Shown here in pieces: positions 1 to 64,000 of a stretch of 64,000 nt of DNA. Numbering within the stretch: position 1 is the stretch's first letter; each line of letters starts with the position of its first letter. The DNA comes from an uncultured Syntrophobacter sp. (GTDB lineage: Bacteria; Desulfobacterota; Binatia; UBA9968): positions 6,065 through 70,064 of the forward strand of contig CAYZJE010000017.1 of assembly GCA_964478485.1 (NCBI GenBank), read 5' to 3'. The notes beneath the pieces are model-generated. The model ran no database searches and was not told the origin of the DNA. It worked only from the letters and a program-made list of their open reading frames with translations. The translations under genes were made by a program, and so were the position numbers.

Positions 1-328
1 GACTTAGCGATGCTGACCACAGTGGTGGGCCGCAAAACCAATTTATCGACCGGCACTTCATCAAGCCGCGCGGTCTTGCGAAACGCTTCAAACACCGAAG
101 GAAGTGTCAGGCACGTGCCCGAGTCGCTACCGATAACCATTCCCTTTTCTTGATGATTCTTGGGTCCGAGAAAGAACTTTACTGATGTCGGCAAGACATC
201 GTCCGGCATCCATTGATGATTCAATGGCATCGTCAATTCAAGGAATTTCATAATCCTCCCATCCTAACGTCAGAAATTTTCGCCCTGTCTTAAATGAATG
301 TTGATCTCATTCTAGATGAAGCAAAAGG

Positions 329-1447
329 TTACATGGCCAAAACCCGCATCCGGTCAGCGGGCAGTTCCACCCAGACATGCTGCCCCTTTTTTAATTCCGC
401 CACGTACGGACTTGTTTCCGCGCGGATATGAAATTCTCCGCTATCGATTTCGTATCCCACTCGGTTTCCCGTAAATACCGCGCTCTTCACCGTACCGGGG
501 AAGAGATTGTCACGCGCCTCGCCCTGTTCCGTATGGACCATTACGGCTTCCGGCCGGAACATCACAGAAACCGGCTGACCCGCCTTTATACCCGGCGGCA
601 GCGGGCAGCGAAGCGGTCCGAGGGAAGTCTCCACACGGCCGAAATCATTTGGCTCGTTCGACAAGGCGCGCCCTTGAATCACATTGGTCGTACCGACAAA
701 TCCCGCGACGAATAAATTCGCCGGCTCTTTGTAGATCTCCATCGGCGCGCCCAGTTGGACGACCTGCCCGCCGTGCATGACCGCGATGCGGTGCGATAAG
801 ACCAGGGCCTCCTCCTGATCGTGGGTGACGTACAACGCGGTGAGCTTCAATCTCTCGAAGAGATCGCGCAACTCATGGCGCATCTCTACCCGGAGCTTGG
901 CGTCCAGGTTGCTCAAAGGTTCGTCGAAAAGCAGCAGCTGCGGCTGAGCGACCAAAGCTCGCGCCACAGCCACGCGCTGCTGCTGCCCGCCGCTCAGCAG
1001 CGAGGCAGGACGTTTTCCTAACTCGCCCATCTGAACGAGTTGCAAGATTTCTTTGACCCGTTGGGCGGTTTCACTTTTTGTTAGCCGATGCCGGCCATGT
1101 GTGAGCGGGTAACCGACATTCTGCGCAACGCTCATATGAGGCCACACGGCATAGGATTGAAACACCATGCCGATTTCTCTCTCATGAACCGGAATCAGCA
1201 AACCTTTCTTGCTCGAGAAAACCGGCTTATCGTTGATCCAAATCTCTCCAGAGTCGGGAATCTCCAAACCCGCAATGCATCGGAGCGTCGTTGTTTTGCC
1301 GCAGCCGGAAGATCCCAACAGCGCGAAAAACTCGCCCGTTTTTACCTCGAAGGAGACATCGCGAACCGCGTCAACCTTGCCCTCTCCGGTAACGAAAGCC
1401 TTATTGAGTCCCTCTACGCGTAACATTGAAAACCCTTTTAGCGACAT
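329..1447 (-). CDS. ABC transporter ATP-binding subunit (PotA/FbpC/MalK-like with C-terminal TOBE-type domain)
   Basis: Walker A GSSGCGKTT, ABC signature LSGGQQQRVAVARAL, Walker B LLLFDEP; last gene of a permease-SBP-ATPase operon. Confidence 0.9.
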   Translation of the reverse strand: MSLKGFSMLRVEGLNKAFVTGEGKVDAVRDVSFEVKTGEFFALLGSSGCGKTTTLRCIAGLEIPDSGEIWINDKPVFSSKKGLLIPVHEREIGMVFQSYAVWPHMSVAQNVGYPLTHGRHRLTKSETAQRVKEILQLVQMGELGKRPASLLSGGQQQRVAVARALVAQPQLLLFDEPLSNLDAKLRVEMRHELRDLFERLKLTALYVTHDQEEALVLSHRIAVMHGGQVVQLGAPMEIYKEPANLFVAGFVGTTNVIQGRALSNEPNDFGRVETSLGPLRCPLPPGIKAGQPVSVMFRPEAVMVHTEQGEARDNLFPGTVKSAVFTGNRVGYEIDSGEFHIRAETSPYVAELKKGQHVWVELPADRMRVLAM

Positions 1448-1486
1448 TAAGTAGATTGCGGCGCAGGCTTTTCCAAATACTCGCTC

Positions 1487-2608
1487 CTAAGGCATGAGAG
1501 CCTGGAGAGCCTTTCTGACCTTGTCGCGCTGCCCGGCGATGATCTCTTCCGGAGTCCATTCCAATATTTTCGCCGTCGGCATGGCTTTGAGCGTTTTCGC
1601 AAGCTGGGAGCGTGGATCAGCAAAAGTGCCCTCGCCGTTTATCCGCTCAACCAGCGGCAACCCGTCCTCTAAAATAAAAGCAAGATAGAGCAACGCCAGG
1701 TTCGGGCTCTTGGCACCCTTCGGAATCGTAAGGCCGATCGAGCCAAGGATCATCACATCCTCGAATAATTTGGTCTGGATCGGATAGCCTTCCTTCCTTA
1801 AACCTTCAGTGCCGCCGATATTAGCCGCCGCCGCCGCCACTTCTCCCAGGGCCACAGCCATGCGCACGTCGCCGCTGCTGCGCTTGATCAGCGGCTTGTT
1901 GGCGAGAAGCATTTGCAGAACTTTCTTCTGCTTCTCTATATCCCAGAACCCTTGGATCGCCATATCCGCGAGCGGGCTGGCGGGTCCGATGGTATTGATA
2001 GCAAAGTTGCCTTTCCATTTCGGGTCGGCAAAACCCTTGCCTTCGGCAAATTCTGCGTAGGTCCGCGGCAATTGATCGGCGCTGGTTCTCTTCGTATTGT
2101 AGACAATGCCTGATGCCAGCGTTGTCACGTCCACCGAATAGGGACGTTTCCACGCCGCGACGTTTTTGAGAACTCCTTCGAGCCCCTTAAATTTCGGGCT
2201 AAAAATCTTGACCAGCGGAGTATCGATATCCTCGAAAAGCGCGAGCCTCTCAGGCCGTCCTGCGATATCGCTCGCGCCCGCATAAAGCAGGTCGGCGTCG
2301 ACACGCCCCACTTTAACTTCAGTCAGGAACCTAAGTATTGAATCGGGATTGGTGACAGGTGTCAGACTCACGCGCGGCGCGAATCCGAAGCGCTTCTTGA
2401 AAGCCGCCTCGAACTGCTCTCCCAGGCCTCGTTCGCCCGGCACTTCCCACCACAGGCGCAACTCTCCTTCTTTCTTGGCTCGGTCCAATATTTCCTCATA
2501 GGTCTTGCCGAATACCTGAGCCACTGCAGGCACCGCGGCGAGCAAAAGAACCCCGAAACAAAGCACACCTGCAACAAATTTTCTCCGATCATCGATCTTC
2601 ATGTTCAC
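1487..2608 (-). CDS. ABC transporter periplasmic substrate-binding protein (extracellular solute-binding family 1, iron(III)/polyamine/thiamine type)
   Basis: N-terminal signal peptide (hydrophobic run ending AVPAVAQ); size and position between ABC permease and ATPase. Confidence 0.75.
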   Translation of the reverse strand: MNMKIDDRRKFVAGVLCFGVLLLAAVPAVAQVFGKTYEEILDRAKKEGELRLWWEVPGERGLGEQFEAAFKKRFGFAPRVSLTPVTNPDSILRFLTEVKVGRVDADLLYAGASDIAGRPERLALFEDIDTPLVKIFSPKFKGLEGVLKNVAAWKRPYSVDVTTLASGIVYNTKRTSADQLPRTYAEFAEGKGFADPKWKGNFAINTIGPASPLADMAIQGFWDIEKQKKVLQMLLANKPLIKRSSGDVRMAVALGEVAAAAANIGGTEGLRKEGYPIQTKLFEDVMILGSIGLTIPKGAKSPNLALLYLAFILEDGLPLVERINGEGTFADPRSQLAKTLKAMPTAKILEWTPEEIIAGQRDKVRKALQALMP

Positions 2609-2644
2609 TCCTTTGTCGACTAAAGTATTTTTCGATAACTGACT

Positions 2645-4360
2645 CTAACCCACTTCCCAACCCGCCTTTGTTCTCTGTCGTTGATCCATGTAGCGCGCGG
2701 CGATCGTCACGAAAACAAATCCGCACATATAGACAGTGCCAAGCGCAGCCGTGCCTGAGATATCAGGAACATTCCACAAAACCCACATCGCCGAAGGCAA
2801 TACCATATTCCGACCTGTCATTAGAAAGATCGCGAAAGTAAAATCTCTCAGCGTAGCGGAAAAGGCCCATAGCCAGCCATTCACCACCGCGGGCAAAATC
2901 AGAGGCACGGTGACCGTGCGTAGAGTTCGAGCCGTAGTCGCGCCGGTGACGTGCGCCGCTTCCTCCAACTCCTTGTGCAGTTGCAGCAGCGCCGCGCTCA
3001 GCACCCGGGTAGTAAAAGGCAAATGGGCGATAATATGCGCGATGATCAAAACCCAGATGCTGCCGTGGATCGGCGTCATGACATAGATCAGGAAGAGCGC
3101 GAGCGCCAGGACGACGTTGGGAACCCCCATGGGCGTTATCGCGAAAACTTCTACCCATCGCATCTTCCGCTTTACCGATAACCAACTGGCGCAAAACGCG
3201 AGAAAGACCGCGAGCGTCGGCGCGATCACCATGAGCGTCAATGTATTCGCCGCGCTTTGCTGCACCAGCGGATTGGCCAGCGTGCGGAAATAGCTTTGCA
3301 GGCTTACCTGGCTCAACGCTTCGAAAGAAGGCGCTTGGTAAACTTTCACCAGGCTCGCCCAAACCAAGATCAGCATCGGCATGGCGTAGCAGGCAATAAC
3401 AATCACCACAAACGAAAACGCGATGTATTTCCAACTGCCTAACTTGAGCTGGCGCGGCCTGAAGGATTTCCCGGTGACGACGCTGAATTGATCTTGCTGG
3501 CGGGTTAGCCAGAAATAGACTCCCATCAGCGACAGCGCGAGCAGCAGCAAAACGACGCCGAAGGCCGCCGCCAGACCGTACAAAGGAATGCCGTCTTCCG
3601 CCTTGGTTAATAAATAGATGTGCACGCTGAGCACGCGGATTCCGCCGGGCACACCGATCGCAAGCGCGGTTTCCATCACCTGAACCAATACCATTCCGAA
3701 GTAGATCACAGCGGATAAGAGACCGGGCAATAAAAGCGGCAGCGTCACTTTGCGCAGCACAGTGAACGCTTTACTGCCCGACGTTTGTGCCGCTTCTTCA
3801 AATTCGGGATTCATCTGTCGAAACAGCGGGCTCAGCATTAAAAAAGCGTTGTTGCTGAGCCCAATGCCGGTGACAAATATCATTCCGGTCATTGTGTAAA
3901 TATTGAGAGGCCCACTTGCCCCTTCCAGGCCGAAACCTTGGCGCAGCAAATGATTTATCCATCCGAGTCCCGGCGACAAAAGCAGCACCCAGCCGAATGC
4001 TTTCAACATCGTCGGCACCGCGAGTGATACAAGCATCGCTGTGTATATCGCGGAACGAAACGGTATATCAGTCCGCTCTACCAAAAAAGCTATGATCGCG
4101 CCCAAGATAAGCGACAAGAAAAGTGCACCGGCACCGTAAATGACGGTGTTCGCCAATACTTTAGCCATCCTTGGATTAGAAAAAATCGTTGCAAAATTTT
4201 CGAGCGATATACCTGGATCGAGGGGAAGGGCGGAAGGGGGACGTAGACTAGTAATGAATAATACGACGAGCGGAGCTCCAAGCAGAAGAACGACTACAGC
4301 TGCAATGACGATTGTCAGCAGCCGGCCTTGGCCGCTAAATCTGGCCGGACTATCCACCAA
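2645..4360 (-). CDS. ABC transporter permease, fused two-domain type (FbpB/ThiP-like, 571 aa, about 12 TM helices)
   Basis: two repeats of the polytopic MetI-like permease fold, highly hydrophobic; first gene of the operon. Confidence 0.85.
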   Translation of the reverse strand: MVDSPARFSGQGRLLTIVIAAVVVLLLGAPLVVLFITSLRPPSALPLDPGISLENFATIFSNPRMAKVLANTVIYGAGALFLSLILGAIIAFLVERTDIPFRSAIYTAMLVSLAVPTMLKAFGWVLLLSPGLGWINHLLRQGFGLEGASGPLNIYTMTGMIFVTGIGLSNNAFLMLSPLFRQMNPEFEEAAQTSGSKAFTVLRKVTLPLLLPGLLSAVIYFGMVLVQVMETALAIGVPGGIRVLSVHIYLLTKAEDGIPLYGLAAAFGVVLLLLALSLMGVYFWLTRQQDQFSVVTGKSFRPRQLKLGSWKYIAFSFVVIVIACYAMPMLILVWASLVKVYQAPSFEALSQVSLQSYFRTLANPLVQQSAANTLTLMVIAPTLAVFLAFCASWLSVKRKMRWVEVFAITPMGVPNVVLALALFLIYVMTPIHGSIWVLIIAHIIAHLPFTTRVLSAALLQLHKELEEAAHVTGATTARTLRTVTVPLILPAVVNGWLWAFSATLRDFTFAIFLMTGRNMVLPSAMWVLWNVPDISGTAALGTVYMCGFVFVTIAARYMDQRQRTKAGWEVG

Positions 4361-5180
4361 GTTTCTCCGTTTCTAAAAGGCCGAATACGTCAAAGCTTAG
4401 TATTACTTCGGAAAACTACCAAAAGTCCTGGTGATCTTGGTTATAACAGTCACCTATCTTTTATTGGCTTGAGCATTCGGTGAGATCTCAAATTTTTGGA
4501 GTCATATATCTCGTGGGTTCATCCAAAAAAAAGTCAACGCTTTGTTTCTACTACTGCACACGATCAAAGTAAATCTATCGTTGGCATCCCAGTTAGCAAG
4601 TATATTTTGTGCTAACACAACTCGACAAACACTGCGGGCATTGTTGGTCTGTGCGCCCCTACAGCCGTGAAAAAACTGGCAGCAGTCTGATATTCTTTCG
4701 CAGGATTGGATTGAACGACACTTCAATTCACTCGTGGATAAATGATTGATCACTTGATTGGTAATCAATCGGCCGGATAGATACTACATAATTGTGCGTT
4801 CACCATAACATCCCTCAAATTCCTTGCTCGGTGCCCATCTTGGATGCTACCTTCAGCGGCACCGATAGTGTCGGATGGAGCACCATGCGGAGATCGCCGA
4901 TCATGTTTTTGCGGAGTAAGGGACCGGCGCGAATGGGCTCGCGTGGCGCACGGCCTGAGCCGCTGAGACGTCGAAAGTTATATCACCTGATGATTTTTCC
5001 ACTCGTACGTTGGACACTGCACGAATTTTCATGAGCAGTCGACCCGCTGATGGCTTGACATTACTAACGCCTTGTCTTAGATGCGAGGACGACAGATATG
5101 TTCAATTCAATCGCATTTTTGCAAAAGAGAGTTTAATACGAAAATATCAGAACGAATCGAAATCACTTTAAGCTGAACGC

Positions 5181-6140
5181 ATGACTAATATCCGCCTTTC
5201 GTTATCCTGCGGCGACTACGACCGGACACGGCCGCTTATTGACGGCACTGTTCCTACTCCGGGTTTAGATCTAACGATCATACCCCTTCCGTCCGCCGAG
5301 CGTCACGCCCGATTCGTTCGCCACTTGGAATTCGACGTCTGCGAGCTTCAGATCGCGCAGTACCTAGGTTTAAAAAGCCGAGGAGTACCGATCACTGCGA
5401 TTCCCGTGTTTCCTCATCGCCGATTCAATCATAGCTGCGTCATGATACGCATGGACTCCAATATCGCGCGGCCGGAGGATCTGCGCGGCCGCCGCGTTGG
5501 CGTACATGGTCATTTCAATCCGATCGCGCTCTGGATTCGTGGTCTGCTGCAACATGAGTTCGACTTGCCGCCGCGCGAGATCCATTGGGTCGCGGACGGG
5601 TCCGAGGATATGCCGGACTGGGCTCCACCGCCGTGGCTCCGCTTTGAGCGCGCACCTGCCGGTCGAAATATGCAAGATTTGCTGAAGACGGGCGAATTGG
5701 ACGCTCAAATCCTTTCGGATAGTGGGGCTGACGCTTCTACCATCAACAAAGTCGTGCGTCGGCTCTGGCCCAACTACCGCGAAGTCGAGGCCGAGTACTT
5801 TCGCCGCACCGGTATTTTTCCGATTCGCCATCTTGTCGTCGTCAAAGACGAAGTGCTCCAGCATAATCCCGCCGTAGCGACATATCTCGTAAACGCTTTC
5901 GACGCCGCCAAGCAACAAGCTTATCGATATTGGGCTGACCACCGTCGCTCCTCTCTGGCCTGGTTCGGCGCCGAACAGGAAGAGGAGCGCGCCCTGCTCG
6001 GTATCGATCCCTGGCCCTACTCGATCGAGAAGAACCAAGTCGTCCTTGAAACGCTGCTGGATTATGCCTTTGAGCAAGGGCTTACCGAGCGCCGCCTAGA
6101 CATCAAGGAGATATTTGCGCCGAGCACACGGAACAGTTAA
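5181..6140 (+). CDS. PhtD/Pht5-like protein (4,5-dihydroxyphthalate decarboxylase family, cytoplasmic PBP-fold)
   Basis: N-terminal LSLSCGDYDRTRPL motif recalled from the 4,5-dihydroxyphthalate decarboxylase family; no signal peptide; paralog of 43492-44487. Confidence 0.55.
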   Translation: MTNIRLSLSCGDYDRTRPLIDGTVPTPGLDLTIIPLPSAERHARFVRHLEFDVCELQIAQYLGLKSRGVPITAIPVFPHRRFNHSCVMIRMDSNIARPEDLRGRRVGVHGHFNPIALWIRGLLQHEFDLPPREIHWVADGSEDMPDWAPPPWLRFERAPAGRNMQDLLKTGELDAQILSDSGADASTINKVVRRLWPNYREVEAEYFRRTGIFPIRHLVVVKDEVLQHNPAVATYLVNAFDAAKQQAYRYWADHRRSSLAWFGAEQEEERALLGIDPWPYSIEKNQVVLETLLDYAFEQGLTERRLDIKEIFAPSTRNS

Positions 6141-6241
6141 CAGATGAGAATAACCCTCAAGATTACACGCGAGATAGGTCCCGCGAACATCAATAGTCTC
6201 AATAGGATCCGGTCGCTTAACGAAGGGCTGAGGAAAAGCAA

Positions 6242-6493
6242 ATGAGCCTTTACCAAGTCGATAAGCTTCTATTCGCTTTGTTCAATGATTTGGAACTGCA
6301 ACAAAAATACCAAGAGGACCCCAGTGAAGTTCTCAAACGCTATGACTTGCAGGACTTCGAGCTGAAGGCGCTGCGAGACGTCAATGCCGGTGAACTTTAC
6401 CGGATGGGCGTGCACAGCTTTCTGCTCTGGCAGTTTTCGCGGCTGATGGATCTCAAACCAGCGATCTATTTCAAGCAAGTACGAGGAGAATAG
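6242..6493 (+). CDS. LigA-like small subunit of a LigAB-type extradiol ring-cleavage dioxygenase (unusually short, 83 aa)
   Basis: pattern LN-F-x-SL...ER..F..D..AY.....L......AV..RD...M...G.N.YFL.KL resembles the protocatechuate 4,5-dioxygenase alpha subunit; 4-nt gap to the LigB-like gene. Confidence 0.55.
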   Translation: MSLYQVDKLLFALFNDLELQQKYQEDPSEVLKRYDLQDFELKALRDVNAGELYRMGVHSFLLWQFSRLMDLKPAIYFKQVRGE

Positions 6494-6496
6494 TTT

Positions 6497-7333
6497 ATGG
6501 GTAAAGTCATCCTGGGGCTCGCCGCGCCGCACAATCCCAATATCACGTCGCACCCGGACAAGATGTCGCCCGAGGTTCAGAGCAAGCTCGACTCTGCGTT
6601 CGGTCATTTGAAAGGGCGCTTGTCGGAAGCTTCTCCCGATTGTCTGTTAATATTGACCAGCGATCACGTGACCAACTTTTTCTACAACAACGCGCCGATG
6701 TTTTGTCTCGGCGTCTCCGACACCTGCACCGGCCCCGCGCCCAAGGAATTGTCGGAGCTGAACATTCCTCGCGCCACTTTGAAAGTGGACACAACGATGG
6801 CTAAAGGACTGCTCAACTACGGCATCGAAAGCGGCATAGACTTCAGTTACTCCAGGGAAATGATCCTGGACCATGCCTTCATGGTACCGTTGAGTCTGCT
6901 GACACCGCACATGGACCTACCGATCGTGCCGTTGCATATCAATGGCATGCTGCCGCCCCGACCCACTGCCGCGCGATGTTTTCGCCTCGGCGAGCAAATC
7001 GGCGGATACATCCGCAATCACTACGAAGGTAACGTCGCGGTGCTGGCGAGCGGCAGTTTTTCCGGAGATATCGGCGGACCCAAGATGGGCTCCATCGACA
7101 CCGCGCTGGACTTGGAGTTCCTCGATTTAGTCAAAGACGCCAAGGGTCAAGAGATGGTCAACAAAGCCACTACGGAGACTCTCGAACGGGCGGGAGTGGC
7201 CAATGAAATCCTGATTTGGATCACGCTTCAGGGCGTGCTCGGCAATCTGAAACCTTCTTTCACGGACTATATTTGCGGCAAAGATTGGTCCACCGCGGCA
7301 ACTCTGGCGACATGGCAGCCAACCTTGCGCTAG
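6497..7333 (+). CDS. Extradiol ring-cleavage dioxygenase class III catalytic subunit (LigB family)
   Basis: matches LigB blocks: LLILTSDHVTNF (cf. VILVYNDHASAF), DHAFMVPLSLL (cf. DHGCTVPLSMIF), VAVLASGSFSG (cf. VHVWGTGGMSH). Confidence 0.8.
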   Translation: MGKVILGLAAPHNPNITSHPDKMSPEVQSKLDSAFGHLKGRLSEASPDCLLILTSDHVTNFFYNNAPMFCLGVSDTCTGPAPKELSELNIPRATLKVDTTMAKGLLNYGIESGIDFSYSREMILDHAFMVPLSLLTPHMDLPIVPLHINGMLPPRPTAARCFRLGEQIGGYIRNHYEGNVAVLASGSFSGDIGGPKMGSIDTALDLEFLDLVKDAKGQEMVNKATTETLERAGVANEILIWITLQGVLGNLKPSFTDYICGKDWSTAATLATWQPTLR

Positions 7334-7419
7334 CCGTAGATCTAAGAAACACACAAAAAAGTTGATCGACGTTCCCGACAAACCGCCGGACCTAGTTGGC
7401 GCGATCCGGAATCCGCAAG

Positions 7420-8457
7420 TCAAAAATCGTATTTTGCCACGACCAATTTAACCCTCTCGTACGCAGGCTGAAGCTCCGGCCGCTTGAGAAGGTCTTGAAA
7501 AGCTTTTTTGACAGCGGAATCGCGGAGCAAAGATTCCACGTCGATGGGGGCCTTTAGATCTCCTATCGCCGTCATTCCCTGAATGATCCCTTTCAAACTA
7601 TCAGCGGTAACTCCTCCATCGATGGGCAGCGCCCAACCATCGACTTTTTCCAAACTGGTCACAATGAATAATTCGCGTTCTTCGTCATTATGGCTTTCGC
7701 TGCGAAGGCGGCTTTCGAGCTTGCGAAGATAATCGAAATTCGCCGTATCACGCATAAACCAGAATGCGCGAATCATGCCCCGAAAATACGCTCGAAGCTC
7801 ATCCGCACGGGACTCGATGGCCCTTTTCGTGGCCACAGTCACTTTTCCCGGTCTGCGCGGAAATACCACACGAGGGTCCATTAAAACAGGAAACCCTTCG
7901 CTCTCGATCTGCTTGGAAAAAGGCGGAAATGACGGCATGGCATCGACCACCCTATTGCGGAGCATGTCGACATGCTTGGGATCGTTGCCGTAACCAAACA
8001 CCGGGTCAAACACCCATGTGACTTCCTTTTCCGGATCGATCCCGGCTTGCAACAACAGAGTGGCCATGAAGCCGTAAACAAGTCCTTCCTTTTCACGAAT
8101 ACCCAGTCGGCGCCCTTTCAATTGGCGGATATCAGAAATGCCTTTTTGGCTGTACCATTTTAGATCCGGATCGTAGCGCCATCCGCCCACGATATAGACA
8201 TCGGCGCCTAAAGATCTCTGATAAATCGCCGCGGAAATATCGACCGCCGTTGCGATGTCCACGCCGTGCTCGACCATTGCCGGGCCGAGTCCTTGTTTCT
8301 CGATCGTCGCCGGGATCAAGCCGCGGCCATCGTAGTCGAATTTCTCGAGTCCTTCCTCTTTGAAGTAGCCCTGTTCCTTGGCCACGTACACAGCAATTTG
8401 TTGTCCCACGTGGTAATTACTATTGGCAATCAGCAAGGGCTGGCCGGCGGTACTCAT
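7420..8457 (-). CDS. NMT1/SsuA-like PBP-fold protein, cytoplasmic (no signal peptide)
   Basis: family resemblance to NMT1/THI5/SsuA periplasmic-binding fold; 55-60 % identical paralog at 10789-11838 (shared LLIAN-NYHVG, GADVYIVGGWRY, DP-VFPRRPGKVTVA). Confidence 0.55.
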   Translation of the reverse strand: MSTAGQPLLIANSNYHVGQQIAVYVAKEQGYFKEEGLEKFDYDGRGLIPATIEKQGLGPAMVEHGVDIATAVDISAAIYQRSLGADVYIVGGWRYDPDLKWYSQKGISDIRQLKGRRLGIREKEGLVYGFMATLLLQAGIDPEKEVTWVFDPVFGYGNDPKHVDMLRNRVVDAMPSFPPFSKQIESEGFPVLMDPRVVFPRRPGKVTVATKRAIESRADELRAYFRGMIRAFWFMRDTANFDYLRKLESRLRSESHNDEERELFIVTSLEKVDGWALPIDGGVTADSLKGIIQGMTAIGDLKAPIDVESLLRDSAVKKAFQDLLKRPELQPAYERVKLVVAKYDF

Positions 8458-8569
8458 GCTGGGTTCTCCTCATTGAGAAAAAATTGTTCGGCCCTTACAG
8501 GAGCCGTGCTGCCTGTGAGTCCGTGCGCTACGTTGACTGATTTCGGAATTTCTGACCGGACGCCTAGAA

Positions 8570-9535
8570 CTAGCTACCGGTTTCCTGTTCGACGCGCTTG
8601 AGATAGCTGTTATCGACAAACTCCGTTAGTTTTAAGCCGCGCAGAGTTGGATTCGCCTCGGTCAAATAAGAGAGGAAAATACGCAGGTCTTCGACATTGG
8701 TATACGGATAGACCGGAATCGGCTCCACGTTTCGACGATACAGATGATCCATGAAGGAAGGATCCGTGCTGGGGAGATAGCGATTGTATATCCGTAGGAC
8801 TTCTTGGCGGTTTTTCGGGTCCTTAGCCCACCGTCGGCCTTGTACCAACGCCCTCATCGTACGTAGGACCACTTCCTTATTTTGGTCGCGAAAACTTCGT
8901 GTCGTGAGATAAGAATTCCCCATGACTTTGATGCCCATTTCCATCGCGTCGGCCAAAGCATAATAAGGAATCTTTAATTGCTCGAAGCGGTCGGTGGCCG
9001 TGACCACACCCGAGACAAGCCCTGATTTGAATGCCGCTACTCTCTGATTTCCCCCACCCCCAACTTGTACGAGTTCGACATCGCCGGTCTTCAAGCCGAC
9101 CTTTTCAAGTATTTGGAGCGAAATATAGTAGCTCGTGCCGCCGACCCGGTCGACGACGATCTTTTTGCCTTTTAGATCTTTGGCCGTTTGGACACCTGGT
9201 TGGGTGATCAGTTTGTATTCGATCGGCTCTGCGGTGGCCAAAGCGACCAGGTCAGAACCTCTGGCAGCTGCCAGCGCCGCAGAGTCGACGCCGCCAAGAT
9301 AGAACTGAAGCTCGCCGGCGATGAGAGCTTGTGTCCCTTGGACGCCCGGCGTGATGATAACTTCCGCGGCGAGACCGTTTTTCCTGAAAAAACCCATATC
9401 GTTGGTAACCCAAAGCGCAATGCGGCTGCTGGATATAGATGAATAGCCCATGCGAATCCGGTCAAGTTTCTCAGCAGAAACCGCCTGCAGTGCGCTGCCG
9501 AAGATAACAAGTGCAACAATTATTAAGGACAACAT
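8570..9535 (-). CDS. NMT1/SsuA/TauA-like ABC substrate-binding protein, periplasmic (start taken at internal Met MLSLIIVALVIFGSA, GGGAG RBS upstream)
   Basis: signal peptide; Gly-rich loop VQVGGGGN and overall NMT1-like pattern; paralogs at 9794, 12033 and 36224. Confidence 0.7.
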   Translation of the reverse strand: MLSLIIVALVIFGSALQAVSAEKLDRIRMGYSSISSSRIALWVTNDMGFFRKNGLAAEVIITPGVQGTQALIAGELQFYLGGVDSAALAAARGSDLVALATAEPIEYKLITQPGVQTAKDLKGKKIVVDRVGGTSYYISLQILEKVGLKTGDVELVQVGGGGNQRVAAFKSGLVSGVVTATDRFEQLKIPYYALADAMEMGIKVMGNSYLTTRSFRDQNKEVVLRTMRALVQGRRWAKDPKNRQEVLRIYNRYLPSTDPSFMDHLYRRNVEPIPVYPYTNVEDLRIFLSYLTEANPTLRGLKLTEFVDNSYLKRVEQETGS

Positions 9536-9793
9536 ACACACTCCCGTTGTTTTTTTGCTCGCATTGTCCCTTGTATCCGCGCTTGCCCGCCGGGTCAAGC
9601 AATCGCGTGTTCGGTACATGTTTCTGGTTTTTTGTTAACTGAAAAATAGAAACTGAATATTCACGAATCAGTTTGACCGCGGTTGGGCTAAGCGATAAAG
9701 AGACATTGTAAACTATTCACGCCGATATCATTGGCAGTCATAGTCGCTCGATCGGAAATGAACCGAAGTAATTGGCAACCCAGGGGGGGCTCC

Positions 9794-10792
9794 ATGGAGT
9801 TTAGGCCCAAAGCAAAGCGCTCGCGCGTAACATTGCTCATAGTTTTGACGCTGGCATTTGGCTTAAGCGACAACCGCGTCTCCTTCGCTTTGGACGAAGC
9901 GAAAATTCATGTGGCTGGCACGCCGAACATCACCAGCTTCGTCTACCACGTCGGCAAAGAAAAAGGCTTCTACAGAGAAGAAGGTATCGAGCTTCAACCG
10001 ATCATGGCGGGAATGCTCCAGGGGATTCAGGGGCTGATCGCCGGAAGCTTCGACTACAGCCAGATGCTCGGGGCAGGCGGTGGCGCCATCATGAGAGGTG
10101 CGCCGCTCAAGATCATCATGGCCTTCGATACTCGTCCGTCGTGGTTCGTCCTCGGGACGAAAAATATGAAAAGCATCCAGGATCTCAAAGGCAAGCAATT
10201 AGCGGTTTCCAGTTTTGGCGCCGCGCTGGATCAGATGACCCGTGAGCTGCTACCCCGATTCGGCATGGAACCCATGCGGGACGTCATTCTGCGCGCCATC
10301 GAGCCGCCTCCCAACAGACTCGCTGCTCTCTTGAGCGGCGCGGTAGACGCGGCGGTCTTGACTCACCCTGAAACGATCGTTGCGCGCAGGCAGGGCTTCA
10401 AGGAATTGCTTTTCTTCGGCGACCATATCGAGTTTGTCTCGGCAGGCGTGGTGGCGACGGAGAGAAATATTTCTCAGAAGCCGGATTTCGTCCGGCGTTT
10501 CATACGCGGCGCCCTCAAGACGTTTTACTGGCTCAAGGCCAACGAAAAGGAAGTCGTCGCCAGGCTGGCCAAAGCCACGAAGTCTTCCGAGGCCGATGGC
10601 CTGGAGCTCTACAGGACCGGGCTCAAGCTTTTTTCACAAGACGGCTCCATACCGCGAAGACTCCAGGAGACAATGATCTCGCTGCAGAGAAAAGTCTTGA
10701 ACGTAGAAAAAGAAGTCCCGCCGGAGAGCGTCTATGACTTCAGTTTTGTCCACACTGGAAACAAGGAACTAGGAAAAGGAGAATCGTCATGA
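9794..10792 (+). CDS. NMT1/SsuA-like ABC substrate-binding protein, periplasmic (start taken at MEFRPKAK)
   Basis: signal peptide RVTLLIVLTLAFGLS; about 50 % identical to 12033-13016; divergent from 8570-9535. Confidence 0.7.
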   Translation: MEFRPKAKRSRVTLLIVLTLAFGLSDNRVSFALDEAKIHVAGTPNITSFVYHVGKEKGFYREEGIELQPIMAGMLQGIQGLIAGSFDYSQMLGAGGGAIMRGAPLKIIMAFDTRPSWFVLGTKNMKSIQDLKGKQLAVSSFGAALDQMTRELLPRFGMEPMRDVILRAIEPPPNRLAALLSGAVDAAVLTHPETIVARRQGFKELLFFGDHIEFVSAGVVATERNISQKPDFVRRFIRGALKTFYWLKANEKEVVARLAKATKSSEADGLELYRTGLKLFSQDGSIPRRLQETMISLQRKVLNVEKEVPPESVYDFSFVHTGNKELGKGESS

Positions 10793-11838
10793 GCACTTTG
10801 GATCAACCGCTTCTCATCGCTAACGTCAACTACCACGTCGGCCATTGGGTCGCCATTTACGTCGCCGAAGAACAGAGCTTTTTCAAACAGGAAGGTCTCA
10901 CCCGCTATAAATACGAGCGCGGCGGGCTCCTGCCGGGTCCATCGGAAAGCCAGACTCTCGGACTCGCAATAAAAGAACACGGCGTGGACATCGCCACCGC
11001 GGTAGACACGGAATCGGCCATCAGTCAGCGGGTTCAAGGCGCCGATGTCTACATCGTTGGCGGCTGGCGCTACACGCCATTTCTCAAATGGTATGGCTCC
11101 AAACATATCACCGACATGAGCAAACTCCGCGGCGGCAAGATCGGCGTGCGGGAGAATTCAGCCGACGGCGGCGGCCTCGTCGAATTTTTCATCGAAGAGG
11201 CTCTAAAAGAAGCCGGCGTCAACCCGGAGACCGAGGTAGAAATGGTCCAAGACCCGGTGTTCGGCTACCGCAACAACCCGGCCCACATCGATATGCTTCG
11301 CTCCGGAAAAGTAAACGCGATCACGTCGTCGCCGCCCTTCTCAGATGAATTGGAGAAAGAAGGTTACCCGGTCATCCTCGACCCCAACAAGGTCTTTCCA
11401 CGGCGTCCAGGCAAGGTCACCGTGGCGCCGCGAAGAACTATTGAACAGCGCGGCGATGAGCTGAAAGCTTATTGCCGGGCCATCACTCGCACATTCTGGT
11501 TTATGCGCGACGTGAAGAACTTCGAATATCTCCACGACCTCGAAGCAAGATTAAGAAAGCTCACTCATAATGACGACGAGCAGCGCCTCTTCATTGCATC
11601 AGCGCCGGACAGAGTTGACAGTTGGGCGCTTCCTATGGACGGAGGCATAGAGCGACACGCGCTCGAACGAATTATTCAAGAGATGGTCAAGAGAGGCAGG
11701 TTGGAACGTCCCATTCCTGTCGGGGACGTATTCAAAGACGATGCCGTGCGCGATGCTTACCGTGACGTCAGCACCCGGGCAGAGCTCAAGCCCGTCTTTA
11801 ATACGGCCATGGCGACGTTCGAGAAATATGGATTTTGA
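10789..11838 (+). CDS. NMT1/SsuA-like PBP-fold protein, cytoplasmic; paralog of 7420-8457
   Basis: ATGA overlap with the upstream SBP gene; no signal peptide; strong identity to 7420-8457. Confidence 0.55.
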   Translation: MSTLDQPLLIANVNYHVGHWVAIYVAEEQSFFKQEGLTRYKYERGGLLPGPSESQTLGLAIKEHGVDIATAVDTESAISQRVQGADVYIVGGWRYTPFLKWYGSKHITDMSKLRGGKIGVRENSADGGGLVEFFIEEALKEAGVNPETEVEMVQDPVFGYRNNPAHIDMLRSGKVNAITSSPPFSDELEKEGYPVILDPNKVFPRRPGKVTVAPRRTIEQRGDELKAYCRAITRTFWFMRDVKNFEYLHDLEARLRKLTHNDDEQRLFIASAPDRVDSWALPMDGGIERHALERIIQEMVKRGRLERPIPVGDVFKDDAVRDAYRDVSTRAELKPVFNTAMATFEKYGF

Positions 11839-12032
11839 AAAGTGAACGAGCTTCGGCTGGACGACAAGCGAGGATTTCTAAACTCGCAAAAAAATCACCA
11901 CGGAGGCGCGGAGCGCACCGAGGGAAAAGTGTCTTGTCAGGAAATATTTGGAACTCTGAGTCTCTGTGGTGAAAGGTCTTTTTTAACTTCTGCTGCGGCG
12001 TTGCCGCGCCAGGTGCTTCGTCGCGAAAGTCT

Positions 12033-13016
12033 TCATTTTCCTTTACTCCTCTCACTCAGAAGTGACTGCAAAAAACCGAAATTAAAGACTCGCTGCGACG
12101 GGACGTCTTTATCAACTTTCACTTCCTTCTTGTGAAAGTTGATGATCCGCTCTTGGGCGGCCGGCGTCAACGTGCCGTCCTCGGTAAATGCTTTCACGGA
12201 TGCGCGATAAACGCTGAGAGCGTCGTCCTCCGGCACTTTGCTGAACCGGGCGAACATTTTTACCGCCTCTTTCTCATTTCTTTTGAACCACTGAAAGGTT
12301 TGCAGCGTGCCGGCTAAAAACCGCCGAACGAAATCCGGCCGCTCCGCCAGCATCTTCTCCGTAACGGCGACACCGCCGCTCGAATATTCGAAATGGTCTC
12401 CGTAAAAGGCCAACTCGTTGAAGCCCATCTTATTGGCGCGGGTTCGCTCCGGCGCGTTGACCACCGTCGCGGCGACTCCCCCGCTGCCTAAGGCGGCCAG
12501 CCGCCCTTCCAACGGTATGACGTGAATCTTCACATCGCGCTGCGGGTCGATGCCGTTTTTATTGAGGAGCTCACGGGTCATGTGGCCGCTTGCGCCGCCA
12601 ATAGTTTGAATCGCGACGGTTTTTCCCTTGACGTCTTGAAGAGTCTTTATTTCCGGTGCGCCGAAGAGCCAAAATTGCGGCTTGCTATCGAAGACCATCA
12701 CAATTTTAAGGCCGATCCCTTGCATTATGGCGGTCGTGCTCGCACCGAGTATCTGGCTGAAGTCGAAACTCCCGCCGATCAAGCCCTGCACTCCGACTTG
12801 GGGTTGCGCCATGATAGTCAGCGTATCGAGACCATTGTCTCTATAGAATCCCTTGTCGACCCCCGCGACAAAGATAAACGCGTTGGGGCTGCCGATTCCG
12901 GTTCGGTGCACCTTTGCGGTATCCGCAGGGACCGCGACCTGGACTGAAACGGCAGAGCCTGAAACGAGTGTAAGACAGAAGGCAAGAAATATTCTGTTTG
13001 TGCTCACTGGAAACAT
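12033..13016 (-). CDS. NMT1/SsuA-like ABC substrate-binding protein, periplasmic
   Basis: signal peptide FLAFCLTLVSGSAVSV; paralog of 9794-10792; downstream of the Rieske oxygenase gene in the same orientation. Confidence 0.7.
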   Translation of the reverse strand: MFPVSTNRIFLAFCLTLVSGSAVSVQVAVPADTAKVHRTGIGSPNAFIFVAGVDKGFYRDNGLDTLTIMAQPQVGVQGLIGGSFDFSQILGASTTAIMQGIGLKIVMVFDSKPQFWLFGAPEIKTLQDVKGKTVAIQTIGGASGHMTRELLNKNGIDPQRDVKIHVIPLEGRLAALGSGGVAATVVNAPERTRANKMGFNELAFYGDHFEYSSGGVAVTEKMLAERPDFVRRFLAGTLQTFQWFKRNEKEAVKMFARFSKVPEDDALSVYRASVKAFTEDGTLTPAAQERIINFHKKEVKVDKDVPSQRVFNFGFLQSLLSERSKGK

Positions 13017-13045
13017 CTCCTTTGGTACTCACGAGGCGACTGTCT

Positions 13046-14203
13046 TTACGCGGTCTCGAAGTCCGCACGCGATAGCGTCTTCCACCGCTTGGTTGGCCGG
13101 GCCTCGGAAAGCGCCCGTAGTTCCCGTTCCCAAATCTTTCGGAACAGGATCACCACCGCGTCGTTACGCCCCAGGTGAAACTGGCTTTGGTCGGCCATCG
13201 CTCCCTGGCCGACTTGCGCCACATAGTCTTCGATGCGCGTCAGTTCGTAGTTGTCCGCGCCGGTCATATGCTTGATCTTGGCCTTACCGCGCAGAACGCT
13301 TTCGCCCAACTCGACATGGCTCGGGCCGGTCGGCTCGCTTTCCGAACGGTGCTCAAGAAATTTACTTCTAGCCTTTTCACTTTCCAGATGCACGATATCG
13401 ACGCCGAGCCCCAAGCAGCGGTCGTTCTCGATCGGCACGCGCCACAGGAATCGATCCACCGATCCGCCGCCGAGGCCATGGTCAGTTAATCCTTTGATCC
13501 GCAACGGATGCCGCAAGTGATTCATGTTCGGCATGAGAATGTAACGGGCTTCGGTTTTCCCCGCAGCCAACTTGCGCGTCAACTTGATGCCGACATCGTT
13601 TTCCTCCGCCAACAACTCTTCTGGCACGGCTACGTCGATACCGATTCTGCGCCGCGACTCACGATGCGTGAACGGCACGTGAACCGGGTCGCCCAGGTTG
13701 TCAAGCCGATTGAAATAGTTACACGGCCATTCCTCGCTCAGCAGCACGTCGACGATGCCGCCTTGGTCGAGATCCGAGTAGCGCGGCAACGGCGGCGCGG
13801 CGCCCTCGCCGAGAAACGCAAAGATAAGCCCCAGATATTCTTCGGTCGGATGGCTGCGGATCGTGATCTTCGACTTGAACGACGCGTCTTCGCCGGGCTG
13901 CTCGACGCATTGCCCGGACGATTCATATTTCCAGCCGTGATAGAAACAGCGAATACAATCGCCCTCCACCCATCCTGCCGAGAGCTGCGTCCCGCGGTGT
14001 GCACAGCGAAACGCGACCACGTGCGGGATTCCGGTTTCACCGCGGTAAAGAGTAAAATCCTCACTCATGATCCGCAGCGGTACAGCTTCTCCCGCCGGCA
14101 AGTCTTTGGCCCGGTAAACCGGTTGCCAAAACAACCGGAGGTAGCGTCCGGCGAGGCTGCCGGGTTCGGTGCGAAAAATGTCTATTCCATTCTCGGTGCC
14201 CAT
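13046..14203 (-). CDS. Rieske [2Fe-2S] non-heme iron aromatic ring-hydroxylating oxygenase, alpha-only type (phthalate dioxygenase/VanA-like)
   Basis: Rieske motif CAHRG...(17)...CFYHGW; 385 aa as in PDO/VanA-type oxygenases; mononuclear-iron region with conserved His/Asp. Confidence 0.8.
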   Translation of the reverse strand: MGTENGIDIFRTEPGSLAGRYLRLFWQPVYRAKDLPAGEAVPLRIMSEDFTLYRGETGIPHVVAFRCAHRGTQLSAGWVEGDCIRCFYHGWKYESSGQCVEQPGEDASFKSKITIRSHPTEEYLGLIFAFLGEGAAPPLPRYSDLDQGGIVDVLLSEEWPCNYFNRLDNLGDPVHVPFTHRESRRRIGIDVAVPEELLAEENDVGIKLTRKLAAGKTEARYILMPNMNHLRHPLRIKGLTDHGLGGGSVDRFLWRVPIENDRCLGLGVDIVHLESEKARSKFLEHRSESEPTGPSHVELGESVLRGKAKIKHMTGADNYELTRIEDYVAQVGQGAMADQSQFHLGRNDAVVILFRKIWERELRALSEARPTKRWKTLSRADFETA

Positions 14204-14229
14204 CGTTATCTCCCTTTTAATGATTCACT

Positions 14230-15063
14230 TCACTTCGTGTAACCGATGATTTTCGCCAAAAGCTGTTGGGTCAGAGCGGTGCCCGGGAGAGAAACTCCAA
14301 AATCATTGGCGCACTCCAGCGCCACGGACAGAGTTTTGTACAAACCTTCCCATTGATGGCGCAGCGCCTCCGGTGATTGCGACACGCGCTCGATGCGCTC
14401 AAACCAATGGTCTGCCATGTAACTTTGCCCGGCGCTATGGTGAATTACCTGCTGTACCGACGGCAAATCCAAACCGGCTTTCTGCGCGATCGAAACGCCC
14501 TCGAACATCGCCAGCATGTTGATGCAGACGAGAATTTGATTGATGATCTTCGCTGCCGTCCCGGCGCCGATCTCGCCCAGATGCAAGATCTCGGCCCCAG
14601 AGGTAGCGAAAACTTCGCGGCACTTCGCTACAGCATCCCTCGAACCCCCGACCATGTAACAGAGTCTCTTTTCGTAGGCGCCAGTTTCACCACCGCTGAT
14701 CGGCGCATCGACGATGATGATGTTTTTTGCCGCAGCTTTATCGGCAATCGCTTTCAGCGTTTTCGGCAAGACGGTGCTGTGAATCGCAATCATCGTCTCT
14801 GACTTGGCTCCGCTAAAAACACCACCGTCGCGAAAGAAGACCGATTCGACTTGCGCATCGTCAAGCACGGCGATTTCGACGAGTTCGGCGTATTCAGCGA
14901 CTTCTTTGGCCGTGTGAGCAACCTTTGCGCCCAATTGGGCGAGATCCCGGACCGGCTCCTCGCGAACATCGTACACTGTCAAATCAAAACCGGCTTTGGC
15001 GATATTTATCGCCATCGGCTTTCCCATCGTACCGAGACCGATAAATCCAACTTTGTGAATCAT
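14230..15063 (-). CDS. NAD(P)-dependent 3-hydroxyisobutyrate dehydrogenase family oxidoreductase (HIBADH/2-hydroxy-3-oxopropionate reductase-like)
   Basis: N-terminal Rossmann motif KVGFIGLGTMGKPMA; conserved family blocks in the second half (GEIGAGTAAKIINQIL; DL). Confidence 0.85.
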   Translation of the reverse strand: MIHKVGFIGLGTMGKPMAINIAKAGFDLTVYDVREEPVRDLAQLGAKVAHTAKEVAEYAELVEIAVLDDAQVESVFFRDGGVFSGAKSETMIAIHSTVLPKTLKAIADKAAAKNIIIVDAPISGGETGAYEKRLCYMVGGSRDAVAKCREVFATSGAEILHLGEIGAGTAAKIINQILVCINMLAMFEGVSIAQKAGLDLPSVQQVIHHSAGQSYMADHWFERIERVSQSPEALRHQWEGLYKTLSVALECANDFGVSLPGTALTQQLLAKIIGYTK

Positions 15064-15447
15064 AACTTGCTTGACCTATTCTATATGTAAATTAAAGCGA
15101 CTACAGAGTTCATGGCAATCGGTTTTGTGAGCACCTGCGTTTTTACGTCCGATACGCCACCAACGTTTGCCGTCCAGCGATAAAATTCGACGCGAATAGC
15201 ATCGGGCATCGGGCAAATTAGCCGAAGAATGTCTTGTCTGCCTTCCAACGAGCTACAATAGAAACGTGTGGAAACCGGGAAAAGGCAGGCGTACCCTTTC
15301 GTAACCGGTGAAATGAAAGGCTGTCTGTTGAAGCAGGCCGGGAAAGGATGCGCTAGTGAAAGAGAAACACATTGGGGGGGATGAATCAAAGGGAATTTTC
15401 TACGAGGGGCCGGAGGGAATTGCGCGGGAGAGAAACTTATTGAGTAG

Positions 15448-15717
15448 CTAATCGGTAACAATCAGGCACGGCAACTGAGATTCTCCGCCAAAGTCGAGCA
15501 GGTCTTTTGCCGTTTCTAAATCGACGACAGCGTAGTTGTCCTCCGGGCCGTCCACGACTACACAACACGCCGGATCCTTGCTGTTGAGTCCGCGATTGAC
15601 TTCGCGGCAGGCGGCAATGGCTTCCTCTTCAGTGTCGAAAAATTCACAATAATCCATCATGGGCTCAGTATACTTTTTCATGACATAGGTAAACCTTTGA
15701 CACCAGTCTCTAAGCAA
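15448..15717 (-). CDS. small hypothetical protein (Cys-rich, acidic)
   Basis: ORF only; plausible start at MKKYTEPMM; no recognisable family. Confidence 0.3.
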   Translation of the reverse strand: MLRDWCQRFTYVMKKYTEPMMDYCEFFDTEEEAIAACREVNRGLNSKDPACCVVVDGPEDNYAVVDLETAKDLLDFGGESQLPCLIVTD

Positions 15718-16237
15718 GAACCACGACCTGCCCCGGTCCCTCGTCCGGCTTTACACGATTTCAAAGGAGCGTAGCGATGCAACGTTTTGAACGGCTTGAA
15801 CGGTTAGTGTCTTACTGGTCTCGTGGATGCAATCAACTGATCGTCGCACTTCAGCAATTTTATCTGGCCATTATTGCTCGGTGATCTGAGTGTGTAAAAA
15901 AACACTAGAAAAAAACGGGAATCGAAAGATTGTAGTCATTGTTATGTCAGACCCCAAATCGGCGGTCACCCAGATACTGGGCGTTTCGATGCGACCGTGG
16001 TCGGCCAGGTCGTGCCTGACGAAGTGGAATTGTCTTCGATCCAGAAAGATCAGGGCCATCTCTTCCAGCAGCGTGGCTTGATGGGCTTTGACGGTGCAGT
16101 GGTAGTGGGCCTGGGGTTTGACAACCCAGTACTTGGCCAGTTTGGGTTGGGTCTGCAGGGCGTCGGCGCTATGGAAACATTTCGGGCAAAAAGAGACGCC
16201 AGAGGAGAAAGCGGCGCTGCAAGTTATTGAAAAAAAC

Positions 16238-16313
<76 letters not shown>

Positions 16314-16619
16314 TCATGTGGGTTTGAGAAAGTTGATGATCGCCGCGATAAAAAATGATCCAATAAAAGCGGCAATCAGTTCGATAATTACGCGAAGCTC
16401 ACGAAGACCGTTGAGATACTCATTCGAGCCAGCGTACGTTAGCATGAAGTGGCTAAGGAAGAAACCAAACAGTCCAATGATCGTAAAGCCAATGACGCCT
16501 GGCCGGCGCTCGGCGGCAACGAGTCTGGTGGACAGAAACCCGGCGAGGATCACAATAAAAAGCGTCGAAATTGGATGGTTGATGACGTAAATCAGTGACT
16601 CGAGGGCGTTTTCCTGCAT
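16314..16619 (-). CDS. small membrane protein (3 predicted TM helices), probably co-transcribed with thiE
   Basis: starts 4 nt after the thiE stop; stop codon abuts the tRNA-Thr 5' end; hydrophobic segments; no family recognised. Confidence 0.4.
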   Translation of the reverse strand: MQENALESLIYVINHPISTLFIVILAGFLSTRLVAAERRPGVIGFTIIGLFGFFLSHFMLTYAGSNEYLNGLRELRVIIELIAAFIGSFFIAAIINFLKPT

Positions 16620-16623
16620 CGAG

Positions 16624-17250
16624 TTACCTCGCTAACATGGCAACAATCGTTTTCGCTGCGACCGTCGGGTTCCGTGCGCTCATGATCGCTGAGATGAGCG
16701 CGACACCGTGAATGCCGGTAGTCATCGTTACCGCTAGATTCGTAGCATTAATACCGCCGATAGCATAAACAGGTAGTGCGACTTTTTCCACTATTTCTTT
16801 TAGAGCCGCAACTCCCTGGGGCGCACCGTAAGCAGCCTTTGATGGCGTGAAATGAACCGGACCAAACAAGATAAAATCGGCGCCGTTGCGCTCGGCTTCT
16901 TTGGCCTCATCCGGAGAATGGGTCGAATACCCAATCAATTTTTCCGCGCCAAGCAGAGCGCGCGCGGTCTCGATCGGCAAAGAAGTTTTGCCGAGCTGAA
17001 CGCCGGCGGCGTCGACCACGAGCGCGACATCGATTCGGTCATTAACAAAAAGTTGGGCGTTGTAACGCTGACAGAGCAGGGAGATCTTATCGGCGATCTC
17101 GAAGATCTCTTTACCGTCGAGATCTTTTTCTCGCAATTGAATCGCCTTAACACCGCCGTCCAGCGCCCGTTCAAGGACGGCGCAAAGATCGCGCCCCCGA
17201 GTTAGCTTTCGATCGGTGATCAGATAGAGGTCGAAGTTCGGTTGTGGCAC
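16624..17250 (-). CDS. thiE: thiamine-phosphate synthase
   Basis: N-terminal DLYLITD motif, length 208 aa, position in thiS-thiG-thiE operon. Confidence 0.9.
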   Translation of the reverse strand: MPQPNFDLYLITDRKLTRGRDLCAVLERALDGGVKAIQLREKDLDGKEIFEIADKISLLCQRYNAQLFVNDRIDVALVVDAAGVQLGKTSLPIETARALLGAEKLIGYSTHSPDEAKEAERNGADFILFGPVHFTPSKAAYGAPQGVAALKEIVEKVALPVYAIGGINATNLAVTMTTGIHGVALISAIMSARNPTVAAKTIVAMLAR

Positions 17251-17259
17251 GGCAACGCG

Positions 17260-18033
17260 TTAGTTGAGGATTCCTTCTAAAGGACTGGATGCCGTGGCGT
17301 AGAGTTTTCTTGGTATTCTTCCCGCGAGATAAGCTTTCCGTCCCGCCTCGACGCCCTGGCGCATCGCTTCCGCCATTAAAATAGGATCTTTCGCGCTGGC
17401 AATAGCTGTGTTCATCAAGACACCGGCACAGCCCATCTCCATGGCGACCGCGGCGTCGGATGCAGTCCCGACGCCGGCGTCGACGATGACCGGAACCTTG
17501 GCATGTTCCAAGATGATGCGGAGATTATATGGATTCCTAATGCCCAAGCCCGAGCCGATGGGGGCCGCCAGCGGCATCACCGCGGCGCAGCCGATGTCTT
17601 CGAGCTTTCGCGCCGTGATCGGATCGTCGGTGATGTAGGGCAACACGACGAAACCTTCCTTGACCAGAATTTTCGCCGCGTCGAGGGTCGCCGGCACGTC
17701 GGGGAAAAGCGTGCGGTCGTCGCCGATCACTTCGAGCTTGACCAGTTTTCCGACGCCGGCTTCTCGGGCGAGGCGGCAGGTGCGCACGGCGTCGTCGGCG
17801 TTGTAGCAGCCCGCGGTGTTGGGCAAAATGGTATATAGTTTCGGATCGAGATAGTCGAGCAGGTTCTCTTTGTTGGGATCGGTGATGTTGACCCGGCGCA
17901 CCGCGACGGTGACGATCTCAGCGCCGGACGCTTCGATGGCGCGCTTGGTTTCGGCGAAGTCCTTGTACTTTCCGGTGCCGACAATCAAGCGCGAACGAAA
18001 TTTAGTTCCCGCTAACTCGAAAAAATCTTCCAC
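17260..18033 (-). CDS. thiG: thiazole synthase
   Basis: strong ThiG family resemblance ([30 protein letters not shown]), 257 aa. Confidence 0.9.
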
Positions 18034-18036
18034 GTT

Positions 18037-18237
18037 TCATCCTCCGCCGACGAAATGAACGATCTCCAGCACATCACCTTCGGCCAGCCCGGTGGCGCCG
18101 AATGAATCACCCGGGACAATCTCCCGGTTTCGTTCCACGACCACCCGGCCGGGCCGAATTTGTAGGGATTCAAGCAGTCCGATCAGGCTTAGCCCGTCGG
18201 CGATCTGTTTTTCTTCACCGTTAATTTTAATCTTCAT
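18037..18237 (-). CDS. thiS: sulfur carrier protein ThiS (start taken at MKIKINGEE; 66 aa ending GG)
   Basis: C-terminal Gly-Gly, beta-grasp size, immediately upstream of thiG. Confidence 0.8.
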
Positions 18238-18299
18238 GAGCATTAAAAAACCGCATTCACAGACCACCTAATCGGTAGCCAGGGAATACGGTTTCAAGT

Positions 18300-18425
18300 G
18301 CAACCCGCGAGGCGGTTCCGCAGGATTTCGACTTTCACGCTTCCCTACGCCGGCGCGACCCGGATCAGGTTCAAAGGGTTACCTGTTTTTCAGGCTCTCA
18401 GTCTGACGTGGGCAGACACCCCTAG
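18300..18425 (-). promoter_or_regulatory. TPP (THI-element) riboswitch in the 5' leader of thiS-thiG-thiE
   Basis: minus-strand sequence GGGGTGTCTGCCCACGTCAGACTGAGAGCCTGAAAAACAGGTAACCCTTTGAACCTGATCCGGGTCGCGCCGGCGTAGGGAAGCG carries the conserved CUGAGA, ACCUGAUC, GG...GCCGGCGUAGGGAA blocks. Confidence 0.8.
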
Positions 18426-18541
18426 CAATGGAGCATGCTTAACAAAGCGCTGGTGGCAAGTCAAATTGGCGGATCGAATCGATTAAACCGTTCAAGTCGA
18501 AGGTCATTTGGTATGGCGAAGAAGATGAATCCAAGCGCGGT

Positions 18542-19375
18542 TTAAAGTTCCAACGCCACGCTGGCGTAACCGACGACTTTGCGCATCGGCGTGACATCCC
18601 CCGAGTGACAGTGTTTGAGCAGCGTGGCGCGCTTAACACCGAGCGCCTTGGCGGCAAAGAGCGTGACGGCGGTCGGGATCACGCCGCACATGGTGATGTT
18701 TTTCGCTTCCGTAATCTGTAAAAGTCCTTGCGGATTCATGGCCAACACTTGGTCGAGCGCGAGCCGATCGAGCGCGTCAGTTTCTTTGGGCGAAAGATAG
18801 TGGCTCAAATCGCTGCTGGCGAGGATTACCGTCGTTGCGCTAGTTCCACAGTAAGCCGCGATCGCCTCTCCGAGTTCAGCACATTCATCTAACGAGATAT
18901 GCGCGAGCGAAATTGGCGTGAAAGTGAACTGGCCGAGCATCCGCTGCAGAAATGGCAGCTGTACTTCGATGCTGTGCTCTTCAGCGTGGGCGGAGGGCTC
19001 GCGCTTAATGAATTTGACCTGCGATTCGAGATACTCATTCAGTTTTTCATCGACAGTGACTTCACCCAAAGGCGTGCGCCAGGTTTTCCATGGGCTCAGC
19101 GCTGCTCGATGGCCGCGTGCCCAGTGGTTAACGCCGATTAAAACCACCCGCTCAATCGTTTGATCGAGGCGCGCGTAAAGATGGGCGGCGCAAGGGCCAG
19201 AGTAAATCGGCCCGGCGTGGGGCACTATACCGGCGATTAAATCGGTCGAAGGCGTGAAAATGCCACGCGGTCCGAGCGGGCTCTTGCCAAAACAGTCGTC
19301 GAGAAGCGTATTAAGTTCGTCCGCAGTAGCCGGATAGAAGGATCCAGCTACCGCAGTCGGTCGGGCGGAGGTCAT
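18542..19375 (-). CDS. MEMO1-family protein (AmmeMemoRadiSam system protein B-like), start taken at MTSARP
   Basis: AGSFYP motif near the N-terminus and HAGPIYSG block typical of the Memo family. Confidence 0.7.
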   Translation of the reverse strand: MTSARPTAVAGSFYPATADELNTLLDDCFGKSPLGPRGIFTPSTDLIAGIVPHAGPIYSGPCAAHLYARLDQTIERVVLIGVNHWARGHRAALSPWKTWRTPLGEVTVDEKLNEYLESQVKFIKREPSAHAEEHSIEVQLPFLQRMLGQFTFTPISLAHISLDECAELGEAIAAYCGTSATTVILASSDLSHYLSPKETDALDRLALDQVLAMNPQGLLQITEAKNITMCGVIPTAVTLFAAKALGVKRATLLKHCHSGDVTPMRKVVGYASVALEL

Positions 19376-19391
19376 GGGATCACTCGTTTGT

Positions 19392-19503
19392 TGTTGACCA
19401 CGCTGATTCCAGCGTGGACCATTAAATGGGGTTTCCAAAGGGGGCGAGCATCCCCTTTGGTTAAGGGCGGGGTCAATACCCCGCCCGCGAAGTGCCTTCG
19501 TTT
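19392..19503 (-). repeat. copy A of a roughly 115-bp three-hairpin intergenic repeat (forward form on the minus strand)
   Basis: minus-strand reading ...GGCACTTCGCGGGCGGGGTATTGACCCCGCCC..CCAAAGGGGATGCTCGCCCCCTTTGGAAACCCCATTTAATGGTCCACGCTGGAATCAGCGTGGTCAACAA, near-identical to copies at 46956, 50265, 54753 and 59622. Confidence 0.85.
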
Positions 19504-19510
19504 AATTGAA

Positions 19511-20455
19511 TTATGGTGCGACGATTTCCACTTGCAGCGTGCCGATGCCTTCGACTTCGCCTTCGACCTTGTCGCCGGGATTCAAAAATACCGGCGGAGT
19601 GCGCGCGAAGCCGACGCCGGAAGGTGTTCCGGTGCTGATGATATCGCCGGGCTCAAGCGTCATGCCGCCGGATAGCGATTCGATAATCGTCGGGATGTCG
19701 AAGATCATGTCTCTGGTGTTGCCGTCCTGCATGACTTGGCCGTTCACCCGGCAGATGAGCCGCACCTGTTGCGGGTCGGGCATGGCGCTCTTGTGCACGA
19801 TCCACGGACCGAGCGGGCACAGGGTGTCGAGCGCTTTGCCTTTGAACCACTGGCCATGGATGCGCTGCAGCTCGCGGGCGGTCATGTCGAGACAGACCGT
19901 GTAGCCAAAGACATAATCATAGGCTTTGGCTTTCGGGATATCGCGGCCCTTTTTACCGATGATCACGGCGAGCTCGACTTCCCAGTCCAGTTTGTCGGTG
20001 ACTTTATGCTTGATGACCTTGCCGTTTTGGCCGATCACCGAAGTCGCCGGCTTGGTGAAAAATACCGGGTAGTCGGGATACTTGATCTCCAACTGGCGCG
20101 CCCGGGCGCCTTCGTCGACATGCTCGCGGTAGTTGATGCCGAGCATGACGCAGTTCTTTCTCGGTGTCGGAATCGGTGAGATGATTCTCGCCTGATTAGG
20201 TTTTACCAAGGCTGCGGCGGCGACCAATTTTTTCTGCTCATCGGAGTTTTTCCCGGCGACATATTTTTCCGCTTTGCGGGCGACTTGGATCGCCTTTGCA
20301 CCGGCTTCGATGAACGCCTGCATGCTGGCTAAGAACGGCGCGCTGCCGCCTTTAAGATAGCGCCGATTGACCTCGGCGAGATCGATGATCTGGTCCTGCG
20401 GCCCCATGAGGCCAAGGCGCTGTTGGTTCTTGCGGGTAAAAGTGACGAGTCTCAT
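19511..20455 (-). CDS. fumarylacetoacetate hydrolase (FAH) family protein
   Basis: C-terminal FAH-fold blocks (GDIISTGTPSGVG, metal-binding E/D pattern), 314 aa. Confidence 0.8.
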   Translation of the reverse strand: MRLVTFTRKNQQRLGLMGPQDQIIDLAEVNRRYLKGGSAPFLASMQAFIEAGAKAIQVARKAEKYVAGKNSDEQKKLVAAAALVKPNQARIISPIPTPRKNCVMLGINYREHVDEGARARQLEIKYPDYPVFFTKPATSVIGQNGKVIKHKVTDKLDWEVELAVIIGKKGRDIPKAKAYDYVFGYTVCLDMTARELQRIHGQWFKGKALDTLCPLGPWIVHKSAMPDPQQVRLICRVNGQVMQDGNTRDMIFDIPTIIESLSGGMTLEPGDIISTGTPSGVGFARTPPVFLNPGDKVEGEVEGIGTLQVEIVAP

Positions 20456-20483
20456 TATGCCTCCAAATCCAATAATTCAGCCT

Positions 20484-21479
20484 TTATATTCCGATACCTA
20501 AAAGCCGCTGCGCATTCGCATGGGAAATTGCTGCCAATTCATTAGCGCCGATCTTGGTCCGGTGCAATGACTGCACCGGCTCGGGATCGCCCATGTCATA
20601 GGGATAGTCGCTGCCCAAGAGCACTTTATCGGCGCCGAAGTTCGCGACCAAATATTCGAGCGCCATGGCGCTGTGCGTGATCGTGTCGAAGTGGAGCAGC
20701 TTGATGTACTCGCTCGGCGGCTTGGATATCCTTGACGTTGTCGAATCTTGAATTCGATAGCCGCGGTCGAGTCTGCCCCAAGTATAAGGCAAAAAACCGC
20801 CAGCATGGGCAACTAAGAATTTTAACCGGGGGTAGCGTTCGAGCACGCCGCCGAAGATCAGTTTGGCAAAGGCTAAGGAACTGTCGGTTGGGTTGCCGAT
20901 CAAATTGGCGAGATTGAAGTCTCTCATGCGATCGGCGCCGACCACCTGATTGGGATGCACGAAGATCAAGGCATCGAGCGCTTGCGCCGCTTCCCAGAAC
21001 GGCAGGAAGCCGGGATCGTCGAAATAGCGGCCGTTGATATTGCTGGCGACTTCGACGCCGCGTAGACCAAGTTTGGTCATCGCCCGTTCCATTTCCAGCA
21101 CGGCTTTGGCCGGCTCTTGCAGCGGCACCGAGCCGAGCGCCACGAATCGCTTTGGATGTTTAGCGACCGCTTCAGCCAGGCGGTCGTTGAGCCAGCGCGC
21201 GTACTCCAATGATTGCTCTGCCGGCATCCAATAGAAAAAATAGCTACTGGCGGGTGACAGCAGCTGCATGTCGACGCCTTGGGAATCCATGATCGACAAG
21301 CGCAGCTCGAGATCGGAAAATTCCGCCTTGGGCTGACTCAAGTATGGTTTGCCGTCGCGCGTGACGATGTCGCGACCGCGCTCGTTCTTGGCAAGCTTGA
21401 GGCCCTGGCGTTGGCCGATCTCGCTGGCGACTCGCAAGCTGTCGGCCGGGACGAAGTGGGCGTGGACGTCAACGTTCAT
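20484..21479 (-). CDS. amidohydrolase-2 family protein (ACMSD/LigW-type metal-dependent decarboxylase/hydratase family)
   Basis: N-terminal HAH motif MNVDVHAHFVP, conserved His/Asp pattern of PF04909 proteins, 331 aa. Confidence 0.75.
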   Translation of the reverse strand: MNVDVHAHFVPADSLRVASEIGQRQGLKLAKNERGRDIVTRDGKPYLSQPKAEFSDLELRLSIMDSQGVDMQLLSPASSYFFYWMPAEQSLEYARWLNDRLAEAVAKHPKRFVALGSVPLQEPAKAVLEMERAMTKLGLRGVEVASNINGRYFDDPGFLPFWEAAQALDALIFVHPNQVVGADRMRDFNLANLIGNPTDSSLAFAKLIFGGVLERYPRLKFLVAHAGGFLPYTWGRLDRGYRIQDSTTSRISKPPSEYIKLLHFDTITHSAMALEYLVANFGADKVLLGSDYPYDMGDPEPVQSLHRTKIGANELAAISHANAQRLLGIGI

Positions 21480-21638
21480 TTTGACATATCGGAATGAGGC
21501 TTCTGGGAGAGCTATCGGAGGGCTGGCGCAATGTCAAGCTCAACAGCACGCAAATGGCGACAGAACGCCTGGGCAAACCACTTCGATTGAACATGCATAA
21601 CCATTGCCTGGCGCAATGGGCGATGGTAGCTTGAGCCC

Positions 21639-21875
21639 ATGAACGGTAGGCGACCGAGAAAAGAAAACCGCGTGACCATGCGCGAAGGCGACCGGATTCT
21701 CATCAACAAGGGCATCTCGAAAAAAGTCATGATCATCGCCCGCACTGAAGTTCCCCATTCGATGGAAAGGATTTTCGTCACCAAGTCTGGCGGCAAGTAC
21801 ACGATCGGTTTAAAAGTGTGGAGGTCGGACTACGTCTGGAATGACAAAAACCAGATGTGGATGGCCAAACATTAG
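21639..21875 (+). CDS. small hypothetical protein
   Basis: ORF only; possible start at MREGDRIL. Confidence 0.3.
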   Translation: MNGRRPRKENRVTMREGDRILINKGISKKVMIIARTEVPHSMERIFVTKSGGKYTIGLKVWRSDYVWNDKNQMWMAKH

Positions 21876-21936
21876 TGAGCGAAGCTCGCAGCGGCTTGCC
21901 ATCGCGCCGCAGCGCTATTCCCATCCATAATACGCC

Positions 21937-23307
21937 GTGAAACGCGATTTCCCGACTGTTCTCGCCGAGCTCAAAAACGGCAAGGCGCCGCGCCTACTGC
22001 TGCTTTTCGGCGACGATCTCCAGGTTCAAGAAAGCTCCAAGAGGGTGCTCGATCTGGTCGTACCGGCGGATCAAAGAGGATTTAACTTCGAGCGTTTCGA
22101 CGGCCGGAGCGCGCCCTGGGACCAAATCGAGGCGTCGCTCATGACGCCGCCGTTCTTACCTGGGAAAAAACTTCTGTGGGTCGACAACGCGCCGTATTTC
22201 TTTTCGCGCGAGCAGAAAGGCGAGCTCGGCGAAAAGCTGCTCGAACTTTGGCGCGACGGCAAGCGCGACGACGCGGTGAAACTTTTGATCGACCTGCTCG
22301 TGCTCGAGGGCTGGACGCAAGAGCAATGGGACCGCCTTGAGCCGTCATCGGCAAAAGCGCTGTCGGCACTGCTCGACGCCGACGGCGGCGAAGCGCAAGA
22401 AGAAGTGGCGGCGCTACTTAGCTACTGCAAGAGCCGCGACGTTGATCTTTCTAAACGCAAAGGCTCCCAAGCGCATCGGCTGGCTACGTTGCTCGACGAA
22501 GGCTTACCCGAATGGGGATTCTTGTTGCTGACCGCGGTGCAGGTCGACCGGCGCACCCGGCTGTACAAGCGCTTCGAAGAGATCGGCGCGGTGCTTTATC
22601 TCGGTTTGGAACGGGACCGCAGCGGCAAGATCAGCCGGGAAAGCTTGCTCGAATTCGTTAACCAACGGCTCGGCCAGAGTGGCAAGAGCGTCGAGCCCCA
22701 AGCGCGCGAGATGATTCTCGCCCGCGCCGGCGATGAACTGCGCGGTTTGCAGCAAGAATTGGACAAGCTCGTGCTGTTCGTCGGCGAGCGGTCGGCGATT
22801 CGCGCCGGCGATGTCGAGATGATCTTCGCCGACCAGGGTGAAGGTTGGATCTTCGATCTCACCCGGGCGATCGGCGAGCGCGACGCGGCCGGCGCACTGG
22901 CGCAGTTGGCGCGGCTGCTGGCGCAGGGAGAACATCCGCTGCGCCTGTTAGGCACCGTCGCATCCGAGGTGCGCCACTTGTTATCGGCGCGCCAACTGCT
23001 GGAAACGGACTTCGCACGGGTCTGGAAACATGGCATGAGCTATCAACAGTTTCAGCAAACCGTCTTGCCCCAAGGCGCGCCGCTGCTCACCCGTAACCCC
23101 TACGCCGATTATATGTGCTTTCAACGGGCCGAGCGCTTTTCGCTCACTGATTTGCGCGCTTACATGGAGGGTATCTTCGACGCCGATTTCCGCTTGAAAT
23201 CGAGCGGCGGCCAAGCGCGCTTGGTGTTGGAGAAATTGCTCCTCGGCATGTGCCTCGGCGGACAAAAAGCCAAACAACCGAGCCCAGCGCGAGTTGGCCT
23301 ATCATGA
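21937..23307 (+). CDS. holA: DNA polymerase III delta subunit, long form with a roughly 100-aa insertion
   Basis: N-terminus LAELKNGKAPRLLLLFGDDLQVQESSKRVLDLV aligns with E. coli HolA LRAQLNEGLRAAYLLLGNDPLLLQESQDAVRQV; C-terminus SLTDLRAYMEGIFDADFRLKS aligns with SQTQLRQAVQLLTRTELTLKQ. Confidence 0.65.
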   Translation: MKRDFPTVLAELKNGKAPRLLLLFGDDLQVQESSKRVLDLVVPADQRGFNFERFDGRSAPWDQIEASLMTPPFLPGKKLLWVDNAPYFFSREQKGELGEKLLELWRDGKRDDAVKLLIDLLVLEGWTQEQWDRLEPSSAKALSALLDADGGEAQEEVAALLSYCKSRDVDLSKRKGSQAHRLATLLDEGLPEWGFLLLTAVQVDRRTRLYKRFEEIGAVLYLGLERDRSGKISRESLLEFVNQRLGQSGKSVEPQAREMILARAGDELRGLQQELDKLVLFVGERSAIRAGDVEMIFADQGEGWIFDLTRAIGERDAAGALAQLARLLAQGEHPLRLLGTVASEVRHLLSARQLLETDFARVWKHGMSYQQFQQTVLPQGAPLLTRNPYADYMCFQRAERFSLTDLRAYMEGIFDADFRLKSSGGQARLVLEKLLLGMCLGGQKAKQPSPARVGLS

Positions 23308-23837
23308 CGCGCGCGGCGGCGGTTTGCTTTCTATTTGCTATTCTCATCTCAGTGAATGGCAACGCCGAAATGGTCGTCCAGGCGTGTTTTAGTCCCCAGG
23401 GAAAATGTTCGGCGCATATCCGGCGCGAAATCGACCAGGCCAAGAAAGAACTATTGGTCGCCGTCTACGCTTTTACCAATGACGAGCTGGCGCAGGCATT
23501 GGTGCAGGCGAAAAAACGCGGCGTAACGGTGCAGGTGGTGATCGATCGCGAATTTGACGCCGGCAACGCTCGGTCGCAGGGCAAATTTTTCGAGGCGCAG
23601 AAAATCCCGCTGCGCCGACTGTCCGGGCATCGCTCAACGACGCAGGACAAAGAGGCCGGGCTGATGCACCAAAAATTCGCCGTCATCGACCGCCGCATTG
23701 TATTCACCGGCTCCTACAATTGGACCCACTCGGCGGACAGTTCAAACGATGAGAATTTGCTGCTCTTTCGTGACGCCGGGCCGCTGGCTGAGGAGTACCG
23801 CAAAGCCTTTCTCAATCTCTGGGAGCGCAAATCATGA
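23304..23837 (+). CDS. phospholipase D-family endonuclease (Nuc-like, single HKD motif), secreted; start taken at MTRAAAV
   Basis: HKD motif HQKFAVIDRRIVFTGSYNWT; signal peptide AAVCFLFAILISVNG; ATGA overlap with holA. Confidence 0.75.
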   Translation: MTRAAAVCFLFAILISVNGNAEMVVQACFSPQGKCSAHIRREIDQAKKELLVAVYAFTNDELAQALVQAKKRGVTVQVVIDREFDAGNARSQGKFFEAQKIPLRRLSGHRSTTQDKEAGLMHQKFAVIDRRIVFTGSYNWTHSADSSNDENLLLFRDAGPLAEEYRKAFLNLWERKS

Positions 23838-24373
23838 TCGGCCGCAGCGCGACCCTTATCGTTGCCGTTTTAGCCGCGTACATTGCCGGCTTGTTCACCC
23901 ATGTGCTTTATCAACGCTGGAACCCGCCACCGGCGGATATCGCCCTGTCGCTTGCCGTCGGACAAAGGCCGCCGTTATCCGACCTCCCAGGTAACCAAGG
24001 CCACCCGGTGCGGTTTGCCCTTTTGCCAGAGCCAGCGGCGGCGGAAAAAGCGCTCGATCTGCCCGTCATTGTCGCGCGCGACGTCGAAAAAATCCGTGCC
24101 CTTGCCGGCCGCCAAGCGCGCATTCGTGGCCGGGTGTTTCGCGTCGGCCACTCGGCGAAAAGCAACACATACTTTCTCAATTTCGGGCCATCGCGCGAGG
24201 CGCTCACCGCGGTGATCTTCGCGAGCAGTGTCGAGCTGTTTGAAAAGACCCGGCAGGCACCGAAAAATTTTGAAAACAAAGAAGTCGAAATGACCGGCCA
24301 AATAAAAGATCATCCCCAATACGGTTTGGAAATGGTTCTCGACAGCCCCGAACAAATAAAAATCTTGCCTTGA
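23834..24373 (+). CDS. hypothetical membrane-anchored protein
   Basis: N-terminal TM helix LIVAVLAAYIAGLFTHVLY; ATGA overlap with the upstream gene; no family recognised. Confidence 0.45.
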   Translation: MIGRSATLIVAVLAAYIAGLFTHVLYQRWNPPPADIALSLAVGQRPPLSDLPGNQGHPVRFALLPEPAAAEKALDLPVIVARDVEKIRALAGRQARIRGRVFRVGHSAKSNTYFLNFGPSREALTAVIFASSVELFEKTRQAPKNFENKEVEMTGQIKDHPQYGLEMVLDSPEQIKILP

Positions 24374-24403
24374 GTAATTGGCAAACGATTAGTTTTAAGT
24401 AGA

Positions 24404-24592
24404 ATGACACCTATGAGCGAGTCAGTGAAAAAATGTATGATCTGCGCCAAACCTATGGAACTGCTCAAGGGTGGCATCTGCGAGCCTTGTCAGGAGCGCA
24501 TTCGGCGCGAAGCGATGGGTGAGCAATCGGGGATCGCCGAGCGGGCCGAGCGAGAAATATCCCGTCACGGAATTGCGCCGACCAAGAAATAG
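24404..24592 (+). CDS. small zinc-ribbon protein (CxxC...CxxC)
   Basis: CMICAKP...CEPC pattern in a 62-aa ORF. Confidence 0.3.
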   Translation: MTPMSESVKKCMICAKPMELLKGGICEPCQERIRREAMGEQSGIAERAEREISRHGIAPTKK

Positions 24593-24895
24593 CTCGGTGC
24601 CGATCGAGATCCCGTTAAATCGTAAATTTTCATTCCACGGCAGCACATGGTTCGCCAAGAGCCAGCAAATTTCTATGCTTAAAATGTGAAATATGTTATA
24701 AAGTAGTTCTATTTTGGCGCCAACAGAGCCAAAATTGGTTTCAAACAACAAGCAACCGGGAGGTTCGAAGCTCTGCGCGCCTGGAAATCGATTGTCGCTG
24801 GTATAATTCTAGCCGTCCTCTACCTAGCTTTTGCGGTTAAACCGGCCCTAGCATTTGATCCTGACGAGAACCTAACCGCGCGCGCGGCGCTCCTG

Positions 24896-25990
24896 ATGGA
24901 CGCCAGCACCGGTAGGATTCTCTATCAGAAAGAGGCGGACATGCGCCTGCCACCGGCGAGCACCACCAAGGTGATGACGGCGATTCTGACCTTGGAAAGC
25001 GGCCATAAACTCAGTGAATCTTTGACTGTCTCCAAAGACGCCACTCGCATGCCGGCGTCGAAGCTCTATCTTCGGCCGGGACAGACGATGACCGTCGAAG
25101 AGTTGCTGTACGGCATCCTGCTGGCCTCGGCCAACGACGCCAGCGTCGTGTTGGCCGAAGGTCTCAGTGGTTCGGTCGAAAACTTTACCGAGCTAATGAC
25201 TAAAAAAGCCCATGAGATCGGCGCCACCAACTCCAATTTCACCAATCCCCATGGGCTGACCGCGCCGGATCACTATTCCACGGTGCGCGATCTGGCGGTT
25301 CTGTTTCGCTACGCGATGCGCAATGCGCTGTTTCGCGAGATCGTCCAAACCAAGTTTAGCTCGGTGAGCAGCACCGCGATGGTTCGAAAGAAAGTAGTGC
25401 CGCGGCGCATCTCGGTGCGCAACCATAACCGTTTACTGTGGGATTTCGACGGCGCGTTGGGCGGTAAGACCGGTTATACCGTGGCGGCGCAGAAATGTTT
25501 CGTCGGCGCGGTGCAGCGCAATGGGACCACGCTCATCGTCGCGATCCTGGGCGCCCGCGATCAGTGGGGCGACACCAAGCGGCTGTTGGGTTATGGCTTC
25601 GATAATTACGAAGCGCTGAAAGCGGCACCGCCGGCGGCGGGAAAAACCGCCTGGGTCGAAGCGCCGATTGGCGTACGCGGCGAGCGGCTCTCAGGAGTGA
25701 TGGTTCTGCCACCGGAGTTTCGCGCCAAGCCGGCTGACGGGTATATTCTCCAAGTCGCCTCTTTCCGCGAACGCGACCGGGCCGAACTGCTGGCCCAGCA
25801 AATCCGTGAAAAAGGTTTTGAAACGTCCATCGAGCCGGTCGCTCTGGGCCGGGGTGAATCGTCGTTTCGCGTCCGTGTCGGACCCTATGCCGATCTCAAC
25901 GCGGCCCAGGAAGTCGCCCAGGAAATCCTCGCTAAAAGCGGCCACCGGGCGTTGATTCTCCCCTGGCAGACGGCGCGCCAAGCGAGCTGA
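24896..25990 (+). CDS. D-alanyl-D-alanine carboxypeptidase (serine peptidase S11, DacA-like) with C-terminal SPOR domain; true start probably upstream and non-canonical
   Basis: active-site SxxK PASTTKVMT near the N-terminus, SGN/KTG blocks, C-terminal SPOR block ILQVASFRERDRAELLAQQIREKGF...FRVRVGPYADLNAAQ; an in-frame signal-peptide-like segment IVAGIILAVLYLAFAVKPALA lies upstream of the ATG without an ATG/GTG/TTG. Confidence 0.8.
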   Translation: MDASTGRILYQKEADMRLPPASTTKVMTAILTLESGHKLSESLTVSKDATRMPASKLYLRPGQTMTVEELLYGILLASANDASVVLAEGLSGSVENFTELMTKKAHEIGATNSNFTNPHGLTAPDHYSTVRDLAVLFRYAMRNALFREIVQTKFSSVSSTAMVRKKVVPRRISVRNHNRLLWDFDGALGGKTGYTVAAQKCFVGAVQRNGTTLIVAILGARDQWGDTKRLLGYGFDNYEALKAAPPAAGKTAWVEAPIGVRGERLSGVMVLPPEFRAKPADGYILQVASFRERDRAELLAQQIREKGFETSIEPVALGRGESSFRVRVGPYADLNAAQEVAQEILAKSGHRALILPWQTARQAS

Positions 25991-26005
25991 CGCGGCGCGC
26001 GCAGA

Positions 26006-26740
26006 CTAAACCTCGATCACCATGCCATCGGCGGCGACCTGCACGGCCAATTCGTGCCGGTGTGCGAGCATCTCCTCGCCGAGGTGAGTGAGGATCAGCC
26101 GGCGGCATTGCAGGCGCGCTAGATTGGCCTCTAACGCTTGGTAATAGACATGCATGCCGGGTTGTTCGCGGTAAAACGAACACTCGCAGAGAAACAAATC
26201 GACGCCGCGCGCCTGGTCGATAAAACTTTCCGTCCACAGCGAGTCGCCGGAAAAGAGAATTTGCTTTCCTTCGTAGCTGACTTTTAGCGCCAGAGAAATC
26301 GCTTCGCTCTGGTGCGGCACGCGGAACGGAAAAAAATCGGCGCCGGCGACGCGCGCCGGCTGATTCGGGTGCAACACTTGAAAGACTGTCGGCGGCAGCG
26401 CTTTGTCACCGCCCGCCGCGCCATACATTAGATTAAAAAGTTGGCGTACTTTTGCTTCCGTGCCGGGCGGTCCGGCGATCAATAGCGGATCGTTTTTGGG
26501 CTGACGGTAAAGATAATCGATTAGAAAGAACGGCAGGCCGCCGAAGTGATCGCCATGGAGATGGCTGAGTATAATCGCGTCTAGTCGCCGCGGGTCGAAG
26601 CCGGCCCGCTTCATCGCTAACAGCGCCGTCGCCCCGCAATCGAGCAAGAACAGCCGGTCGTTGGCTTCGACCAGATAGCTGCTCTGAAGGCGCCCGCCGC
26701 TGCCGAAGGCGTCACCGCAGCCAAGAATATGCAGTTTCAT
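26006..26740 (-). CDS. MBL-fold metallo-hydrolase (RNase Z/ElaC-like), start taken at MKLHILGCGDA
   Basis: HxHxDH motif SHLHGDHFGG; beta-lactamase fold blocks; divergent from the MarR gene. Confidence 0.75.
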   Translation of the reverse strand: MKLHILGCGDAFGSGGRLQSSYLVEANDRLFLLDCGATALLAMKRAGFDPRRLDAIILSHLHGDHFGGLPFFLIDYLYRQPKNDPLLIAGPPGTEAKVRQLFNLMYGAAGGDKALPPTVFQVLHPNQPARVAGADFFPFRVPHQSEAISLALKVSYEGKQILFSGDSLWTESFIDQARGVDLFLCECSFYREQPGMHVYYQALEANLARLQCRRLILTHLGEEMLAHRHELAVQVAADGMVIEV

Positions 26741-26849
26741 TGTCTTGCCCCGATTATTATTTGAGCCGGCGGCGAGCGTCAACATTTTCACAGGGCAATG
26801 GATGCCTTCGCGCGCTCGATCGATCGATTGATGTGAGCCTGGCTCTAAT

Positions 26850-27338
26850 TTGCTTTTTTCACCCTGTACGACTAAAGTTGACAACGTGGCAGTTTTCAAG
26901 CGTCCTTTCTTTACGTCATTTACCACTAGCCTTTGGGTTCGCTTTCTCCGTTTCAGCTTGCAGTCGCACAAGAAACTCGAAGATGATTTAGCGAAGGCCG
27001 GATTAACGCCGCCGCAGTTTTACGTGCTCGCGACCATCGGTTACGCCGGCGGTCTGCCGTTCGGCGAGATCGGCGCCAAAATGATGGTGACGGTAAGTAA
27101 TTTGACCGGCATCGTCGATCGGCTCGAGGAAAAAAAGCTGGCGGTGCGCCAGCGCGACGCCCACGACCGGCGGGTGGTTCACGTGGTGCTGACGGACAAG
27201 GGCACGAAGCTTTACAAAACCACGATTCCGCTCTTCGAAAAGAGCGTCGAGAAGATCTTCCTCGGCCTCGGTAAACCTGACCAGAAGGAGCTAGCGGCGA
27301 TCTTCCGTAAGCTCAATCAAGATTCCACCGTTAACTAG
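26850..27338 (+). CDS. MarR family transcriptional regulator
   Basis: winged-HTH block LTPPQFYVLATI...VSNLTGIVDRLEEKKLAVRQRDAHDRRVVHVVLTDKG. Confidence 0.75.
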   Translation: MLFSPCTTKVDNVAVFKRPFFTSFTTSLWVRFLRFSLQSHKKLEDDLAKAGLTPPQFYVLATIGYAGGLPFGEIGAKMMVTVSNLTGIVDRLEEKKLAVRQRDAHDRRVVHVVLTDKGTKLYKTTIPLFEKSVEKIFLGLGKPDQKELAAIFRKLNQDSTVN

Positions 27339-27397
27339 CCCGGTCGCGCCGCGGCGCGGGCATGGCAGATTCCAAATTACAGATTTCAGATTACCAA

Positions 27398-27422
27398 CTG
27401 CGGCAGCGGCCGCAGTTTTTCC
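27398..27422 (+). terminator. rho-independent terminator after the MarR gene
   Basis: CTGCGGCAGCGGCCGCAG hairpin followed by TTTTT. Confidence 0.55.
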
Positions 27423-27524
27423 CGCTGTTTCGCAATGCGTCTCGGGCAGCGCTGATTGACAGCGGATATTGGCGGGTTATAAATGGTTAACGTTTCAACC
27501 TTTCTCGACGGGTAAAAGTTTTAC

Positions 27525-28748
27525 GTGAACGACGATAGCAAAAAACCCATCGGGCTCGAAAGAGTCAAACCGTGGCTTTACGCCAAGGGGCTCGACCAGC
27601 GGAGCAGCGGATGCGTGCTGTGCGGTTCGTGCTACGGCCATGGGCCGGCCAATCCGATGGAAGACCTGCCTGGGCCGAAAGAAAAGTGTCCGCCCTACGA
27701 ATTCTACAAATTCCAACGCCACACGCCGAAGTCGCGTTGGCTGATGGCGCAGCGGGTTTTTCACGGCCTCGATCCGATCACGCCGGAACTAAAAGAAGTC
27801 ATCTACGCCTGCACCAACTGTCTCATGTGCCAGGAACTTTGCGGCGTGCGCGGCGACGGCTACGGTCCCTGGGATATCACGGTGGCCATGCGCGAGGAAA
27901 TCACCGAGAAAGACGGTCCGCTTCCAGCGCATCGACCGATCTACGACGGACTCAAGCAGCATGACAATCCTTGGTCGCAGCCAAAGGATGAGCGCGGCGC
28001 GTGGGCCAGCGGGTTGGCATTAAAGAAACTAGGTGAGTCGAAATCTTCGACACTGCTGTTCGCCGGCTGCTCGGCGGACCGCGACAGCGGCCGCAGCGGC
28101 GCGGTCGCCCTGGCACAGTTGATGAAACGAGCCGGCGACGATTTCGTGATTTTAGGCGACGCGGAAAAATGCTGTGGACTCTATGCTTTCGATCTCGGCT
28201 TTCGCCGCGAATTCGAGCGGCTGAAAGAGGACAATCTGGCGACGCTCGAGAATGCCGGAATTACCCGTGTCGTCGTTGCTTGCGGCAGCTGCCAGAGAAT
28301 CTGGCGCGAATATAAGAAAGAAGCCGGCGCTGATTTTCAAGTTATTCATGGCGTCGAATATGTCGAGCAGATGGTGCGGTCGGGGCAATTAAGATTTCCC
28401 AAGCCGATCGGCAAAAAAGTCACGTACCATGACTCCTGTCATCTCGGCCGTGGCTGCGGCGTTTACACGGCGCCGCGAACTATTTTGGGCGCGATACCCG
28501 GTGTCGAGCTGGTCGAGATGGCACGCAATCAGCGCTGGGCTTGGTGTTGCGGCGGCGGCGGTGGGGTGCCGGAAGCCGACCCGGAGTTGGCCGAGTGGAA
28601 TGCAGCGGATCGCATGCGCGAAGCCGAGGAGACCGGCGCGGAACTGATGCTTACTTCGAGCGCGCTCTGCCAGCGGTCGTTCGCCGATTTGAAAGTAGCC
28701 GCACTGCCAGTGCAAGATTTGCTCGAATTCGCGCTTCAGGCTATTTAG
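27525..28748 (+). CDS. (Fe-S)-binding protein with 2x[4Fe-4S] ferredoxin motifs and two CCG domains (HdrD/GlcF/GlpC-like)
   Basis: CVLCGSCY and CTNCLMCQELCGV cluster motifs; CCG motifs KCCGLYAF and WCCGGGGG. Confidence 0.8.
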   Translation: MNDDSKKPIGLERVKPWLYAKGLDQRSSGCVLCGSCYGHGPANPMEDLPGPKEKCPPYEFYKFQRHTPKSRWLMAQRVFHGLDPITPELKEVIYACTNCLMCQELCGVRGDGYGPWDITVAMREEITEKDGPLPAHRPIYDGLKQHDNPWSQPKDERGAWASGLALKKLGESKSSTLLFAGCSADRDSGRSGAVALAQLMKRAGDDFVILGDAEKCCGLYAFDLGFRREFERLKEDNLATLENAGITRVVVACGSCQRIWREYKKEAGADFQVIHGVEYVEQMVRSGQLRFPKPIGKKVTYHDSCHLGRGCGVYTAPRTILGAIPGVELVEMARNQRWAWCCGGGGGVPEADPELAEWNAADRMREAEETGAELMLTSSALCQRSFADLKVAALPVQDLLEFALQAI

Positions 28749-28750
28749 TC

Positions 28751-29485
28751 ATGGTCAAAGAACCGCATTTTACACCGCAGCGAATGCTCAACATGCTTGG
28801 GCTCAAGCCGGATTCGCTCGGCCCCTACGCGCTCGTACCGGGTCCGAAGGAACGCAGCGAATTGCTGCTCAAACTTTTGGATAGTCCGCAAAAGAGTTTC
28901 ACCTTTCTCGACTACGAGATGCATACCGGCGCGCTTGATGGAAAGCGGGTTAGCATCGGCAACGGCGGACGTTACGCGCCGGACACGGCGATCACGACGG
29001 AGATTCTCTGCGGTGCCGGGGCCGAGACATTGATTCGGGTCGGCAGCTGCGGCTCGCTGCAGGACGACATCAAAATCGGCGATCTGGTCATCGTCACCGG
29101 GGCGCTTCGCGGCGACGGCACATCGCGTTACTACGTGGCGGAAAATTTCTCGACCGTCGCCCATGGCGATATCGTCAACGCGCTTAAGCACGCGGCCGAC
29201 GAACTCAACGTGCGCTACCATTTGGGCTGGATTTTTACCACCGACGCGTTGTTTCAAGAAACCCCCGAGCTGATTCAACAACTCAACCAACAACATGTTT
29301 CCAGCATCGACATGGTGACTTCGACCTTTCTGACCATTGCTCAAGTGCGCGGCAAAAAAGCCGGCGCGGTGTTGGCGGTTTCGGATGAATGCTTGCACGG
29401 CAAGTTTGGCTTTCGCGATCCGGCGTTCTTCGAAGCCGAGCAAAAAACCATCGAAGTGGCGCGCCAAGCGCTAAAATATCTCTGA
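28751..29485 (+). CDS. PNP/UDP-family nucleoside phosphorylase (DeoD/MTA-phosphorylase-like)
   Basis: family blocks (ETLIRVGSCGSL; IVTGALRGDGTSRYY); ATG 3 nt after the upstream stop; first gene of the mtnA-aldolase cluster. Confidence 0.7.
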   Translation: MVKEPHFTPQRMLNMLGLKPDSLGPYALVPGPKERSELLLKLLDSPQKSFTFLDYEMHTGALDGKRVSIGNGGRYAPDTAITTEILCGAGAETLIRVGSCGSLQDDIKIGDLVIVTGALRGDGTSRYYVAENFSTVAHGDIVNALKHAADELNVRYHLGWIFTTDALFQETPELIQQLNQQHVSSIDMVTSTFLTIAQVRGKKAGAVLAVSDECLHGKFGFRDPAFFEAEQKTIEVARQALKYL

Positions 29486-29513
29486 CGGTTGCAAGTCGGT
29501 CTGTGCAAAAAAG

Positions 29514-31031
29514 ATGAGCGCTGTAGAAAGCCCGCTGTTCGAACCGGTGCACTGGCAAGGCGCGGGCTTCGAAATTCTTGACGAGATCCAAGTTCCCGAG
29601 AAGATCGAGTACATCCAGGTGACCGAAGTCGCTCAGGCGATCGAGGCCGTGCGCGAGATGAAGACCCGCGCCTACGGCCAGGTGCTCACCTTTCTCTACA
29701 GCGCCGCGCTCGTGGCGCAGCAATACCAGGGAAATGAGCCGGCGCGGCTGCGCGAACGGCTAGCGTTGCTGACGCAGCAGTTTTGCGACGTGCGGCCAAC
29801 CTTCGATTTTCGCGGGCTCGGCAGTCACGTCGAGGAGTTTTTTGAGAAGTTACCGGCTAACGGCTCGGTTGGCGAGTCCATCGCGCGCCAGGCGCGCGAG
29901 TTCGGTGCGCAAATCACGCAGGCGCGGAGGGGCCGCGCCAAACGCACCGCTGCCGTGCTGCCCAATCCGGCGCGCGTGCTGACTCATTGCAATGTCAGCG
30001 GCGAGCTGGTCGCGGTAGCGTATTATTGTAAAGAGTTGGGCAAGGAATTCTCGGTCATCGCCACGGAGACTCGCCCCTATCTGCAGGGGGCGCGCTTGAC
30101 CGCGTGGGAGCTGGCGCAAGCGGGGGTTGACGTCGCGCTGATCCCCGACTGCGCGGTGGCGCAAGTGATGGCGAAAGGCGAGGTCAATGCCGTCATCGTC
30201 GGTGCTGACCGCTCGGCGCAAAACGGCGATGTCATCAATAAGGTCGGCACCTATCCGATCGCGCGGCTGGCCAAGGAATACGGCTTGCCCTTTCACGCGC
30301 TGGTGCAGGATCCGCGCGGGCTCGAACGTGGCGGCGATGTGCCGATCGAAGAGCGACCGGCGCCAGAGCTGCTGACTTTTCGGGGCAAACCGCTGATCGC
30401 CGGAAGCTATTCAACACTCATGTCGCGTTACCCGTCTTTCGATGTGACGCCGGCAGCGTTGATTACTCATCTCATCGGCTTCGACAATCTCTACACGCCG
30501 GAAACTTTTCGGCAGAAGTATCAGGCGCAGGGAGGCGGCTTAAACGGCAAGCCCGTGGCACGCGGAAAATATCTTTTGCTCTACGGTGTGCCGCCGAAAA
30601 GCCAATACGTTTTTTTGTTAAAGACCTTAAAGGCGGTGCAGGCGGAGAGCCTGCTTGTCCCTGAGATGCGGCCGGAGCTTTGGGGCGCCCAGGTGGTCGC
30701 TCGCGACCTGCTGGCGTTGAACGCACCGGTGACGCTGATCTCCGACAACATGATGGGGACAATGTTCGCGCACGGCGAGATAAGTAAGCTATGTTTCTTC
30801 TATAACCGGGTGGCTGAGATTGGGCCGACCGGCATAGTCGGTTCGCTGCTGGCGGTGCAGCTGGCACGTTTACATGGCGTGCCGATTGAACCGTTGAGCG
30901 GTGTCGAGTGGGTTTCCGCCGCCTCTGACAATGATGTCTCGACCTTCATGGGCAAGAATATTTGTCCAGCCGGGGTTTCGATCCACTTGGTTGAACCGGA
31001 AGTGGTGCCGTGGCGGTTGTTGAAAGATTAG
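29514..31031 (+). CDS. mtnA: S-methyl-5-thioribose-1-phosphate isomerase (MtnA, eIF-2B family) fused to a degenerate second eIF-2B-like half-domain
   Basis: ETRPYLQGARLTAWELAQAGVDVALIPD...VIVGADRSAQNGDVINKVGTY...IPIEERP...FDVTPAALI aligns with B. subtilis MtnA; extra roughly 150-aa C-terminus repeats the pattern in degenerate form (ELWGAQVVARDL, TLISDNMMGTMF). Confidence 0.8.
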   Translation: MSAVESPLFEPVHWQGAGFEILDEIQVPEKIEYIQVTEVAQAIEAVREMKTRAYGQVLTFLYSAALVAQQYQGNEPARLRERLALLTQQFCDVRPTFDFRGLGSHVEEFFEKLPANGSVGESIARQAREFGAQITQARRGRAKRTAAVLPNPARVLTHCNVSGELVAVAYYCKELGKEFSVIATETRPYLQGARLTAWELAQAGVDVALIPDCAVAQVMAKGEVNAVIVGADRSAQNGDVINKVGTYPIARLAKEYGLPFHALVQDPRGLERGGDVPIEERPAPELLTFRGKPLIAGSYSTLMSRYPSFDVTPAALITHLIGFDNLYTPETFRQKYQAQGGGLNGKPVARGKYLLLYGVPPKSQYVFLLKTLKAVQAESLLVPEMRPELWGAQVVARDLLALNAPVTLISDNMMGTMFAHGEISKLCFFYNRVAEIGPTGIVGSLLAVQLARLHGVPIEPLSGVEWVSAASDNDVSTFMGKNICPAGVSIHLVEPEVVPWRLLKD

Positions 31032-31043
31032 CAAGAGCGATCC

Positions 31044-32036
31044 GTGGCCAAGCTTGAAAACGACATGATGCGCTGGGGCAAGCTACTCTTCGAGCGGCGG
31101 CTGATCAGCGGCTGGGGCGGCAACTTAAGTTGTCGTGCCGGTAAAAACACTTTCCTGATCACCGGCCAACACGCGCCACTGGCTTTTCTTACGCTGAAAG
31201 ATTTGGTACGGCTGAATTCTGACGGCAAGCCGGTGCGCAAGGAACAGCGCGCCTCAAGCGAGACGCCGATGCACATGGCGGTGTATTCAGGGACCGAGGC
31301 GCGAGCGATCGTGCACGTGCACCCGCCCATGGTGCTGGCTTTTTCTCTGACTCATGAAAGCTTCGTGCCGGTAAGTTTTGAAGAGAAATACACCATCGGC
31401 GAGGTGCCGATTATCGCGCAGGATACGCCGACTGTCACCAAGCCAGAAAAAGTCGTCGAAGCGCTGCGATATCATCCGGTGGCGATTATCAAAGGGCACG
31501 GCACGGTGGCCATCGGCAAAACTTTTCAAGAAGCGTTTTTGTTGACGGACTTGCTCGAGGAGGCGGTGCATTGCCAATTTTTCAAGGACGGAGTTGCCGC
31601 TAACCGAGAATCGGCGACTGACCCGGCGAAACAAGAGAGCGTGGCGCCCGACGGCAAGCGGTATCCACTATTTTCCAAAGAGCATATGACCGCGCTGGTC
31701 GAGAGCGCAAACGGCGATCAGGATTTTCGCAAGTTCGGCGGCGAGACCAGCTTGACGACTTCGTTGACACTGCATATGGAAGAAAATAACACGGCGTGGA
31801 CGGTGAAATTTCTTTCCGGCGAAATTGCCGAATTGAATCAGCGAAGCGACGGCGATTTTCTGATCAGCGGCAACGCCGAGTGGTGGAACGCGGTGTTCAG
31901 TAACAAGATCGACGCGTTTTTGGCGACCCAGCAGGGCAAGTTAAAACTCAAGCGTGGCGAGCTGGCAGAGCTGTCGCGCTGGTACAAACCATTTCAAAGG
32001 GCATTCGCGCTATGGCAAACCATACCGATTCAGTAG
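31044..32036 (+). CDS. class II aldolase (MtnB/Ald2/FucA-like) fused to a C-terminal SCP2-like domain
   Basis: aldolase blocks ETPMHMAVYSG, IVHVHPPMVLAFS, KGHGTVAIGKTFQEAF; C-terminal about 130 aa with the SCP2-like pattern DGDFLISGNAEWWNAVFSNKIDAFLATQQGKLKLKRGELAELSRW. Confidence 0.75.
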   Translation: MAKLENDMMRWGKLLFERRLISGWGGNLSCRAGKNTFLITGQHAPLAFLTLKDLVRLNSDGKPVRKEQRASSETPMHMAVYSGTEARAIVHVHPPMVLAFSLTHESFVPVSFEEKYTIGEVPIIAQDTPTVTKPEKVVEALRYHPVAIIKGHGTVAIGKTFQEAFLLTDLLEEAVHCQFFKDGVAANRESATDPAKQESVAPDGKRYPLFSKEHMTALVESANGDQDFRKFGGETSLTTSLTLHMEENNTAWTVKFLSGEIAELNQRSDGDFLISGNAEWWNAVFSNKIDAFLATQQGKLKLKRGELAELSRWYKPFQRAFALWQTIPIQ

Positions 32037-33541
32037 GCTTTTTCGCGGCGGAAGTGTTGGACGTAACCGCGGCGCGCCAAGCGCAAAAGACCGCGCTCAT
32101 CACGAAAGAGGAAGAGCTCAGCTTCGGCGCGCTCAACCAACGGGTGCATGCGCTCGCCGGCCACTTACAGCAAGAAGGCATTCGCCAGGGCGACCGAGTC
32201 GGCGTGCTGTTGCCGAACTCCACCGCCATTCCACTGAGCTACTTCGCGACGCAGAAGATCGGCGCCGTGACCGTTATCCTCGACGCGCGCTTAAAAGGCA
32301 AAGAGCTCGAGGGCGTATTGAAAGACGCCGATCTTAAATTGCTCGTCGTGCATAGCCAGCTATTCGCCGAGGTCGAAGAGGTATTCACGGCGATGGCCCC
32401 GGTGCCGATGTGGATCGTCGGCGCGGATGGCGCGCGCGCTTTTGAAAAACGCTTCGCGGCGCCCGCCGGCGCGTTGACGCTGGCGAAATTGAATGCTGGC
32501 GACGATGCGTTGATTCTCTACACTTCAGGAACCACCGGCGAGCCCAAGGGCGTCGTGTTGAGCTATGTCAATTTAGCGCAATATCCGATGGTGATGGGAG
32601 AAATGCGGGTCACCGACTCCTCGACCATGCGCGGTTGTATCCTGCCGATGTCACATATCGTCGGCCCGGTGGTGTGTAACGAATTGGCCGACAGGGGCTA
32701 CACCTTGGTGATCTTCGATCAGATCAATCCGGTGACGCTCCTCGAAGGCATCCAAAAATATCGCGTCAATGTTTTCGAGAGCGTGCCGATCGTCTTTCAA
32801 CTTCTCCTCGGCGTGAAAAATCTCGCCAGCTACGATACCAGCAGCATGAAGATCGCGGCGATGATGGGCACGAGTATTCCCATGCCTTTGCTGCGCGCGT
32901 TCCAAGCGGCCGAGCCCCATATCAAAGTCATTCAAGGCTATGGGCTGACCGAGACCTCGCCGATGATTACGCTGGTTGAGCCGGACCGGGCCGAAGCCAA
33001 GATGGGCAGCATCGGCCGCGCCGTGCCGCGGGTCGAAGTGAAGATCGTCGACGAAAACGATAAGGAAGTTCCGCTCGGCGAAGCCGGCGAGATCATCACC
33101 CGCGGTCCCCATGTCATGAAAGGTTACTTTCGTCGGCCCGACGCCACCGCCGAGCGGATTCGTAACGGTTGGCTCTACACAGGCGATGTTGGCAAGGTCG
33201 AAGCGGACGGCTACTACTATCATCTTGGCCGGCGTGACGACATGATCATCACCGGCGGTTTGAATGTTTATCCCGCCGAGGTGGAGAATTTGCTTTACAC
33301 TTATCCCGGCGTGCAGGAGACCATCGTATTCGCCGTGCCCGATCCAAAGCGCGGCCATTTGATCGGCGCCGCCGTGGTGCCGCGCCCCGGCAGCAGCATT
33401 GTCGAGAAAGAATTGTTGACGTTCCTGCGCGGCAATCTGGCCAATTTCAAAGTTCCCGACCGGATCGTCATCCGCGAGTCGTTACCGCACACCTCGTCGG
33501 GCAAAACGGTTCGCGATGCGGCGACGTTGCTGGCGAGTTAA
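32012..33541 (+). CDS. AMP-dependent acyl-CoA synthetase/ligase (ANL superfamily)
   Basis: AMP-binding motif LYTSGTTGEPKGVVLS, GYGLTETSP, C-terminal lysine block SSGKTVRD; 25-nt overlap with the upstream gene. Confidence 0.85.
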   Translation: MANHTDSVGFFAAEVLDVTAARQAQKTALITKEEELSFGALNQRVHALAGHLQQEGIRQGDRVGVLLPNSTAIPLSYFATQKIGAVTVILDARLKGKELEGVLKDADLKLLVVHSQLFAEVEEVFTAMAPVPMWIVGADGARAFEKRFAAPAGALTLAKLNAGDDALILYTSGTTGEPKGVVLSYVNLAQYPMVMGEMRVTDSSTMRGCILPMSHIVGPVVCNELADRGYTLVIFDQINPVTLLEGIQKYRVNVFESVPIVFQLLLGVKNLASYDTSSMKIAAMMGTSIPMPLLRAFQAAEPHIKVIQGYGLTETSPMITLVEPDRAEAKMGSIGRAVPRVEVKIVDENDKEVPLGEAGEIITRGPHVMKGYFRRPDATAERIRNGWLYTGDVGKVEADGYYYHLGRRDDMIITGGLNVYPAEVENLLYTYPGVQETIVFAVPDPKRGHLIGAAVVPRPGSSIVEKELLTFLRGNLANFKVPDRIVIRESLPHTSSGKTVRDAATLLAS

Positions 33542-33658
33542 TTTTCATCACAACGGACCCAGCGCGGCGAAGCCGCAAGCGAAAATCGGCATGTCCCGCG
33601 TCCTTTGGGTCAAGCTCTGTACGCGAGGTTCGAACATCTCTGTGACATTGGTTAATTC

Positions 33659-34390
33659 ATGACATCCTGGCCTCAACCGCCTGTCGCGCTGCCGGCGCTT
33701 GAAACAAGCGTCCATGTTTGGGCCGTGCGGCTTGACGACGCGAGTGCCGATCTTGAGCGCGGCCGTAATTTGCTTTCCCCCGATGAGCGAGACCGAGCGG
33801 CGCGCTTCATATTTGAGCGAGATCGCCGGCGCTATTTGGCCGCGCATGCCGGGCTGCACGAAATTCTTAGCCGCTATCTGGCCATCGAACCGGCGCAATT
33901 GAGCTTTGATCTTGGCACTAACGGCAAGCCCAATGTTGCCCAAGCGTTGGCGCCGGGCGGCATCGAGTTCAACCTTTCCCACTCCAACGAAGTGGCCTTG
34001 GTCGCGGTCACCCTCGGACACGAGGTCGGCGTCGACATCGAACATGTCAGGGAGAAATTTGAGTTTCAGGACGTTGCCGATCGGTTTTTTACGGCCAAAG
34101 AAGTTGCCGCAATGCGTGGCTTGCCGTCGACACTGCAACGCCAGGCGTTCTTCAGATGCTGGACCAGTAAAGAAGCCTTTCTCAAAGCCAAAGGCACGGG
34201 TCTGTCCGGTGCGCTGGATGAAGTGAAAATTTCATTAGGCAGCGACGAGCAGGTTCGCGTCGCCGCCAATGTGCCGAATTGGTGGTTGTTCGAATTGGAC
34301 CCAATCGAAGGCTACGAGGCTGCACTTGTTTTAGCTAGTGAGCGAGCGCCGATTCGCTGCTACCAATGGCGGCCCAGGTTACCGGTTTGA
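33659..34390 (+). CDS. 4'-phosphopantetheinyl transferase (Sfp/EntD type)
   Basis: FNLSHSNEVALVAV, GVDIEHV and FFRCWTSKEAFLKAKGTG motifs. Confidence 0.8.
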   Translation: MTSWPQPPVALPALETSVHVWAVRLDDASADLERGRNLLSPDERDRAARFIFERDRRRYLAAHAGLHEILSRYLAIEPAQLSFDLGTNGKPNVAQALAPGGIEFNLSHSNEVALVAVTLGHEVGVDIEHVREKFEFQDVADRFFTAKEVAAMRGLPSTLQRQAFFRCWTSKEAFLKAKGTGLSGALDEVKISLGSDEQVRVAANVPNWWLFELDPIEGYEAALVLASERAPIRCYQWRPRLPV

Positions 34391-34468
34391 TCCTCCTCAA
34401 GGGACTGCGGACTGCTTATCGCTCGCGAAAAGCTCGCACAGAATAAATCCTGACGAATCATAGTGGCA

Positions 34469-35911
34469 TCATTTCATCCGAAAACTCGGCGGGACGACTT
34501 CGTCGATTGGTTTTCCGGTCCAGTGCCATTTGGCGACGCTATCCCAGACCTGCTCGCCTTTGGCTTGGACTTTTTCCAATAGCTCGGCTTCATTTAGGCG
34601 TAAATATTTGCCGTTGTCGACAAGCGTTTCGCCGTCGACGATGACCGTGCGCACGTCGCGGCTGACGGCGGTTTCCATCAGTGATCTGATCGGATCGCGC
34701 ACGGCGCCGAAGGCGATGTCGAGGAGATTGACGATGGTGATGTCGGCTTTGGCGCCCTTTTGTAATCTGCCCAAGTCGTCGCGGCCGAGCATCCTCGCGC
34801 CGCCGAGAGTGATCGAGTTGAAAACATCGCGCGGATGGCCGGCAAGAAAGCTTTTGTCGGCGACTCTCGACGCGATCGCGGCGTAGCGCATGTCGGAGAG
34901 AATGTCTTTGGGAAAAGTGTCGGTGCCGATGCCCATGTTGATGCCGGCCTGGCGATACTTATCGAACGACTCCATTAAAATGCCGAGCTTTAGGTATTTT
35001 AACGGGCTATACGCGACCGACGCGCCGGAGTCGGCGATGATTTTCAAATCGTCGCCGTAAGGATAGGCGAGCCAGCTATGGCCGCTGACGAAGATGCAAT
35101 GTGACAGCGACACTTCGGGATCGAGGAAGCTAAGCTTTTTTAACAGTTCAATCGGTGTGCAGCGCTCGCGCTGCATCACGGTGTGGAATTCAACCAGATT
35201 GATCGTCGCGTGAATCTGCACGCGCACTCCGGTGTCCCGCGCCGCTTTCCTGGTCTCTTTGAGCAGCGCCGGCGTGCAGGAGTCGACGTGGCCGGGATAG
35301 AGCAGCGCCGTCATGCGGCCACTGCACGCGCCGTTGAATTTCTTGGCGAAGTCGACGGCGGTTGCTAATCCCTTGCTGCCGCGCTCGTCGTTCCAGTCGT
35401 ATTCCAGCCTGCCTTCTTTGTCGTGAAAGAACGAAACGTTTTTGTAGCTCGGGCCGGCGGCGCAGCGAATGCCGACCTGATCGATCATGTCGACGTAACG
35501 CTCCGGCTCGCCGCCGGCGCCGCCGATGTCGAAGGTCGTCGTCACGCCGCTCTTGAGCACGTGAATCAACGAGTAGCGCTGGCCGATGTCAACGTCTTTG
35601 AGATGCGCCGAATGCGCGCCCGCGCGGGTCGGACCGCCGTGGGCGAGGTAGTTCGACGCGAAGAAATCGGTCTTGGTCGAGTCGTTGAGAATGTAGTCGC
35701 TAGCGTTGATGCCGGAGTGAAAGTGGGTGTCGATGAAACCGGGCGATACCAAGCAGCCTTTGGCGTCGACCTTTTTATCAACCGGGTGGGGGTATTCTTT
35801 GCCGACGAACTCGACGCGATTGCCGTCGTAGACGACTACCCCATCTTTGATCACTTCATGTTCTCGGCCGTCGAAACCAACGACCCAGCCGCCTTGGATA
35901 AGAGTTTTCAT
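34469..35911 (-). CDS. amidohydrolase-1 family metal-dependent hydrolase (TRZ/ATZ/MtaD/SsnA-like)
   Basis: N-terminal GFIDTHFH metal-binding motif, conserved His/Asp pattern, 480 aa. Confidence 0.75.
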   Translation of the reverse strand: MKTLIQGGWVVGFDGREHEVIKDGVVVYDGNRVEFVGKEYPHPVDKKVDAKGCLVSPGFIDTHFHSGINASDYILNDSTKTDFFASNYLAHGGPTRAGAHSAHLKDVDIGQRYSLIHVLKSGVTTTFDIGGAGGEPERYVDMIDQVGIRCAAGPSYKNVSFFHDKEGRLEYDWNDERGSKGLATAVDFAKKFNGACSGRMTALLYPGHVDSCTPALLKETRKAARDTGVRVQIHATINLVEFHTVMQRERCTPIELLKKLSFLDPEVSLSHCIFVSGHSWLAYPYGDDLKIIADSGASVAYSPLKYLKLGILMESFDKYRQAGINMGIGTDTFPKDILSDMRYAAIASRVADKSFLAGHPRDVFNSITLGGARMLGRDDLGRLQKGAKADITIVNLLDIAFGAVRDPIRSLMETAVSRDVRTVIVDGETLVDNGKYLRLNEAELLEKVQAKGEQVWDSVAKWHWTGKPIDEVVPPSFRMK

Positions 35912-36223
35912 TGGCCGCGCCTTTCAGATTTTCAAATACGAATCAGTGGCAGGACTAACAAAAGAGCATAACTAAGACAAGCACCGTAGCCGGAGAACGA
36001 TTATCGAGACGGCGGCGCAATTCACTTCCCGCACAACTCTCGGTGAATGCCGCTTCTTTCTAAGTGAGCGGCGAAACCCTTGTCGTAAAGCGTTTCCGCT
36101 TTTCGCCGCACCGGGAGTCAGAGAACGAGCCGCTGTTTGGATATGCAAGAATAGATTTGGGAGCGGCAGCGCCAGAGGCCAAGATGCGCTTTGCTCCTTT
36201 CGCCTCACTTACCCTTCACTGAT

Positions 36224-37297
36224 TCATCGTCCCCACAACTCGCGCTGAAAACCGCTTTTCTCTAAATTGTTGACGAAGCTGTTGTCGTAGAGATCTTCCG
36301 CGCGGCGCTTGACCGGCACGCCCTGGGAACGCAACAGCTCGATCGAGTCATGAACCGTTTGGCCCGGCACGATCATGCGCCGGTCGACGATGTCTTTGGT
36401 ATAGACGTTGTACGAGACTTGCAGCGCTTCTTCGTCCTTGGTGCGCATGACTTTGGCGATCGCCGCCTTAGTCTTGACGGGATTCTTGTCGACGTAGTGG
36501 ATCGCCTCGGCGAATGCCGCGACCATGCGCTGAACCATCTCTGAACGCTCGCGCACCGCCCGCGAGCTGGCGTGCAGCGAACTGTAAATGAAAGGAATAT
36601 CCAGGTCGATCAAACGATAGGTCACGTTGTATCCGTCATTCTTGGCGCGCACATCGATCGGCGGCGTGATGACGACTCCTTGAACGACGTTCATCGCCAT
36701 CGCCTGGTAGCGCTCGTTTTGGCTGCCGCCGATGGGCCGCAGGGTTACGTCGGGTACGTTGAACTTTTTGATCAGCGCGCGCGATAACCGGTCGCTTAAA
36801 TCTCCCGCTCGCGCCACCCCCAGTGCTTTACCTTTCAAATCCTCGATGCGGCGAATCTCTTTGCGGGTGATCAACACATAAGGCAGCTTGACCAGCGGCG
36901 CCGCAACCAGCTTGGCGTCGACACCGCCGGCCAGTGACGGTAGCGTCGCATCCGCGGCGCAATAGAGGAATTGAATCTCATCCGCCAACAGCGCGGTTAA
37001 GGCCGGTCGGCTACCGCGGATAAACACATGCTCCATCCTGAAGCCGTATTTATCGAAAAGATTATTCTCCAGCGCCGTGTAAAGATGCGCGAAGCCGCCT
37101 GAGACCGCGCAGGTGGCTATGCGAATGTTGATTGGCCGCTCGCCCGGGCGTGCCAGATATGGATTTGGCTGCGCTCGAACGAAAGCGTCTCCATAGGCGA
37201 TGAAAGCGAGTACTAACAAAATCGGCTTTGCCAGCGCGCGTCGGCCGATGGTCTGCCAGAATCGGACGGAGGATTGATGCGACCAACCCATCACCAT
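36224..37297 (-). CDS. NMT1/SsuA-like ABC substrate-binding protein with N-terminal membrane anchor/signal
   Basis: hydrophobic N-terminus AKPILLVLAFIAYG; family resemblance to the other NMT1-like SBPs in the window. Confidence 0.65.
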   Translation of the reverse strand: MVMGWSHQSSVRFWQTIGRRALAKPILLVLAFIAYGDAFVRAQPNPYLARPGERPINIRIATCAVSGGFAHLYTALENNLFDKYGFRMEHVFIRGSRPALTALLADEIQFLYCAADATLPSLAGGVDAKLVAAPLVKLPYVLITRKEIRRIEDLKGKALGVARAGDLSDRLSRALIKKFNVPDVTLRPIGGSQNERYQAMAMNVVQGVVITPPIDVRAKNDGYNVTYRLIDLDIPFIYSSLHASSRAVRERSEMVQRMVAAFAEAIHYVDKNPVKTKAAIAKVMRTKDEEALQVSYNVYTKDIVDRRMIVPGQTVHDSIELLRSQGVPVKRRAEDLYDNSFVNNLEKSGFQRELWGR

Positions 37298-37427
37298 GAG
37301 CTTCTCCTTGTGCTCAAGAACTTTAGCCGGAGCGAATTTAGCTAATTATCGTAGGTCGCTCAATATTTACATTACCGCCGCCAACGGCGGGTTGGAGTCA
37401 AATCGTTGGTAGCTAGACCGGCCGGCA

Positions 37428-38462
37428 TCACACCGCGAAGCGAAAGTGCGCTATGTCCGCGTCTTTGACGACATATTCTTTGCCTTCCAAGCGCAGTTTG
37501 CCGGCTTCCTTACACTTCGCCTCGCTGCCGTAAACGAGAAAGTCATCGTAGGCGACCACTTCGGCGCGGATAAAACCGCGCTCGATGTCACTGTGGATCT
37601 TGCCTGCCGCGTTCTTCGCCACCGTGCCTTGGGTGATCGTCCAGGCGCGCACTTCGTCTTCGCCGGCGGTAAAAAAGCTGATTAGGTCGAGCAATGCGTA
37701 AGCGGCGCGGATGAAACGGTCGCGGGCCGGCTCGGCGATACCGATTTCTTTGAGAAAGGCGGCGCGGTCGGCTTCGTCCAGCTGGGCGATTTCCATCTCG
37801 ACCTTGCCGGCAAGGCCAAACCCTTCCAATCCGCGCTGCTTGAGCTCAGCTTGATAATTGGCGTCGAGCGCTTTGCCGGCCTTTTCATCGGCTTGATTGA
37901 AAATCACCAACAACGGCTTACGGCTCAGAAAGCCGAAGCCGGACGCGAGATTTTCCTCGTCGGCGCTGAACGTCAACGTGCGCAGGCTCGCTTCATTCTC
38001 CAACGCCTTGGCGCAGCGCTCGAGCAAGGCTTCTTCGAGCGGCCGGGCCTTCTCTTTTTTCAGCCGGCTCTGCCGGTTCTCCACCACGGCGAGATCGGCG
38101 AGGATCATCTCGGTCAACAGGTCGTTCAACTCTTTCAACGGTTTGGCGTCGCCGCCGAAGTCCCGTAGAACCAGTGTAATGGCGTCGACCTCGCGCATTT
38201 GCGTCACCAGCGCCTGGTTCGATTTGAGATTGTCCTCACCTTGGCTCGGTGGAAAATCGGTGAAGCGGATCTCCGCGTAGGTGGTTTTTTTCGGCTTATA
38301 GATCCGCGACAGTTTGTCGATGCGCGCGTCGGGCACTTTGATGACGCCAAGGTGGACCTCTTCCTTGCCAGCGAAGCCGCCGACTTGCGCCTGCAAGCCG
38401 GTCAGCATGTTAAAAATCGTCGTCTTGCCGGCGCCGCGATGGCCGATTAAACCAACTTTCAT
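37428..38462 (-). CDS. YchF/OLA1-family P-loop NTPase (Obg-like ATPase) paralog
   Basis: C-terminal half aligns with E. coli YchF (GEDEVRAWTITQGTVAKNAAGKIHSDIERGFIRAEVV...KDADIAHFRF vs [37 protein letters not shown]...KDGDVMNFLF); Walker A GHRGAGKTT. Confidence 0.8.
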   Translation of the reverse strand: MKVGLIGHRGAGKTTIFNMLTGLQAQVGGFAGKEEVHLGVIKVPDARIDKLSRIYKPKKTTYAEIRFTDFPPSQGEDNLKSNQALVTQMREVDAITLVLRDFGGDAKPLKELNDLLTEMILADLAVVENRQSRLKKEKARPLEEALLERCAKALENEASLRTLTFSADEENLASGFGFLSRKPLLVIFNQADEKAGKALDANYQAELKQRGLEGFGLAGKVEMEIAQLDEADRAAFLKEIGIAEPARDRFIRAAYALLDLISFFTAGEDEVRAWTITQGTVAKNAAGKIHSDIERGFIRAEVVAYDDFLVYGSEAKCKEAGKLRLEGKEYVVKDADIAHFRFAV

Positions 38463-38629
38463 TGACTAGCCTCTCGTGATGGGGAATTCAAAGCATGCAA
38501 TCTAGCAGGAATATGTGACGGATTAAATCCACCCAAAGCTGAAAGCCAGTATCGTCTTCGCCTAAATAAAAGAACGCGCAGCACGGCGAAATCAACCGGC
38601 TGCGCGTAAATGACCAGCGTAGAGTGAAC

Positions 38630-40102
38630 TTACCGTTTGAGGGCGAGAAATAAACTGCTCTGGCCGCGCCGCACCAAGAGCAACACCGACTTCGCCTTCT
38701 CGCTGCGTGTCAGTTCGCGGTTGTAATCGGCCAAGTTCTTGATCGGTTGGCGATTGATCTCGGTGATCACGTCGCCGGATCGGAGTCCGGCTTCCTCGGC
38801 GGCGCTGCCGCGCTTGACCGCGGTGATGACCAGCCCTTCGGCGCGCTCCAAGCCGAGATTCTCGGCGAGCTGCGGCGTCACCGGCTGAACGGTGAGGCCG
38901 AAATCTCCCTCTTGCGTGGAGGCGACGACCTCGCTTTCTTTCATTTCCCCGACCGTAAGCGGCAAGGTCACTTCTTTACCATCCCGTAAGACTTTAATTT
39001 GGACTGACATACCGGGCGCGACGCGCGCCACTTGGAGAGGCAGGTCGGAAGAATCTTTGATCTCCTTGCGGTCGAACTCGACGATGATATCGCCAGACTT
39101 GAGCCCGGCGCGCTCGGCCGGACCGCCCTTAATGACGTCGGCGACCAAAGCACCGCGGACTTGTTTCAAACCCATTGACTCGGCGATTTCCGCAGTGACC
39201 TTCTGTACCGAAGTACCAATGAAGCCGCGCACCACTTTGCCCTTGTCGCGGAGCTGCGGCAGCAGTTCTTTGACGGAATTGGCGGGGATCGCGAAGCCGA
39301 TACCGATATTGCCACCGGACTGGCTGAAGATCGCGGTGTTGATGCCGACCACTTCGCCGCGCAGGTTGATCAGCGGCCCGCCGGAGTTGCCGGGATTGAT
39401 CGACGCGTCGGTTTGAATGAAGTTGTCATAGGGTCCGGCGCCGATGTTTCTTCCCTTGGCGCTGACGATGCCGGAGGTAACCGAATGGTCGAGGCCAAAC
39501 GGATTGCCGATCGCCATCACCCACTCGCCGACTTCGAGGCGGTCGGAGTCGCCAAGATTGGCGGCCGGCAGAGCGTGGCCAGCGTCGATCTTAATTACCG
39601 CGATGTCGGATTTCTGATCTTTACCGATGACCTTGGCGTTATGGCTTTTGCCGTCAGCCAGCGTCACGACGATTTTCTGCGCGCCGTCGACGACATGATA
39701 GTTGGTTAAAATCGTGCCGTCGTTGTCGATAATGAAACCCGAACCCTGGCCGCCGCGCCGCTGTGGACCGCGCGGCGCCGGGGCGCCAAAGAAGCGCTCA
39801 AAAAACTGCCCCATTTGATCGTCACCCGAGCCCGGCCCTTCTTGGGTCGCCTTGCGGATCTCCGTGGTCGAGACGTTAACCACCGAGGGGCCAAGTTTTT
39901 TTACCAAGCTAATAAAATCCGGCAACCCTTGTGGCGCGACGATTGGCGCCGCACTGCTAGCGGCGTTGGCAGGTTGGACGCCTGGGTGACGACGTTCGAT
40001 GGCGCCAGAAAGCGCCATTCCCGCCAACACCGAAACCAAGCTGGCTACCGCCACGGGCGCGAGTCTCGATTTAGCTTTTCGTTGGCCGCCTTGAGTGTCC
40101 AT
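38630..40102 (-). CDS. periplasmic serine endoprotease DegP/HtrA family with two PDZ domains
   Basis: catalytic triad blocks TNYHVV, D, GNSGGPLINLRGEVVGINTA; signal/anchor N-terminus; 490 aa. Confidence 0.9.
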   Translation of the reverse strand: MDTQGGQRKAKSRLAPVAVASLVSVLAGMALSGAIERRHPGVQPANAASSAAPIVAPQGLPDFISLVKKLGPSVVNVSTTEIRKATQEGPGSGDDQMGQFFERFFGAPAPRGPQRRGGQGSGFIIDNDGTILTNYHVVDGAQKIVVTLADGKSHNAKVIGKDQKSDIAVIKIDAGHALPAANLGDSDRLEVGEWVMAIGNPFGLDHSVTSGIVSAKGRNIGAGPYDNFIQTDASINPGNSGGPLINLRGEVVGINTAIFSQSGGNIGIGFAIPANSVKELLPQLRDKGKVVRGFIGTSVQKVTAEIAESMGLKQVRGALVADVIKGGPAERAGLKSGDIIVEFDRKEIKDSSDLPLQVARVAPGMSVQIKVLRDGKEVTLPLTVGEMKESEVVASTQEGDFGLTVQPVTPQLAENLGLERAEGLVITAVKRGSAAEEAGLRSGDVITEINRQPIKNLADYNRELTRSEKAKSVLLLVRRGQSSLFLALKR

Positions 40103-40211
40103 CGATTATTTGTCCTCCGTTGACATTAGACGCCGCCATTGAAGATTGGTTCGCCATGCAAAAACGCATGGAACGGACCAACGCAGCGTCAGTTGTTGGT
40201 AATTATGGTCG

Positions 40212-40667
40212 CTAGCCAGCCAGCGGATTGGCTTGTTGTTTTACCCCAGGCCGCTCGATAGCCGCTTCTTTCCAGCGGAACAGCCCGGCACGCATGTAAT
40301 CGGGATCATAGCCAAGCGATTCACAGAGGACTTCGAACGAGAACAGATGAGAGCGGTCGCGATCGAGAATCCACTCCTCCGCTTCGAGGTGGAGCGAGCG
40401 TTTCGGCCCCTTGCGCACGCCGACATGATCCTGATAGCAGCTCACCGCGTCACGCAGCACCGCCAGCATGAGCACCCGCTCCGGATCCATCGGCAGCTGG
40501 CGGGTCTGGGTCGATTGATACTGGCTCTCGATCAGCACGTCGGGCTGAAACACCGCCAGCGCTTTTTCCTCCATCGGCGCCCGCGGCGGATTTACCGCCT
40601 GGGTCCAAAACGGTTGCCGCTCACGGTTTGCTTTAGGCTTTGAATATTCCCCTTTTTTTCTCCTCAC
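40212..40667 (-). CDS. conserved hypothetical protein; paralog of 59244-59615
   Basis: shared blocks with the second copy: LMLAVLRDAVSCYQ / LMIAILKDAVECLE and AEEWILDRDRSHLFSFEVLCESLGYDPDYMRAGLF / AIEWVEDTGTEWLFSFTNICDLLGFDPHYMREVLL. Confidence 0.5.
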   Translation of the reverse strand: MRRKKGEYSKPKANRERQPFWTQAVNPPRAPMEEKALAVFQPDVLIESQYQSTQTRQLPMDPERVLMLAVLRDAVSCYQDHVGVRKGPKRSLHLEAEEWILDRDRSHLFSFEVLCESLGYDPDYMRAGLFRWKEAAIERPGVKQQANPLAG

Positions 40668-40809
40668 GAGACACCCCCTAGATACCTTAGACGTTCAAAG
40701 AGCGGGCAAGGTTCCCAAGATTTCATCAATTTATCGATTTCGAGCCCCGGCCAAGGATTCGCTTGCCGAACAAATGTCGAAATCCGCAGGGTGAGACGAA
40801 CGGAGAAAT

Positions 40810-41187
40810 TTAGCCAAAGCGGGGAAGCAGGCCGCCCAACCAAACCGCGGCGATGCCGAGAAAGGCTTGCAGACCGACGTTCAGCCATGCGCCAACCAGC
40901 CCCTCGTCGCGCAGCAGTGTGGCGGTTTCGTAGGCGAACGCTGAGAACGTGGTGAAGCCGCCGAGGATGCCGACAAAGACGAACAAGCGAATCTGCGGGT
41001 CGAAAACACGGCGCTGCTCGGCCAAACCAGCGAGAAGCCCGATCAGCAAACAACCGAGCAAATTGACCGCCAAGGTTCCCGCCGGAAACCAAGGCCGATC
41101 GAAGATTCGAAACACCCAAGTGGAAAACCAATAGCGTAAAACCGAACCGATAAAACCACCGGCGCCGACAAGCAAGATCGTTTTCAT
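40810..41187 (-). CDS. crcB: fluoride ion channel CrcB/FluC (start taken at MKTILLV)
   Basis: GGFIGSVLRY..., LGGFTTFSAF and overall alignment to E. coli CrcB; about 125 aa, 4 TM. Confidence 0.8.
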   Translation of the reverse strand: MKTILLVGAGGFIGSVLRYWFSTWVFRIFDRPWFPAGTLAVNLLGCLLIGLLAGLAEQRRVFDPQIRLFVFVGILGGFTTFSAFAYETATLLRDEGLVGAWLNVGLQAFLGIAAVWLGGLLPRFG

Positions 41188-41314
41188 TAAAGTATCACCC
41201 AAGATTTTTGGCGCACCCTATGGCAATGCCGGAATTTTTGCAATCGCCGCCGCGGCCCGTCCGACTCGGATGGTTCGGTTGACCGCCTCGGGCAAGATGG
41301 TAAAGTACCTGCCC

Positions 41315-42493
41315 ATGCCATTAGCGACTATTGAAGAAGCGATCGAAGACTACCGTCGCGGTAAATTGGTCATCCTGATGGATGACAAGGACCGCGAAAA
41401 CGAGGGTGATCTCTGCATGGCCGCCGAGAAGGCCACGCCGGCGGCGATCAATTTCATGGCGACCTATGGCCGTGGGCTGATTTGCCTGGCGTTAACCGAA
41501 GAGCGCGTCAAGCACCTGGGCCTAGCGATGATGGTATCCGACAATACTTCGCCCTTCGGCACGGCATTCACCGTCACCGTCGACGCCTCGGCGGGAATTA
41601 CCACCGGCATTTCCGCCGCCGACCGGGCCAAGACGATTCTTGACGCCATCGCCGACGATGCCAAGCCATCGGATCTGGTTTCGCCCGGCCATATTTTTCC
41701 ACTGCGCGCGCGCAACGGCGGCGTCCTGGTTCGCGCTGGCCAAACCGAAGGATCGGTGGACCTCGCGCGCCTCGCCGGGCTCAAGCCGGCCGGCGTGATC
41801 TGCGAGATCATGAAGGACGATGGCACCATGGCGCGCCAGCCTGACCTCATGCGCTTCGCCAAGAAGCATAAGCTCAAAGTGGTCACCAACGCCGATCTAA
41901 TTCAGCATCGCTTGAGCTATGACTCGCTGGTCTATAAAGCCGCGTCAGCGCCGCTGCCAACCCGCGTTGGCGGCGACTTCCAGGCCATCGTCTATAACAC
42001 CCACGTCGACAACAACGAGCATCTGGCGCTGATCAAAGGAAACATTTCAGCGAAGGAAGAAACCTTGGTGCGGGTGCACACCAAATACGTGCCCGGCGAT
42101 GTTTTTGGTTTCGAGCTGCTCAATACCGGCACGGTCATTCAGCGCTCCATGGAGATCATTGCCAAGGAAGGCAAAGGGGTCATTTTATATCTGCAGCCCA
42201 AGCAGAAGGCGCACCATCCCACCATGATGGCCTATCCGAAAGTCGACGGTAAACAGCAAAAGGCGATGAACCGTTCCTTTGTCTACCAGGCGGACTTCAA
42301 AGAGTACGGCATCGGCGCGCAGATCCTACGCGACCTCGGCGTGCGCAAGATGCGCTTGCTGACCAACAACAAAAAACATCTGGTCGGCCTGCGTGGCTAC
42401 GGCTTGGAAGTGACGTCGTTGGTGCCGATTCCGAGAGAGAATCCAATCCGTGAAGTGCCCAAGCAGACCAAAGCGAAAGCCAAGCGCGCCTAG
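41315..42493 (+). CDS. ribB: 3,4-dihydroxy-2-butanone 4-phosphate synthase fused to a GTP cyclohydrolase II-like domain that lacks the three zinc-binding cysteines
   Basis: RibB N-terminus [18 protein letters not shown]; C-terminal half aligns with RibA but HSECLTGD...RCDCG is replaced by HTKYVPGD...LLNTG. Confidence 0.8.
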
Positions 42494-42502
42494 CCCTGCG
42501 GG

Positions 42503-42600
42503 ATAGCGAATCTCAGATTTCAAATTTCAGATTCCACAATTCGGATCGGTAATTTGATATATGGAATATGGAATTTGTAATCTGAGATTCCGAGCGAAGC
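42503..42600. repeat. AT-rich inverted-repeat element built from CAGATTY/CAAATTT heptamers
   Basis: GAATCTCAGATTTCAAATTTCAGATTCC ...(35 nt)... GGAATTTGTAATCTGAGATTC; related motifs at 27366-27400 and 63787-64000. Confidence 0.6.
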
Positions 42601-42608
42601 GAGGACCG

Positions 42609-42818
42609 ATGCCGATCTTTGAATATAGCTGCCGCTGCTGCGAGCACCAGTTTGAAACCATCGTGCGCTCAAACCGCGAAAAAGTAAATTGCCCCAAGTG
42701 CGACAGCCGGGCGGTGGCAAAGCAGCTGTCGGTGTTCAGCTCGCTGGGATCGGCCAAAGAGAGCGAGACAATTGGCGGCGGCTGCGCTTGCACGCCGGCG
42801 ACCTGTGGCTACCATTAG
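42609..42818 (+). CDS. FmdB-family zinc-ribbon putative regulatory protein (start taken at MPIFEY)
   Basis: MPIFEYSCRCCEHQFE...CPKCDS... and C-terminal GGCACTPATCGYH, typical of CxxC_CxxC_SSSS zinc ribbons. Confidence 0.6.
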   Translation: MPIFEYSCRCCEHQFETIVRSNREKVNCPKCDSRAVAKQLSVFSSLGSAKESETIGGGCACTPATCGYH

Positions 42819-42932
42819 GCGCTTACGCAGAAATTTCACGTGAAAATTATCTTCGAGGATTGAGGATGGCGATCTTCGATCCTCCATCATCGATCCTCGA
42901 CCTTTATGGCGCAGATATCTCTCAGTGAATCG

Positions 42933-43451
42933 CTAAGTCTCTACCGGCGGGTTCAGATAGCTCGGCAAATCCGGGCGAATCCGTTTGAGCGCTTCGCCCA
43001 CGTTGGAAAACACCCGCTCTTCGATCAACTGTCCGTTCACCCAGTAATCGAGCGACGGCGCGTCGACGAAGTTGATATCGACGTAGCGTTCACCGACCGG
43101 CGCGCCGGTGATGATCACTCGCACGGAAAAACCGGCATCGATCACGATGCCTCTTGTTCCGGCCGGTAACGGCAAGCTGCTTTTGATCTTGGCTAACTTC
43201 TCCGTGGGGTAGGTGCCAACTTCGAGGGAGTAATAGCCCCATTCGCCGGGCGCGATGGTGAGCCCTTTGAATATTCTCAGATTGATGTCGACAAGATTCT
43301 TGGCGGCCTCGTCCTGATTGTAATTCTTAAGCAGGTCAACCGCCCACTTCTCGATAATTCCTTTGACCGGTTCGGCGGACTTGTCCCGCTCCTTGACCGG
43401 TCTGCGGTCAATCCACCACTTGGTTTCTTCGAATGGTTTTTCGTCGGCCAT
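42933..43451 (-). CDS. hypothetical protein
   Basis: ORF of 172 aa with plausible coding composition; no family recognised. Confidence 0.45.
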   Translation of the reverse strand: MADEKPFEETKWWIDRRPVKERDKSAEPVKGIIEKWAVDLLKNYNQDEAAKNLVDINLRIFKGLTIAPGEWGYYSLEVGTYPTEKLAKIKSSLPLPAGTRGIVIDAGFSVRVIITGAPVGERYVDINFVDAPSLDYWVNGQLIEERVFSNVGEALKRIRPDLPSYLNPPVET

Positions 43452-43491
43452 AGAAGTGCGTGGAATCTTTACTTTCGGAATTTAGCTCTAA

Positions 43492-44487
43492 CTAAATCTT
43501 GAACTCTTCAAGCGTGCTCTTGGCGAACAGCGAACCGACGTCGAGCTTCTTGCTGATCAACCCTTGCTCGTGAGTGTACTGCACCAGGGTCTCCAAGATA
43601 TGTCGGTTTGCTTCCAATCCGTAAGCCCAGGGATCGGGGCCGAGCAGCTCGCGCTCCTTTTCCATTTCGTCGATGGACCATGCCAGCATGTATTTGAGCG
43701 CGGAGAATTCGTACATCGCTTCTTGGCAAAGCCGCTTCGATTCGTCAAAGGCCTTGAACAGGCTCTGGGCGATCCACGGATGTTGCTCGTAAACCTCTTC
43801 GCGGATGACTATCGTGTGCATGATCGGAAAAATCTGCGTGCGCTTGAAATAGTCCGCTTCCACTGCGCGAAAGTTGGGGATCAAACGCTCGACCTTGGGA
43901 TGGCGGCGCACGAACGGCGACGGTATGTGCGCCGAGATCATGGCGTCGATCTCGCCGCGCTCGAGCATGCCGGAGAGTGTCTTGTCACTAGGGATTGCCT
44001 GGATATCGATGTTGGGGGGCAATTTGTGCTGGACTTTGTCTTGGCGGCCGGGATGCTCCTCGCCGCCGGTGAACCATTTCATTTTTTCCGGGAGCACGCC
44101 GTACTCATGCTGCAAGATGCCGCGCGCCCAAGTCGCCATGGTGATTTGATATTCGGGCACGCCGACGCGCTTGCCCGCCATGTCCGCCGGTTTCTTAATG
44201 CCGGAGTCGGTGTTGATGTAAATACACGAGTGGCGAAAAGTCTTCGACGGAAAAACCGGGATGCCGATCAGCCGCGGCGCGCCTTTGTCGCGCGACATCA
44301 AGAACGAGCCGGTCGACATTTCCGCCACGTCAAACTCGCCGTAACGCAGCATGCGCCAAAAAGTTTCTTCGACCCGCAGTGGCAAATAAGTCAGATCGAC
44401 GCCTTCGACTTCGACGCGGCCCTCTTGTAAGGCACGCGTCCGGTCGTAGTCCCAACAAGCCAGTGTCAAGCGAATTTTGCCCATCAA
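43492..44487 (-). CDS. PhtD/Pht5-like protein (4,5-dihydroxyphthalate decarboxylase family), paralog of 5181-6140
   Basis: N-terminal LTLACWDYDRTRAL motif and collinear similarity to 5181-6140 (GIPVFP, RHSCI, KRVGV, ILQHE, WF-GE, YFKRT-IFPI-H). Confidence 0.55.
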   Translation of the reverse strand: MMGKIRLTLACWDYDRTRALQEGRVEVEGVDLTYLPLRVEETFWRMLRYGEFDVAEMSTGSFLMSRDKGAPRLIGIPVFPSKTFRHSCIYINTDSGIKKPADMAGKRVGVPEYQITMATWARGILQHEYGVLPEKMKWFTGGEEHPGRQDKVQHKLPPNIDIQAIPSDKTLSGMLERGEIDAMISAHIPSPFVRRHPKVERLIPNFRAVEADYFKRTQIFPIMHTIVIREEVYEQHPWIAQSLFKAFDESKRLCQEAMYEFSALKYMLAWSIDEMEKERELLGPDPWAYGLEANRHILETLVQYTHEQGLISKKLDVGSLFAKSTLEEFKI

Positions 44488-44512
44488 TAGCTCCCCACGT
44501 TGATTTGCGGAA

Positions 44513-44713
44513 TTAAGAACTCACGCCAGCGAGAAACTGGTTGGCGCTGATGATAAACTGCTCTTTCTCGCCCTCAAGTACCACCGCCGCTTCGCCCGAA
44601 GCGAGGGTGGTGCGGCGCTGAATCTTGTACAGCTTGCCTTTGAACCTCACCTCGGCCCCAGGCTTAAACGGTTCCAGCCTCAGGTGATCCCGCTGTGCGT
44701 CGATCTTTTCCAT
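44513..44713 (-). CDS. small hypothetical protein
   Basis: ORF only. Confidence 0.25.
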   Translation of the reverse strand: MEKIDAQRDHLRLEPFKPGAEVRFKGKLYKIQRRTTLASGEAAVVLEGEKEQFIISANQFLAGVSS

Positions 44714-44833
44714 GTGTCCAGTTTAATAACATATCGGTGCGCGAGCTTAAACCGGCGGGCGCTCAGCCGGATAGGTCGGAAATTGACATCGCGCACAGCC
44801 AAGATTACAGTCGCGCCCAATGGGAGCGAAACC

Positions 44834-45763
44834 ATGCGGATCGCGGTAATGGGCAGCGGCGCAGTGGGCGGTTACTTCGGCGCCAAACTGGCGGCAGCCG
44901 GAAACGAAGTTGCGTTCATCGCCCGCGGCAACCATTTAGCGGCGCTGCAAGCGAAGGGCCTGCGGGTTAACAGCCCCGCCGGCGATCTCTCGGTTTGCCA
45001 AGCGCTATTCACCGAATCACCGGCGCGAGTGGGACCTGTCGAGCTGATCCTCTTTTGCGTGAAATCTTATGATACCGAAAGCGGCGCGGCAGCGATTGGG
45101 CCGATGGTGGCCGAGCGAACGCAGATTTTATCTTTGCAAAACGGCATCGATAACCCGGAGAAACTGGCGCGAGTTTACGGCGCGGTTCGAATTCTGCCCG
45201 CGGTCGTCTACGTCGGCGCCCAGCTATCCGCGCCGGGGGTGATCACCCACTCAAACGGCGGTAGAATTATCTTCGGCCAGCTGGACGGCGCCGTCGCTGA
45301 CCCAACAAAAATTCTGGCGCAGACGCTGACCGCGGCGGGAATTCCCAGCGAAGCGAGCGCGGAAATTCGCCGGGTCCAATGGACCAAGCTTTTGTGGAAC
45401 GCGCCGTTCTGCGCTATCAGTTGTCTGACCCACGCGAACACGAAACAGATCGTCGAGTCGGAATCGCTCACCCAACTCACTCTCGATTGCATGGCCGAAG
45501 TCGAGGCCGCGGCGCGGACTCAGGGAATTGAGTTGCCGCGCCAGCTGTTCGACGAGGTGTTGAGCTTTTCGCGCGGCTTGGGTGAATTCAAACCATCCAT
45601 GCTGCAAGACTTGGAAGCCAACAAGCCGCTGGAATATGACGCGTTCAACGGCATCGTCGTAAAGCTGCTCGAAGCGAATCGCCAACCGGCGCCTATCAAT
45701 CAAACTTTCTATCGTGCGTTAAAATTCCTCGACCAACGGATTCGTGGGGAGGTCAAGCGATAG
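44834..45763 (+). CDS. panE: 2-dehydropantoate 2-reductase (ketopantoate reductase, ApbA/PanE family); start at MRIAVMGSG
   Basis: N-terminal Rossmann MRIAVMGSGAVGGYFGAKLAAAG; conserved K-LWNAPF..S and C-terminal SMLQDLEANKPLEYDAFNGIV blocks. Confidence 0.8.
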   Translation: MRIAVMGSGAVGGYFGAKLAAAGNEVAFIARGNHLAALQAKGLRVNSPAGDLSVCQALFTESPARVGPVELILFCVKSYDTESGAAAIGPMVAERTQILSLQNGIDNPEKLARVYGAVRILPAVVYVGAQLSAPGVITHSNGGRIIFGQLDGAVADPTKILAQTLTAAGIPSEASAEIRRVQWTKLLWNAPFCAISCLTHANTKQIVESESLTQLTLDCMAEVEAAARTQGIELPRQLFDEVLSFSRGLGEFKPSMLQDLEANKPLEYDAFNGIVVKLLEANRQPAPINQTFYRALKFLDQRIRGEVKR

Positions 45764-45948
45764 CGTTATTGAAATCGGCAACCAAACCCGATGCCGACAA
45801 CATTCAGGGGCTGATGTACGAAGTGGTCCAAGGCGTCGGTTACGGTTACAAGGACACGACCAAGGCAGACGCCTGGCCATCGCCGACTTTATCAAATCGC
45901 TTCCGGCGATTGAGCACTAGGTGAAGTAAGGCCAAGCGATACTCTCGC

Positions 45949-46935
<987 letters not shown>

Positions 46936-46955
46936 CACACTCCCTTTCTGATTTG

Positions 46956-47078
46956 TCGTCGACCACGCTGATTTTAGCGTGGAACCCGTAACTGGGATTT
47001 CCAAAGGGGGCGGGCATCCCCTTTGCGATATTAAAATTGGCGCCGGGGTCAATACCCCGGCCGCGAAGTGGCTTCGTT
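46956..47078 (-). repeat. copy B of the three-hairpin intergenic repeat (forward form on the minus strand)
   Basis: contains CCACGCTGATTTTAGCGTGG, CCAAAGGGGGCGGGCATCCCCTTTG and GGCGCCGGGGTCAATACCCCGGCCGCGAAGTGGCTTCG. Confidence 0.85.
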
Positions 47079-47081
47079 GAT

Positions 47082-48473
47082 TTATCGAATGATGCCGCGG
47101 TACTCGAGCGGCATTTGCTGTTTCTCGGTCGCCGCGTTGGGCACGTGGGCCGGTAGTGGCACATTGCTCACGGGGACTTGCGAACGCCCTCGGTTGCCGG
47201 TTCCTTCTTTGGTCGCTTTGCTTTCCCCTTTGCCATCCGCCGCAACCTCTTCCGGCAACTGCACGGTGACATAGCGCGCGCCTTTGAGGCCATCCTTGCC
47301 CTCGCCCGCCTGGTAGAAACGCTCCGCTGGCGGCGCGCCCTGCGGCGGTTCTTCCGACGCTTGGTTTTTACCACCGCCTTCCTTCGAACCGCCTTGGCCC
47401 TTACCTCCCCCATCCTTATTTGGTTCCTTGCCCGGCCGGTTCGGGTCGGCTTGATTTCCCTTGGCGTCACCTTGGTGCTGTTGATTCTTGTCTTGGCCCG
47501 GCTCCTTCGGATTTCCCCCCGCTGACTTGCCTTGCCCCATGTCCTTGCTCAATTGTGCGCTCATTTTTTCCTGGCCGTCGCCTCCGCTGCCTTGACTCTG
47601 CTTGCCTTCGCCTTGACCCTCTTGGGGCAAGTTGCTCTGGAGATTGCCACCGCCCTGGGATTGATTTTTTTGCTGCTCCTGTCCGCTCGCTGACTGTTGT
47701 TGCTCTGCTCCCTTCAACTCATCGGCCGCTTGACTGAGCAGATCGCGATTCTTACTTTCATGCTCTTTTTTTTGCAGCTCTTTGGTTTTTTGCTCGAGCT
47801 CTTGCACTGCCGCCTGTTTTTCTTCCGGATGAATTTTTGCATCCTCTAGCTTCGCGGCGAGGGTTTTTAACTGCTCGGCTAGTTCTTTTAGCCGCGGTGC
47901 CTGCGCCATTTTTTCCGCTAACTCACGCAGCCGTTGGGAAGCCAGCACTGGATGTAACATGGCACCAGCGGGCGGTAAGAGAAAATACAGCAGCAGCACC
48001 GCAAACAGCGAACTCCCTGCCGACCAGTACATAGGAGTTTTCACCCTATAGGGAAAATCGCGCTTGAGCTCGACTCGGCCGACCAGGTCCCCTGCGTCCT
48101 GGCGTAGCCGGGAAAGCAATGGCTCGGCGCAACTTTCCGGATCGATGGTCGCCAAAGTAAGAAAATGATCCTTCGCACCAGCGCGTTGGTCGACGAGTTG
48201 CGCCGCTTGAGGCAAATTAGGAATCCGCTTGCGGTGGCGCAGCGTGACCGCAAGCGAGCCAAGGCCAATTGCTATCACAGCGATCGCTGAGGCGATCATC
48301 GGACTAACCCAAACGCCTTGCGCTAGGAAGTAAGCGGCGCAGAGCGACGCCAAAACCGGTGGAACGAATATCAGTAAAGCATCCCAAAGGGAGTGATCGC
48401 CGAGCCGGGCCCTTAACCTAAGGACCACGGCTTCAGGCCGTGTGCGCGCTTCAAGGTGGGACGATAACGCCAT
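47082..48473 (-). CDS. membrane protein with N-terminal TM helices, a coiled coil and a long G/Q/K/E-rich disordered tail
   Basis: hydrophobic segments near the N-terminus; low-complexity GQEQQKNQSQGGG...KGQGGSKEGGGKNQ region; immediately upstream of MoxR. Confidence 0.5.
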   Translation of the reverse strand: MALSSHLEARTRPEAVVLRLRARLGDHSLWDALLIFVPPVLASLCAAYFLAQGVWVSPMIASAIAVIAIGLGSLAVTLRHRKRIPNLPQAAQLVDQRAGAKDHFLTLATIDPESCAEPLLSRLRQDAGDLVGRVELKRDFPYRVKTPMYWSAGSSLFAVLLLYFLLPPAGAMLHPVLASQRLRELAEKMAQAPRLKELAEQLKTLAAKLEDAKIHPEEKQAAVQELEQKTKELQKKEHESKNRDLLSQAADELKGAEQQQSASGQEQQKNQSQGGGNLQSNLPQEGQGEGKQSQGSGGDGQEKMSAQLSKDMGQGKSAGGNPKEPGQDKNQQHQGDAKGNQADPNRPGKEPNKDGGGKGQGGSKEGGGKNQASEEPPQGAPPAERFYQAGEGKDGLKGARYVTVQLPEEVAADGKGESKATKEGTGNRGRSQVPVSNVPLPAHVPNAATEKQQMPLEYRGIIR

Positions 48474-48519
48474 AAGCGAAAATATAACACGTCGGCAGAG
48501 CGGCTTAAACGTAAGCGGG

Positions 48520-49554
48520 TCAGTGTCGCGCGGCGACTTTCCTCGGAGTTTGAGAGTTTTGCCGGACCGGCTGATAGGTTTTTACCGCACGGTTGTGCGC
48601 CTCGATGGTTTCGGAAAATAGATGAGTGCCATCGTTTTTCGATACGAAGTAAAGATACGGCACGTTGGCCGGCTGTAGCGCTGCTTTGATCGACGCAACA
48701 CTCGGGTTGCAGATCGGCCCCGGCGGCAGAGCAGCGATCCGATAGGTGTTATAGGGATTGGCATCCAGCAAATCTTTGCGCGTCAAATTACCGTTGAAAT
48801 CCTTGATGCCGTAAATCGCCGTCGGGTCGCTTTGCAGCGGCATTTGTTGCTTGAGTCGGTTGTGAAAGACGGCGGAGACTAACGCGCGCTCTTCCTGAAC
48901 ACCGGTCTCTTTTTCAATGATCGACGCCAGTGTCAGGATCTCGTGGGAAGTCAGCCTTATACTGTTCGGTCGTTGCGCCAAGACCGGCTGCGACACTTTA
49001 CGAAACTGTTCGGCCATGGCGATGATGATGTCTTTTTCGGCGGTCGCCGGCGTGAAATGGTAGGTGCTCGGAAACAGATAACCTTCGAGGCCTTTGCCTT
49101 GCAGGCCGAAATTTGCCAGCAAACTCGGCTTGGCCGCTTCCGTGACAAACTTCTCCTGATCGGCGATCTGCATCTTGTCCAGCAAGACGGCGATCTCTTT
49201 GACGGTCAAGCCTTCGGGAATGGTCACGCTGTGGAAGACACCCTTGCCAGTAATCAATCTTTCCAAAACTTCCCGTGGCGCCACGCCGCTATCGAAACGG
49301 TAGAGGCCTTGATGGATGCGCTTCTCCGCGCCCCGGACCCGCGCCCACAACGAAAAGAACCAGCCATTGGTGATAACCTTCTGCTCGCGCAGTTTACGAG
49401 TCACGGAGGCCAAGGAGTCACCCGGCTCCACCCGCACCTCAGCCGGAACCGGCCCGATGACGGGAATGGAATAATTAATGTCGTAAAATAGCAAACCGGC
49501 AGCAACCGCAACGGCAGTGGCAATACTAGCGAGGCTGCGAAATAGAGTTGTCAC
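48520..49554 (-). CDS. mltG: endolytic murein transglycosylase MltG (YceG family)
   Basis: N-terminal TM anchor, YceG blocks GLYRFDSG, TIPEGLTVKEIA, ASIIEKETG, conserved Glu. Confidence 0.8.
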   Translation of the reverse strand: MTTLFRSLASIATAVAVAAGLLFYDINYSIPVIGPVPAEVRVEPGDSLASVTRKLREQKVITNGWFFSLWARVRGAEKRIHQGLYRFDSGVAPREVLERLITGKGVFHSVTIPEGLTVKEIAVLLDKMQIADQEKFVTEAAKPSLLANFGLQGKGLEGYLFPSTYHFTPATAEKDIIIAMAEQFRKVSQPVLAQRPNSIRLTSHEILTLASIIEKETGVQEERALVSAVFHNRLKQQMPLQSDPTAIYGIKDFNGNLTRKDLLDANPYNTYRIAALPPGPICNPSVASIKAALQPANVPYLYFVSKNDGTHLFSETIEAHNRAVKTYQPVRQNSQTPRKVAARH

Positions 49555-49603
49555 GATTGGATGTTGGAAGCTTCTGTGAATCTGAAGATTAATCTGCGCG
49601 CAA

Positions 49604-50173
49604 TTAATTTTCCGTCAGATTAACCTTCATCCAGCCTTCTATTTGCCGCAAGAATCCGGCAAATGGATCTTCGCCCGGCGCGGTGGCGAAACAGGCCTTG
49701 CGCAGGTAATCAAGCGCGCCGGAGTAGTATTCGAATTTACTCGCGAGCTCCTGAAACAGAAAATAGCCGGTGCGGTAGAGCGACAGATCGAGCTCGGAGA
49801 CCGTCCAATAGGAGCGGCTTCCTTCTTGAAGGTAATAATCGAGAGAGCCTCTGCCCTCGACATGTTGGCGGAAAATGCCGCTCATGAACAGCGCGTAATC
49901 GCCGACATATTTTCGCCGCGAGCGCTCTCGCAGCACATCGCTTTCATCGGCCAACGTTGGCGACTCCTGGGTGAGCATTTCCACCACGCTATCCACCTTG
50001 CGGCCGTTGCGCGCGCGCACTTTGTAGAGATTTTCCGAACGGGCAAAGTCGGTTAAAACATCGGCGACATATCTCGCAACCGTCGCGTCGTGGATCCCCA
50101 ATTGCCAAAAGCTCTGGCGCACCGACTGGTGAAAAAAGCCGCGTAATTGATTATCCGCTACTTGAATTTCCAT
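49604..50173 (-). CDS. hypothetical protein
   Basis: 189-aa ORF; no family recognised. Confidence 0.4.
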   Translation of the reverse strand: MEIQVADNQLRGFFHQSVRQSFWQLGIHDATVARYVADVLTDFARSENLYKVRARNGRKVDSVVEMLTQESPTLADESDVLRERSRRKYVGDYALFMSGIFRQHVEGRGSLDYYLQEGSRSYWTVSELDLSLYRTGYFLFQELASKFEYYSGALDYLRKACFATAPGEDPFAGFLRQIEGWMKVNLTEN

Positions 50174-50264
50174 AAGCGTAGACCCATGATACCAAGTTTG
50201 CGATTTTGTGAAAAGATATGTTTTTGTGTCGGCGCGGAATGGCTGTTTCCGCGGTCAATTAACG

Positions 50265-50418
50265 TAGCCACTTCGCGGCCGGGGTATTAACCCCGACGCC
50301 AATTAAATTATCGCAAAGGGGATGTTCAACCTCCTTTGGAAACCCCATTTAATGGTTCCACGCTGAAATCAGCGTGATCAACAATAAGTGGTTCCAGGCT
50401 ACAAGCAGCGTAGTCAAC
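50265..50418 (+). repeat. copy C of the three-hairpin intergenic repeat, with the third hairpin module tandemly duplicated
   Basis: GCCACTTCGCGGCCGGGGTATTAACCCCGACGCC..CAAAGGGGATGTTCAACCTCCTTTGGAAACCCCATTTAATGGTTCCACGCTGAAATCAGCGTGATCAACAA plus a second GGTTCCAGGCTACAAGCAGCGTAGTCAAC. Confidence 0.85.
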
Positions 50419-50510
50419 CTAAATTAACTAACACTGGCGTATTTTGCCACCAGGGTTATAATAGCGGAAATTTGGTAGCGTGATGGAATATGAGCTGAGC
50501 GGAGGAAAGC

Positions 50511-51026
50511 ATGGCAAGAGATCTCAAAGAAGACTTTTTTCGCCTCGACGGTGCGTGGGCTTCCTTCGAGCTGATGTCGATTCGCCGCCGCGAAGATTAT
50601 CTCAACCCGTTCCGGGTGCTACGCTGTAAAATTGACGATCAAGTCGACTTCCAGGCCCCTCAACCGCTGCAAACAAAAACCGAGGCAACCGTCTTGATCG
50701 AAATCTTCGGTGACGAGGAGCTAGTTGCCGCCAGCGGACGCGGACCGGTTCATGCCGTCGACAACGCCATGCGTAAGATCCTCGAAAAACACTATCCGCA
50801 ACTTTCCGAGGTTCGACTGGAGGAGTTCGACGTCCGTCTAATGCACGGTGTCGTGCCGGAAGACGACGAAGGCGGTGCGGGTGCCCTGGTCCGAGTATTA
50901 GCGATCTTCGCGGATGGCAACGAAAGATGGGGCACGGTGGGTGTTGCCGCCGATATTCTTCAAGCGAGCGTCGAGTGTATCATCGACGGTATGGAATGGA
51001 AGCTTCGCGGCGAACACAAGCATTAG
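50511..51026 (+). CDS. stand-alone LeuA-type allosteric/dimerisation domain protein (2-isopropylmalate/citramalate synthase C-terminal regulatory domain-like)
   Basis: resemblance to the LeuA_dimer domain (GRGPVHAVDNAMRKIL, VRLEEFDV...); no catalytic TIM-barrel part present. Confidence 0.5.
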   Translation: MARDLKEDFFRLDGAWASFELMSIRRREDYLNPFRVLRCKIDDQVDFQAPQPLQTKTEATVLIEIFGDEELVAASGRGPVHAVDNAMRKILEKHYPQLSEVRLEEFDVRLMHGVVPEDDEGGAGALVRVLAIFADGNERWGTVGVAADILQASVECIIDGMEWKLRGEHKH

Positions 51027-51898
51027 CTGAAAAATTGCGCGACGCCGCTGTTTTCAGGTGGTCCGGCGCTACCGTGCCGTTCAGTTATACTTTCGCGACA
51101 ATTTTACTCGCGGCCTTTGCGCTCATGGGTTGCCGGATCGAAGACCAATTCATCTTTCATCCCAGCGCAGCGATCGTCCAAACGCCGCTTCAAGTTGGCT
51201 TACAGTTCCAAGATCACTTCTTTACTACCGCTGATGGCGTTCGACTCAATGGCTGGTTTGTCCCGCACCACGACGCCCGTGCCACGCTGGTTTGGTTTCA
51301 CGGTAACGCGGGCAACATCAGCCATCGAGTCGAAAACCTAAAACTGCTGCACGACAAAGTTAAAATTAATGTCTTCATTTTTGACTACCGTGGCTACGGC
51401 CGTAGCGCAGGCAGCGCTTCCGAAGAAGGCACCTATCGCGACGGCACAGCGGCACTCGACTTTGTTCGCCAGCGGCTCGGCGTCGACGCGACGAATCTGA
51501 TTATTTTCGGTCGCTCTTTGGGCGCTGCCGTGGCGGCTGAAATGGCGCTTCGATTCGCCTGCCGGGGGTTGATTTTGGAAAGCCCTTTCACGTCGATCCG
51601 CGACATGGCCAAAACGGTTTTCCCGGTATGGCCGATCGGACCGCTGTTACACACACGTTTCGACGTTTTGGAGAAAATCTCTAAGGTTAAAGTGCCGCTG
51701 CTGGTGCTGCACGGCGACCGCGATGGTCTGGTTCCCTATGAACAAGGCCAGAAGGTTTTTGCCGCGGCACGCGCCCCCAAGGAGTTCTATACGATCCGTG
51801 GCGCCACGCACAACGACACTTACCTCGTCGGTGGAGACGCTTATTTTGAGCGCCTACGCGGCTTTGTCGATTCGGTGCTTTTTTCGACCGAGCCGTAG
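50996..51898 (+). CDS. alpha/beta-hydrolase fold protein (Bem46/S33-like serine hydrolase) with N-terminal TM helix; start uncertain
   Basis: HGNAGN oxyanion block, nucleophile elbow GRSLG, C-terminal HGDRD...H; the track ORF begins at 50927, overlapping the upstream gene. Confidence 0.7.
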   Translation: MEASRRTQALAEKLRDAAVFRWSGATVPFSYTFATILLAAFALMGCRIEDQFIFHPSAAIVQTPLQVGLQFQDHFFTTADGVRLNGWFVPHHDARATLVWFHGNAGNISHRVENLKLLHDKVKINVFIFDYRGYGRSAGSASEEGTYRDGTAALDFVRQRLGVDATNLIIFGRSLGAAVAAEMALRFACRGLILESPFTSIRDMAKTVFPVWPIGPLLHTRFDVLEKISKVKVPLLVLHGDRDGLVPYEQGQKVFAAARAPKEFYTIRGATHNDTYLVGGDAYFERLRGFVDSVLFSTEP

Positions 51899-51948
51899 AA
51901 CGACGAGAGCTGTCCCCCCAGGAGTCACAAACAAACCCGTGACGGAAT

Positions 51949-53676
51949 TTAATCCAAAAATTGCGAGGACGGATTCCTGGCATTCTGGTAAGCATTTCTC
52001 ACGTACTGTGAGACCATGCGTTGGGTGTTGAAAAAAGAGCCGTTAAGCGCAATAGCAGAGCGCATCACCTGAGCGAATTTGTCAGGCTCTTTGTAGTAGA
52101 GAGGCAAGATCACTCCCTGAAGCTTTTCGTAGAGCGACGCGGCTTCCGCCATAGAGTCATTTTCCGAGGTGTTGGCTTCGCCGATCGACCAGCCGGTAAC
52201 GCCCTCGATATGCCCTTCGATCCACCAGCCGTCGAGCACGCTCAAACTCGGCACACCGTTGAGCGCCGCCTTCATGCCGCTGGTGCCAGAAGCTTCTTGC
52301 GGCCGTAGCGGCGTATTGAGCCAAACGTCGACGCCGGAGCACAACAGTTGGCCCAACGCCATGTCATAGTTTTCCAGGTACACCACTCGGACGTCGCCGG
52401 CGAGGGTGGCAGCAGCCTCGAAAATGCGTCGAATGATGGCTTTGCCGCCATCATCCCGGGGATGCGCTTTGCCGGCGTAAATCAATTGCAACGGCCCGGC
52501 TTGGCGCGCAATCTGTTTGAGCCGCTCCAAATCGGTAAATAATAAATCGCCGCGTTTATATCCGGTGGCGCGACGGGCAAAACCTAGGGTGAAAACATTT
52601 TCGTCGAGTTGGCCGCCGGTGAGCCAGCGAACCTGTTGCAGCAGTGCTTTTTTCGCTTGACCATGGGCTTGCCGAATTTCCGATAAAGGAGTGCCGATGG
52701 CGTAGCGGAGAAAGCAATTGTCGCGGCGCCATTCCGGAATGAGCCGATCGAATAATGCCGCCATTGGCGCCGCGGTCCAGGTTCCTGCATGCACGCCGTT
52801 GGTGATCGCGTCGATATTGTGGTTCGGAAACATCGCCCGGGAGACCTCGCCGTGACGCATCGATACGCCATTGACGAATCCAGAAAATCTCAGCGCCAGC
52901 TCGGTCATGTTGAGCGAGCCGTTCATAACGCGCAGCTGGTTCAGAACGCCGACGCGCCGTTCACCAAGCACACGACCCACTAATTCGGGATTGAAGCGGT
53001 CGTGACCGGCGGGCACGGGCGTATGCGTGGTAAAGGCGCATTGCCGGCGCACCCCCTCTACTTCGTTTTCCGAGAAACGGTATTGGGGCTGCTGTCGGGC
53101 CCGCTCTTCCATTAAAGCGAGGGTGGCCAAGGCTGAATGTCCCTCATTCATATGAAACACCCGAATCTCGTAATACCCGAGCGCACGCAGCATCGCGACC
53201 CCGCCAAGACCTAATATCGCTTCTTGGCATAGGCGATAACGTTCATCGCCGCCATAAAGAAAATCGGTAAAGCTGCGATCCGCGGCGCTATTTTCCTCCA
53301 GATCGGTATCGAGAAAGAGCAAAGGAACCGTATGTCCGGTGATGCCGACGAAGCGGTATTGCCAGGCGCCGATGCGTACTTCGCGTCCTTCGAGCAACAC
53401 GGATACTTTAGGTGCTAGTCGCGTCAGGTGATTTTCAGGCGACCACTTCGATGGGCTTTCCAACTGGTTACCACGGGAATCGAGCCGCTGATCGAAATAG
53501 CCTTTGCGGTGCAGCAATGAAACCGCCACCATCGGGATTTCCAAATCAGCCGCTGAGCGCAACATGTCGCCAGCTAAAACGCCTAAACCACCGCTGTAGG
53601 TGGGAATGGCGACGTTAGCCGCAACGTCCATAGAAAAATAGGCAATGGTGCCCATCTTAGGCAAAACGTTACTCAT
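51949..53676 (-). CDS. alpha-glucan phosphorylase (GT35 family, short GlgP/MalP-like form)
   Basis: N-terminal AYFSMDVA...PTYSGGLGVLAGD block and PLP lysine region typical of alpha-1,4-glucan phosphorylases. Confidence 0.8.
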   Translation of the reverse strand: MSNVLPKMGTIAYFSMDVAANVAIPTYSGGLGVLAGDMLRSAADLEIPMVAVSLLHRKGYFDQRLDSRGNQLESPSKWSPENHLTRLAPKVSVLLEGREVRIGAWQYRFVGITGHTVPLLFLDTDLEENSAADRSFTDFLYGGDERYRLCQEAILGLGGVAMLRALGYYEIRVFHMNEGHSALATLALMEERARQQPQYRFSENEVEGVRRQCAFTTHTPVPAGHDRFNPELVGRVLGERRVGVLNQLRVMNGSLNMTELALRFSGFVNGVSMRHGEVSRAMFPNHNIDAITNGVHAGTWTAAPMAALFDRLIPEWRRDNCFLRYAIGTPLSEIRQAHGQAKKALLQQVRWLTGGQLDENVFTLGFARRATGYKRGDLLFTDLERLKQIARQAGPLQLIYAGKAHPRDDGGKAIIRRIFEAAATLAGDVRVVYLENYDMALGQLLCSGVDVWLNTPLRPQEASGTSGMKAALNGVPSLSVLDGWWIEGHIEGVTGWSIGEANTSENDSMAEAASLYEKLQGVILPLYYKEPDKFAQVMRSAIALNGSFFNTQRMVSQYVRNAYQNARNPSSQFLD

Positions 53677-53974
53677 AGGGAATTACATGGTCGAATTGGC
53701 AATCGTCTATTCTTTTTGGGATAATTGGTGAAAGGATAGTCTTGGCAAGGGTTTCTGATCCGATCAGATTGATAGCCATAGTAGCATGACGAGGTGACAG
53801 CATCAATTCTCCGCGCGATTGGGGGATTTTGAATGCAAGCGCGATGCCGTCAACGAATTCGCGGACGCACGATGACATCAAACTGAGCAGGCGCGAACGG
53901 TTTTGGCAAAAAAAGGTAAGGTCGAGCTTTTGTGTCTATCGGGATGATTTCGTGATCAGGGAATTGTCCTGGTG

Positions 53975-54703
53975 CTAACTCAATTGAAACGCTTGACTCA
54001 GCGCATTCCAGGAACCATGGGCGGCTAAAGTGCGCAATACTGCGACAGTCGGCGGCATCATGGGAAAATTGCCCGATTGCAAGCCTGCTAGCGCGTTGTC
54101 GGCCGAGATCCATAAGCTTTCCGAAACTTCCTCGGAGCTCTGCAGCGGAATTTGGCGCGGCGGTAATGCCGCTAGATAGAAGTGTGTGTCGAAGCGCACG
54201 GGGTAATGCTCTGGGGTGACGCGGTGATAAAAGTAAGTGAGCCGAGCTAAGTCGCAGCAGAGACTCTCAGCCGCCAAGAGGCTGGCAAGATCGATCGTGC
54301 CGCGCTGGAGAAGGGCGCGCTGTACGGCCAATCGTTCGGACAATTCAACTTCCGCCACAGGGACCGAAGCGCCGTTTTGGGGAACGAAAAAATGCACCCC
54401 CGCTTCCTCGTACAATTCTCTAACCGCGGCGACCCAGTGGCCGACGCAAAGTTCCGGTTCCAGCGCGCTGCCCATTTTCTGCTGCGCTTGCGCGGCCGTC
54501 AGCCCTTGGATCAACCCCAACATTTCTGGTGAGTAGTCGGACTTTTCGACCCGCCCGCCGGGAAAAACATAAATACCAGCATAGACTTCGATCTTGTCCG
54601 GCCGGCGGTTCATAAAAATTTCAAAACCACCGGCTTGAGCCGGCCGCACTAACACCACGGTTGAAGCGGGCAGAGGAGTTGCTGGTTGTGCCACGTTTTT
54701 CAA
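53975..54703 (-). CDS. NUDIX hydrolase
   Basis: Nudix box GHWVAAVRELYEEAGV preceded by a PGG motif. Confidence 0.7.
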   Translation of the reverse strand: MKNVAQPATPLPASTVVLVRPAQAGGFEIFMNRRPDKIEVYAGIYVFPGGRVEKSDYSPEMLGLIQGLTAAQAQQKMGSALEPELCVGHWVAAVRELYEEAGVHFFVPQNGASVPVAEVELSERLAVQRALLQRGTIDLASLLAAESLCCDLARLTYFYHRVTPEHYPVRFDTHFYLAALPPRQIPLQSSEEVSESLWISADNALAGLQSGNFPMMPPTVAVLRTLAAHGSWNALSQAFQLS

Positions 54704-54752
54704 TTCGCTTTCTCTTACGTCCGACTTGATTCTCTAATCAACAATATAAACG

Positions 54753-54863
54753 CAGCCACTTTGCGGGCGGGGGTATTAACCCCGCTCTTAACCAAAGGGG
54801 ATGCTCGCCCCCTTTGGAAACCCCATTCAAAGGTTTCACGCTGCAAGCAGCGTGATCAAGCTC
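54753..54863 (+). repeat. copy D of the three-hairpin intergenic repeat
   Basis: GCCACTTTGCGGGCGGGGGTATTAACCCCGCTC..CAAAGGGGATGCTCGCCCCCTTTGGAAACCCCATTCAAAGGTTTCACGCTGCAAGCAGCGTGATCAAGC. Confidence 0.85.
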
Positions 54864-54869
54864 GATTTC

Positions 54870-55658
54870 TCAGCCACGCGGCGACGGTTTGCCAATATGA
54901 ATATGCGCGCCAGTGGCCGCACCTGGCACGGCATTTCTAAAGGCGATAAATGGTATCCCTGTCTGGCGCAAGTAACTTAACAAGCTCTGTCCTTCTCTGC
55001 TGTCGGGATGAAGCGCCACATCGATCGCATTGCGATGATCGAAGCGCAATCGATCGTGCGTTGCGGTCTGGCCGAAAGCGCTGATCGGCATCGCCCGGCC
55101 AAAGGTCTGGGCAAAGAAACTTTCGATCTTCGATGAATCGACCAGCGACCAAGCTGCGCCGCCGTTAAAACGCAGCAGTGTATTTGATTCGCTATAGCCA
55201 CCGATGGAGAGGGTTGGCAGCCTTAGCAATTCGTCGCGCATGCTATATTCCGTCAGCGCCATGTCGGTTTCTGCCAGCCAGCGCTTGTCCTCATCCACGC
55301 GAAGTATCGCCTCCGCCAAAGCACTTTCCGCTTGCAGCACTTCGTTGCGCGCAATCAGTCCCGTATAGTACTGCTCGCGCCTTTGTTCATAGAGCTCGGT
55401 GGCACGCAACCGCTCGGTTTCATGTAGCGCGAGTAATTTTTCCGCACCGGCGCGGGTTTCTTTGATTTTTTGGATGACATCGGCGCGTACGCGGGTCAAT
55501 TCCGAATCGCTCGCTACGGTTCGACGGCTAGACGGAGCCTTGCGACTTTCCTGCGGGTAGCCGGGTTGACGGAAAAAGAGGAGCAGCGAGACGCAGCTAA
55601 GAACCCCAGCGCTCACGATCGCTGTCATGCAGCGATATTGCCACGGTCGAGAGAACAT
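54870..55658 (-). CDS. membrane-anchored coiled-coil protein with C-terminal domain carrying an M15/LAS-like HxxxAxD...HxH motif; tandem paralog of 55721-56479
   Basis: N-terminal TM helix, coiled-coil middle, conserved C-terminus RFNGGAAWS...FAQTFGR..P..A.GQ..THDRLRFDHRNAIDVALHPDS...GAHIHIG shared with the neighbour. Confidence 0.5.
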   Translation of the reverse strand: MFSRPWQYRCMTAIVSAGVLSCVSLLLFFRQPGYPQESRKAPSSRRTVASDSELTRVRADVIQKIKETRAGAEKLLALHETERLRATELYEQRREQYYTGLIARNEVLQAESALAEAILRVDEDKRWLAETDMALTEYSMRDELLRLPTLSIGGYSESNTLLRFNGGAAWSLVDSSKIESFFAQTFGRAMPISAFGQTATHDRLRFDHRNAIDVALHPDSREGQSLLSYLRQTGIPFIAFRNAVPGAATGAHIHIGKPSPRG

Positions 55659-55720
55659 TTTAAAAAGTTTAGGAATTTAGCCGTGCCGGGTCAAGCCATT
55701 AGTTCCGTAAAGGTTGAATT

Positions 55721-56479
55721 CTAGCGCCCGAGTCGGGCTGAAGGTCTACCGATATGAATATGCGGGCCGGTGGCGGTGCCGGGAACCGCTTGTCTGAACG
55801 CCAGGAACGGGATACCCGACCTGCGCAGGTAATCGATCAAGGTCCGGCCTTCGGCGCTGTCCGGGTGAAGCCCAATGTCGATGGACTCGCGATGATCGAA
55901 GCCGAGGCGGTTGTGCGTGTGCGACTGACCCAGGGCCGTGACGGGAAGGCTGCGGCCAAAAGTTTGCGCGAAAAATTTTTCGATTCGTGGAGCTTCTTTG
56001 ATCGACCACTTGAAGCCGCCGTTGAAACGGGTAAGCTCAGCGGTTTGCGTGAAACCGCCCACCGGTAGCACCGGCATGCGCAGAACCTTCTCACCCAGGA
56101 TCGCTTCAGTAATCGCGATATCAGCCTCGGTTACCGTATGGCGCAACTCATGTACGCGCTTGAGCGCGGCGACGAATAACTGTTCAGCTGCGACGACCTG
56201 AGCCTTGTCAATTTGTCCATCCTGAAATGACTTACGCAGCCTGATCACTTCAGTCCTGAGAGTGGCTTGATCTCTTTCGTAAACCATCAACAAACGACGG
56301 TCTTCGGCCAGCGATTTCTGCAAATCTTCCGCGGCGATAGGAGCCGTGCCGTCGCTCACCGAGGTTCTAATGCCAGCGCGCGGGTTCCAACCGTTGATCG
56401 CAAAATACACCATCACCAGCAGCGGCGGCATCACCGCGGCCATGAGCACCAGCCGGGATTTCAGAGCTTCTGCGACCAT
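55721..56479 (-). CDS. membrane-anchored coiled-coil protein, tandem paralog of 54870-55658
   Basis: same architecture; C-terminus THNRLGFDHRESIDIGLHPDS...GPHIHIG. Confidence 0.5.
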   Translation of the reverse strand: MVAEALKSRLVLMAAVMPPLLVMVYFAINGWNPRAGIRTSVSDGTAPIAAEDLQKSLAEDRRLLMVYERDQATLRTEVIRLRKSFQDGQIDKAQVVAAEQLFVAALKRVHELRHTVTEADIAITEAILGEKVLRMPVLPVGGFTQTAELTRFNGGFKWSIKEAPRIEKFFAQTFGRSLPVTALGQSHTHNRLGFDHRESIDIGLHPDSAEGRTLIDYLRRSGIPFLAFRQAVPGTATGPHIHIGRPSARLGR

Positions 56480-57057
56480 GAAACCGAAAGTCTACGGGCT
56501 TAGGGCAGAACGGTCAAGCTAAATTGCCCGTATCATCGGCCGGTGTTACGGGCAAATTTCCGAATCCTGCAATTTACCGGTCTGCGTCGTTTGTCAGATC
56601 TACAGCGCAAAGGCCATACCAGTTTCGCGTTTGACTGGTGATAGTGAGTTAAGCTGTTGTAGTAACGACAGAAAGATTATCGGCTCGGTTTGGCTAAGAT
56701 GATCGCCAATGAAAACTTAGCCCGGATTATTCACGCCAGGCCGCGATCGAGGTGCAACCCTTCCGGAACGAAGGCAATGGAGTTGTGCCTTGAAGAGGCA
56801 AGCGGGGCAAGTCATCTCTGAAATCACCCGTGGGAAGTTCAAGCATCGTGCCGAGCGCCGAGAATACGGTGAAACATTTGCGCTGGTGCCTTCGCTCCTC
56901 CAGGGTCGCACCTCGATTGCCACAGTGTAGTGAGTTTCCCTCGTAGCATGAGTAATCCGGGTTAGGTGTAGCAAGTTCGCTACACCCTGTAGTCGTTTTG
57001 CTACTCGAAAAGGGGGCGACGAGCAAACCGACGCGAGCTAGGTTTGCTTCTGGATTT

Positions 57058-57270
57058 GTTGCCGAAGCTAAACCAGCGCTCGCAGCTGGGATACCAATTT
57101 CTCCGCTTCGTCAAACCCCTTCTGCCAAAATTGCGCTTCGTGAATGTTCACACCGAGCGGTTCGAGCAGCTCCTCAGGTGGAGCTGATCCGCCGGCTTCT
57201 AGCAGCGCGAGATATTTTGGCACGAAGCTTTTTGCCTTGGTCTTTGCACATACGATAAAGCGCGAGGACC
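57058..57270 (-). pseudogene. remnant of an M3B oligoendopeptidase F (pepF) gene, C-terminal roughly 60 codons only
   Basis: minus-strand translation ...TKAKSFVPKYLALLEAGGSAPPEELLEPLGVNIHEAQFWQKGFDEAEKLVSQLRALV* matches the conserved PepF C-terminus (KYLELLSAGGS..P.ELL...GVD...FWQ...); no upstream body or start. Confidence 0.5.
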
Positions 57271-57319
57271 AAGAGCGGGCCGAGGACGTAGCTGTGGCAT
57301 TAGAAACGGTAGTAAATTT

Positions 57320-57580
57320 TCACACTCTAGGCCAGAACAGATTTAGGTACTCGATTTCATCTCGATCGGTAACGCGGTAATGAACTAGGATAGTACGGGA
57401 CCGGTAAAGGTAACTTGGGGAAGTCGGATTGTAAAAACTCGGAACTCTACCGGGTAAATCGGGGTTTCGAACGATTGCGGCCAATGTTTCTTCGAGATTG
57501 GTTAGATCGCCAGCACTAACTGATTTTTCGAAGACTGAAAGTTCCTCAAGAAATTTTTTTGAGAGAAGGTAGTGAGTCAC
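57320..57580 (-). CDS. RelE/ParE-superfamily toxin of a type II TA pair (start taken at GTG, VTHYLL...)
   Basis: about 87 aa, immediately downstream of and overlapping a Phd/YefM antitoxin gene; C-terminus RTILVHYRVTDRDEIEYLNLF fits the RelE/ParE pattern. Confidence 0.5.
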   Translation of the reverse strand: MTHYLLSKKFLEELSVFEKSVSAGDLTNLEETLAAIVRNPDLPGRVPSFYNPTSPSYLYRSRTILVHYRVTDRDEIEYLNLFWPRV

Positions 57581-57875
57581 GAAGGAGCCCTTTTTTCCGA
57601 GCCGCGGACAGGATTCTTTGGACCGTTGGTGCACCTGAAAGTTTGAGCACTTTCCCGGTTTTCACGTCATCCAACGATTTGCGCATGGCCCGCAACGCTT
57701 CCGGGTCTTGCCATAGTCGAGCGACAGCCTTCAAAGTTTGCAGATGCTCAAAGTTGACAATCACAGCTTTCGGTTTTCCTTGCTTTGTGACGATTACTTG
57801 ATCGCCATCTTCGACTTCCTCGACCAGGCGGAGGAATTTTTGTCTAGCTTCGCTTGTGGTTATGTAGCGGTCCAT
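57546..57875 (-). CDS. Phd/YefM-family type II antitoxin
   Basis: N-terminus MDRYITTSEARQKFLRLVEEVEDGDQVIVTKQGKPKAVIV typical of Phd/YefM. Confidence 0.75.
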   Translation of the reverse strand: MDRYITTSEARQKFLRLVEEVEDGDQVIVTKQGKPKAVIVNFEHLQTLKAVARLWQDPEALRAMRKSLDDVKTGKVLKLSGAPTVQRILSAARKKGLLRDSLPSLKKIS

Positions 57876-58119
57876 AGATTACCTCACTGACAAAGAAGTG
57901 TACAAAGAGATGCGACCATGAGCAAGGCTAGCGGTTGCGTCAATTGCTACGAGGGCTGAGTTTCGAGCGATAGCTTTTTGCGCCATGAGCGCTCCTTTCG
58001 ATTGTTTGTGATGCTGCTTATTTCACGGTGATCCAGGCTGGTGTCAAGTTGCGCCGCAGCGATTTCAGTGTATATGATGGCCGGAATTTTTCTGGAACAA
58101 TCAAGGAGGAAAAGTTTTT

Positions 58120-58830
58120 ATGGCCGAATTAACTGAACTCAAAAAGATTCTAGCGATGTCGTCGCGCATGCTCTTTAACTCTGGGCTGGTCGATTACAGC
58201 GGGCATATCAGTGTGCGCATTCCGGGTTCCGATCACTTGCTGATCCTGCCGCACCCCGTGAGCCGGGCGACCGTCAAACCAGACGACATGGTGGTGACCG
58301 ATTTCGAAGGCAAAGTGATCGAAGGGAAGTACAGAGCGCCCTCGGAAGTGTACATGCATGCGCGCGCCTACAAAGCGCGCAGCGACGTGCATAGCGTGGC
58401 GCATCTGCATAATCACATGGTGGCGACGCTCAGCATGGTCAACAAGCCTTTTTACCCGGCGTCTTCGAATCCGGGAGCGTTCTTTGGACCGGGCGCGCTG
58501 CCGCTCTACATGGACCCGGCATTGATTCACACGATCGAACAAGGCGATGCCGTGGCCAAGACACTGGGCCAAGCCGATGCCGTCATGTTGCGCGGTCACG
58601 GGTCGATGGTCGTGGCGCAATCGATCGAATGGGTGTTTGCCGCCTGCGTTGACTTGGAAGAAGCCGCATCGCGTTTCTACAAAGCATCGCTGCTCGGACC
58701 CGTGATGGTTTACAACGACGATGAAACCCAGCGGGTCATGAAAGGGCGGCGCAAGGATTCCGTTGTCCAGAAAGTTTGGGATCACAACGTTGCCAAAACC
58801 AAACTGGCCGGTCTAATGGATGGAATTTAG
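58120..58830 (+). CDS. class II aldolase/adducin family protein
   Basis: class II aldolase blocks (GHISVR, YMHARAYKARSDVHSVAHLHN, RGHGSMVVAQS); second member of this family in the window. Confidence 0.8.
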   Translation: MAELTELKKILAMSSRMLFNSGLVDYSGHISVRIPGSDHLLILPHPVSRATVKPDDMVVTDFEGKVIEGKYRAPSEVYMHARAYKARSDVHSVAHLHNHMVATLSMVNKPFYPASSNPGAFFGPGALPLYMDPALIHTIEQGDAVAKTLGQADAVMLRGHGSMVVAQSIEWVFAACVDLEEAASRFYKASLLGPVMVYNDDETQRVMKGRRKDSVVQKVWDHNVAKTKLAGLMDGI

Positions 58831-58880
58831 CGATTTTTCCGAAGTGGCCGGCTAGCATTCACGGGACAGACCTTCGAAGT

Positions 58881-59034
58881 GATTCTGCTGAAAAACCCTG
58901 CGTTCATCCTTCGAGAGCCTCAGAGCCCGTCCTGAGCTTGACGAAGGAACGAACGGGGAGGGGATTGATAACATTAAGAATTTTCCGTTCATGCTGAGCC
59001 CGTCGAAGCATTCCTAGGGGTTTTTCAGCAGATT
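58881..59034. mobile_element. MITE-like element: 17/18-bp terminal inverted repeats, roughly 7-bp flanking direct repeat, highly structured interior
   Basis: left TIR GATTCTGCTGAAAAACCC (58881-58898), right TIR GGGTTTTTCAGCAGATTC (59017-59034); flanking CGAAGTG / CGAAGTGG on both sides; internal repeats GTTCATCCTTCG...CGAAGGAACGAAC. Confidence 0.45.
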
Positions 59035-59243
59035 CCGAAGTGGCGGCGGTAGCGGCTTGGGCGCGCGTCGAATTCGCAGCGTCCGAGCCTAGCCCTTTTC
59101 ATCCAAGGCCGGATTGGCTTGGCCCAAGATCGTCAATGATGACGAGATTCACCAATATCTATAAGTTGGGGATTTTTTTCTTGCGTGGTACTAGGCCCTG
59201 TGGTATAGAATCCGACTTAAGTTGACGAGGAGATTGTACTCAA

Positions 59244-59615
59244 ATGTACGATGATTTCTTAGCAAGGATTCTAGAACCGGATATTTTTCTACCCTCGCAG
59301 TTTTACGGCTCGGGCGGGCTGTCGCGCAGGCTTGAGGGCGAAAAGCGGCTGATGATCGCGATACTCAAGGACGCGGTCGAGTGTTTGGAAAAATATCGCG
59401 ACGCGAGCAATGGACTAGGCCGCATCCAGTATCAAAACGCCATCGAATGGGTCGAGGATACCGGCACGGAATGGCTGTTTTCGTTCACTAACATCTGCGA
59501 TTTGTTGGGATTCGATCCGCATTATATGCGTGAAGTGCTGCTCAAACGAGAGAACCGATACATCAAGCCAGCGCGCACCCGAACGGTTTCCTTCGCCGCG
59601 ATGATGGCGCAATAA
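59244..59615 (+). CDS. conserved hypothetical protein; paralog of 40212-40667
   Basis: see 40212-40667; 123 aa. Confidence 0.5.
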   Translation: MYDDFLARILEPDIFLPSQFYGSGGLSRRLEGEKRLMIAILKDAVECLEKYRDASNGLGRIQYQNAIEWVEDTGTEWLFSFTNICDLLGFDPHYMREVLLKRENRYIKPARTRTVSFAAMMAQ

Positions 59616-59621
59616 TAATCG

Positions 59622-59723
59622 CAGACACTTCGCGGACGGGGCGTTGACCCCGTAGTTGACCAAAGGGGATGCTCGCCCCCTTTGGAAACCCCATTTAACG
59701 GTTCCCCGCTGCGACCAGCGGGG
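59622..59723 (+). repeat. copy E of the three-hairpin intergenic repeat, with a variant third hairpin
   Basis: CAGACACTTCGCGGACGGGGCGTTGACCCCGTAG..CAAAGGGGATGCTCGCCCCCTTTGGAAACCCCATTTAACGGTTCCCCGCTGCGACCAGCGGGG. Confidence 0.85.
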
Positions 59724-59739
59724 CCGACGTAGAGTAGGG

Positions 59740-61161
59740 CTATCTCGTTCTACTTTTTAAGGCTTTTAGCTCTTCGCTGATCACTTGCCCACGCGGGGTG
59801 TTGGCGCCGCTGAACTTGAGCGCCCGTTCAAAATCGGCAATCGCTCTTTCATCCTCGTCCTGCAGTAGATTCGCCCGGCCGAGATAATAGTAGCCATCGC
59901 CGAGCCGGTCGAGCTTGCCATAAACAAGGCCGAGCCGATACGGTGGCCGATCCCAAAGCGGAGCGACGTTTTGTGCGTTCAGATAAGCCCCCGCCGCGCC
60001 CCGCAGGTCGCCGGATTTCTCCAGCATCTCCCCAAGATAGAGAAATGTTAGCGGCTCGTTGGGGTCAAGGGCGATGGCCCGATCGAACGCCGCCCGCGCG
60101 GCGGCAAAATCATTTGCCTGGGTGAACAACTGGCCAAGATCTCTGTGCAATGCCGGATAATCCGGTCTTAATTGCCGCGCCCGCTCGTAATTCCGTTGGG
60201 CCGTGGGTAAATCGCCGGCGAGCTGCTGAGCGAAGGCTAGTAAGTGAAGCAGTTCGGCGTTCTTTGGACTCTGCTGAACGAGTTTCTCATACTCGCTGAC
60301 GATGTTGTCTTGGACGGCGCGATCCAAGCGGAGAATGATCTGGACTTTTTTCAAAGCCACCGGATCGTCAGGCCGCGGTTGCGTCGGTCCGAGAGACTTG
60401 ACGACCAGCTCGGCGTTAGCGACCCGCTCTTGGGTGATCGGATGACTTAAGATGTAGGCCGGCACATCGATCGGATTGAGCGCTCGCTCTTGCTCCATGG
60501 TTTTCAGAAATCCGATGGTGCCCTTGGGATCGAAGCCCGCCGCCACCATATATCTCACGCCGAGCGTATCGGATTCCAATTCCAGCTGTCGGCTATAGGA
60601 GGCCTGGCGCGTCGCCGCCACGGCTTGACCGATCATCCCCACGGCTTGAGCGCCGCTGCCGCTGCGTGCCAAGAGCGCCATACTCAAAAGGCTTAAGAGC
60701 GAGATGGCGTCGGGTCCGGACGAGCGCGCCATATGCCGGCCTTTGACATGGACGATTTCATGGCCAAGCACGCCGGCTAATTCATCAGTGGTCTTGGCAC
60801 GCTCGATTAGACCCGTGAAGATGTAAATAGATCCGCCAGGGACGGCAAAGGCGTTGAGCTGGTTTTCTTCGATGACAAAAAAACGATAGTCGAAAGACAG
60901 CGGCCCAGTGGCGGCGAGAATGCGCCGGCCGATGCGGTCGACGTATCGCTCGACTTCCGGATTATTAGAAAATTTAAATTGCTTCTTGGCCTCGCGGCGA
61001 AATTCGCGGCTGATTCGTGTTTCCTCATCTTCGCTGGGCGGACCGATCGAAGGGATGCTCGGCAGCGCAAAGGAACTACAGCCGGTCATGAGTAATGAAA
61101 CTATTACCACCGACGCACAATGCGCTTGCCATGGGCGGCGCGCGGTAGCTAGGCGAGTCAT
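59740..61161 (-). CDS. M48-family zinc metallopeptidase with C-terminal TPR repeats (BepA-like), lipoprotein (start taken at MTRLATARR)
   Basis: HEIVH zinc motif in VLGHEIVHVKGRHMA; lipobox-like LLMTGCSS; TPR-like repeats in the C-terminal half. Confidence 0.8.
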   Translation of the reverse strand: MTRLATARRPWQAHCASVVIVSLLMTGCSSFALPSIPSIGPPSEDEETRISREFRREAKKQFKFSNNPEVERYVDRIGRRILAATGPLSFDYRFFVIEENQLNAFAVPGGSIYIFTGLIERAKTTDELAGVLGHEIVHVKGRHMARSSGPDAISLLSLLSMALLARSGSGAQAVGMIGQAVAATRQASYSRQLELESDTLGVRYMVAAGFDPKGTIGFLKTMEQERALNPIDVPAYILSHPITQERVANAELVVKSLGPTQPRPDDPVALKKVQIILRLDRAVQDNIVSEYEKLVQQSPKNAELLHLLAFAQQLAGDLPTAQRNYERARQLRPDYPALHRDLGQLFTQANDFAAARAAFDRAIALDPNEPLTFLYLGEMLEKSGDLRGAAGAYLNAQNVAPLWDRPPYRLGLVYGKLDRLGDGYYYLGRANLLQDEDERAIADFERALKFSGANTPRGQVISEELKALKSRTR

Positions 61162-61293
61162 TGAGGAATTATAGAGAGTCGAGTGGGCCCATTCAATACT
61201 GATGCTCGGCGACGGTGGTTTCCGGGTTGACGGCAGTTGACGACCGCGAGCTGAGTCCCTATTCTCTGCGCTAGTAACAACCGTGAGGCATGG

Positions 61294-63744
61294 GTGATGA
61301 CGACAAAATTTGAAGTTCCGGCCGACAAACTGACCTGGCACTGCGATCTATCCTTCTTGCCATTTACTTGCACGGCGGAGATGACACCGCTGGAAGATTT
61401 TATCGGCCAAGACCGCGCTATCCGCGCCATCGAATTCGGCCTCGGCGTCAACCGGCCCGGCTTCAACATCTTCGTCACCGGCCTGACCGGCACGGGCAAG
61501 ACCAGCATCATTAAGGCGTTCTTGAAAAAAATTACCAGCGACCGGGGCATTCTGCCGGCCGATGCGCCGTCGCCGGAGGATTGGTGTTACGTTTACAATT
61601 TTAGCGACGCCGACCGGCCGCAAGCGCTCAAGATTCGCCGGGGTTGGGGCAAGCGACTCAAGGCGGATATGGAGCAGTTGGTGCAGAATCTCCAGCGCGA
61701 AGCGAAAAAAATGTTTGAGAGCGACGACTACGCGCACCAACGCCAGGGGATGATCGAACAGATCCAGAAACGCCAGCAAGAGATGATGGAAGGGTTGATG
61801 GAAGAAGCTCGCCAAGTTGGCTTCGCTCTGCGCATGACTCCGTCCGGCATCGTGTTGCTGCCGACCAAAGACGGCAAGCCGATGCAGGAGGCGGATTATC
61901 TCGCGCTGTCGAGCACGGAAAAACGGCGATTGGAGGAACAACGCGGCGCGATCGAAAAGAAGGTCGAAGATACCCTGCGCGAAGGTAAAAAACTCGAACG
62001 GGAAATCGCCGAAAAGCTGGAATCGGCGGAAACCCAGGCGGCGGATTATTTGGTGCGCACTCCGCTGGCCGACTTGAAAGAAAAATATCAAGACTACCCC
62101 AAGGTGGTCGGCTATCTCGACGGTGTACGCGATCACATCATCAAAAACCTGCAACGTTTCAAAGGTGGCGACGCTTCCACGGCGATGGGTTCCATGCCCG
62201 GCATGCAATTTGGTGAACCGCCCGGCGATCCCTTTCTGCCGTACCGCGTCAACGTGTTTGTCGATAACAGCGACAGCCAGGGCGCGCCGATCATCGTCGA
62301 AACCAATCCCACCTTTCACAATCTTTTTGGTGTGATCGAGAAAAAGCCCATCATGGGAGGTTACATCACTGACTTCACGCTGGTTAAAGCCGGTTCCATT
62401 AGCCGAGCCAACGGCGGTTACTTGGTTCTTTATGACCGGGAAGTGCTGGCCAATTCCGGGGTCTGGGAAGCGTTACAAAGGGTGATCAAAAACCGCGAGC
62501 TGAGAATTGAGGAGCCGAGCGCCTTCTTCGGATTCGTACCGCCGCAGGGACTTCGCCCGGAACCGATCCCGACCGATACCAAGGTGATCATGATCGGCGA
62601 TCCTTCTCTGTATCGGACGCTGGCAACTTTGGACCCCGATTTCCGTGAGACCTTCAAGGTCAAAGCCGATTTCAATTTCGAAATCGACCGGTCGCAAGAG
62701 AACATCACGGCGTTCGCCTGTTTCATCAGTGACTATTGCAAGCGCGAAGGGATGCGCCACTTCGATAGCGAGGGCGTCGCGCGGGTCATCGAACAGTGCG
62801 CCCGGCAGGTCGAAGACCAAAACAAACTGTCGACCCGATTCAGCGACATGGTCGATCTCTTAATCGAGTCCGACTATTGGGCTGAAAAGGATCACGCGGA
62901 GCTGGTTTCAGGAAAGCATGTCGAGCGCGCCATCGTCGAGAAGATTTTTCGCTTGAACCTGATTGAAAAGCGGCTGCAAGAATTGATCGCCGAAGGCACC
63001 GTGTTAGTCGATGTCGACGGCGCGGCGGTCGGCCAGGTGAACGGGTTAGCCGTTTATCAGATGGGCGATTTCAGTTTCGGCAAGCCGTCGCGCATCACGG
63101 CGAAGACATTCATGGGGCGGGGCGGCATCGTCAACATCGAGCGCGAGTCGAAGCTGAGCGGCAAGAGTCACGACAAAGGCGTGCTGATTCTCGGCGGCTA
63201 CCTGGGCGGCAAGTACGCCCAGCAGAGCCCGCTCTCGTTATCGACGAGCGTATGCTTCGAGCAATCTTATGACGGCGTCGACGGCGACAGCGCGTCATCG
63301 ACCGAGCTCTACGCGATTGTTTCAAGCCTTGCGGAAATTCCCATCAAGCAAGGCATCGCGGTCACCGGTTCAGTTAACCAGAACGGCGAAGTTCAAGCCA
63401 TCGGTGGGGTCAATTACAAGATCGAGGGCCACTACGATGTTTGCCGTCTCAAGGGATTCGCAGACGGGCAAGGCGTGATGATTCCTAGAGCCAACGTGCA
63501 TAATTTAATGCTGCGCGCCGATGTTGTCGACGCGGTGAAAGCTGGCAGGTTCCGCATTTACGCGGTAAGCACGATCGACGAGGGGATCGAGGTCTTGACC
63601 GGCGTCAGTGCCGGGGTGCGCAACGGCGACGGCAGTTACCCGGAGGGCTCGGTCAATGACCGAGTGCAGAAGAAACTACAGCTCTTCGCGGAGCAACAAA
63701 AAAAATTAGCGGCGCCGGGTAATTCGAGGGATGACGACCCGTGA
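61294..63744 (+). CDS. Lon-like ATP-dependent protease (AAA+ plus S16 domain, COG1067-type with coiled-coil insertion)
   Basis: Walker A GLTGTGKTS; S16 proteolytic-domain block GVDGDSASSTELYAIVSSLAEIPIKQGIAVTGSVNQNGEVQAIGGV with catalytic Ser and downstream Lys. Confidence 0.85.
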   Translation: MMTTKFEVPADKLTWHCDLSFLPFTCTAEMTPLEDFIGQDRAIRAIEFGLGVNRPGFNIFVTGLTGTGKTSIIKAFLKKITSDRGILPADAPSPEDWCYVYNFSDADRPQALKIRRGWGKRLKADMEQLVQNLQREAKKMFESDDYAHQRQGMIEQIQKRQQEMMEGLMEEARQVGFALRMTPSGIVLLPTKDGKPMQEADYLALSSTEKRRLEEQRGAIEKKVEDTLREGKKLEREIAEKLESAETQAADYLVRTPLADLKEKYQDYPKVVGYLDGVRDHIIKNLQRFKGGDASTAMGSMPGMQFGEPPGDPFLPYRVNVFVDNSDSQGAPIIVETNPTFHNLFGVIEKKPIMGGYITDFTLVKAGSISRANGGYLVLYDREVLANSGVWEALQRVIKNRELRIEEPSAFFGFVPPQGLRPEPIPTDTKVIMIGDPSLYRTLATLDPDFRETFKVKADFNFEIDRSQENITAFACFISDYCKREGMRHFDSEGVARVIEQCARQVEDQNKLSTRFSDMVDLLIESDYWAEKDHAELVSGKHVERAIVEKIFRLNLIEKRLQELIAEGTVLVDVDGAAVGQVNGLAVYQMGDFSFGKPSRITAKTFMGRGGIVNIERESKLSGKSHDKGVLILGGYLGGKYAQQSPLSLSTSVCFEQSYDGVDGDSASSTELYAIVSSLAEIPIKQGIAVTGSVNQNGEVQAIGGVNYKIEGHYDVCRLKGFADGQGVMIPRANVHNLMLRADVVDAVKAGRFRIYAVSTIDEGIEVLTGVSAGVRNGDGSYPEGSVNDRVQKKLQLFAEQQKKLAAPGNSRDDDP

Positions 63745-63786
63745 GAGATTAGATTCTTGCTTTTTGGCTGTTGAAGAAAACAACTT

Positions 63787-64000
63787 CAAGAATTTTCCTC
63801 GCGCCAAGCAAACCCTAATCAAAATCCCAAATTCGAAATCCGAAATTCGAAACAAACTCAAATGATCAAAAAACTACAATGTTCCAAACAGAAAGAATCG
63901 GATTCGGCGTTTTGGATTTGCCGAGTTTGAGATTTATTTGGCTTCGAGTTTGTTTCGAATTTCGATATTCGGATTTCGGATTTGCCGCTTTGTCTTTGCG
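63787..64000. repeat. AT-rich inverted-repeat element with tandem CGAAATY heptamers at the window edge
   Basis: AAATCCCAAATTCGAAATCCGAAATTCGAAACAAACTC ...(95 nt)... GAGTTTGTTTCGAATTTCGATATTCGGATTTCGGATTTG; low GC relative to the rest of the window. Confidence 0.6.

What the first reader, a model, noticed from the sequence alone, without database searches (positions are those of the whole stretch)
31044..32036. Class II aldolase fused to an SCP2-like domain
The N-terminal about 190 aa has the class II aldolase/adducin zinc-binding blocks (HMAVYSG, HVHPP, KGHG). The C-terminal about 130 aa (FGGETSL...DGDFLISGNAEWWNAVFSNKIDAFLATQQGKLKLKRGELAELSRW) follows the SCP2 pattern. SCP2 domains bind lipids and other hydrophobic ligands, so fusion to a sugar-phosphate aldolase is unexpected. 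It may serve to sequester a volatile or reactive aldehyde product such as 2-(methylthio)acetaldehyde.
Basis: inference. Interest (0 to 1): 0.6.

Follow-up and report, generated by a model that had tools for sequence, protein, structure and literature searches.

The report
Sugar-phosphate aldolase with built-in SCP2 domain
This gene really does encode a zinc aldolase joined to a lipid-carrier-type (SCP2) domain; the fusion is conserved in at least three bacterial lineages, always sits next to the enzymes that break down 5'-deoxy-nucleoside by-products of S-adenosylmethionine, and has never been studied, so what the extra domain does is still open.

Summary
ORF 31044-32036 (+) encodes a 330-aa protein with three parts: a class II aldolase domain (residues 1-185) with all metal and phosphate ligands intact, a variable linker (186-205), and a C-terminal SCP2-fold domain (206-330). 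On this protein alone the Pfam SCP2 score falls just below threshold. The family profile and the predicted structure both match solved SCP2 proteins.

The fusion is not a frameshift. More than 1000 full-length homologs exist in Binatia, Omnitrophota and a Syntrophaceae-labelled lineage. Across phyla the SCP2 domain is as conserved as the catalytic domain.

In every lineage the gene directly follows an MtnA-type ribose-1-phosphate isomerase, and in all arrangements but one it also lies near a purine/MTA-type nucleoside phosphorylase. This is the gene trio of the DHAP shunt, which salvages 5'-deoxyadenosine and methylthioadenosine.

Recurrent neighbours are a fatty-acyl-type CoA ligase and, in Omnitrophota, an aldehyde dehydrogenase, a B12 radical-SAM enzyme and a FabF pair with an ACP.

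Best reading: this is the aldolase step of a DHAP-shunt variant, and the SCP2 domain handles the hydrophobic aldehyde half of the substrate or product. Whether that half is small or a lipid tail is unresolved.

Verdict: a new variant of a known kind, uncharacterised, of moderate interest.

The parts
31044..32036 (+). Gene for the 330-aa aldolase-SCP2 fusion protein (stop codon included)
   Evidence: Single ORF. Full-length homologs in more than 1000 clusters. AF2 model with pLDDT 91.1 and pTM 0.84.
31044..31598 (+). Class II aldolase domain, residues 1-185. Glu73, His91, His93 and His152 are the metal site. G26-N27-x-S29, T40 and S71-S72 are the phosphate site.
   Evidence: Pfam PF00596 at 129 bits. 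N27, S29, H77, H91, H93, E113 and H152 are invariant in 101 sequences from two phyla; E73 is invariant in the 21-sequence alignment and over 90% conserved in the 101. Foldseek best match is T. thermophilus FucA 2fk5 (E = 6e-16, TM 0.88); DrdA 6btd gives 4e-11. Assignment of roles to residues is by homology to E. coli FucA (own knowledge).
31599..31658 (+). Variable interdomain linker, residues 186-205
   Evidence: pLDDT is below 50 for residues 188-201. Identity is 25% within Binatia and 12% across phyla. Length ranges from 16 to 38 aa.
31659..32033 (+). SCP2-fold domain, residues 206-330 (helix-helix, four strands, two helices, one strand, two helices)
   Evidence: SCP2 identity. (secondary structure, pLDDT 86-96). 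(38% identity across phyla; 28 of 125 columns at least 90% identical).
29514..31031 (+). MtnA-type (IF-2B family) ribose-1-phosphate isomerase, 505 aa. It ends 12 nt before the aldolase gene. Residues about 340-505 are a degenerate second copy of the Rossmann half.
   Evidence: NCBIfam salvage_mtnA at 224 bits and PRK05720 at 243 bits, both below cut-off. Closest solved structures are MTR-1-P isomerases 1t9k and 2yvk. It lies upstream of the aldolase in every locus whose contig reaches that far.
28751..29485 (+). Hexameric-type (PNP_UDP_1) nucleoside phosphorylase, 244 aa
   Evidence: Pfam PF01048. Closest solved structures are uridine phosphorylases, S. solfataricus MTA phosphorylase 1jds and DeoD-type PNPs. 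It is 45% identical to the Omnitrophota counterpart. Present in Binatia, in Omnitrophota arrangements A and C, and in the Syntrophaceae-labelled locus.
32012..33541 (+). AMP-forming acyl-CoA ligase, 509 aa. Its start overlaps the aldolase stop by 25 nt.
   Evidence: Pfam AMP-binding plus AMP-binding_C. NCBIfam best match is long-chain-fatty-acid-CoA ligase PRK06187 at 419 bits, below cut-off. Closest solved structures are 8wev/8weu, FadD13 and FadD5. It follows the aldolase in all Binatia loci. A ligase 34% identical heads the module in Omnitrophota arrangements A and C.
27525..28748 (+). Fer4_8 plus CCG iron-sulfur protein (TfrB/HdrD/GlpC-like), 2 nt upstream of the phosphorylase. It accompanies the module in Binatia only.
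   Evidence: family. (present in all Binatia loci long enough to show it). Its link to the module is inferred from spacing only.
33659..34390 (+). Sfp/HetI-type 4'-phosphopantetheinyl transferase, 117 nt after the ligase. Association is loose.
   Evidence: Detected downstream in 21 of the 55 loci in the table (19 of the 53 genome loci plus L002; the 53rd, L055, ends inside the aldolase gene).

Best explanation
The protein is the aldol-cleavage enzyme of a phosphorylase, isomerase, aldolase route of the DHAP-shunt type. A 5'-deoxy or 5'-substituted adenosine is phosphorolysed to a 5-substituted ribose-1-phosphate. The MtnA-like enzyme isomerises this to the ribulose-1-phosphate. The zinc aldolase domain then cleaves it into dihydroxyacetone phosphate and an aldehyde, X-CH2-CHO.

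The SCP2 domain is tied to the catalytic domain by a floppy linker, but it is predicted to dock on that domain in a fixed pose. I propose it is the binding site for the non-phosphorylated, hydrophobic half of the substrate, which is the aldehyde product. It would hold this half and pass it on to oxidation and CoA activation. In Omnitrophota an aldehyde dehydrogenase is encoded immediately downstream; in Binatia and in Omnitrophota arrangements A and C an acyl-CoA ligase is encoded in the module.

Shown: the domain architecture, intact catalytic residues, the SCP2 fold, conservation, and gene context.
Inferred: the substrate class, from context. I rate the aldolase assignment at about 0.8.
Inferred: the role of the SCP2 domain. 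I rate 'handles the aldehyde half' at about 0.55 to 0.6.

Within this reading, two versions are about equally likely: X is small (H or CH3S, from 5'-deoxyadenosine or MTA), or X is a long hydrophobic group.
For: - Metal and phosphate ligands are conserved across two phyla: H91, H93, H152, N27 and S29 invariant and E73 over 90% in 101 sequences. The fold matches FucA and DrdA.
- The gene directly follows an MtnA-type isomerase in Binatia (55 loci), in all eight Omnitrophota loci and in a Syntrophaceae-labelled MAG. A PNP-family phosphorylase is present in all but one arrangement.
- This trio is the experimentally defined 5-deoxyribose / DHAP-shunt cluster (PMC6079011; PMC10986504 abstract).
- Module genes are orthologous across phyla: PNP 45%, isomerase 43%, fusion protein about 35-38%.
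- An aldehyde dehydrogenase is the very next gene in all eight Omnitrophota loci, with starts ranging from a 53-nt overlap to a 72-nt gap. Acyl-CoA ligases are recruited in two phyla.
- The SCP2 fold and family are confirmed.
- The SCP2 domain is as constrained as the catalytic domain: 38% versus 35% identity across phyla, against 12% for the linker.
- A pTM of 0.84 despite a disordered linker implies a defined interdomain pose.
- The exhaustive search found this SCP2 subtype almost only in this fusion: 72 representatives among 1.84 billion, with the full-length ones all 318-342 aa and the domain at about residues 205-335.
Against: - No enzyme activity or ligand has been measured.
- No NCBIfam equivalog model passes for the aldolase; the best, PRK08660, scores 137 bits against a cut-off of 203. 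Identity to characterised DrdA is only about 22%.
- Canonical DHAP-shunt aldolases work without any SCP2 domain.
- Acetaldehyde and methylthioacetaldehyde are far smaller than typical SCP2 ligands.
A tunnel from the zinc site to the SCP2 cavity has therefore not been shown.
- One Omnitrophota arrangement (B) lacks an adjacent phosphorylase and ligase.
- Binatia loci have no aldehyde dehydrogenase within 8 kb.
Confidence: 0.55

Rival explanations
1. Lipid-tail version. The true substrate is an adenosylated hydrophobic molecule made by radical-SAM addition of the 5'-deoxyadenosyl radical to an olefin, as in adenosylhopane (HpnH/HpnG) or aminofutalosine (MqnE/MqnB). Phosphorolysis, isomerisation and aldol cleavage trim the ribose to DHAP and leave lipid-CH2-CHO. 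This is oxidised and CoA-activated. The SCP2 domain holds the tail.
For: - SCP2 domains fused to enzymes normally serve long hydrophobic ligands; the fold matches include SdsA1/Pisa1 alkylsulfatases and UbiJ.
- Three lineages each have different lipid-type neighbours. Binatia have a FadD13/long-chain-type ligase and a PPTase. Omnitrophota have a FabF pair, an ACP and SRPBCC proteins, in clusters of the kind antiSMASH calls 'ladderane'. The Syntrophaceae-labelled MAG has an LpxL-like acyltransferase 2 nt upstream of the phosphorylase.
- A B12 radical-SAM gene adjoins the module in all eight Omnitrophota loci.
- There is precedent for adenosylation followed by removal of the base by a PNP-family enzyme (PMC13459092).
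Against: - No radical-SAM gene lies within 8 kb in any Binatia locus or in the Syntrophaceae-labelled locus.
- The Omnitrophota radical-SAM enzyme is B12-type (best matches BchE and HpnJ, both below cut-off), unlike the known adenosylating enzymes HpnH and MqnE.
- The phosphorylase is not an HpnG ortholog: 23 to 51 bits against a cut-off of 187.
- The minimal four-gene core sits among housekeeping genes, which fits a universal by-product as substrate.
Confidence: 0.25
2. The SCP2 domain is purely architectural. It replaces the C-terminal tail of longer class II aldolases, or it mediates oligomerisation or docking to partner proteins (the isomerase with its degenerate extra half-domain, the phosphorylase or the dehydrogenase). 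It binds no ligand.
For: - SCP2-like domains with structural roles are known, for example the Eis C-terminal domain (own knowledge).
- Many invariant aromatic residues (F210, F256, W281, F285, F292, W313, F321, W324) could form an interface or fill the cavity.
- The high pTM indicates tight docking.
- A second family-specific accessory, the degenerate IF-2B half-domain, co-occurs in most lineages.
Against: - Most conserved polar positions coincide with the general SCP2 signature (DPF.A..Q.KL.L.G), so the ancestral fold and cavity-forming elements are kept.
- The fusion persists where the extra IF-2B half-domain is absent (Omnitrophota arrangement B).
- Context points repeatedly to hydrophobic chemistry.
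Confidence: 0.15
3. The catalytic domain performs a different class II aldolase-superfamily reaction: MtnB-type dehydration of methylthioribulose-1-P, epimerisation or decarboxylation. Alternatively, it cleaves plain ribulose-1-phosphate from ordinary nucleosides to DHAP plus glycolaldehyde.
For: - The superfamily shares the same metal site, and weak NCBIfam matches include MtnB (59 bits), OtnC (72 bits) and haloarchaeal ribulose-1-P aldolase (67 bits).
- The phosphorylase scores best against the uridine phosphorylase model.
- Binatia encode a GlcF/GlpC-like CCG protein next door.
Against: - All these matches are far below their cut-offs, and the best match is to the 'aldolase' model PRK08660.
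- No enolase-phosphatase or dioxygenase genes of the methionine salvage pathway are nearby.
- An aldehyde dehydrogenase immediately downstream in Omnitrophota argues for an aldehyde product.
- The nearest unfused relatives are short archaeal and Thermus FucA-type aldolases.
Confidence: 0.08
4. The two-domain protein is an artefact: a frameshift or assembly join of two separate genes.
For: None found. One unrelated 694-aa database entry (P0181: radical SAM + partial aldolase + SCP2, on a 3.4-kb contig) looks like such a join.
Against: The same uninterrupted architecture, 314-346 aa, occurs in hundreds of independent assemblies from three lineages. The linker is in frame and variable in length.
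Confidence: 0.01

Closest known systems
DHAP-shunt / 5-deoxyribose salvage aldolases (DrdA of Bacillus thuringiensis, PDB 6btd/6btg; Ald2 of Rhodospirillum rubrum and E. coli ExPEC)
   Same: Class II metal aldolase fold (Foldseek E = 4e-11 to 6btd). Encoded next to an MtnA-type isomerase and a phosphorylase, the cluster type shown experimentally to convert 5'-deoxyadenosine or MTA derivatives to DHAP plus an aldehyde (PMC6079011).
   Different: Only about 22% identity. The aldolase core is the short type of about 185 aa, closest to T. thermophilus and archaeal FucA-like proteins. It carries a C-terminal SCP2 domain that none of the characterised enzymes has. The isomerase partner carries an extra degenerate half-domain. 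An acyl-CoA ligase and, in Omnitrophota, an aldehyde dehydrogenase are attached to the module.
Thermus thermophilus L-fuculose-1-phosphate aldolase (PDB 2fk5/2flf) and the archaeal PRK08660 / MJ1418-type short aldolases
   Same: These are the closest sequence and structure relatives of the catalytic domain (phmmer E = 9e-21, Foldseek TM 0.88). They have the same short C-terminus.
   Different: They are single-domain proteins of 180-200 aa. The Thermus plasmid paralog has unrelated neighbours.
Stand-alone bacterial and archaeal SCP2 proteins (T. thermophilus TT1886, PDB 1wfr/2cx7; A. fulgidus AF1534, PDB 3bn8/3cnu)
   Same: These are the best profile and fold matches for residues 206-330. They include the N-terminal 'LF(S/T).E' helix and the DP..A..G.L.L.G signature.
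   Different: They are free-standing proteins of 110-143 aa, not fused to an enzyme. Identity is 16-20%.
Enzymes with a C-terminal SCP2 domain: alkylsulfatases SdsA1/Pisa1, peroxisomal MFE-2, SCPx thiolase
   Same: The design is the same: a catalytic domain followed by an SCP2 domain that binds the hydrophobic part of the substrate. The SdsA1 and Pisa1 C-terminal domains are detected by both profile and fold.
   Different: The catalytic domains are unrelated (metallo-beta-lactamase, dehydrogenase/hydratase, thiolase), and their substrates are overtly lipidic. Here the expected substrate is a sugar phosphate.
HpnH/HpnG (adenosylhopane) and MqnE/MqnB (aminofutalosine)
   Same: The logic may be shared: an adenosine-derived ribose attached to a hydrophobic molecule is processed first by a PNP_UDP_1-family enzyme (PMC13459092).
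   Different: No orthology was shown (HpnG model 23-51 bits against a cut-off of 187). Those pathways contain no isomerase or aldolase steps. This is an analogy only.

Membership tests
Class II aldolase/adducin superfamily (Pfam PF00596) | Profile match above the gathering score | tested here: met
   129.2 bits against 22.2, residues 7-178.
Class II aldolase/adducin superfamily (Pfam PF00596) | Three-histidine metal site plus catalytic Glu, and the phosphate-binding G-N-x-S / T-G / S-S motifs (residue roles by homology to E. coli FucA, own knowledge) | tested here: met
   H91, H93, H152, N27 and S29 are invariant in 101 sequences; E73 is invariant in the 21-sequence alignment and over 90% conserved in the 101. 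T40 and S71 are at least 90% conserved.
Class II aldolase/adducin superfamily (Pfam PF00596) | Fold | tested here: met
   Foldseek against 2fk5: E = 6e-16, TM 0.88, rmsd 2.2 A, using a model with pLDDT 91.
SCP2 sterol-transfer family (Pfam PF02036 / SCP2 clan) | Profile match above the gathering score on this protein | tested here: inconclusive
   18.4 bits (full protein) and 20.6 bits (C-terminal part) against a gathering score of 21.3. Homologs pass: 18 of 21 match at E <= 0.01, best 3.9e-8, and precomputed PF02036 is listed on most Omnitrophota members.
SCP2 sterol-transfer family (Pfam PF02036 / SCP2 clan) | Homology to solved SCP2 proteins by family profile | tested here: met
   1wfr at 1.2e-7, 2cx7 at 1.8e-7, 3cnu at 9e-5, 1c44/1qnd/2c0l at about 1e-4.
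SCP2 sterol-transfer family (Pfam PF02036 / SCP2 clan) | Alpha/beta SCP2 fold | tested here: met
   Foldseek top hits are 1wfr and 2cx7 (E = 1e-8, TM 0.71-0.81), followed by 3bn8, UbiJ-SCP2, SdsA1 and Pisa1.
SCP2 sterol-transfer family (Pfam PF02036 / SCP2 clan) | Binding of a hydrophobic ligand in an internal cavity | not testable with these tools
DHAP-shunt / 5-deoxyribose salvage aldolase (DrdA/Ald2) | Clustered with a 5-(deoxy/methylthio)ribose-1-P isomerase and a phosphorylase or kinase | tested here: met
   The isomerase is immediately upstream in all loci whose contig reaches that far. The phosphorylase is adjacent in Binatia, in Omnitrophota arrangements A and C, and in the Syntrophaceae-labelled MAG. 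It is not adjacent in arrangement B.
DHAP-shunt / 5-deoxyribose salvage aldolase (DrdA/Ald2) | Sequence orthology to characterised DrdA/Ald2 | tested here: inconclusive
   6btd gives phmmer E = 3e-8 and about 22% identity. The protein is closer to Thermus and archaeal FucA-like proteins. No phylogeny was made.
DHAP-shunt / 5-deoxyribose salvage aldolase (DrdA/Ald2) | Cleavage of 5-deoxy- or 5-methylthio-ribulose-1-P to DHAP plus an aldehyde | not testable with these tools
   Requires an enzyme assay.
MtnB methylthioribulose-1-P dehydratase (TIGR03328) | Equivalog model above cut-off | tested here: not met
   59.3 bits against 137.
L-fuculose-phosphate aldolase FucA (TIGR01086 / NF040649) | Equivalog model above cut-off | tested here: not met
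   31.7 bits against 400, and 69.7 bits against 250.

The most novel reading that the evidence does not exclude
The module is a ribose-trimming device for adenosylated hydrophobic molecules. A radical-SAM enzyme attaches the 5'-deoxyadenosyl group to a lipid or polyketide olefin. The phosphorylase, isomerase and aldolase-SCP2 then remove adenine and DHAP. The net result is that a -CH2-CHO unit is grafted onto an unactivated carbon; this unit is oxidised and CoA-activated. The SCP2 domain carries the tail.

Applied to adenosylhopane, such a route would give C32 hopanoic acid directly. This is speculation; no hopanoid gene was seen near any locus.
Probability: 0.22. Interest if true: 0.85.

Novelty: new variant of a known kind. 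Interest (0 to 1): 0.55.

Why it matters
The DHAP shunt is the main bacterial route for disposing of 5'-deoxyadenosine and methylthioadenosine, the unavoidable by-products of S-adenosylmethionine chemistry. Its characterised aldolases are single-domain enzymes.

This variant differs in several ways. It is conserved across Binatia, Omnitrophota and at least one more lineage. Its aldolase carries a lipid-carrier domain, its isomerase carries a dead extra half-domain, and CoA-ligase and aldehyde-dehydrogenase genes are attached to the module.

Two outcomes are possible, and either gives enzymologists a defined, expressible target.
- These organisms may channel or recycle the toxic aldehyde instead of reducing or excreting it.
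- The shunt enzymes may have been recruited to process lipid-linked nucleosides, which would be a new way of adding two carbons to hydrophobic molecules.

The finding also gives a handle on the large 'ladderane-like' FabF / radical-SAM gene clusters of Omnitrophota. Their product is unknown.

Tried and rejected
- Frameshift or separate gene: rejected.
- Membership in FucA, MtnB, AraD, OtnC or ribulose-1-P aldolase equivalogs: all far below cut-off.
- Foldseek with the high-confidence full-length model returned only aldolases in the 50 rows shown.
- Stand-alone SCP2 relatives of 141-151 aa from the exhaustive search are probably contig-end fragments, since P0140 sits on a 621-nt contig. I do not claim unfused forms exist.
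- Rosetta-stone idea, that Thermus encodes the aldolase and the SCP2 protein side by side: the Thermus megaplasmid aldolase has unrelated neighbours. The chromosome could not be checked.
- HpnG orthology of the phosphorylase: not supported (23 and 51 bits against a cut-off of 187).
- Aldehyde dehydrogenase, B12 radical-SAM or ketosynthase genes near the Binatia loci: none within 8 kb.
- The promoter/terminator scan of 26900-34600 was uninformative.
- Literature: no paper in the library combines 'class II aldolase' with 'SCP2' or sterol carrier protein with a fuculose or MtnA aldolase context. The ladderane-cluster paper mentions none of the module genes.
Full report
WHAT IS THERE

The window carries one uninterrupted ORF at 31044-32036 on the + strand. 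It has a GTG start and encodes 330 aa.

Pfam gives Aldolase_II for residues 7-178 (E = 2e-37). It gives SCP2 for residues 240-303 at 18.4 bits, or 20.6 bits when the C-terminal part is scanned alone. Both are just under the gathering score of 21.3. No NCBIfam equivalog passes. The best is the short 'aldolase' model PRK08660 (137 bits against 203). FucA, MtnB, AraD, OtnC and the haloarchaeal ribulose-1-P aldolase models are all far below their cut-offs.

IS THE FUSION REAL?

Yes. A word-indexed search found 1004 related protein clusters. The best 120 are all 314-346 aa, cover 95-100% of the query and are 74-100% identical. Where they carry names, they come from MAGs labelled Binatia, 'Deltaproteobacteria' and the like.

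Fifty-three species-level genomes encode the protein at 59-83% identity. All 47 loci whose contig holds the whole gene match essentially its full length. In alignments both domains are conserved, while residues 186-205 vary in sequence and length.

IS THE C-TERMINAL DOMAIN AN SCP2 DOMAIN?

Yes, on four independent lines of evidence.
1. An exhaustive phmmer search with residues 203-330 against 1.84 billion representatives gave only 72 hits. Nearly all the full-length ones are 318-342 aa with the domain at about residues 205-335. This is the same fusion, down to 23% identity. Of 21 such diverse members, 18 match Pfam SCP2 at E <= 0.01, with a best value of 3.9e-8.
2. A second large clade, in Omnitrophota, mostly carries precomputed PF00596 + PF02036. 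JGI even names some members 'fuculose-1-phosphate aldolase/putative sterol carrier protein'.
3. A profile of the C-terminal domain family hits solved SCP2 proteins. T. thermophilus 1wfr and 2cx7 score E about 1e-7 over 117 of 125 profile positions. AF1534 (3cnu) scores 9e-5 and mammalian SCP2 about 1e-4. The SCP2-like C-terminal domain of sec-alkylsulfatase scores 1e-3.
4. In the first structure model the C-terminal domain is well predicted. Its best Foldseek matches are 1wfr and 2cx7 (E = 1e-8, TM 0.71-0.81, rmsd 2.2 A), followed by AF1534, UbiJ-SCP2, SdsA1 and Pisa1.

A second model, built from 101 sequences of both phyla, has mean pLDDT 91.1 and pTM 0.84. Only residues 188-201 are disordered. 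Its aldolase half matches T. thermophilus FucA (TM 0.88) and also DrdA, the 5-deoxyribulose-1-P aldolase. A pTM this high with a disordered linker implies that the two domains are predicted to pack in a defined way. This is an inference, because the coordinates could not be inspected.

CONSTRAINT ON THE TWO DOMAINS

Between Binatia-type and Omnitrophota-type sequences the aldolase domain is 35% identical, the SCP2 domain 38% and the linker 12%. In the SCP2 domain 28 of 125 columns are at least 90% identical, against 33 of 185 in the aldolase domain.

The metal site (H91, H93, H152, with E73 over 90% conserved) and the phosphate site (N27, S29) are invariant across the 101 sequences. The accessory domain is therefore not a decaying appendage.

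Many of its conserved positions (D290, F292, A294, Q297, K299, L302, G305) coincide with the general SCP2 signature seen in the alignment to 1wfr. The ancestral fold elements are kept.

GENE CONTEXT IN THE WINDOW AND IN BINATIA

Six co-directional genes sit with tiny gaps:
- a Fer4_8/CCG iron-sulfur protein (27525-28748);
- a PNP_UDP_1 phosphorylase (28751-29485);
- a 505-aa MtnA-type isomerase (29514-31031);
- the fusion gene (31044-32036);
- an AMP-forming acyl-CoA ligase, overlapping the fusion gene by 25 nt (32012-33541);
- an Sfp/HetI-type phosphopantetheinyl transferase (33659-34390).

Across 55 Binatia-type loci the order CCG, phosphorylase, isomerase, fusion gene, ligase is invariant wherever the contig is long enough.

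The closest solved relatives of the neighbouring genes are as follows.
- Phosphorylase: uridine phosphorylases, the hexameric S. solfataricus MTA phosphorylase, and DeoD-type PNPs.
- Isomerase: MTR-1-P isomerases. It keeps the THCN cysteine and the GADR aspartate that are catalytic in B. subtilis M1Pi (residue roles from own knowledge).
- Ligase: feruloyl/fatty-acyl-CoA synthetases, FadD13 and FadD5.

GENE CONTEXT IN OTHER LINEAGES

Eight Omnitrophota loci show three arrangements.
- Arrangement A: PadR, ligase, phosphorylase, IF-2B, small IF-2B-like protein, fusion gene, aldehyde dehydrogenase, B12 radical-SAM, small ORFs, ApbA reductase, TIGR04076 protein, two FabF-like ketosynthases, ACP, cyclase, SRPBCC protein, MFS transporter.
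- Arrangement B: the ketosynthase/ACP/cyclase block comes first, then SDR, B12 radical-SAM, Amidohydro_2, IF-2B, fusion gene, aldehyde dehydrogenase. There is no adjacent phosphorylase or ligase.
- Arrangement C: PadR, ligase, B12 radical-SAM, phosphorylase, IF-2B, IF-2B-like protein, fusion gene, aldehyde dehydrogenase, followed further on by an aldehyde:ferredoxin oxidoreductase among other genes.

A MAG labelled Syntrophaceae has only an LpxL-like acyltransferase, phosphorylase, IF-2B, IF-2B-like protein and the fusion gene. A convergent housekeeping gene follows.

Two patterns emerge. The invariant partner is the isomerase. The near-invariant core is phosphorylase + isomerase + degenerate half-isomerase + fusion gene.

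The core genes are orthologous across phyla: phosphorylase 45%, isomerase 43%, extra half-domain 26%. The ligases are 34% identical. That is no closer than the window ligase is to solved fatty-acyl-CoA synthetases, so the ligases may have been recruited independently.

No aldehyde dehydrogenase, radical-SAM or ketosynthase gene lies within 8 kb of any Binatia locus.

WHAT IT MOST LIKELY DOES

A phosphorylase (or kinase), an MtnA paralog and a class II aldolase in one cluster form the experimentally established route from 5'-deoxyadenosine or MTA to DHAP plus acetaldehyde or 2-(methylthio)acetaldehyde (PMC6079011; DHAP-shunt papers). I therefore assign the catalytic domain as the aldolase of such a route, with confidence about 0.8. 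The cleavage itself is inferred, not shown.

In Omnitrophota the aldehyde dehydrogenase is the very next gene. In two phyla an acyl-CoA ligase is part of the module. Together these suggest that the aldehyde is not discarded. It would be oxidised to X-CH2-COOH and then activated.

The SCP2 domain is a fold that binds hydrophobic ligands in a tunnel wherever it has been studied. Here it is predicted to dock on the catalytic domain. It is best explained as the site that receives the non-phosphorylated half of the substrate, which is the aldehyde. I rate this at about 0.55 to 0.6.

THE TWO VERSIONS OF THIS READING

I cannot separate the following two versions.
- Small-aldehyde version. X is H or CH3S, and the domain retains or hands over a small, reactive aldehyde. 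It is favoured by three points: the four-gene core sits among housekeeping genes in Binatia and in the Syntrophaceae-labelled MAG, no radical-SAM gene is nearby there, and these by-products are universal.
- Lipid-tail version. X is a long hydrophobic group. It is favoured by three points: no canonical shunt aldolase needs such a domain, lipid-type neighbours recur in three lineages (long-chain-type ligase and PPTase; FabF pair, ACP and SRPBCC proteins; LpxL-like acyltransferase), and a B12 radical-SAM gene adjoins the module in all eight Omnitrophota loci. The precedent is radical adenosylation followed by a PNP-family enzyme, as in HpnH/HpnG and MqnE/MqnB (PMC13459092). Against it, the Omnitrophota radical-SAM enzyme is of the B12 type (nearest BchE and HpnJ, both below cut-off), and the phosphorylase is not an HpnG ortholog.

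A purely structural role for the domain remains possible (about 0.15). Different superfamily chemistry, or plain ribulose-1-P cleavage, is less likely (about 0.08).

COMPARISON WITH WHAT IS KNOWN

- The protein works like DrdA/Ald2 by context. By sequence it belongs with the short Thermus and archaeal FucA-like aldolases.
- The SCP2 domain belongs with the bacterial and archaeal stand-alone SCP2 proteins.
- The design 'enzyme + C-terminal SCP2' is known from alkylsulfatases, MFE-2 and SCPx, but not for any sugar-phosphate aldolase.
- No paper in the searchable library mentions this fusion.
- antiSMASH-type surveys have noted 'ladderane-like' clusters in Omnitrophota without assigning a function (PMC9902471).

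VERDICT

This is a new, uncharacterised variant of a known kind of enzyme and pathway. It is widespread in two poorly studied phyla. Interest is moderate (0.55). It would be high if the lipid-tail version holds, which I put at about 0.22.

Noticed in passing
window 29514-31031 (residues about 340-505 = nt 30531-31028): The MtnA-like isomerase is 505 aa instead of about 350. Its C-terminal 165 aa are a degenerate duplicate of the IF-2B Rossmann half, aligning to residues about 184-313 of the same family. The catalytic GADR aspartate is replaced (FYNR), and the cysteine-bearing N-terminal part is absent. In Omnitrophota and in the Syntrophaceae-labelled MAG this piece is a separate 148-172-aa gene between the isomerase and the aldolase. 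In Omnitrophota arrangement B it is missing.
   Followed up: partly
window 27525-28748: A Fer4_8 + 2xCCG iron-sulfur protein (best matches TfrB, LdhH and GlpC-type, all below cut-off) ends 2 nt before the phosphorylase gene. It accompanies the module in all Binatia loci but in no other lineage. Its role is unknown.
   Followed up: partly
window 33541-33659, compared with L001-L054 (about 10520-10840 in the 17-kb loci): A conserved ORF of about 105 aa with no Pfam match follows the ligase in 36 related Binatia loci (43-82% identity to the L001 copy). It is absent from this window, where only 117 nt separate the ligase from the PPTase gene.
   Followed up: partly
L056-L063 (Omnitrophota loci): There is a large conserved cluster around the fusion gene: B12 radical-SAM (BchE/HpnJ-like), aldehyde dehydrogenase, ApbA-type reductase, tandem-TIGR04076 protein, two FabF-like ketosynthases, ACP, PF04199 cyclase, SRPBCC proteins and an MFS transporter. 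This is probably what antiSMASH labels 'ladderane' in this phylum. Its product is unknown.
   Followed up: partly
L009, L011, L018, L043, L048, L051, L055: Contigs with the Binatia-type module and synteny (60-77% identity) are deposited under MAGs labelled Verrucomicrobiia, Udaeobacter, Chloroflexota, Actinomycetes, Pyrinomonadaceae and even Heimdallarchaeota. They are most likely mis-binned Binatia contigs rather than cases of horizontal transfer.
   Followed up: no
P0181 (694 aa, 3.4-kb ENA contig): A single called protein combines Radical_SAM_N2 / B12-binding / Radical_SAM with a 5'-truncated aldolase domain and an SCP2 domain. It is probably a frameshift or assembly join of adjacent genes, but it again places the radical-SAM gene directly next to the fusion gene.
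   Followed up: no
window 28751-29485 and L057 5757-6506: The phosphorylases of this module have D-M-V-T-S where the hexameric nucleoside phosphorylases I recall have the ribose-binding E-M-E motif. The purine-type 'VSD' aspartate is kept. This was judged by eye and memory, not from an alignment, and may hint at an altered ribose or 5'-group pocket.
   Followed up: no
window 5181-13016, 36224-37297, 43492-44487: There are at least eight paralogous NMT1/THI5-like periplasmic binding-protein genes in 64 kb, interspersed with aromatic-ring enzymes (LigB dioxygenase, Rieske protein, FAA hydrolase, Amidohydro_2).
   Followed up: no
window 34469-35911 (- strand): A 480-aa Amidohydro_1 protein lies convergent to the operon. 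Its family includes MTA and 5'-deoxyadenosine deaminases, but the gene is not conserved next to the module in any other Binatia locus, so it is probably unrelated.
   Followed up: partly

Follow-up and report, generated by a model that had tools for sequence, protein, structure and literature searches.

In the 64-kb stretch of DNA that was analysed (hereafter the window), a gene for a class II aldolase/adducin-family protein (58120..58830, plus strand; Pfam PF00596, E = 1.4e-33) is followed, across an intergenic spacer, by a gene for a 123-aa protein (59244..59615, plus strand). Neither the 123-aa protein nor its paralogue elsewhere in the window (40275-40553, minus strand; 34% identity over 93 aa) matched any Pfam or NCBIfam model, and an exact-protein look-up of the former returned nothing on record. 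Just upstream of the aldolase gene, a Phd/YefM-type antitoxin gene was identified (57546-57875, minus strand; PF02604, E = 4e-14). An ORF with no Pfam match (57320-57634, minus strand) starts inside the 3' end of the antitoxin gene and runs downstream of it, and the region 57320-57875 on the minus strand probably encodes a type II toxin-antitoxin pair.

The spacer was aligned with those of six close relatives (alignment A2). A block of about 90 nt before the 123-aa gene (59156-59243) is near-invariant in this alignment, and blastn still recognises it in 28 of 80 orthologous loci, while other parts of the spacer vary freely. It holds a T-rich tract, the hexamer pair TTGCGT-17-TATAGA with TGn before the second hexamer (59181..59209, plus strand), and GAGGAG. 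Judged by its sequence, the block is probably a strong promoter with a leader, with the hexamer pair as the putative promoter of the 123-aa gene; a consensus promoter scan did not list this pair. Such conservation exceeds what a simple promoter would require. No similar block and no copy of the element described below are found upstream of the paralogue at 40275-40553.

Downstream of the aldolase gene lies a native hairpin with the 5' arm GCCGGCTAGC (58847..58856, plus strand) and the 3' arm GGTAGCGGC (59048..59056, plus strand). Several relatives (L120:1844-1930, L125, L129, L131 and L135) carry such a hairpin, GCCCGCTAGC...GCTAGCGGGC, just after the aldolase stop codon, and it is likely to be the terminator of the aldolase gene. 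The two arms flank an element of 155 bp (58881..59035, no strand assigned), which was thus inserted in the hairpin loop. When the RNA of the window is folded in silico, the sequences flanking the element are still predicted to pair together.

The element is bounded by two terminal inverted repeats (TIRs), for which a repeat search returned arms of 18 nt with 119 nt between them. The left arm, GATTCTGCTGAAAAACCC (58881..58898, plus strand), matches the family consensus exactly. The right arm, GGGTTTTTCAGCAGATTC (59018..59035, plus strand), differs at the third base from its tip (...GAATC), by a single change from GAATC to GATTC on the plus strand. This change can indicate that the copy in the window is no longer mobile or is decaying. 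The arms are complementary at 17/18 positions, as had been claimed in an earlier note on this DNA; the right arm, which that note had placed at 59017-59034, begins 1 nt further rightward, at 59018. Allowing up to 3 mismatches, only two sites in the 64-kb window match the TIR motif, where shuffled sequences lead to an expectation of 0.17.

Both ends directly abut the target-site duplication CGAAGT (left copy 58875..58880, right copy 59036..59041, no strand assigned). A flanking direct repeat of roughly 7 bp had been described earlier; it is present at both ends, but with a length of 6 bp, since the G counted as seventh base already belongs to the element, as its first base at the left end. A third near-copy, previously noted to the left of the element, corresponds to the 12-mer TTCCGAAGTGGC, which indeed occurs exactly at both 58837-58848 and 59033-59044. 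Its right copy spans the last 3 nt of the element, the duplication and the next 3 nt of host DNA. The copy on the left (58837..58848, no strand assigned) is native sequence outside the element and does not represent an element footprint, as homologous sequence (TTTCCGAAATTG/TGAC) is found in the same place in element-free relatives.

A repeat search of the element also confirmed the self-complementarity reported for its interior: 58907-58923 pairs with 58932-58948 (17 nt, 76%), and 58906-58923 with 58994-59011 (18 nt, 78%). Its coding capacity is restricted to spurious ORFs of 73 aa (58776-58997, plus strand) and 46 aa (58852-58992, minus strand), both of which cross the element, extend into the flanks and are to be ignored.

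Empty sites in relatives and copies in other genomes

With the product of the upstream aldolase gene as query, a scan of metagenomes yielded 80 orthologous loci with 86-97% amino acid identity, 69 of which retain the order of the aldolase and 123-aa genes. The terminal-repeat pair was found in none of the 80. In the closest relatives, L119 and L120, the aldolase gene shows 93.5% and 90.4% nucleotide identity to that of the window, respectively, and the spacer between the two genes measures 246 nt versus 413 nt in the window. The single large extra block of the window in alignment A2 is 58881-59041, which is the element together with one CGAAGT. Across the insertion point L119 reads ...GGACAGACTTTCCGAGTGG|GCAAACGG..., and both L119 and L120 carry one diverged counterpart of CGAAGT within an uninterrupted target. 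The comparison with an empty site, as proposed in the earlier note, thus recovered close relatives whose loci lack exactly the element and one copy of the duplication. According to these sequences, the insertion is confined to the lineage of the window and took place after its split from relatives that are 90-93.5% identical in aldolase nucleotides.

A scan of public genomes (one genome per species, query GGGTTTTTCAGCAGAWTC) revealed at least 115 loci with the repeat. A few matches with an ATTC variant lie inside ORFs and appear to be chance matches, and the remaining listed loci carry ...GAATC. Many of the listed loci are situated no more than about 150 nt from a contig end, a pattern of collapsed repeats. 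Among the loci listed, at least 19 two-armed copies belong to the family of the window element, which is included in this number; they are 129-155 bp long, with interiors about 87-97% identical over matched segments. In an alignment of 18 of these 19 copies (A3), in which the window element aligns end to end with 17 siblings, the 18-nt arms are near-invariant. BLAST comparison of the window element with the listed loci showed similarity that begins at 58880/58881 and stops at 59032-59035.

The window copy represents the long form of the family. An internal segment of 24 nt (58923..58946, no strand assigned), which extends the left-arm hairpin, is present only in this 155-bp form, found in A3 in the window and in L045:171-325 (87% identity to the window element over the full length), and is absent from the common 131-bp form. 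The hosts of the same-family copies are mostly MAGs labelled Candidatus Binatia or 'Deltaproteobacteria bacterium' (RIFCSPLOWO2, groundwater, soil), and one is a Nitrospirota MAG. The MAG JAUYJC01 alone accounts for seven loci (L033, L040, L055, L059, L088, L092 and L107), with complete two-armed copies in five. In the window itself, one copy only was found in 64 kb. The best identities in a translated comparison of the window with MITE-bearing MAG loci were 53-57% (L050, L066).

Directly outside GATTC...GAATC, the same-family copies carry duplications which differ from copy to copy (TAATCTT, AAGATTC, GTTATTC, TACCATTT, GAGTGT, GATTGT, AATCTG, GTTTTG, CGGAAA and GATACT). Inclusion of every two-armed element bounded by such ends among the loci listed, regardless of family, gave a set of 50 elements, to which Verrucomicrobiota, Planctomycetota and other groups contributed further miniature families with lengths of 96-245 bp. 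An exact duplication of 6-8 bp, a range into which CGAAGT of the window fits, was present in 32 of these 50 elements, and no exact duplication was found in the other 18.

The same invariant 18-nt end was also observed around quite different interiors in other phyla. Such loci in Verrucomicrobiota-type or unclassified MAGs are L003, L016, L023, L028, L032, L047, L103 and L108, and miniature elements of about 170 bp with this end occur in Verrucomicrobiota-type MAGs. Syntrophobacter sp. SbD2 (L010, L011, L024, L048, L057, L069 and L106) carries a high-copy element with the same end, at which many contigs are broken 115-131 nt from the end.

One further locus, L001, is a contig of 1228 nt from an independent read set (SRR9952630) whose sequence agrees with that of the window at 100% identity and which terminates 29 nt into the element. 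Assemblies break in this way at repeats, and the locus was therefore counted in favour of a repeat.

The strong self-complementarity of the element, together with its position between a gene end and a promoter and within the loop of a native hairpin, could suggest a structured regulatory RNA native to the locus, or an operator or terminator palindrome, instead of mobile DNA. The sequence is, however, absent at all 80 orthologous sites, including those of the relatives 90-93.5% identical in the flanking gene, and copies with duplications particular to their sites are scattered over unrelated loci of many genomes. A search of Rfam 15 gave no match overlapping 58838-59060 at E values up to 10, and compensatory changes were seen at 0 of 40 predicted pairs in the family alignment. 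With z-scores of -1.8 and -1.5, the region does not stand out in its folding energy. Given the empty sites, the dispersed copies, and the negative outcomes for Rfam and compensatory pairing, a native RNA or operator was rejected and is regarded as very improbable. The earlier note had reasoned that such an RNA or operator would be indicated by a lack of other copies together with conservation of the sequence at this locus in relatives; neither of the two was found.

Partner transposases and the mode of insertion

Among the loci listed, full-length insertion sequences (ISs) of 2023-2114 bp share the same 18-nt ends and are flanked by duplications of 6-7 bp. Complete ISs are present in L008, L073, L084, L085 and L116, with the duplications GATTGT, GATTGC, GTAATC and GAAAATC; in L095 both IS ends are present and a clean duplication is absent. 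Each full-length IS encodes a single ORF for an IS1182-family transposase of 534-556 aa with the Pfam domains DUF772 and DDE_Tnp_1_6. These partner transposases match the NCBIfam model for the IS1182 family transposase, NF033551, along its entire length with 248-270 bits; of the three partners tested, L018 (270.3) passes its cut-off of 270, and L095 (264) and L085 (248) fall just under it. Transposase ORFs lie 100-300 nt inside many of the listed ends, and homologues of the transposase adjoin the repeat in at least 14 loci, in MAGs of Binatia, Brocadiia, Opitutales, Verrucomicrobiota and a 'delta proteobacterium'. No homologue was found within the 64-kb window. Both sibling copies and a transposase-encoding partner with the same terminal repeats, which the earlier note had proposed to look for, are hence present in public genomes.

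Based on these results, 58881-59035 is very probably a miniature inverted-repeat transposable element (MITE), a non-coding DNA transposon of 155 bp which is not self-mobile and which an IS1182-type transposase encoded elsewhere would mobilise. It is shorter than about 300 bp and non-coding, has TIRs and a duplication that varies among copies, and is accompanied by dispersed siblings, a precise empty site and an autonomous element with matching ends. The earlier view of a non-autonomous transposable element is supported by the dispersed siblings, the transposase partner with the same TIRs and the empty sites. Similarity between the MITE and the ISs ends after 18-21 nt and their interiors are unrelated; as only the ends are common to both, the MITE is not a simple deletion derivative. 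Mobilisation in trans is what the common ends point to, and a partner IS presumably exists, or once existed, in the genome of the window.

For the insertion itself, the following course can be proposed. An IS1182-family DDE transposase, supplied by a full-length copy elsewhere in the cell, would bind both 18-nt ends and excise or copy the element. The element would then be joined to the target at staggered cuts 6 nt apart, in the loop of the native hairpin and 44 nt past the aldolase stop codon, with 50 nt now separating that codon from the element, and repair of the gaps would generate the duplication of CGAAGT.

A short, palindromic, intergenic and multi-copy element could also be a REP/BIME-like unit that owes its spread to recombination or to a RAYT (IS200/IS605-type Y1) transposase, the more so as another family of short hairpin repeats is present in the window. 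Against this stand true TIRs identical to the ends of DDE ISs and target duplications of 6-8 bp; to our knowledge, REP-type elements have neither. No Y1 transposase was seen beside any copy in an unsystematic look. We consider an origin of this kind highly unlikely.

The spacer and the neighbouring genes

An effect of the MITE on the expression of the 123-aa gene, as suggested in the earlier note, is possible. The putative promoter, whose -35 hexamer lies 146 nt past the element, is unchanged in the window. With the promoter block intact and the flanks of the element still pairing in the predicted fold, the insertion would appear to be close to neutral. Together with the consensus scan, in which neither the element nor its immediate surroundings showed sites resembling promoters or terminators, the promoter block and the predicted fold provide no evidence that the biology of the neighbouring genes was changed.

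It could be argued that the MITE has been co-opted by its host, in that the split aldolase terminator, or the hairpin of the element itself, changes how stable the aldolase mRNA is or how much transcription reads through to the 123-aa gene. The element does lie in the loop of a hairpin which is conserved in several relatives and whose arms change together (CTAGC/GCTAG, CTAAC/TTAG and GGTCTCGG/CCGAGACC), any transcript reading through it would form the 18-bp terminal stem of the element, and other small repeats occur in the same spacer of relatives. However, the intact promoter-like block at a distance of 146 nt and the lack of promoter- or terminator-like sites in the consensus scan speak against a regulatory role, and the high variability of the spacer among relatives suggests weak constraint. 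Since the insertion is confined to one lineage, there is also no sign of selection for the element. Co-option of the MITE is judged to be unlikely.

The spacer between the aldolase and 123-aa genes is a hot spot for small insertions. In L140:1038-1444 it contains a different MITE-like element with the ends CGTCATTCCGGGC...GCGGGAATGACG, and enlarged spacers of 386-582 nt are found in L124, L155, L159 and L169. In six relatives (L128, L147, L148, L152, L167 and L174) the spacer reaches 1358-1481 nt, a size that suggests the presence of an additional gene or of a more extensive insertion.

A second family of short repeats was observed in the window, with at least five copies (59626-59712; 19422-19494, minus strand; 54791-54844; 46976-47070, minus strand; and 50333-50365). 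Its core is a hairpin, CCAAAGGGG-N8-CCCCTTTGG, followed by CCCCATTTAACGG. One copy is located just past the 123-aa gene, and L118 and L123 carry the same repeat inside the spacer between the aldolase and 123-aa genes. In Rfam this repeat gave a weak sub-threshold match to Clostridiales-2, with 18.9 bits against a gathering score of 58.6.

Target sites and comparison with known elements

The flanks of the copies were examined for a common target, using 108 independent flanks drawn from the loci listed in the public-genome scan. GACCC begins at a distance of 13 or 14 nt from the element end in 26 of these flanks, which represent several phyla, as compared with only 5 occurrences at all other flank offsets. 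The longer motif TGACCCC, with at most one mismatch, was found in the phased zone of 29/108 flanks versus 4/99 controls (Fisher p = 3e-6). It is usually present on one side only, which can be either side of the element. Flanks with the phased motif are those of L005, L007, L008, L022, L023, L026, L027, L033, L040, L051, L053, L055, L065, L067, L073, L081, L083, L084, L091, L092, L094, L095, L097, L102, L107, L113 and L116, and L114 provides an uninterrupted copy of one motif-bearing target. In the window, the host DNA contains CGGGACA (58862..58868, minus strand), whose reverse complement, TGTCCCG, matches TGACCCC at 5/7 positions and sits 12-13 nt outside the element's end, in the same phase as TGACCCC of the sibling copies.

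These results could point to a choice of targets by sequence in this transposase clade, which is put forward tentatively, as a possibility less probable than its opposite. About 13/19 positions agree between the preferred target, GATTGT-N7-TGACCCC, and the end of the element itself, GATTCTGCTGAAAAACCCC, and this likeness may mean that the end-binding domain of the transposase also reads the target. Recognition of self-like targets is offered as a hypothesis. If it is true, the elements described here would make up a cross-phylum set of MITE families and ISs with self-like, phased target recognition.

Palindromes flanking the copies in L085, L088 and L092, the split hairpin of the window and the precedent of IS1272 raised the possibility that hairpins are targeted. 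General targeting of hairpins or stem-loops was rejected: the reconstructed targets show no excess of structure over controls (mean -17.8 versus -21.0 kcal/mol, p = 0.99), and stems bridging the two target arms are no longer than in controls (p = 0.49).

The phased motif gives the element some resemblance to a Tn3-family-derived miniature element (TIME), which would have ends of about 38 bp that start with GGGGTCA, about 19 nt outside the GATTC tips. Many copies do carry TGACCCC 12-13 nt outside the 18-nt repeat, so that the resulting string of 37-38 nt, GGGGTCA-N12-GATTCTGCTGAAAAACCC, looks superficially Tn3-like. The duplications, however, directly abut GATTC/GAATC, and the empty site removes exactly 58881-59041. 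TGACCCC is usually one-sided, on either side of the element, and the spacer between motif and end varies between copies of the same IS. The adjoining transposases are of about 550 aa and of IS1182 type, not of Tn3 type, and two ORFs of about 1000 aa near the ends encode PKD and LRR proteins. Tn3-family elements generate a 5-bp duplication, and the duplications found here are of 6-8 bp. An assignment to the TIMEs is rejected as extremely improbable.

For annotation, it follows that 58881-59035 is to be marked as a repeat or mobile element and not as a regulatory RNA. Repeats of this kind break short-read assemblies, as in L001, and they are markers of change that is recent and specific to one lineage, here in an uncultured bacterium of soil or sediment. 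The occurrence of the same 18-nt end in ISs and in many miniature elements of Binatia-type, Verrucomicrobiota, Planctomycetota, Lentisphaerota and Syntrophobacter MAGs provides specialists in transposons with a data set on one IS1182 clade and an apparent phased target motif.

The MITE family does not seem to have been described previously. Searches of the literature found neither the family nor its 18-nt end, the only match to the end sequence being an unrelated human primer. MITEs partnered with the IS1182 family are themselves known and ordinary mobile DNA, and have already been reported in Methanosarcina (PMC3852290). The ISMac2-related MITEs of Methanosarcina acetivorans measure 160-169 bp, with repeats of 25-26 nt and duplications of 0-4 bp (PMC3852290). 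Like them, the window family is non-coding, about 130-170 bp long and present in multiple copies, with short duplications and TIRs common to an IS1182-family partner. It differs in its bacterial hosts (Binatia-type and other MAGs, as opposed to archaea), in its end sequence, and in its repeats of 18 nt and duplications of 6-8 bp against 25-26 nt and 0-4 bp; no sequence relationship is claimed.

With the TIMEs, the element shares its small size, its non-autonomous nature and the superficially Tn3-like string GGGGTCA-N12-...GAAAAACCC; the boundaries, the length of the duplication and the partner transposase all disagree, and it is not a member of that group. The partners of the window family resemble IS1182-family ISs in their single ORF with DUF772 and DDE_Tnp_1_6 and in the full-length match to NF033551, whereas the window holds a non-autonomous derivative only. 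ISPse1 of Paracoccus, a member of the IS1182 family, is 1653 bp long with 16-bp repeats and a 4-bp duplication (PMC3281130); compared with such known ISs, the partners described here are larger, at 2.0-2.1 kb, and produce duplications of 6-7 bp. IS1272 of Staphylococcus, also of the IS1182 family, is reported to insert into stem-loops without duplication (PMC5678879), whereas the window family shows no general targeting of hairpins and duplications are its rule.
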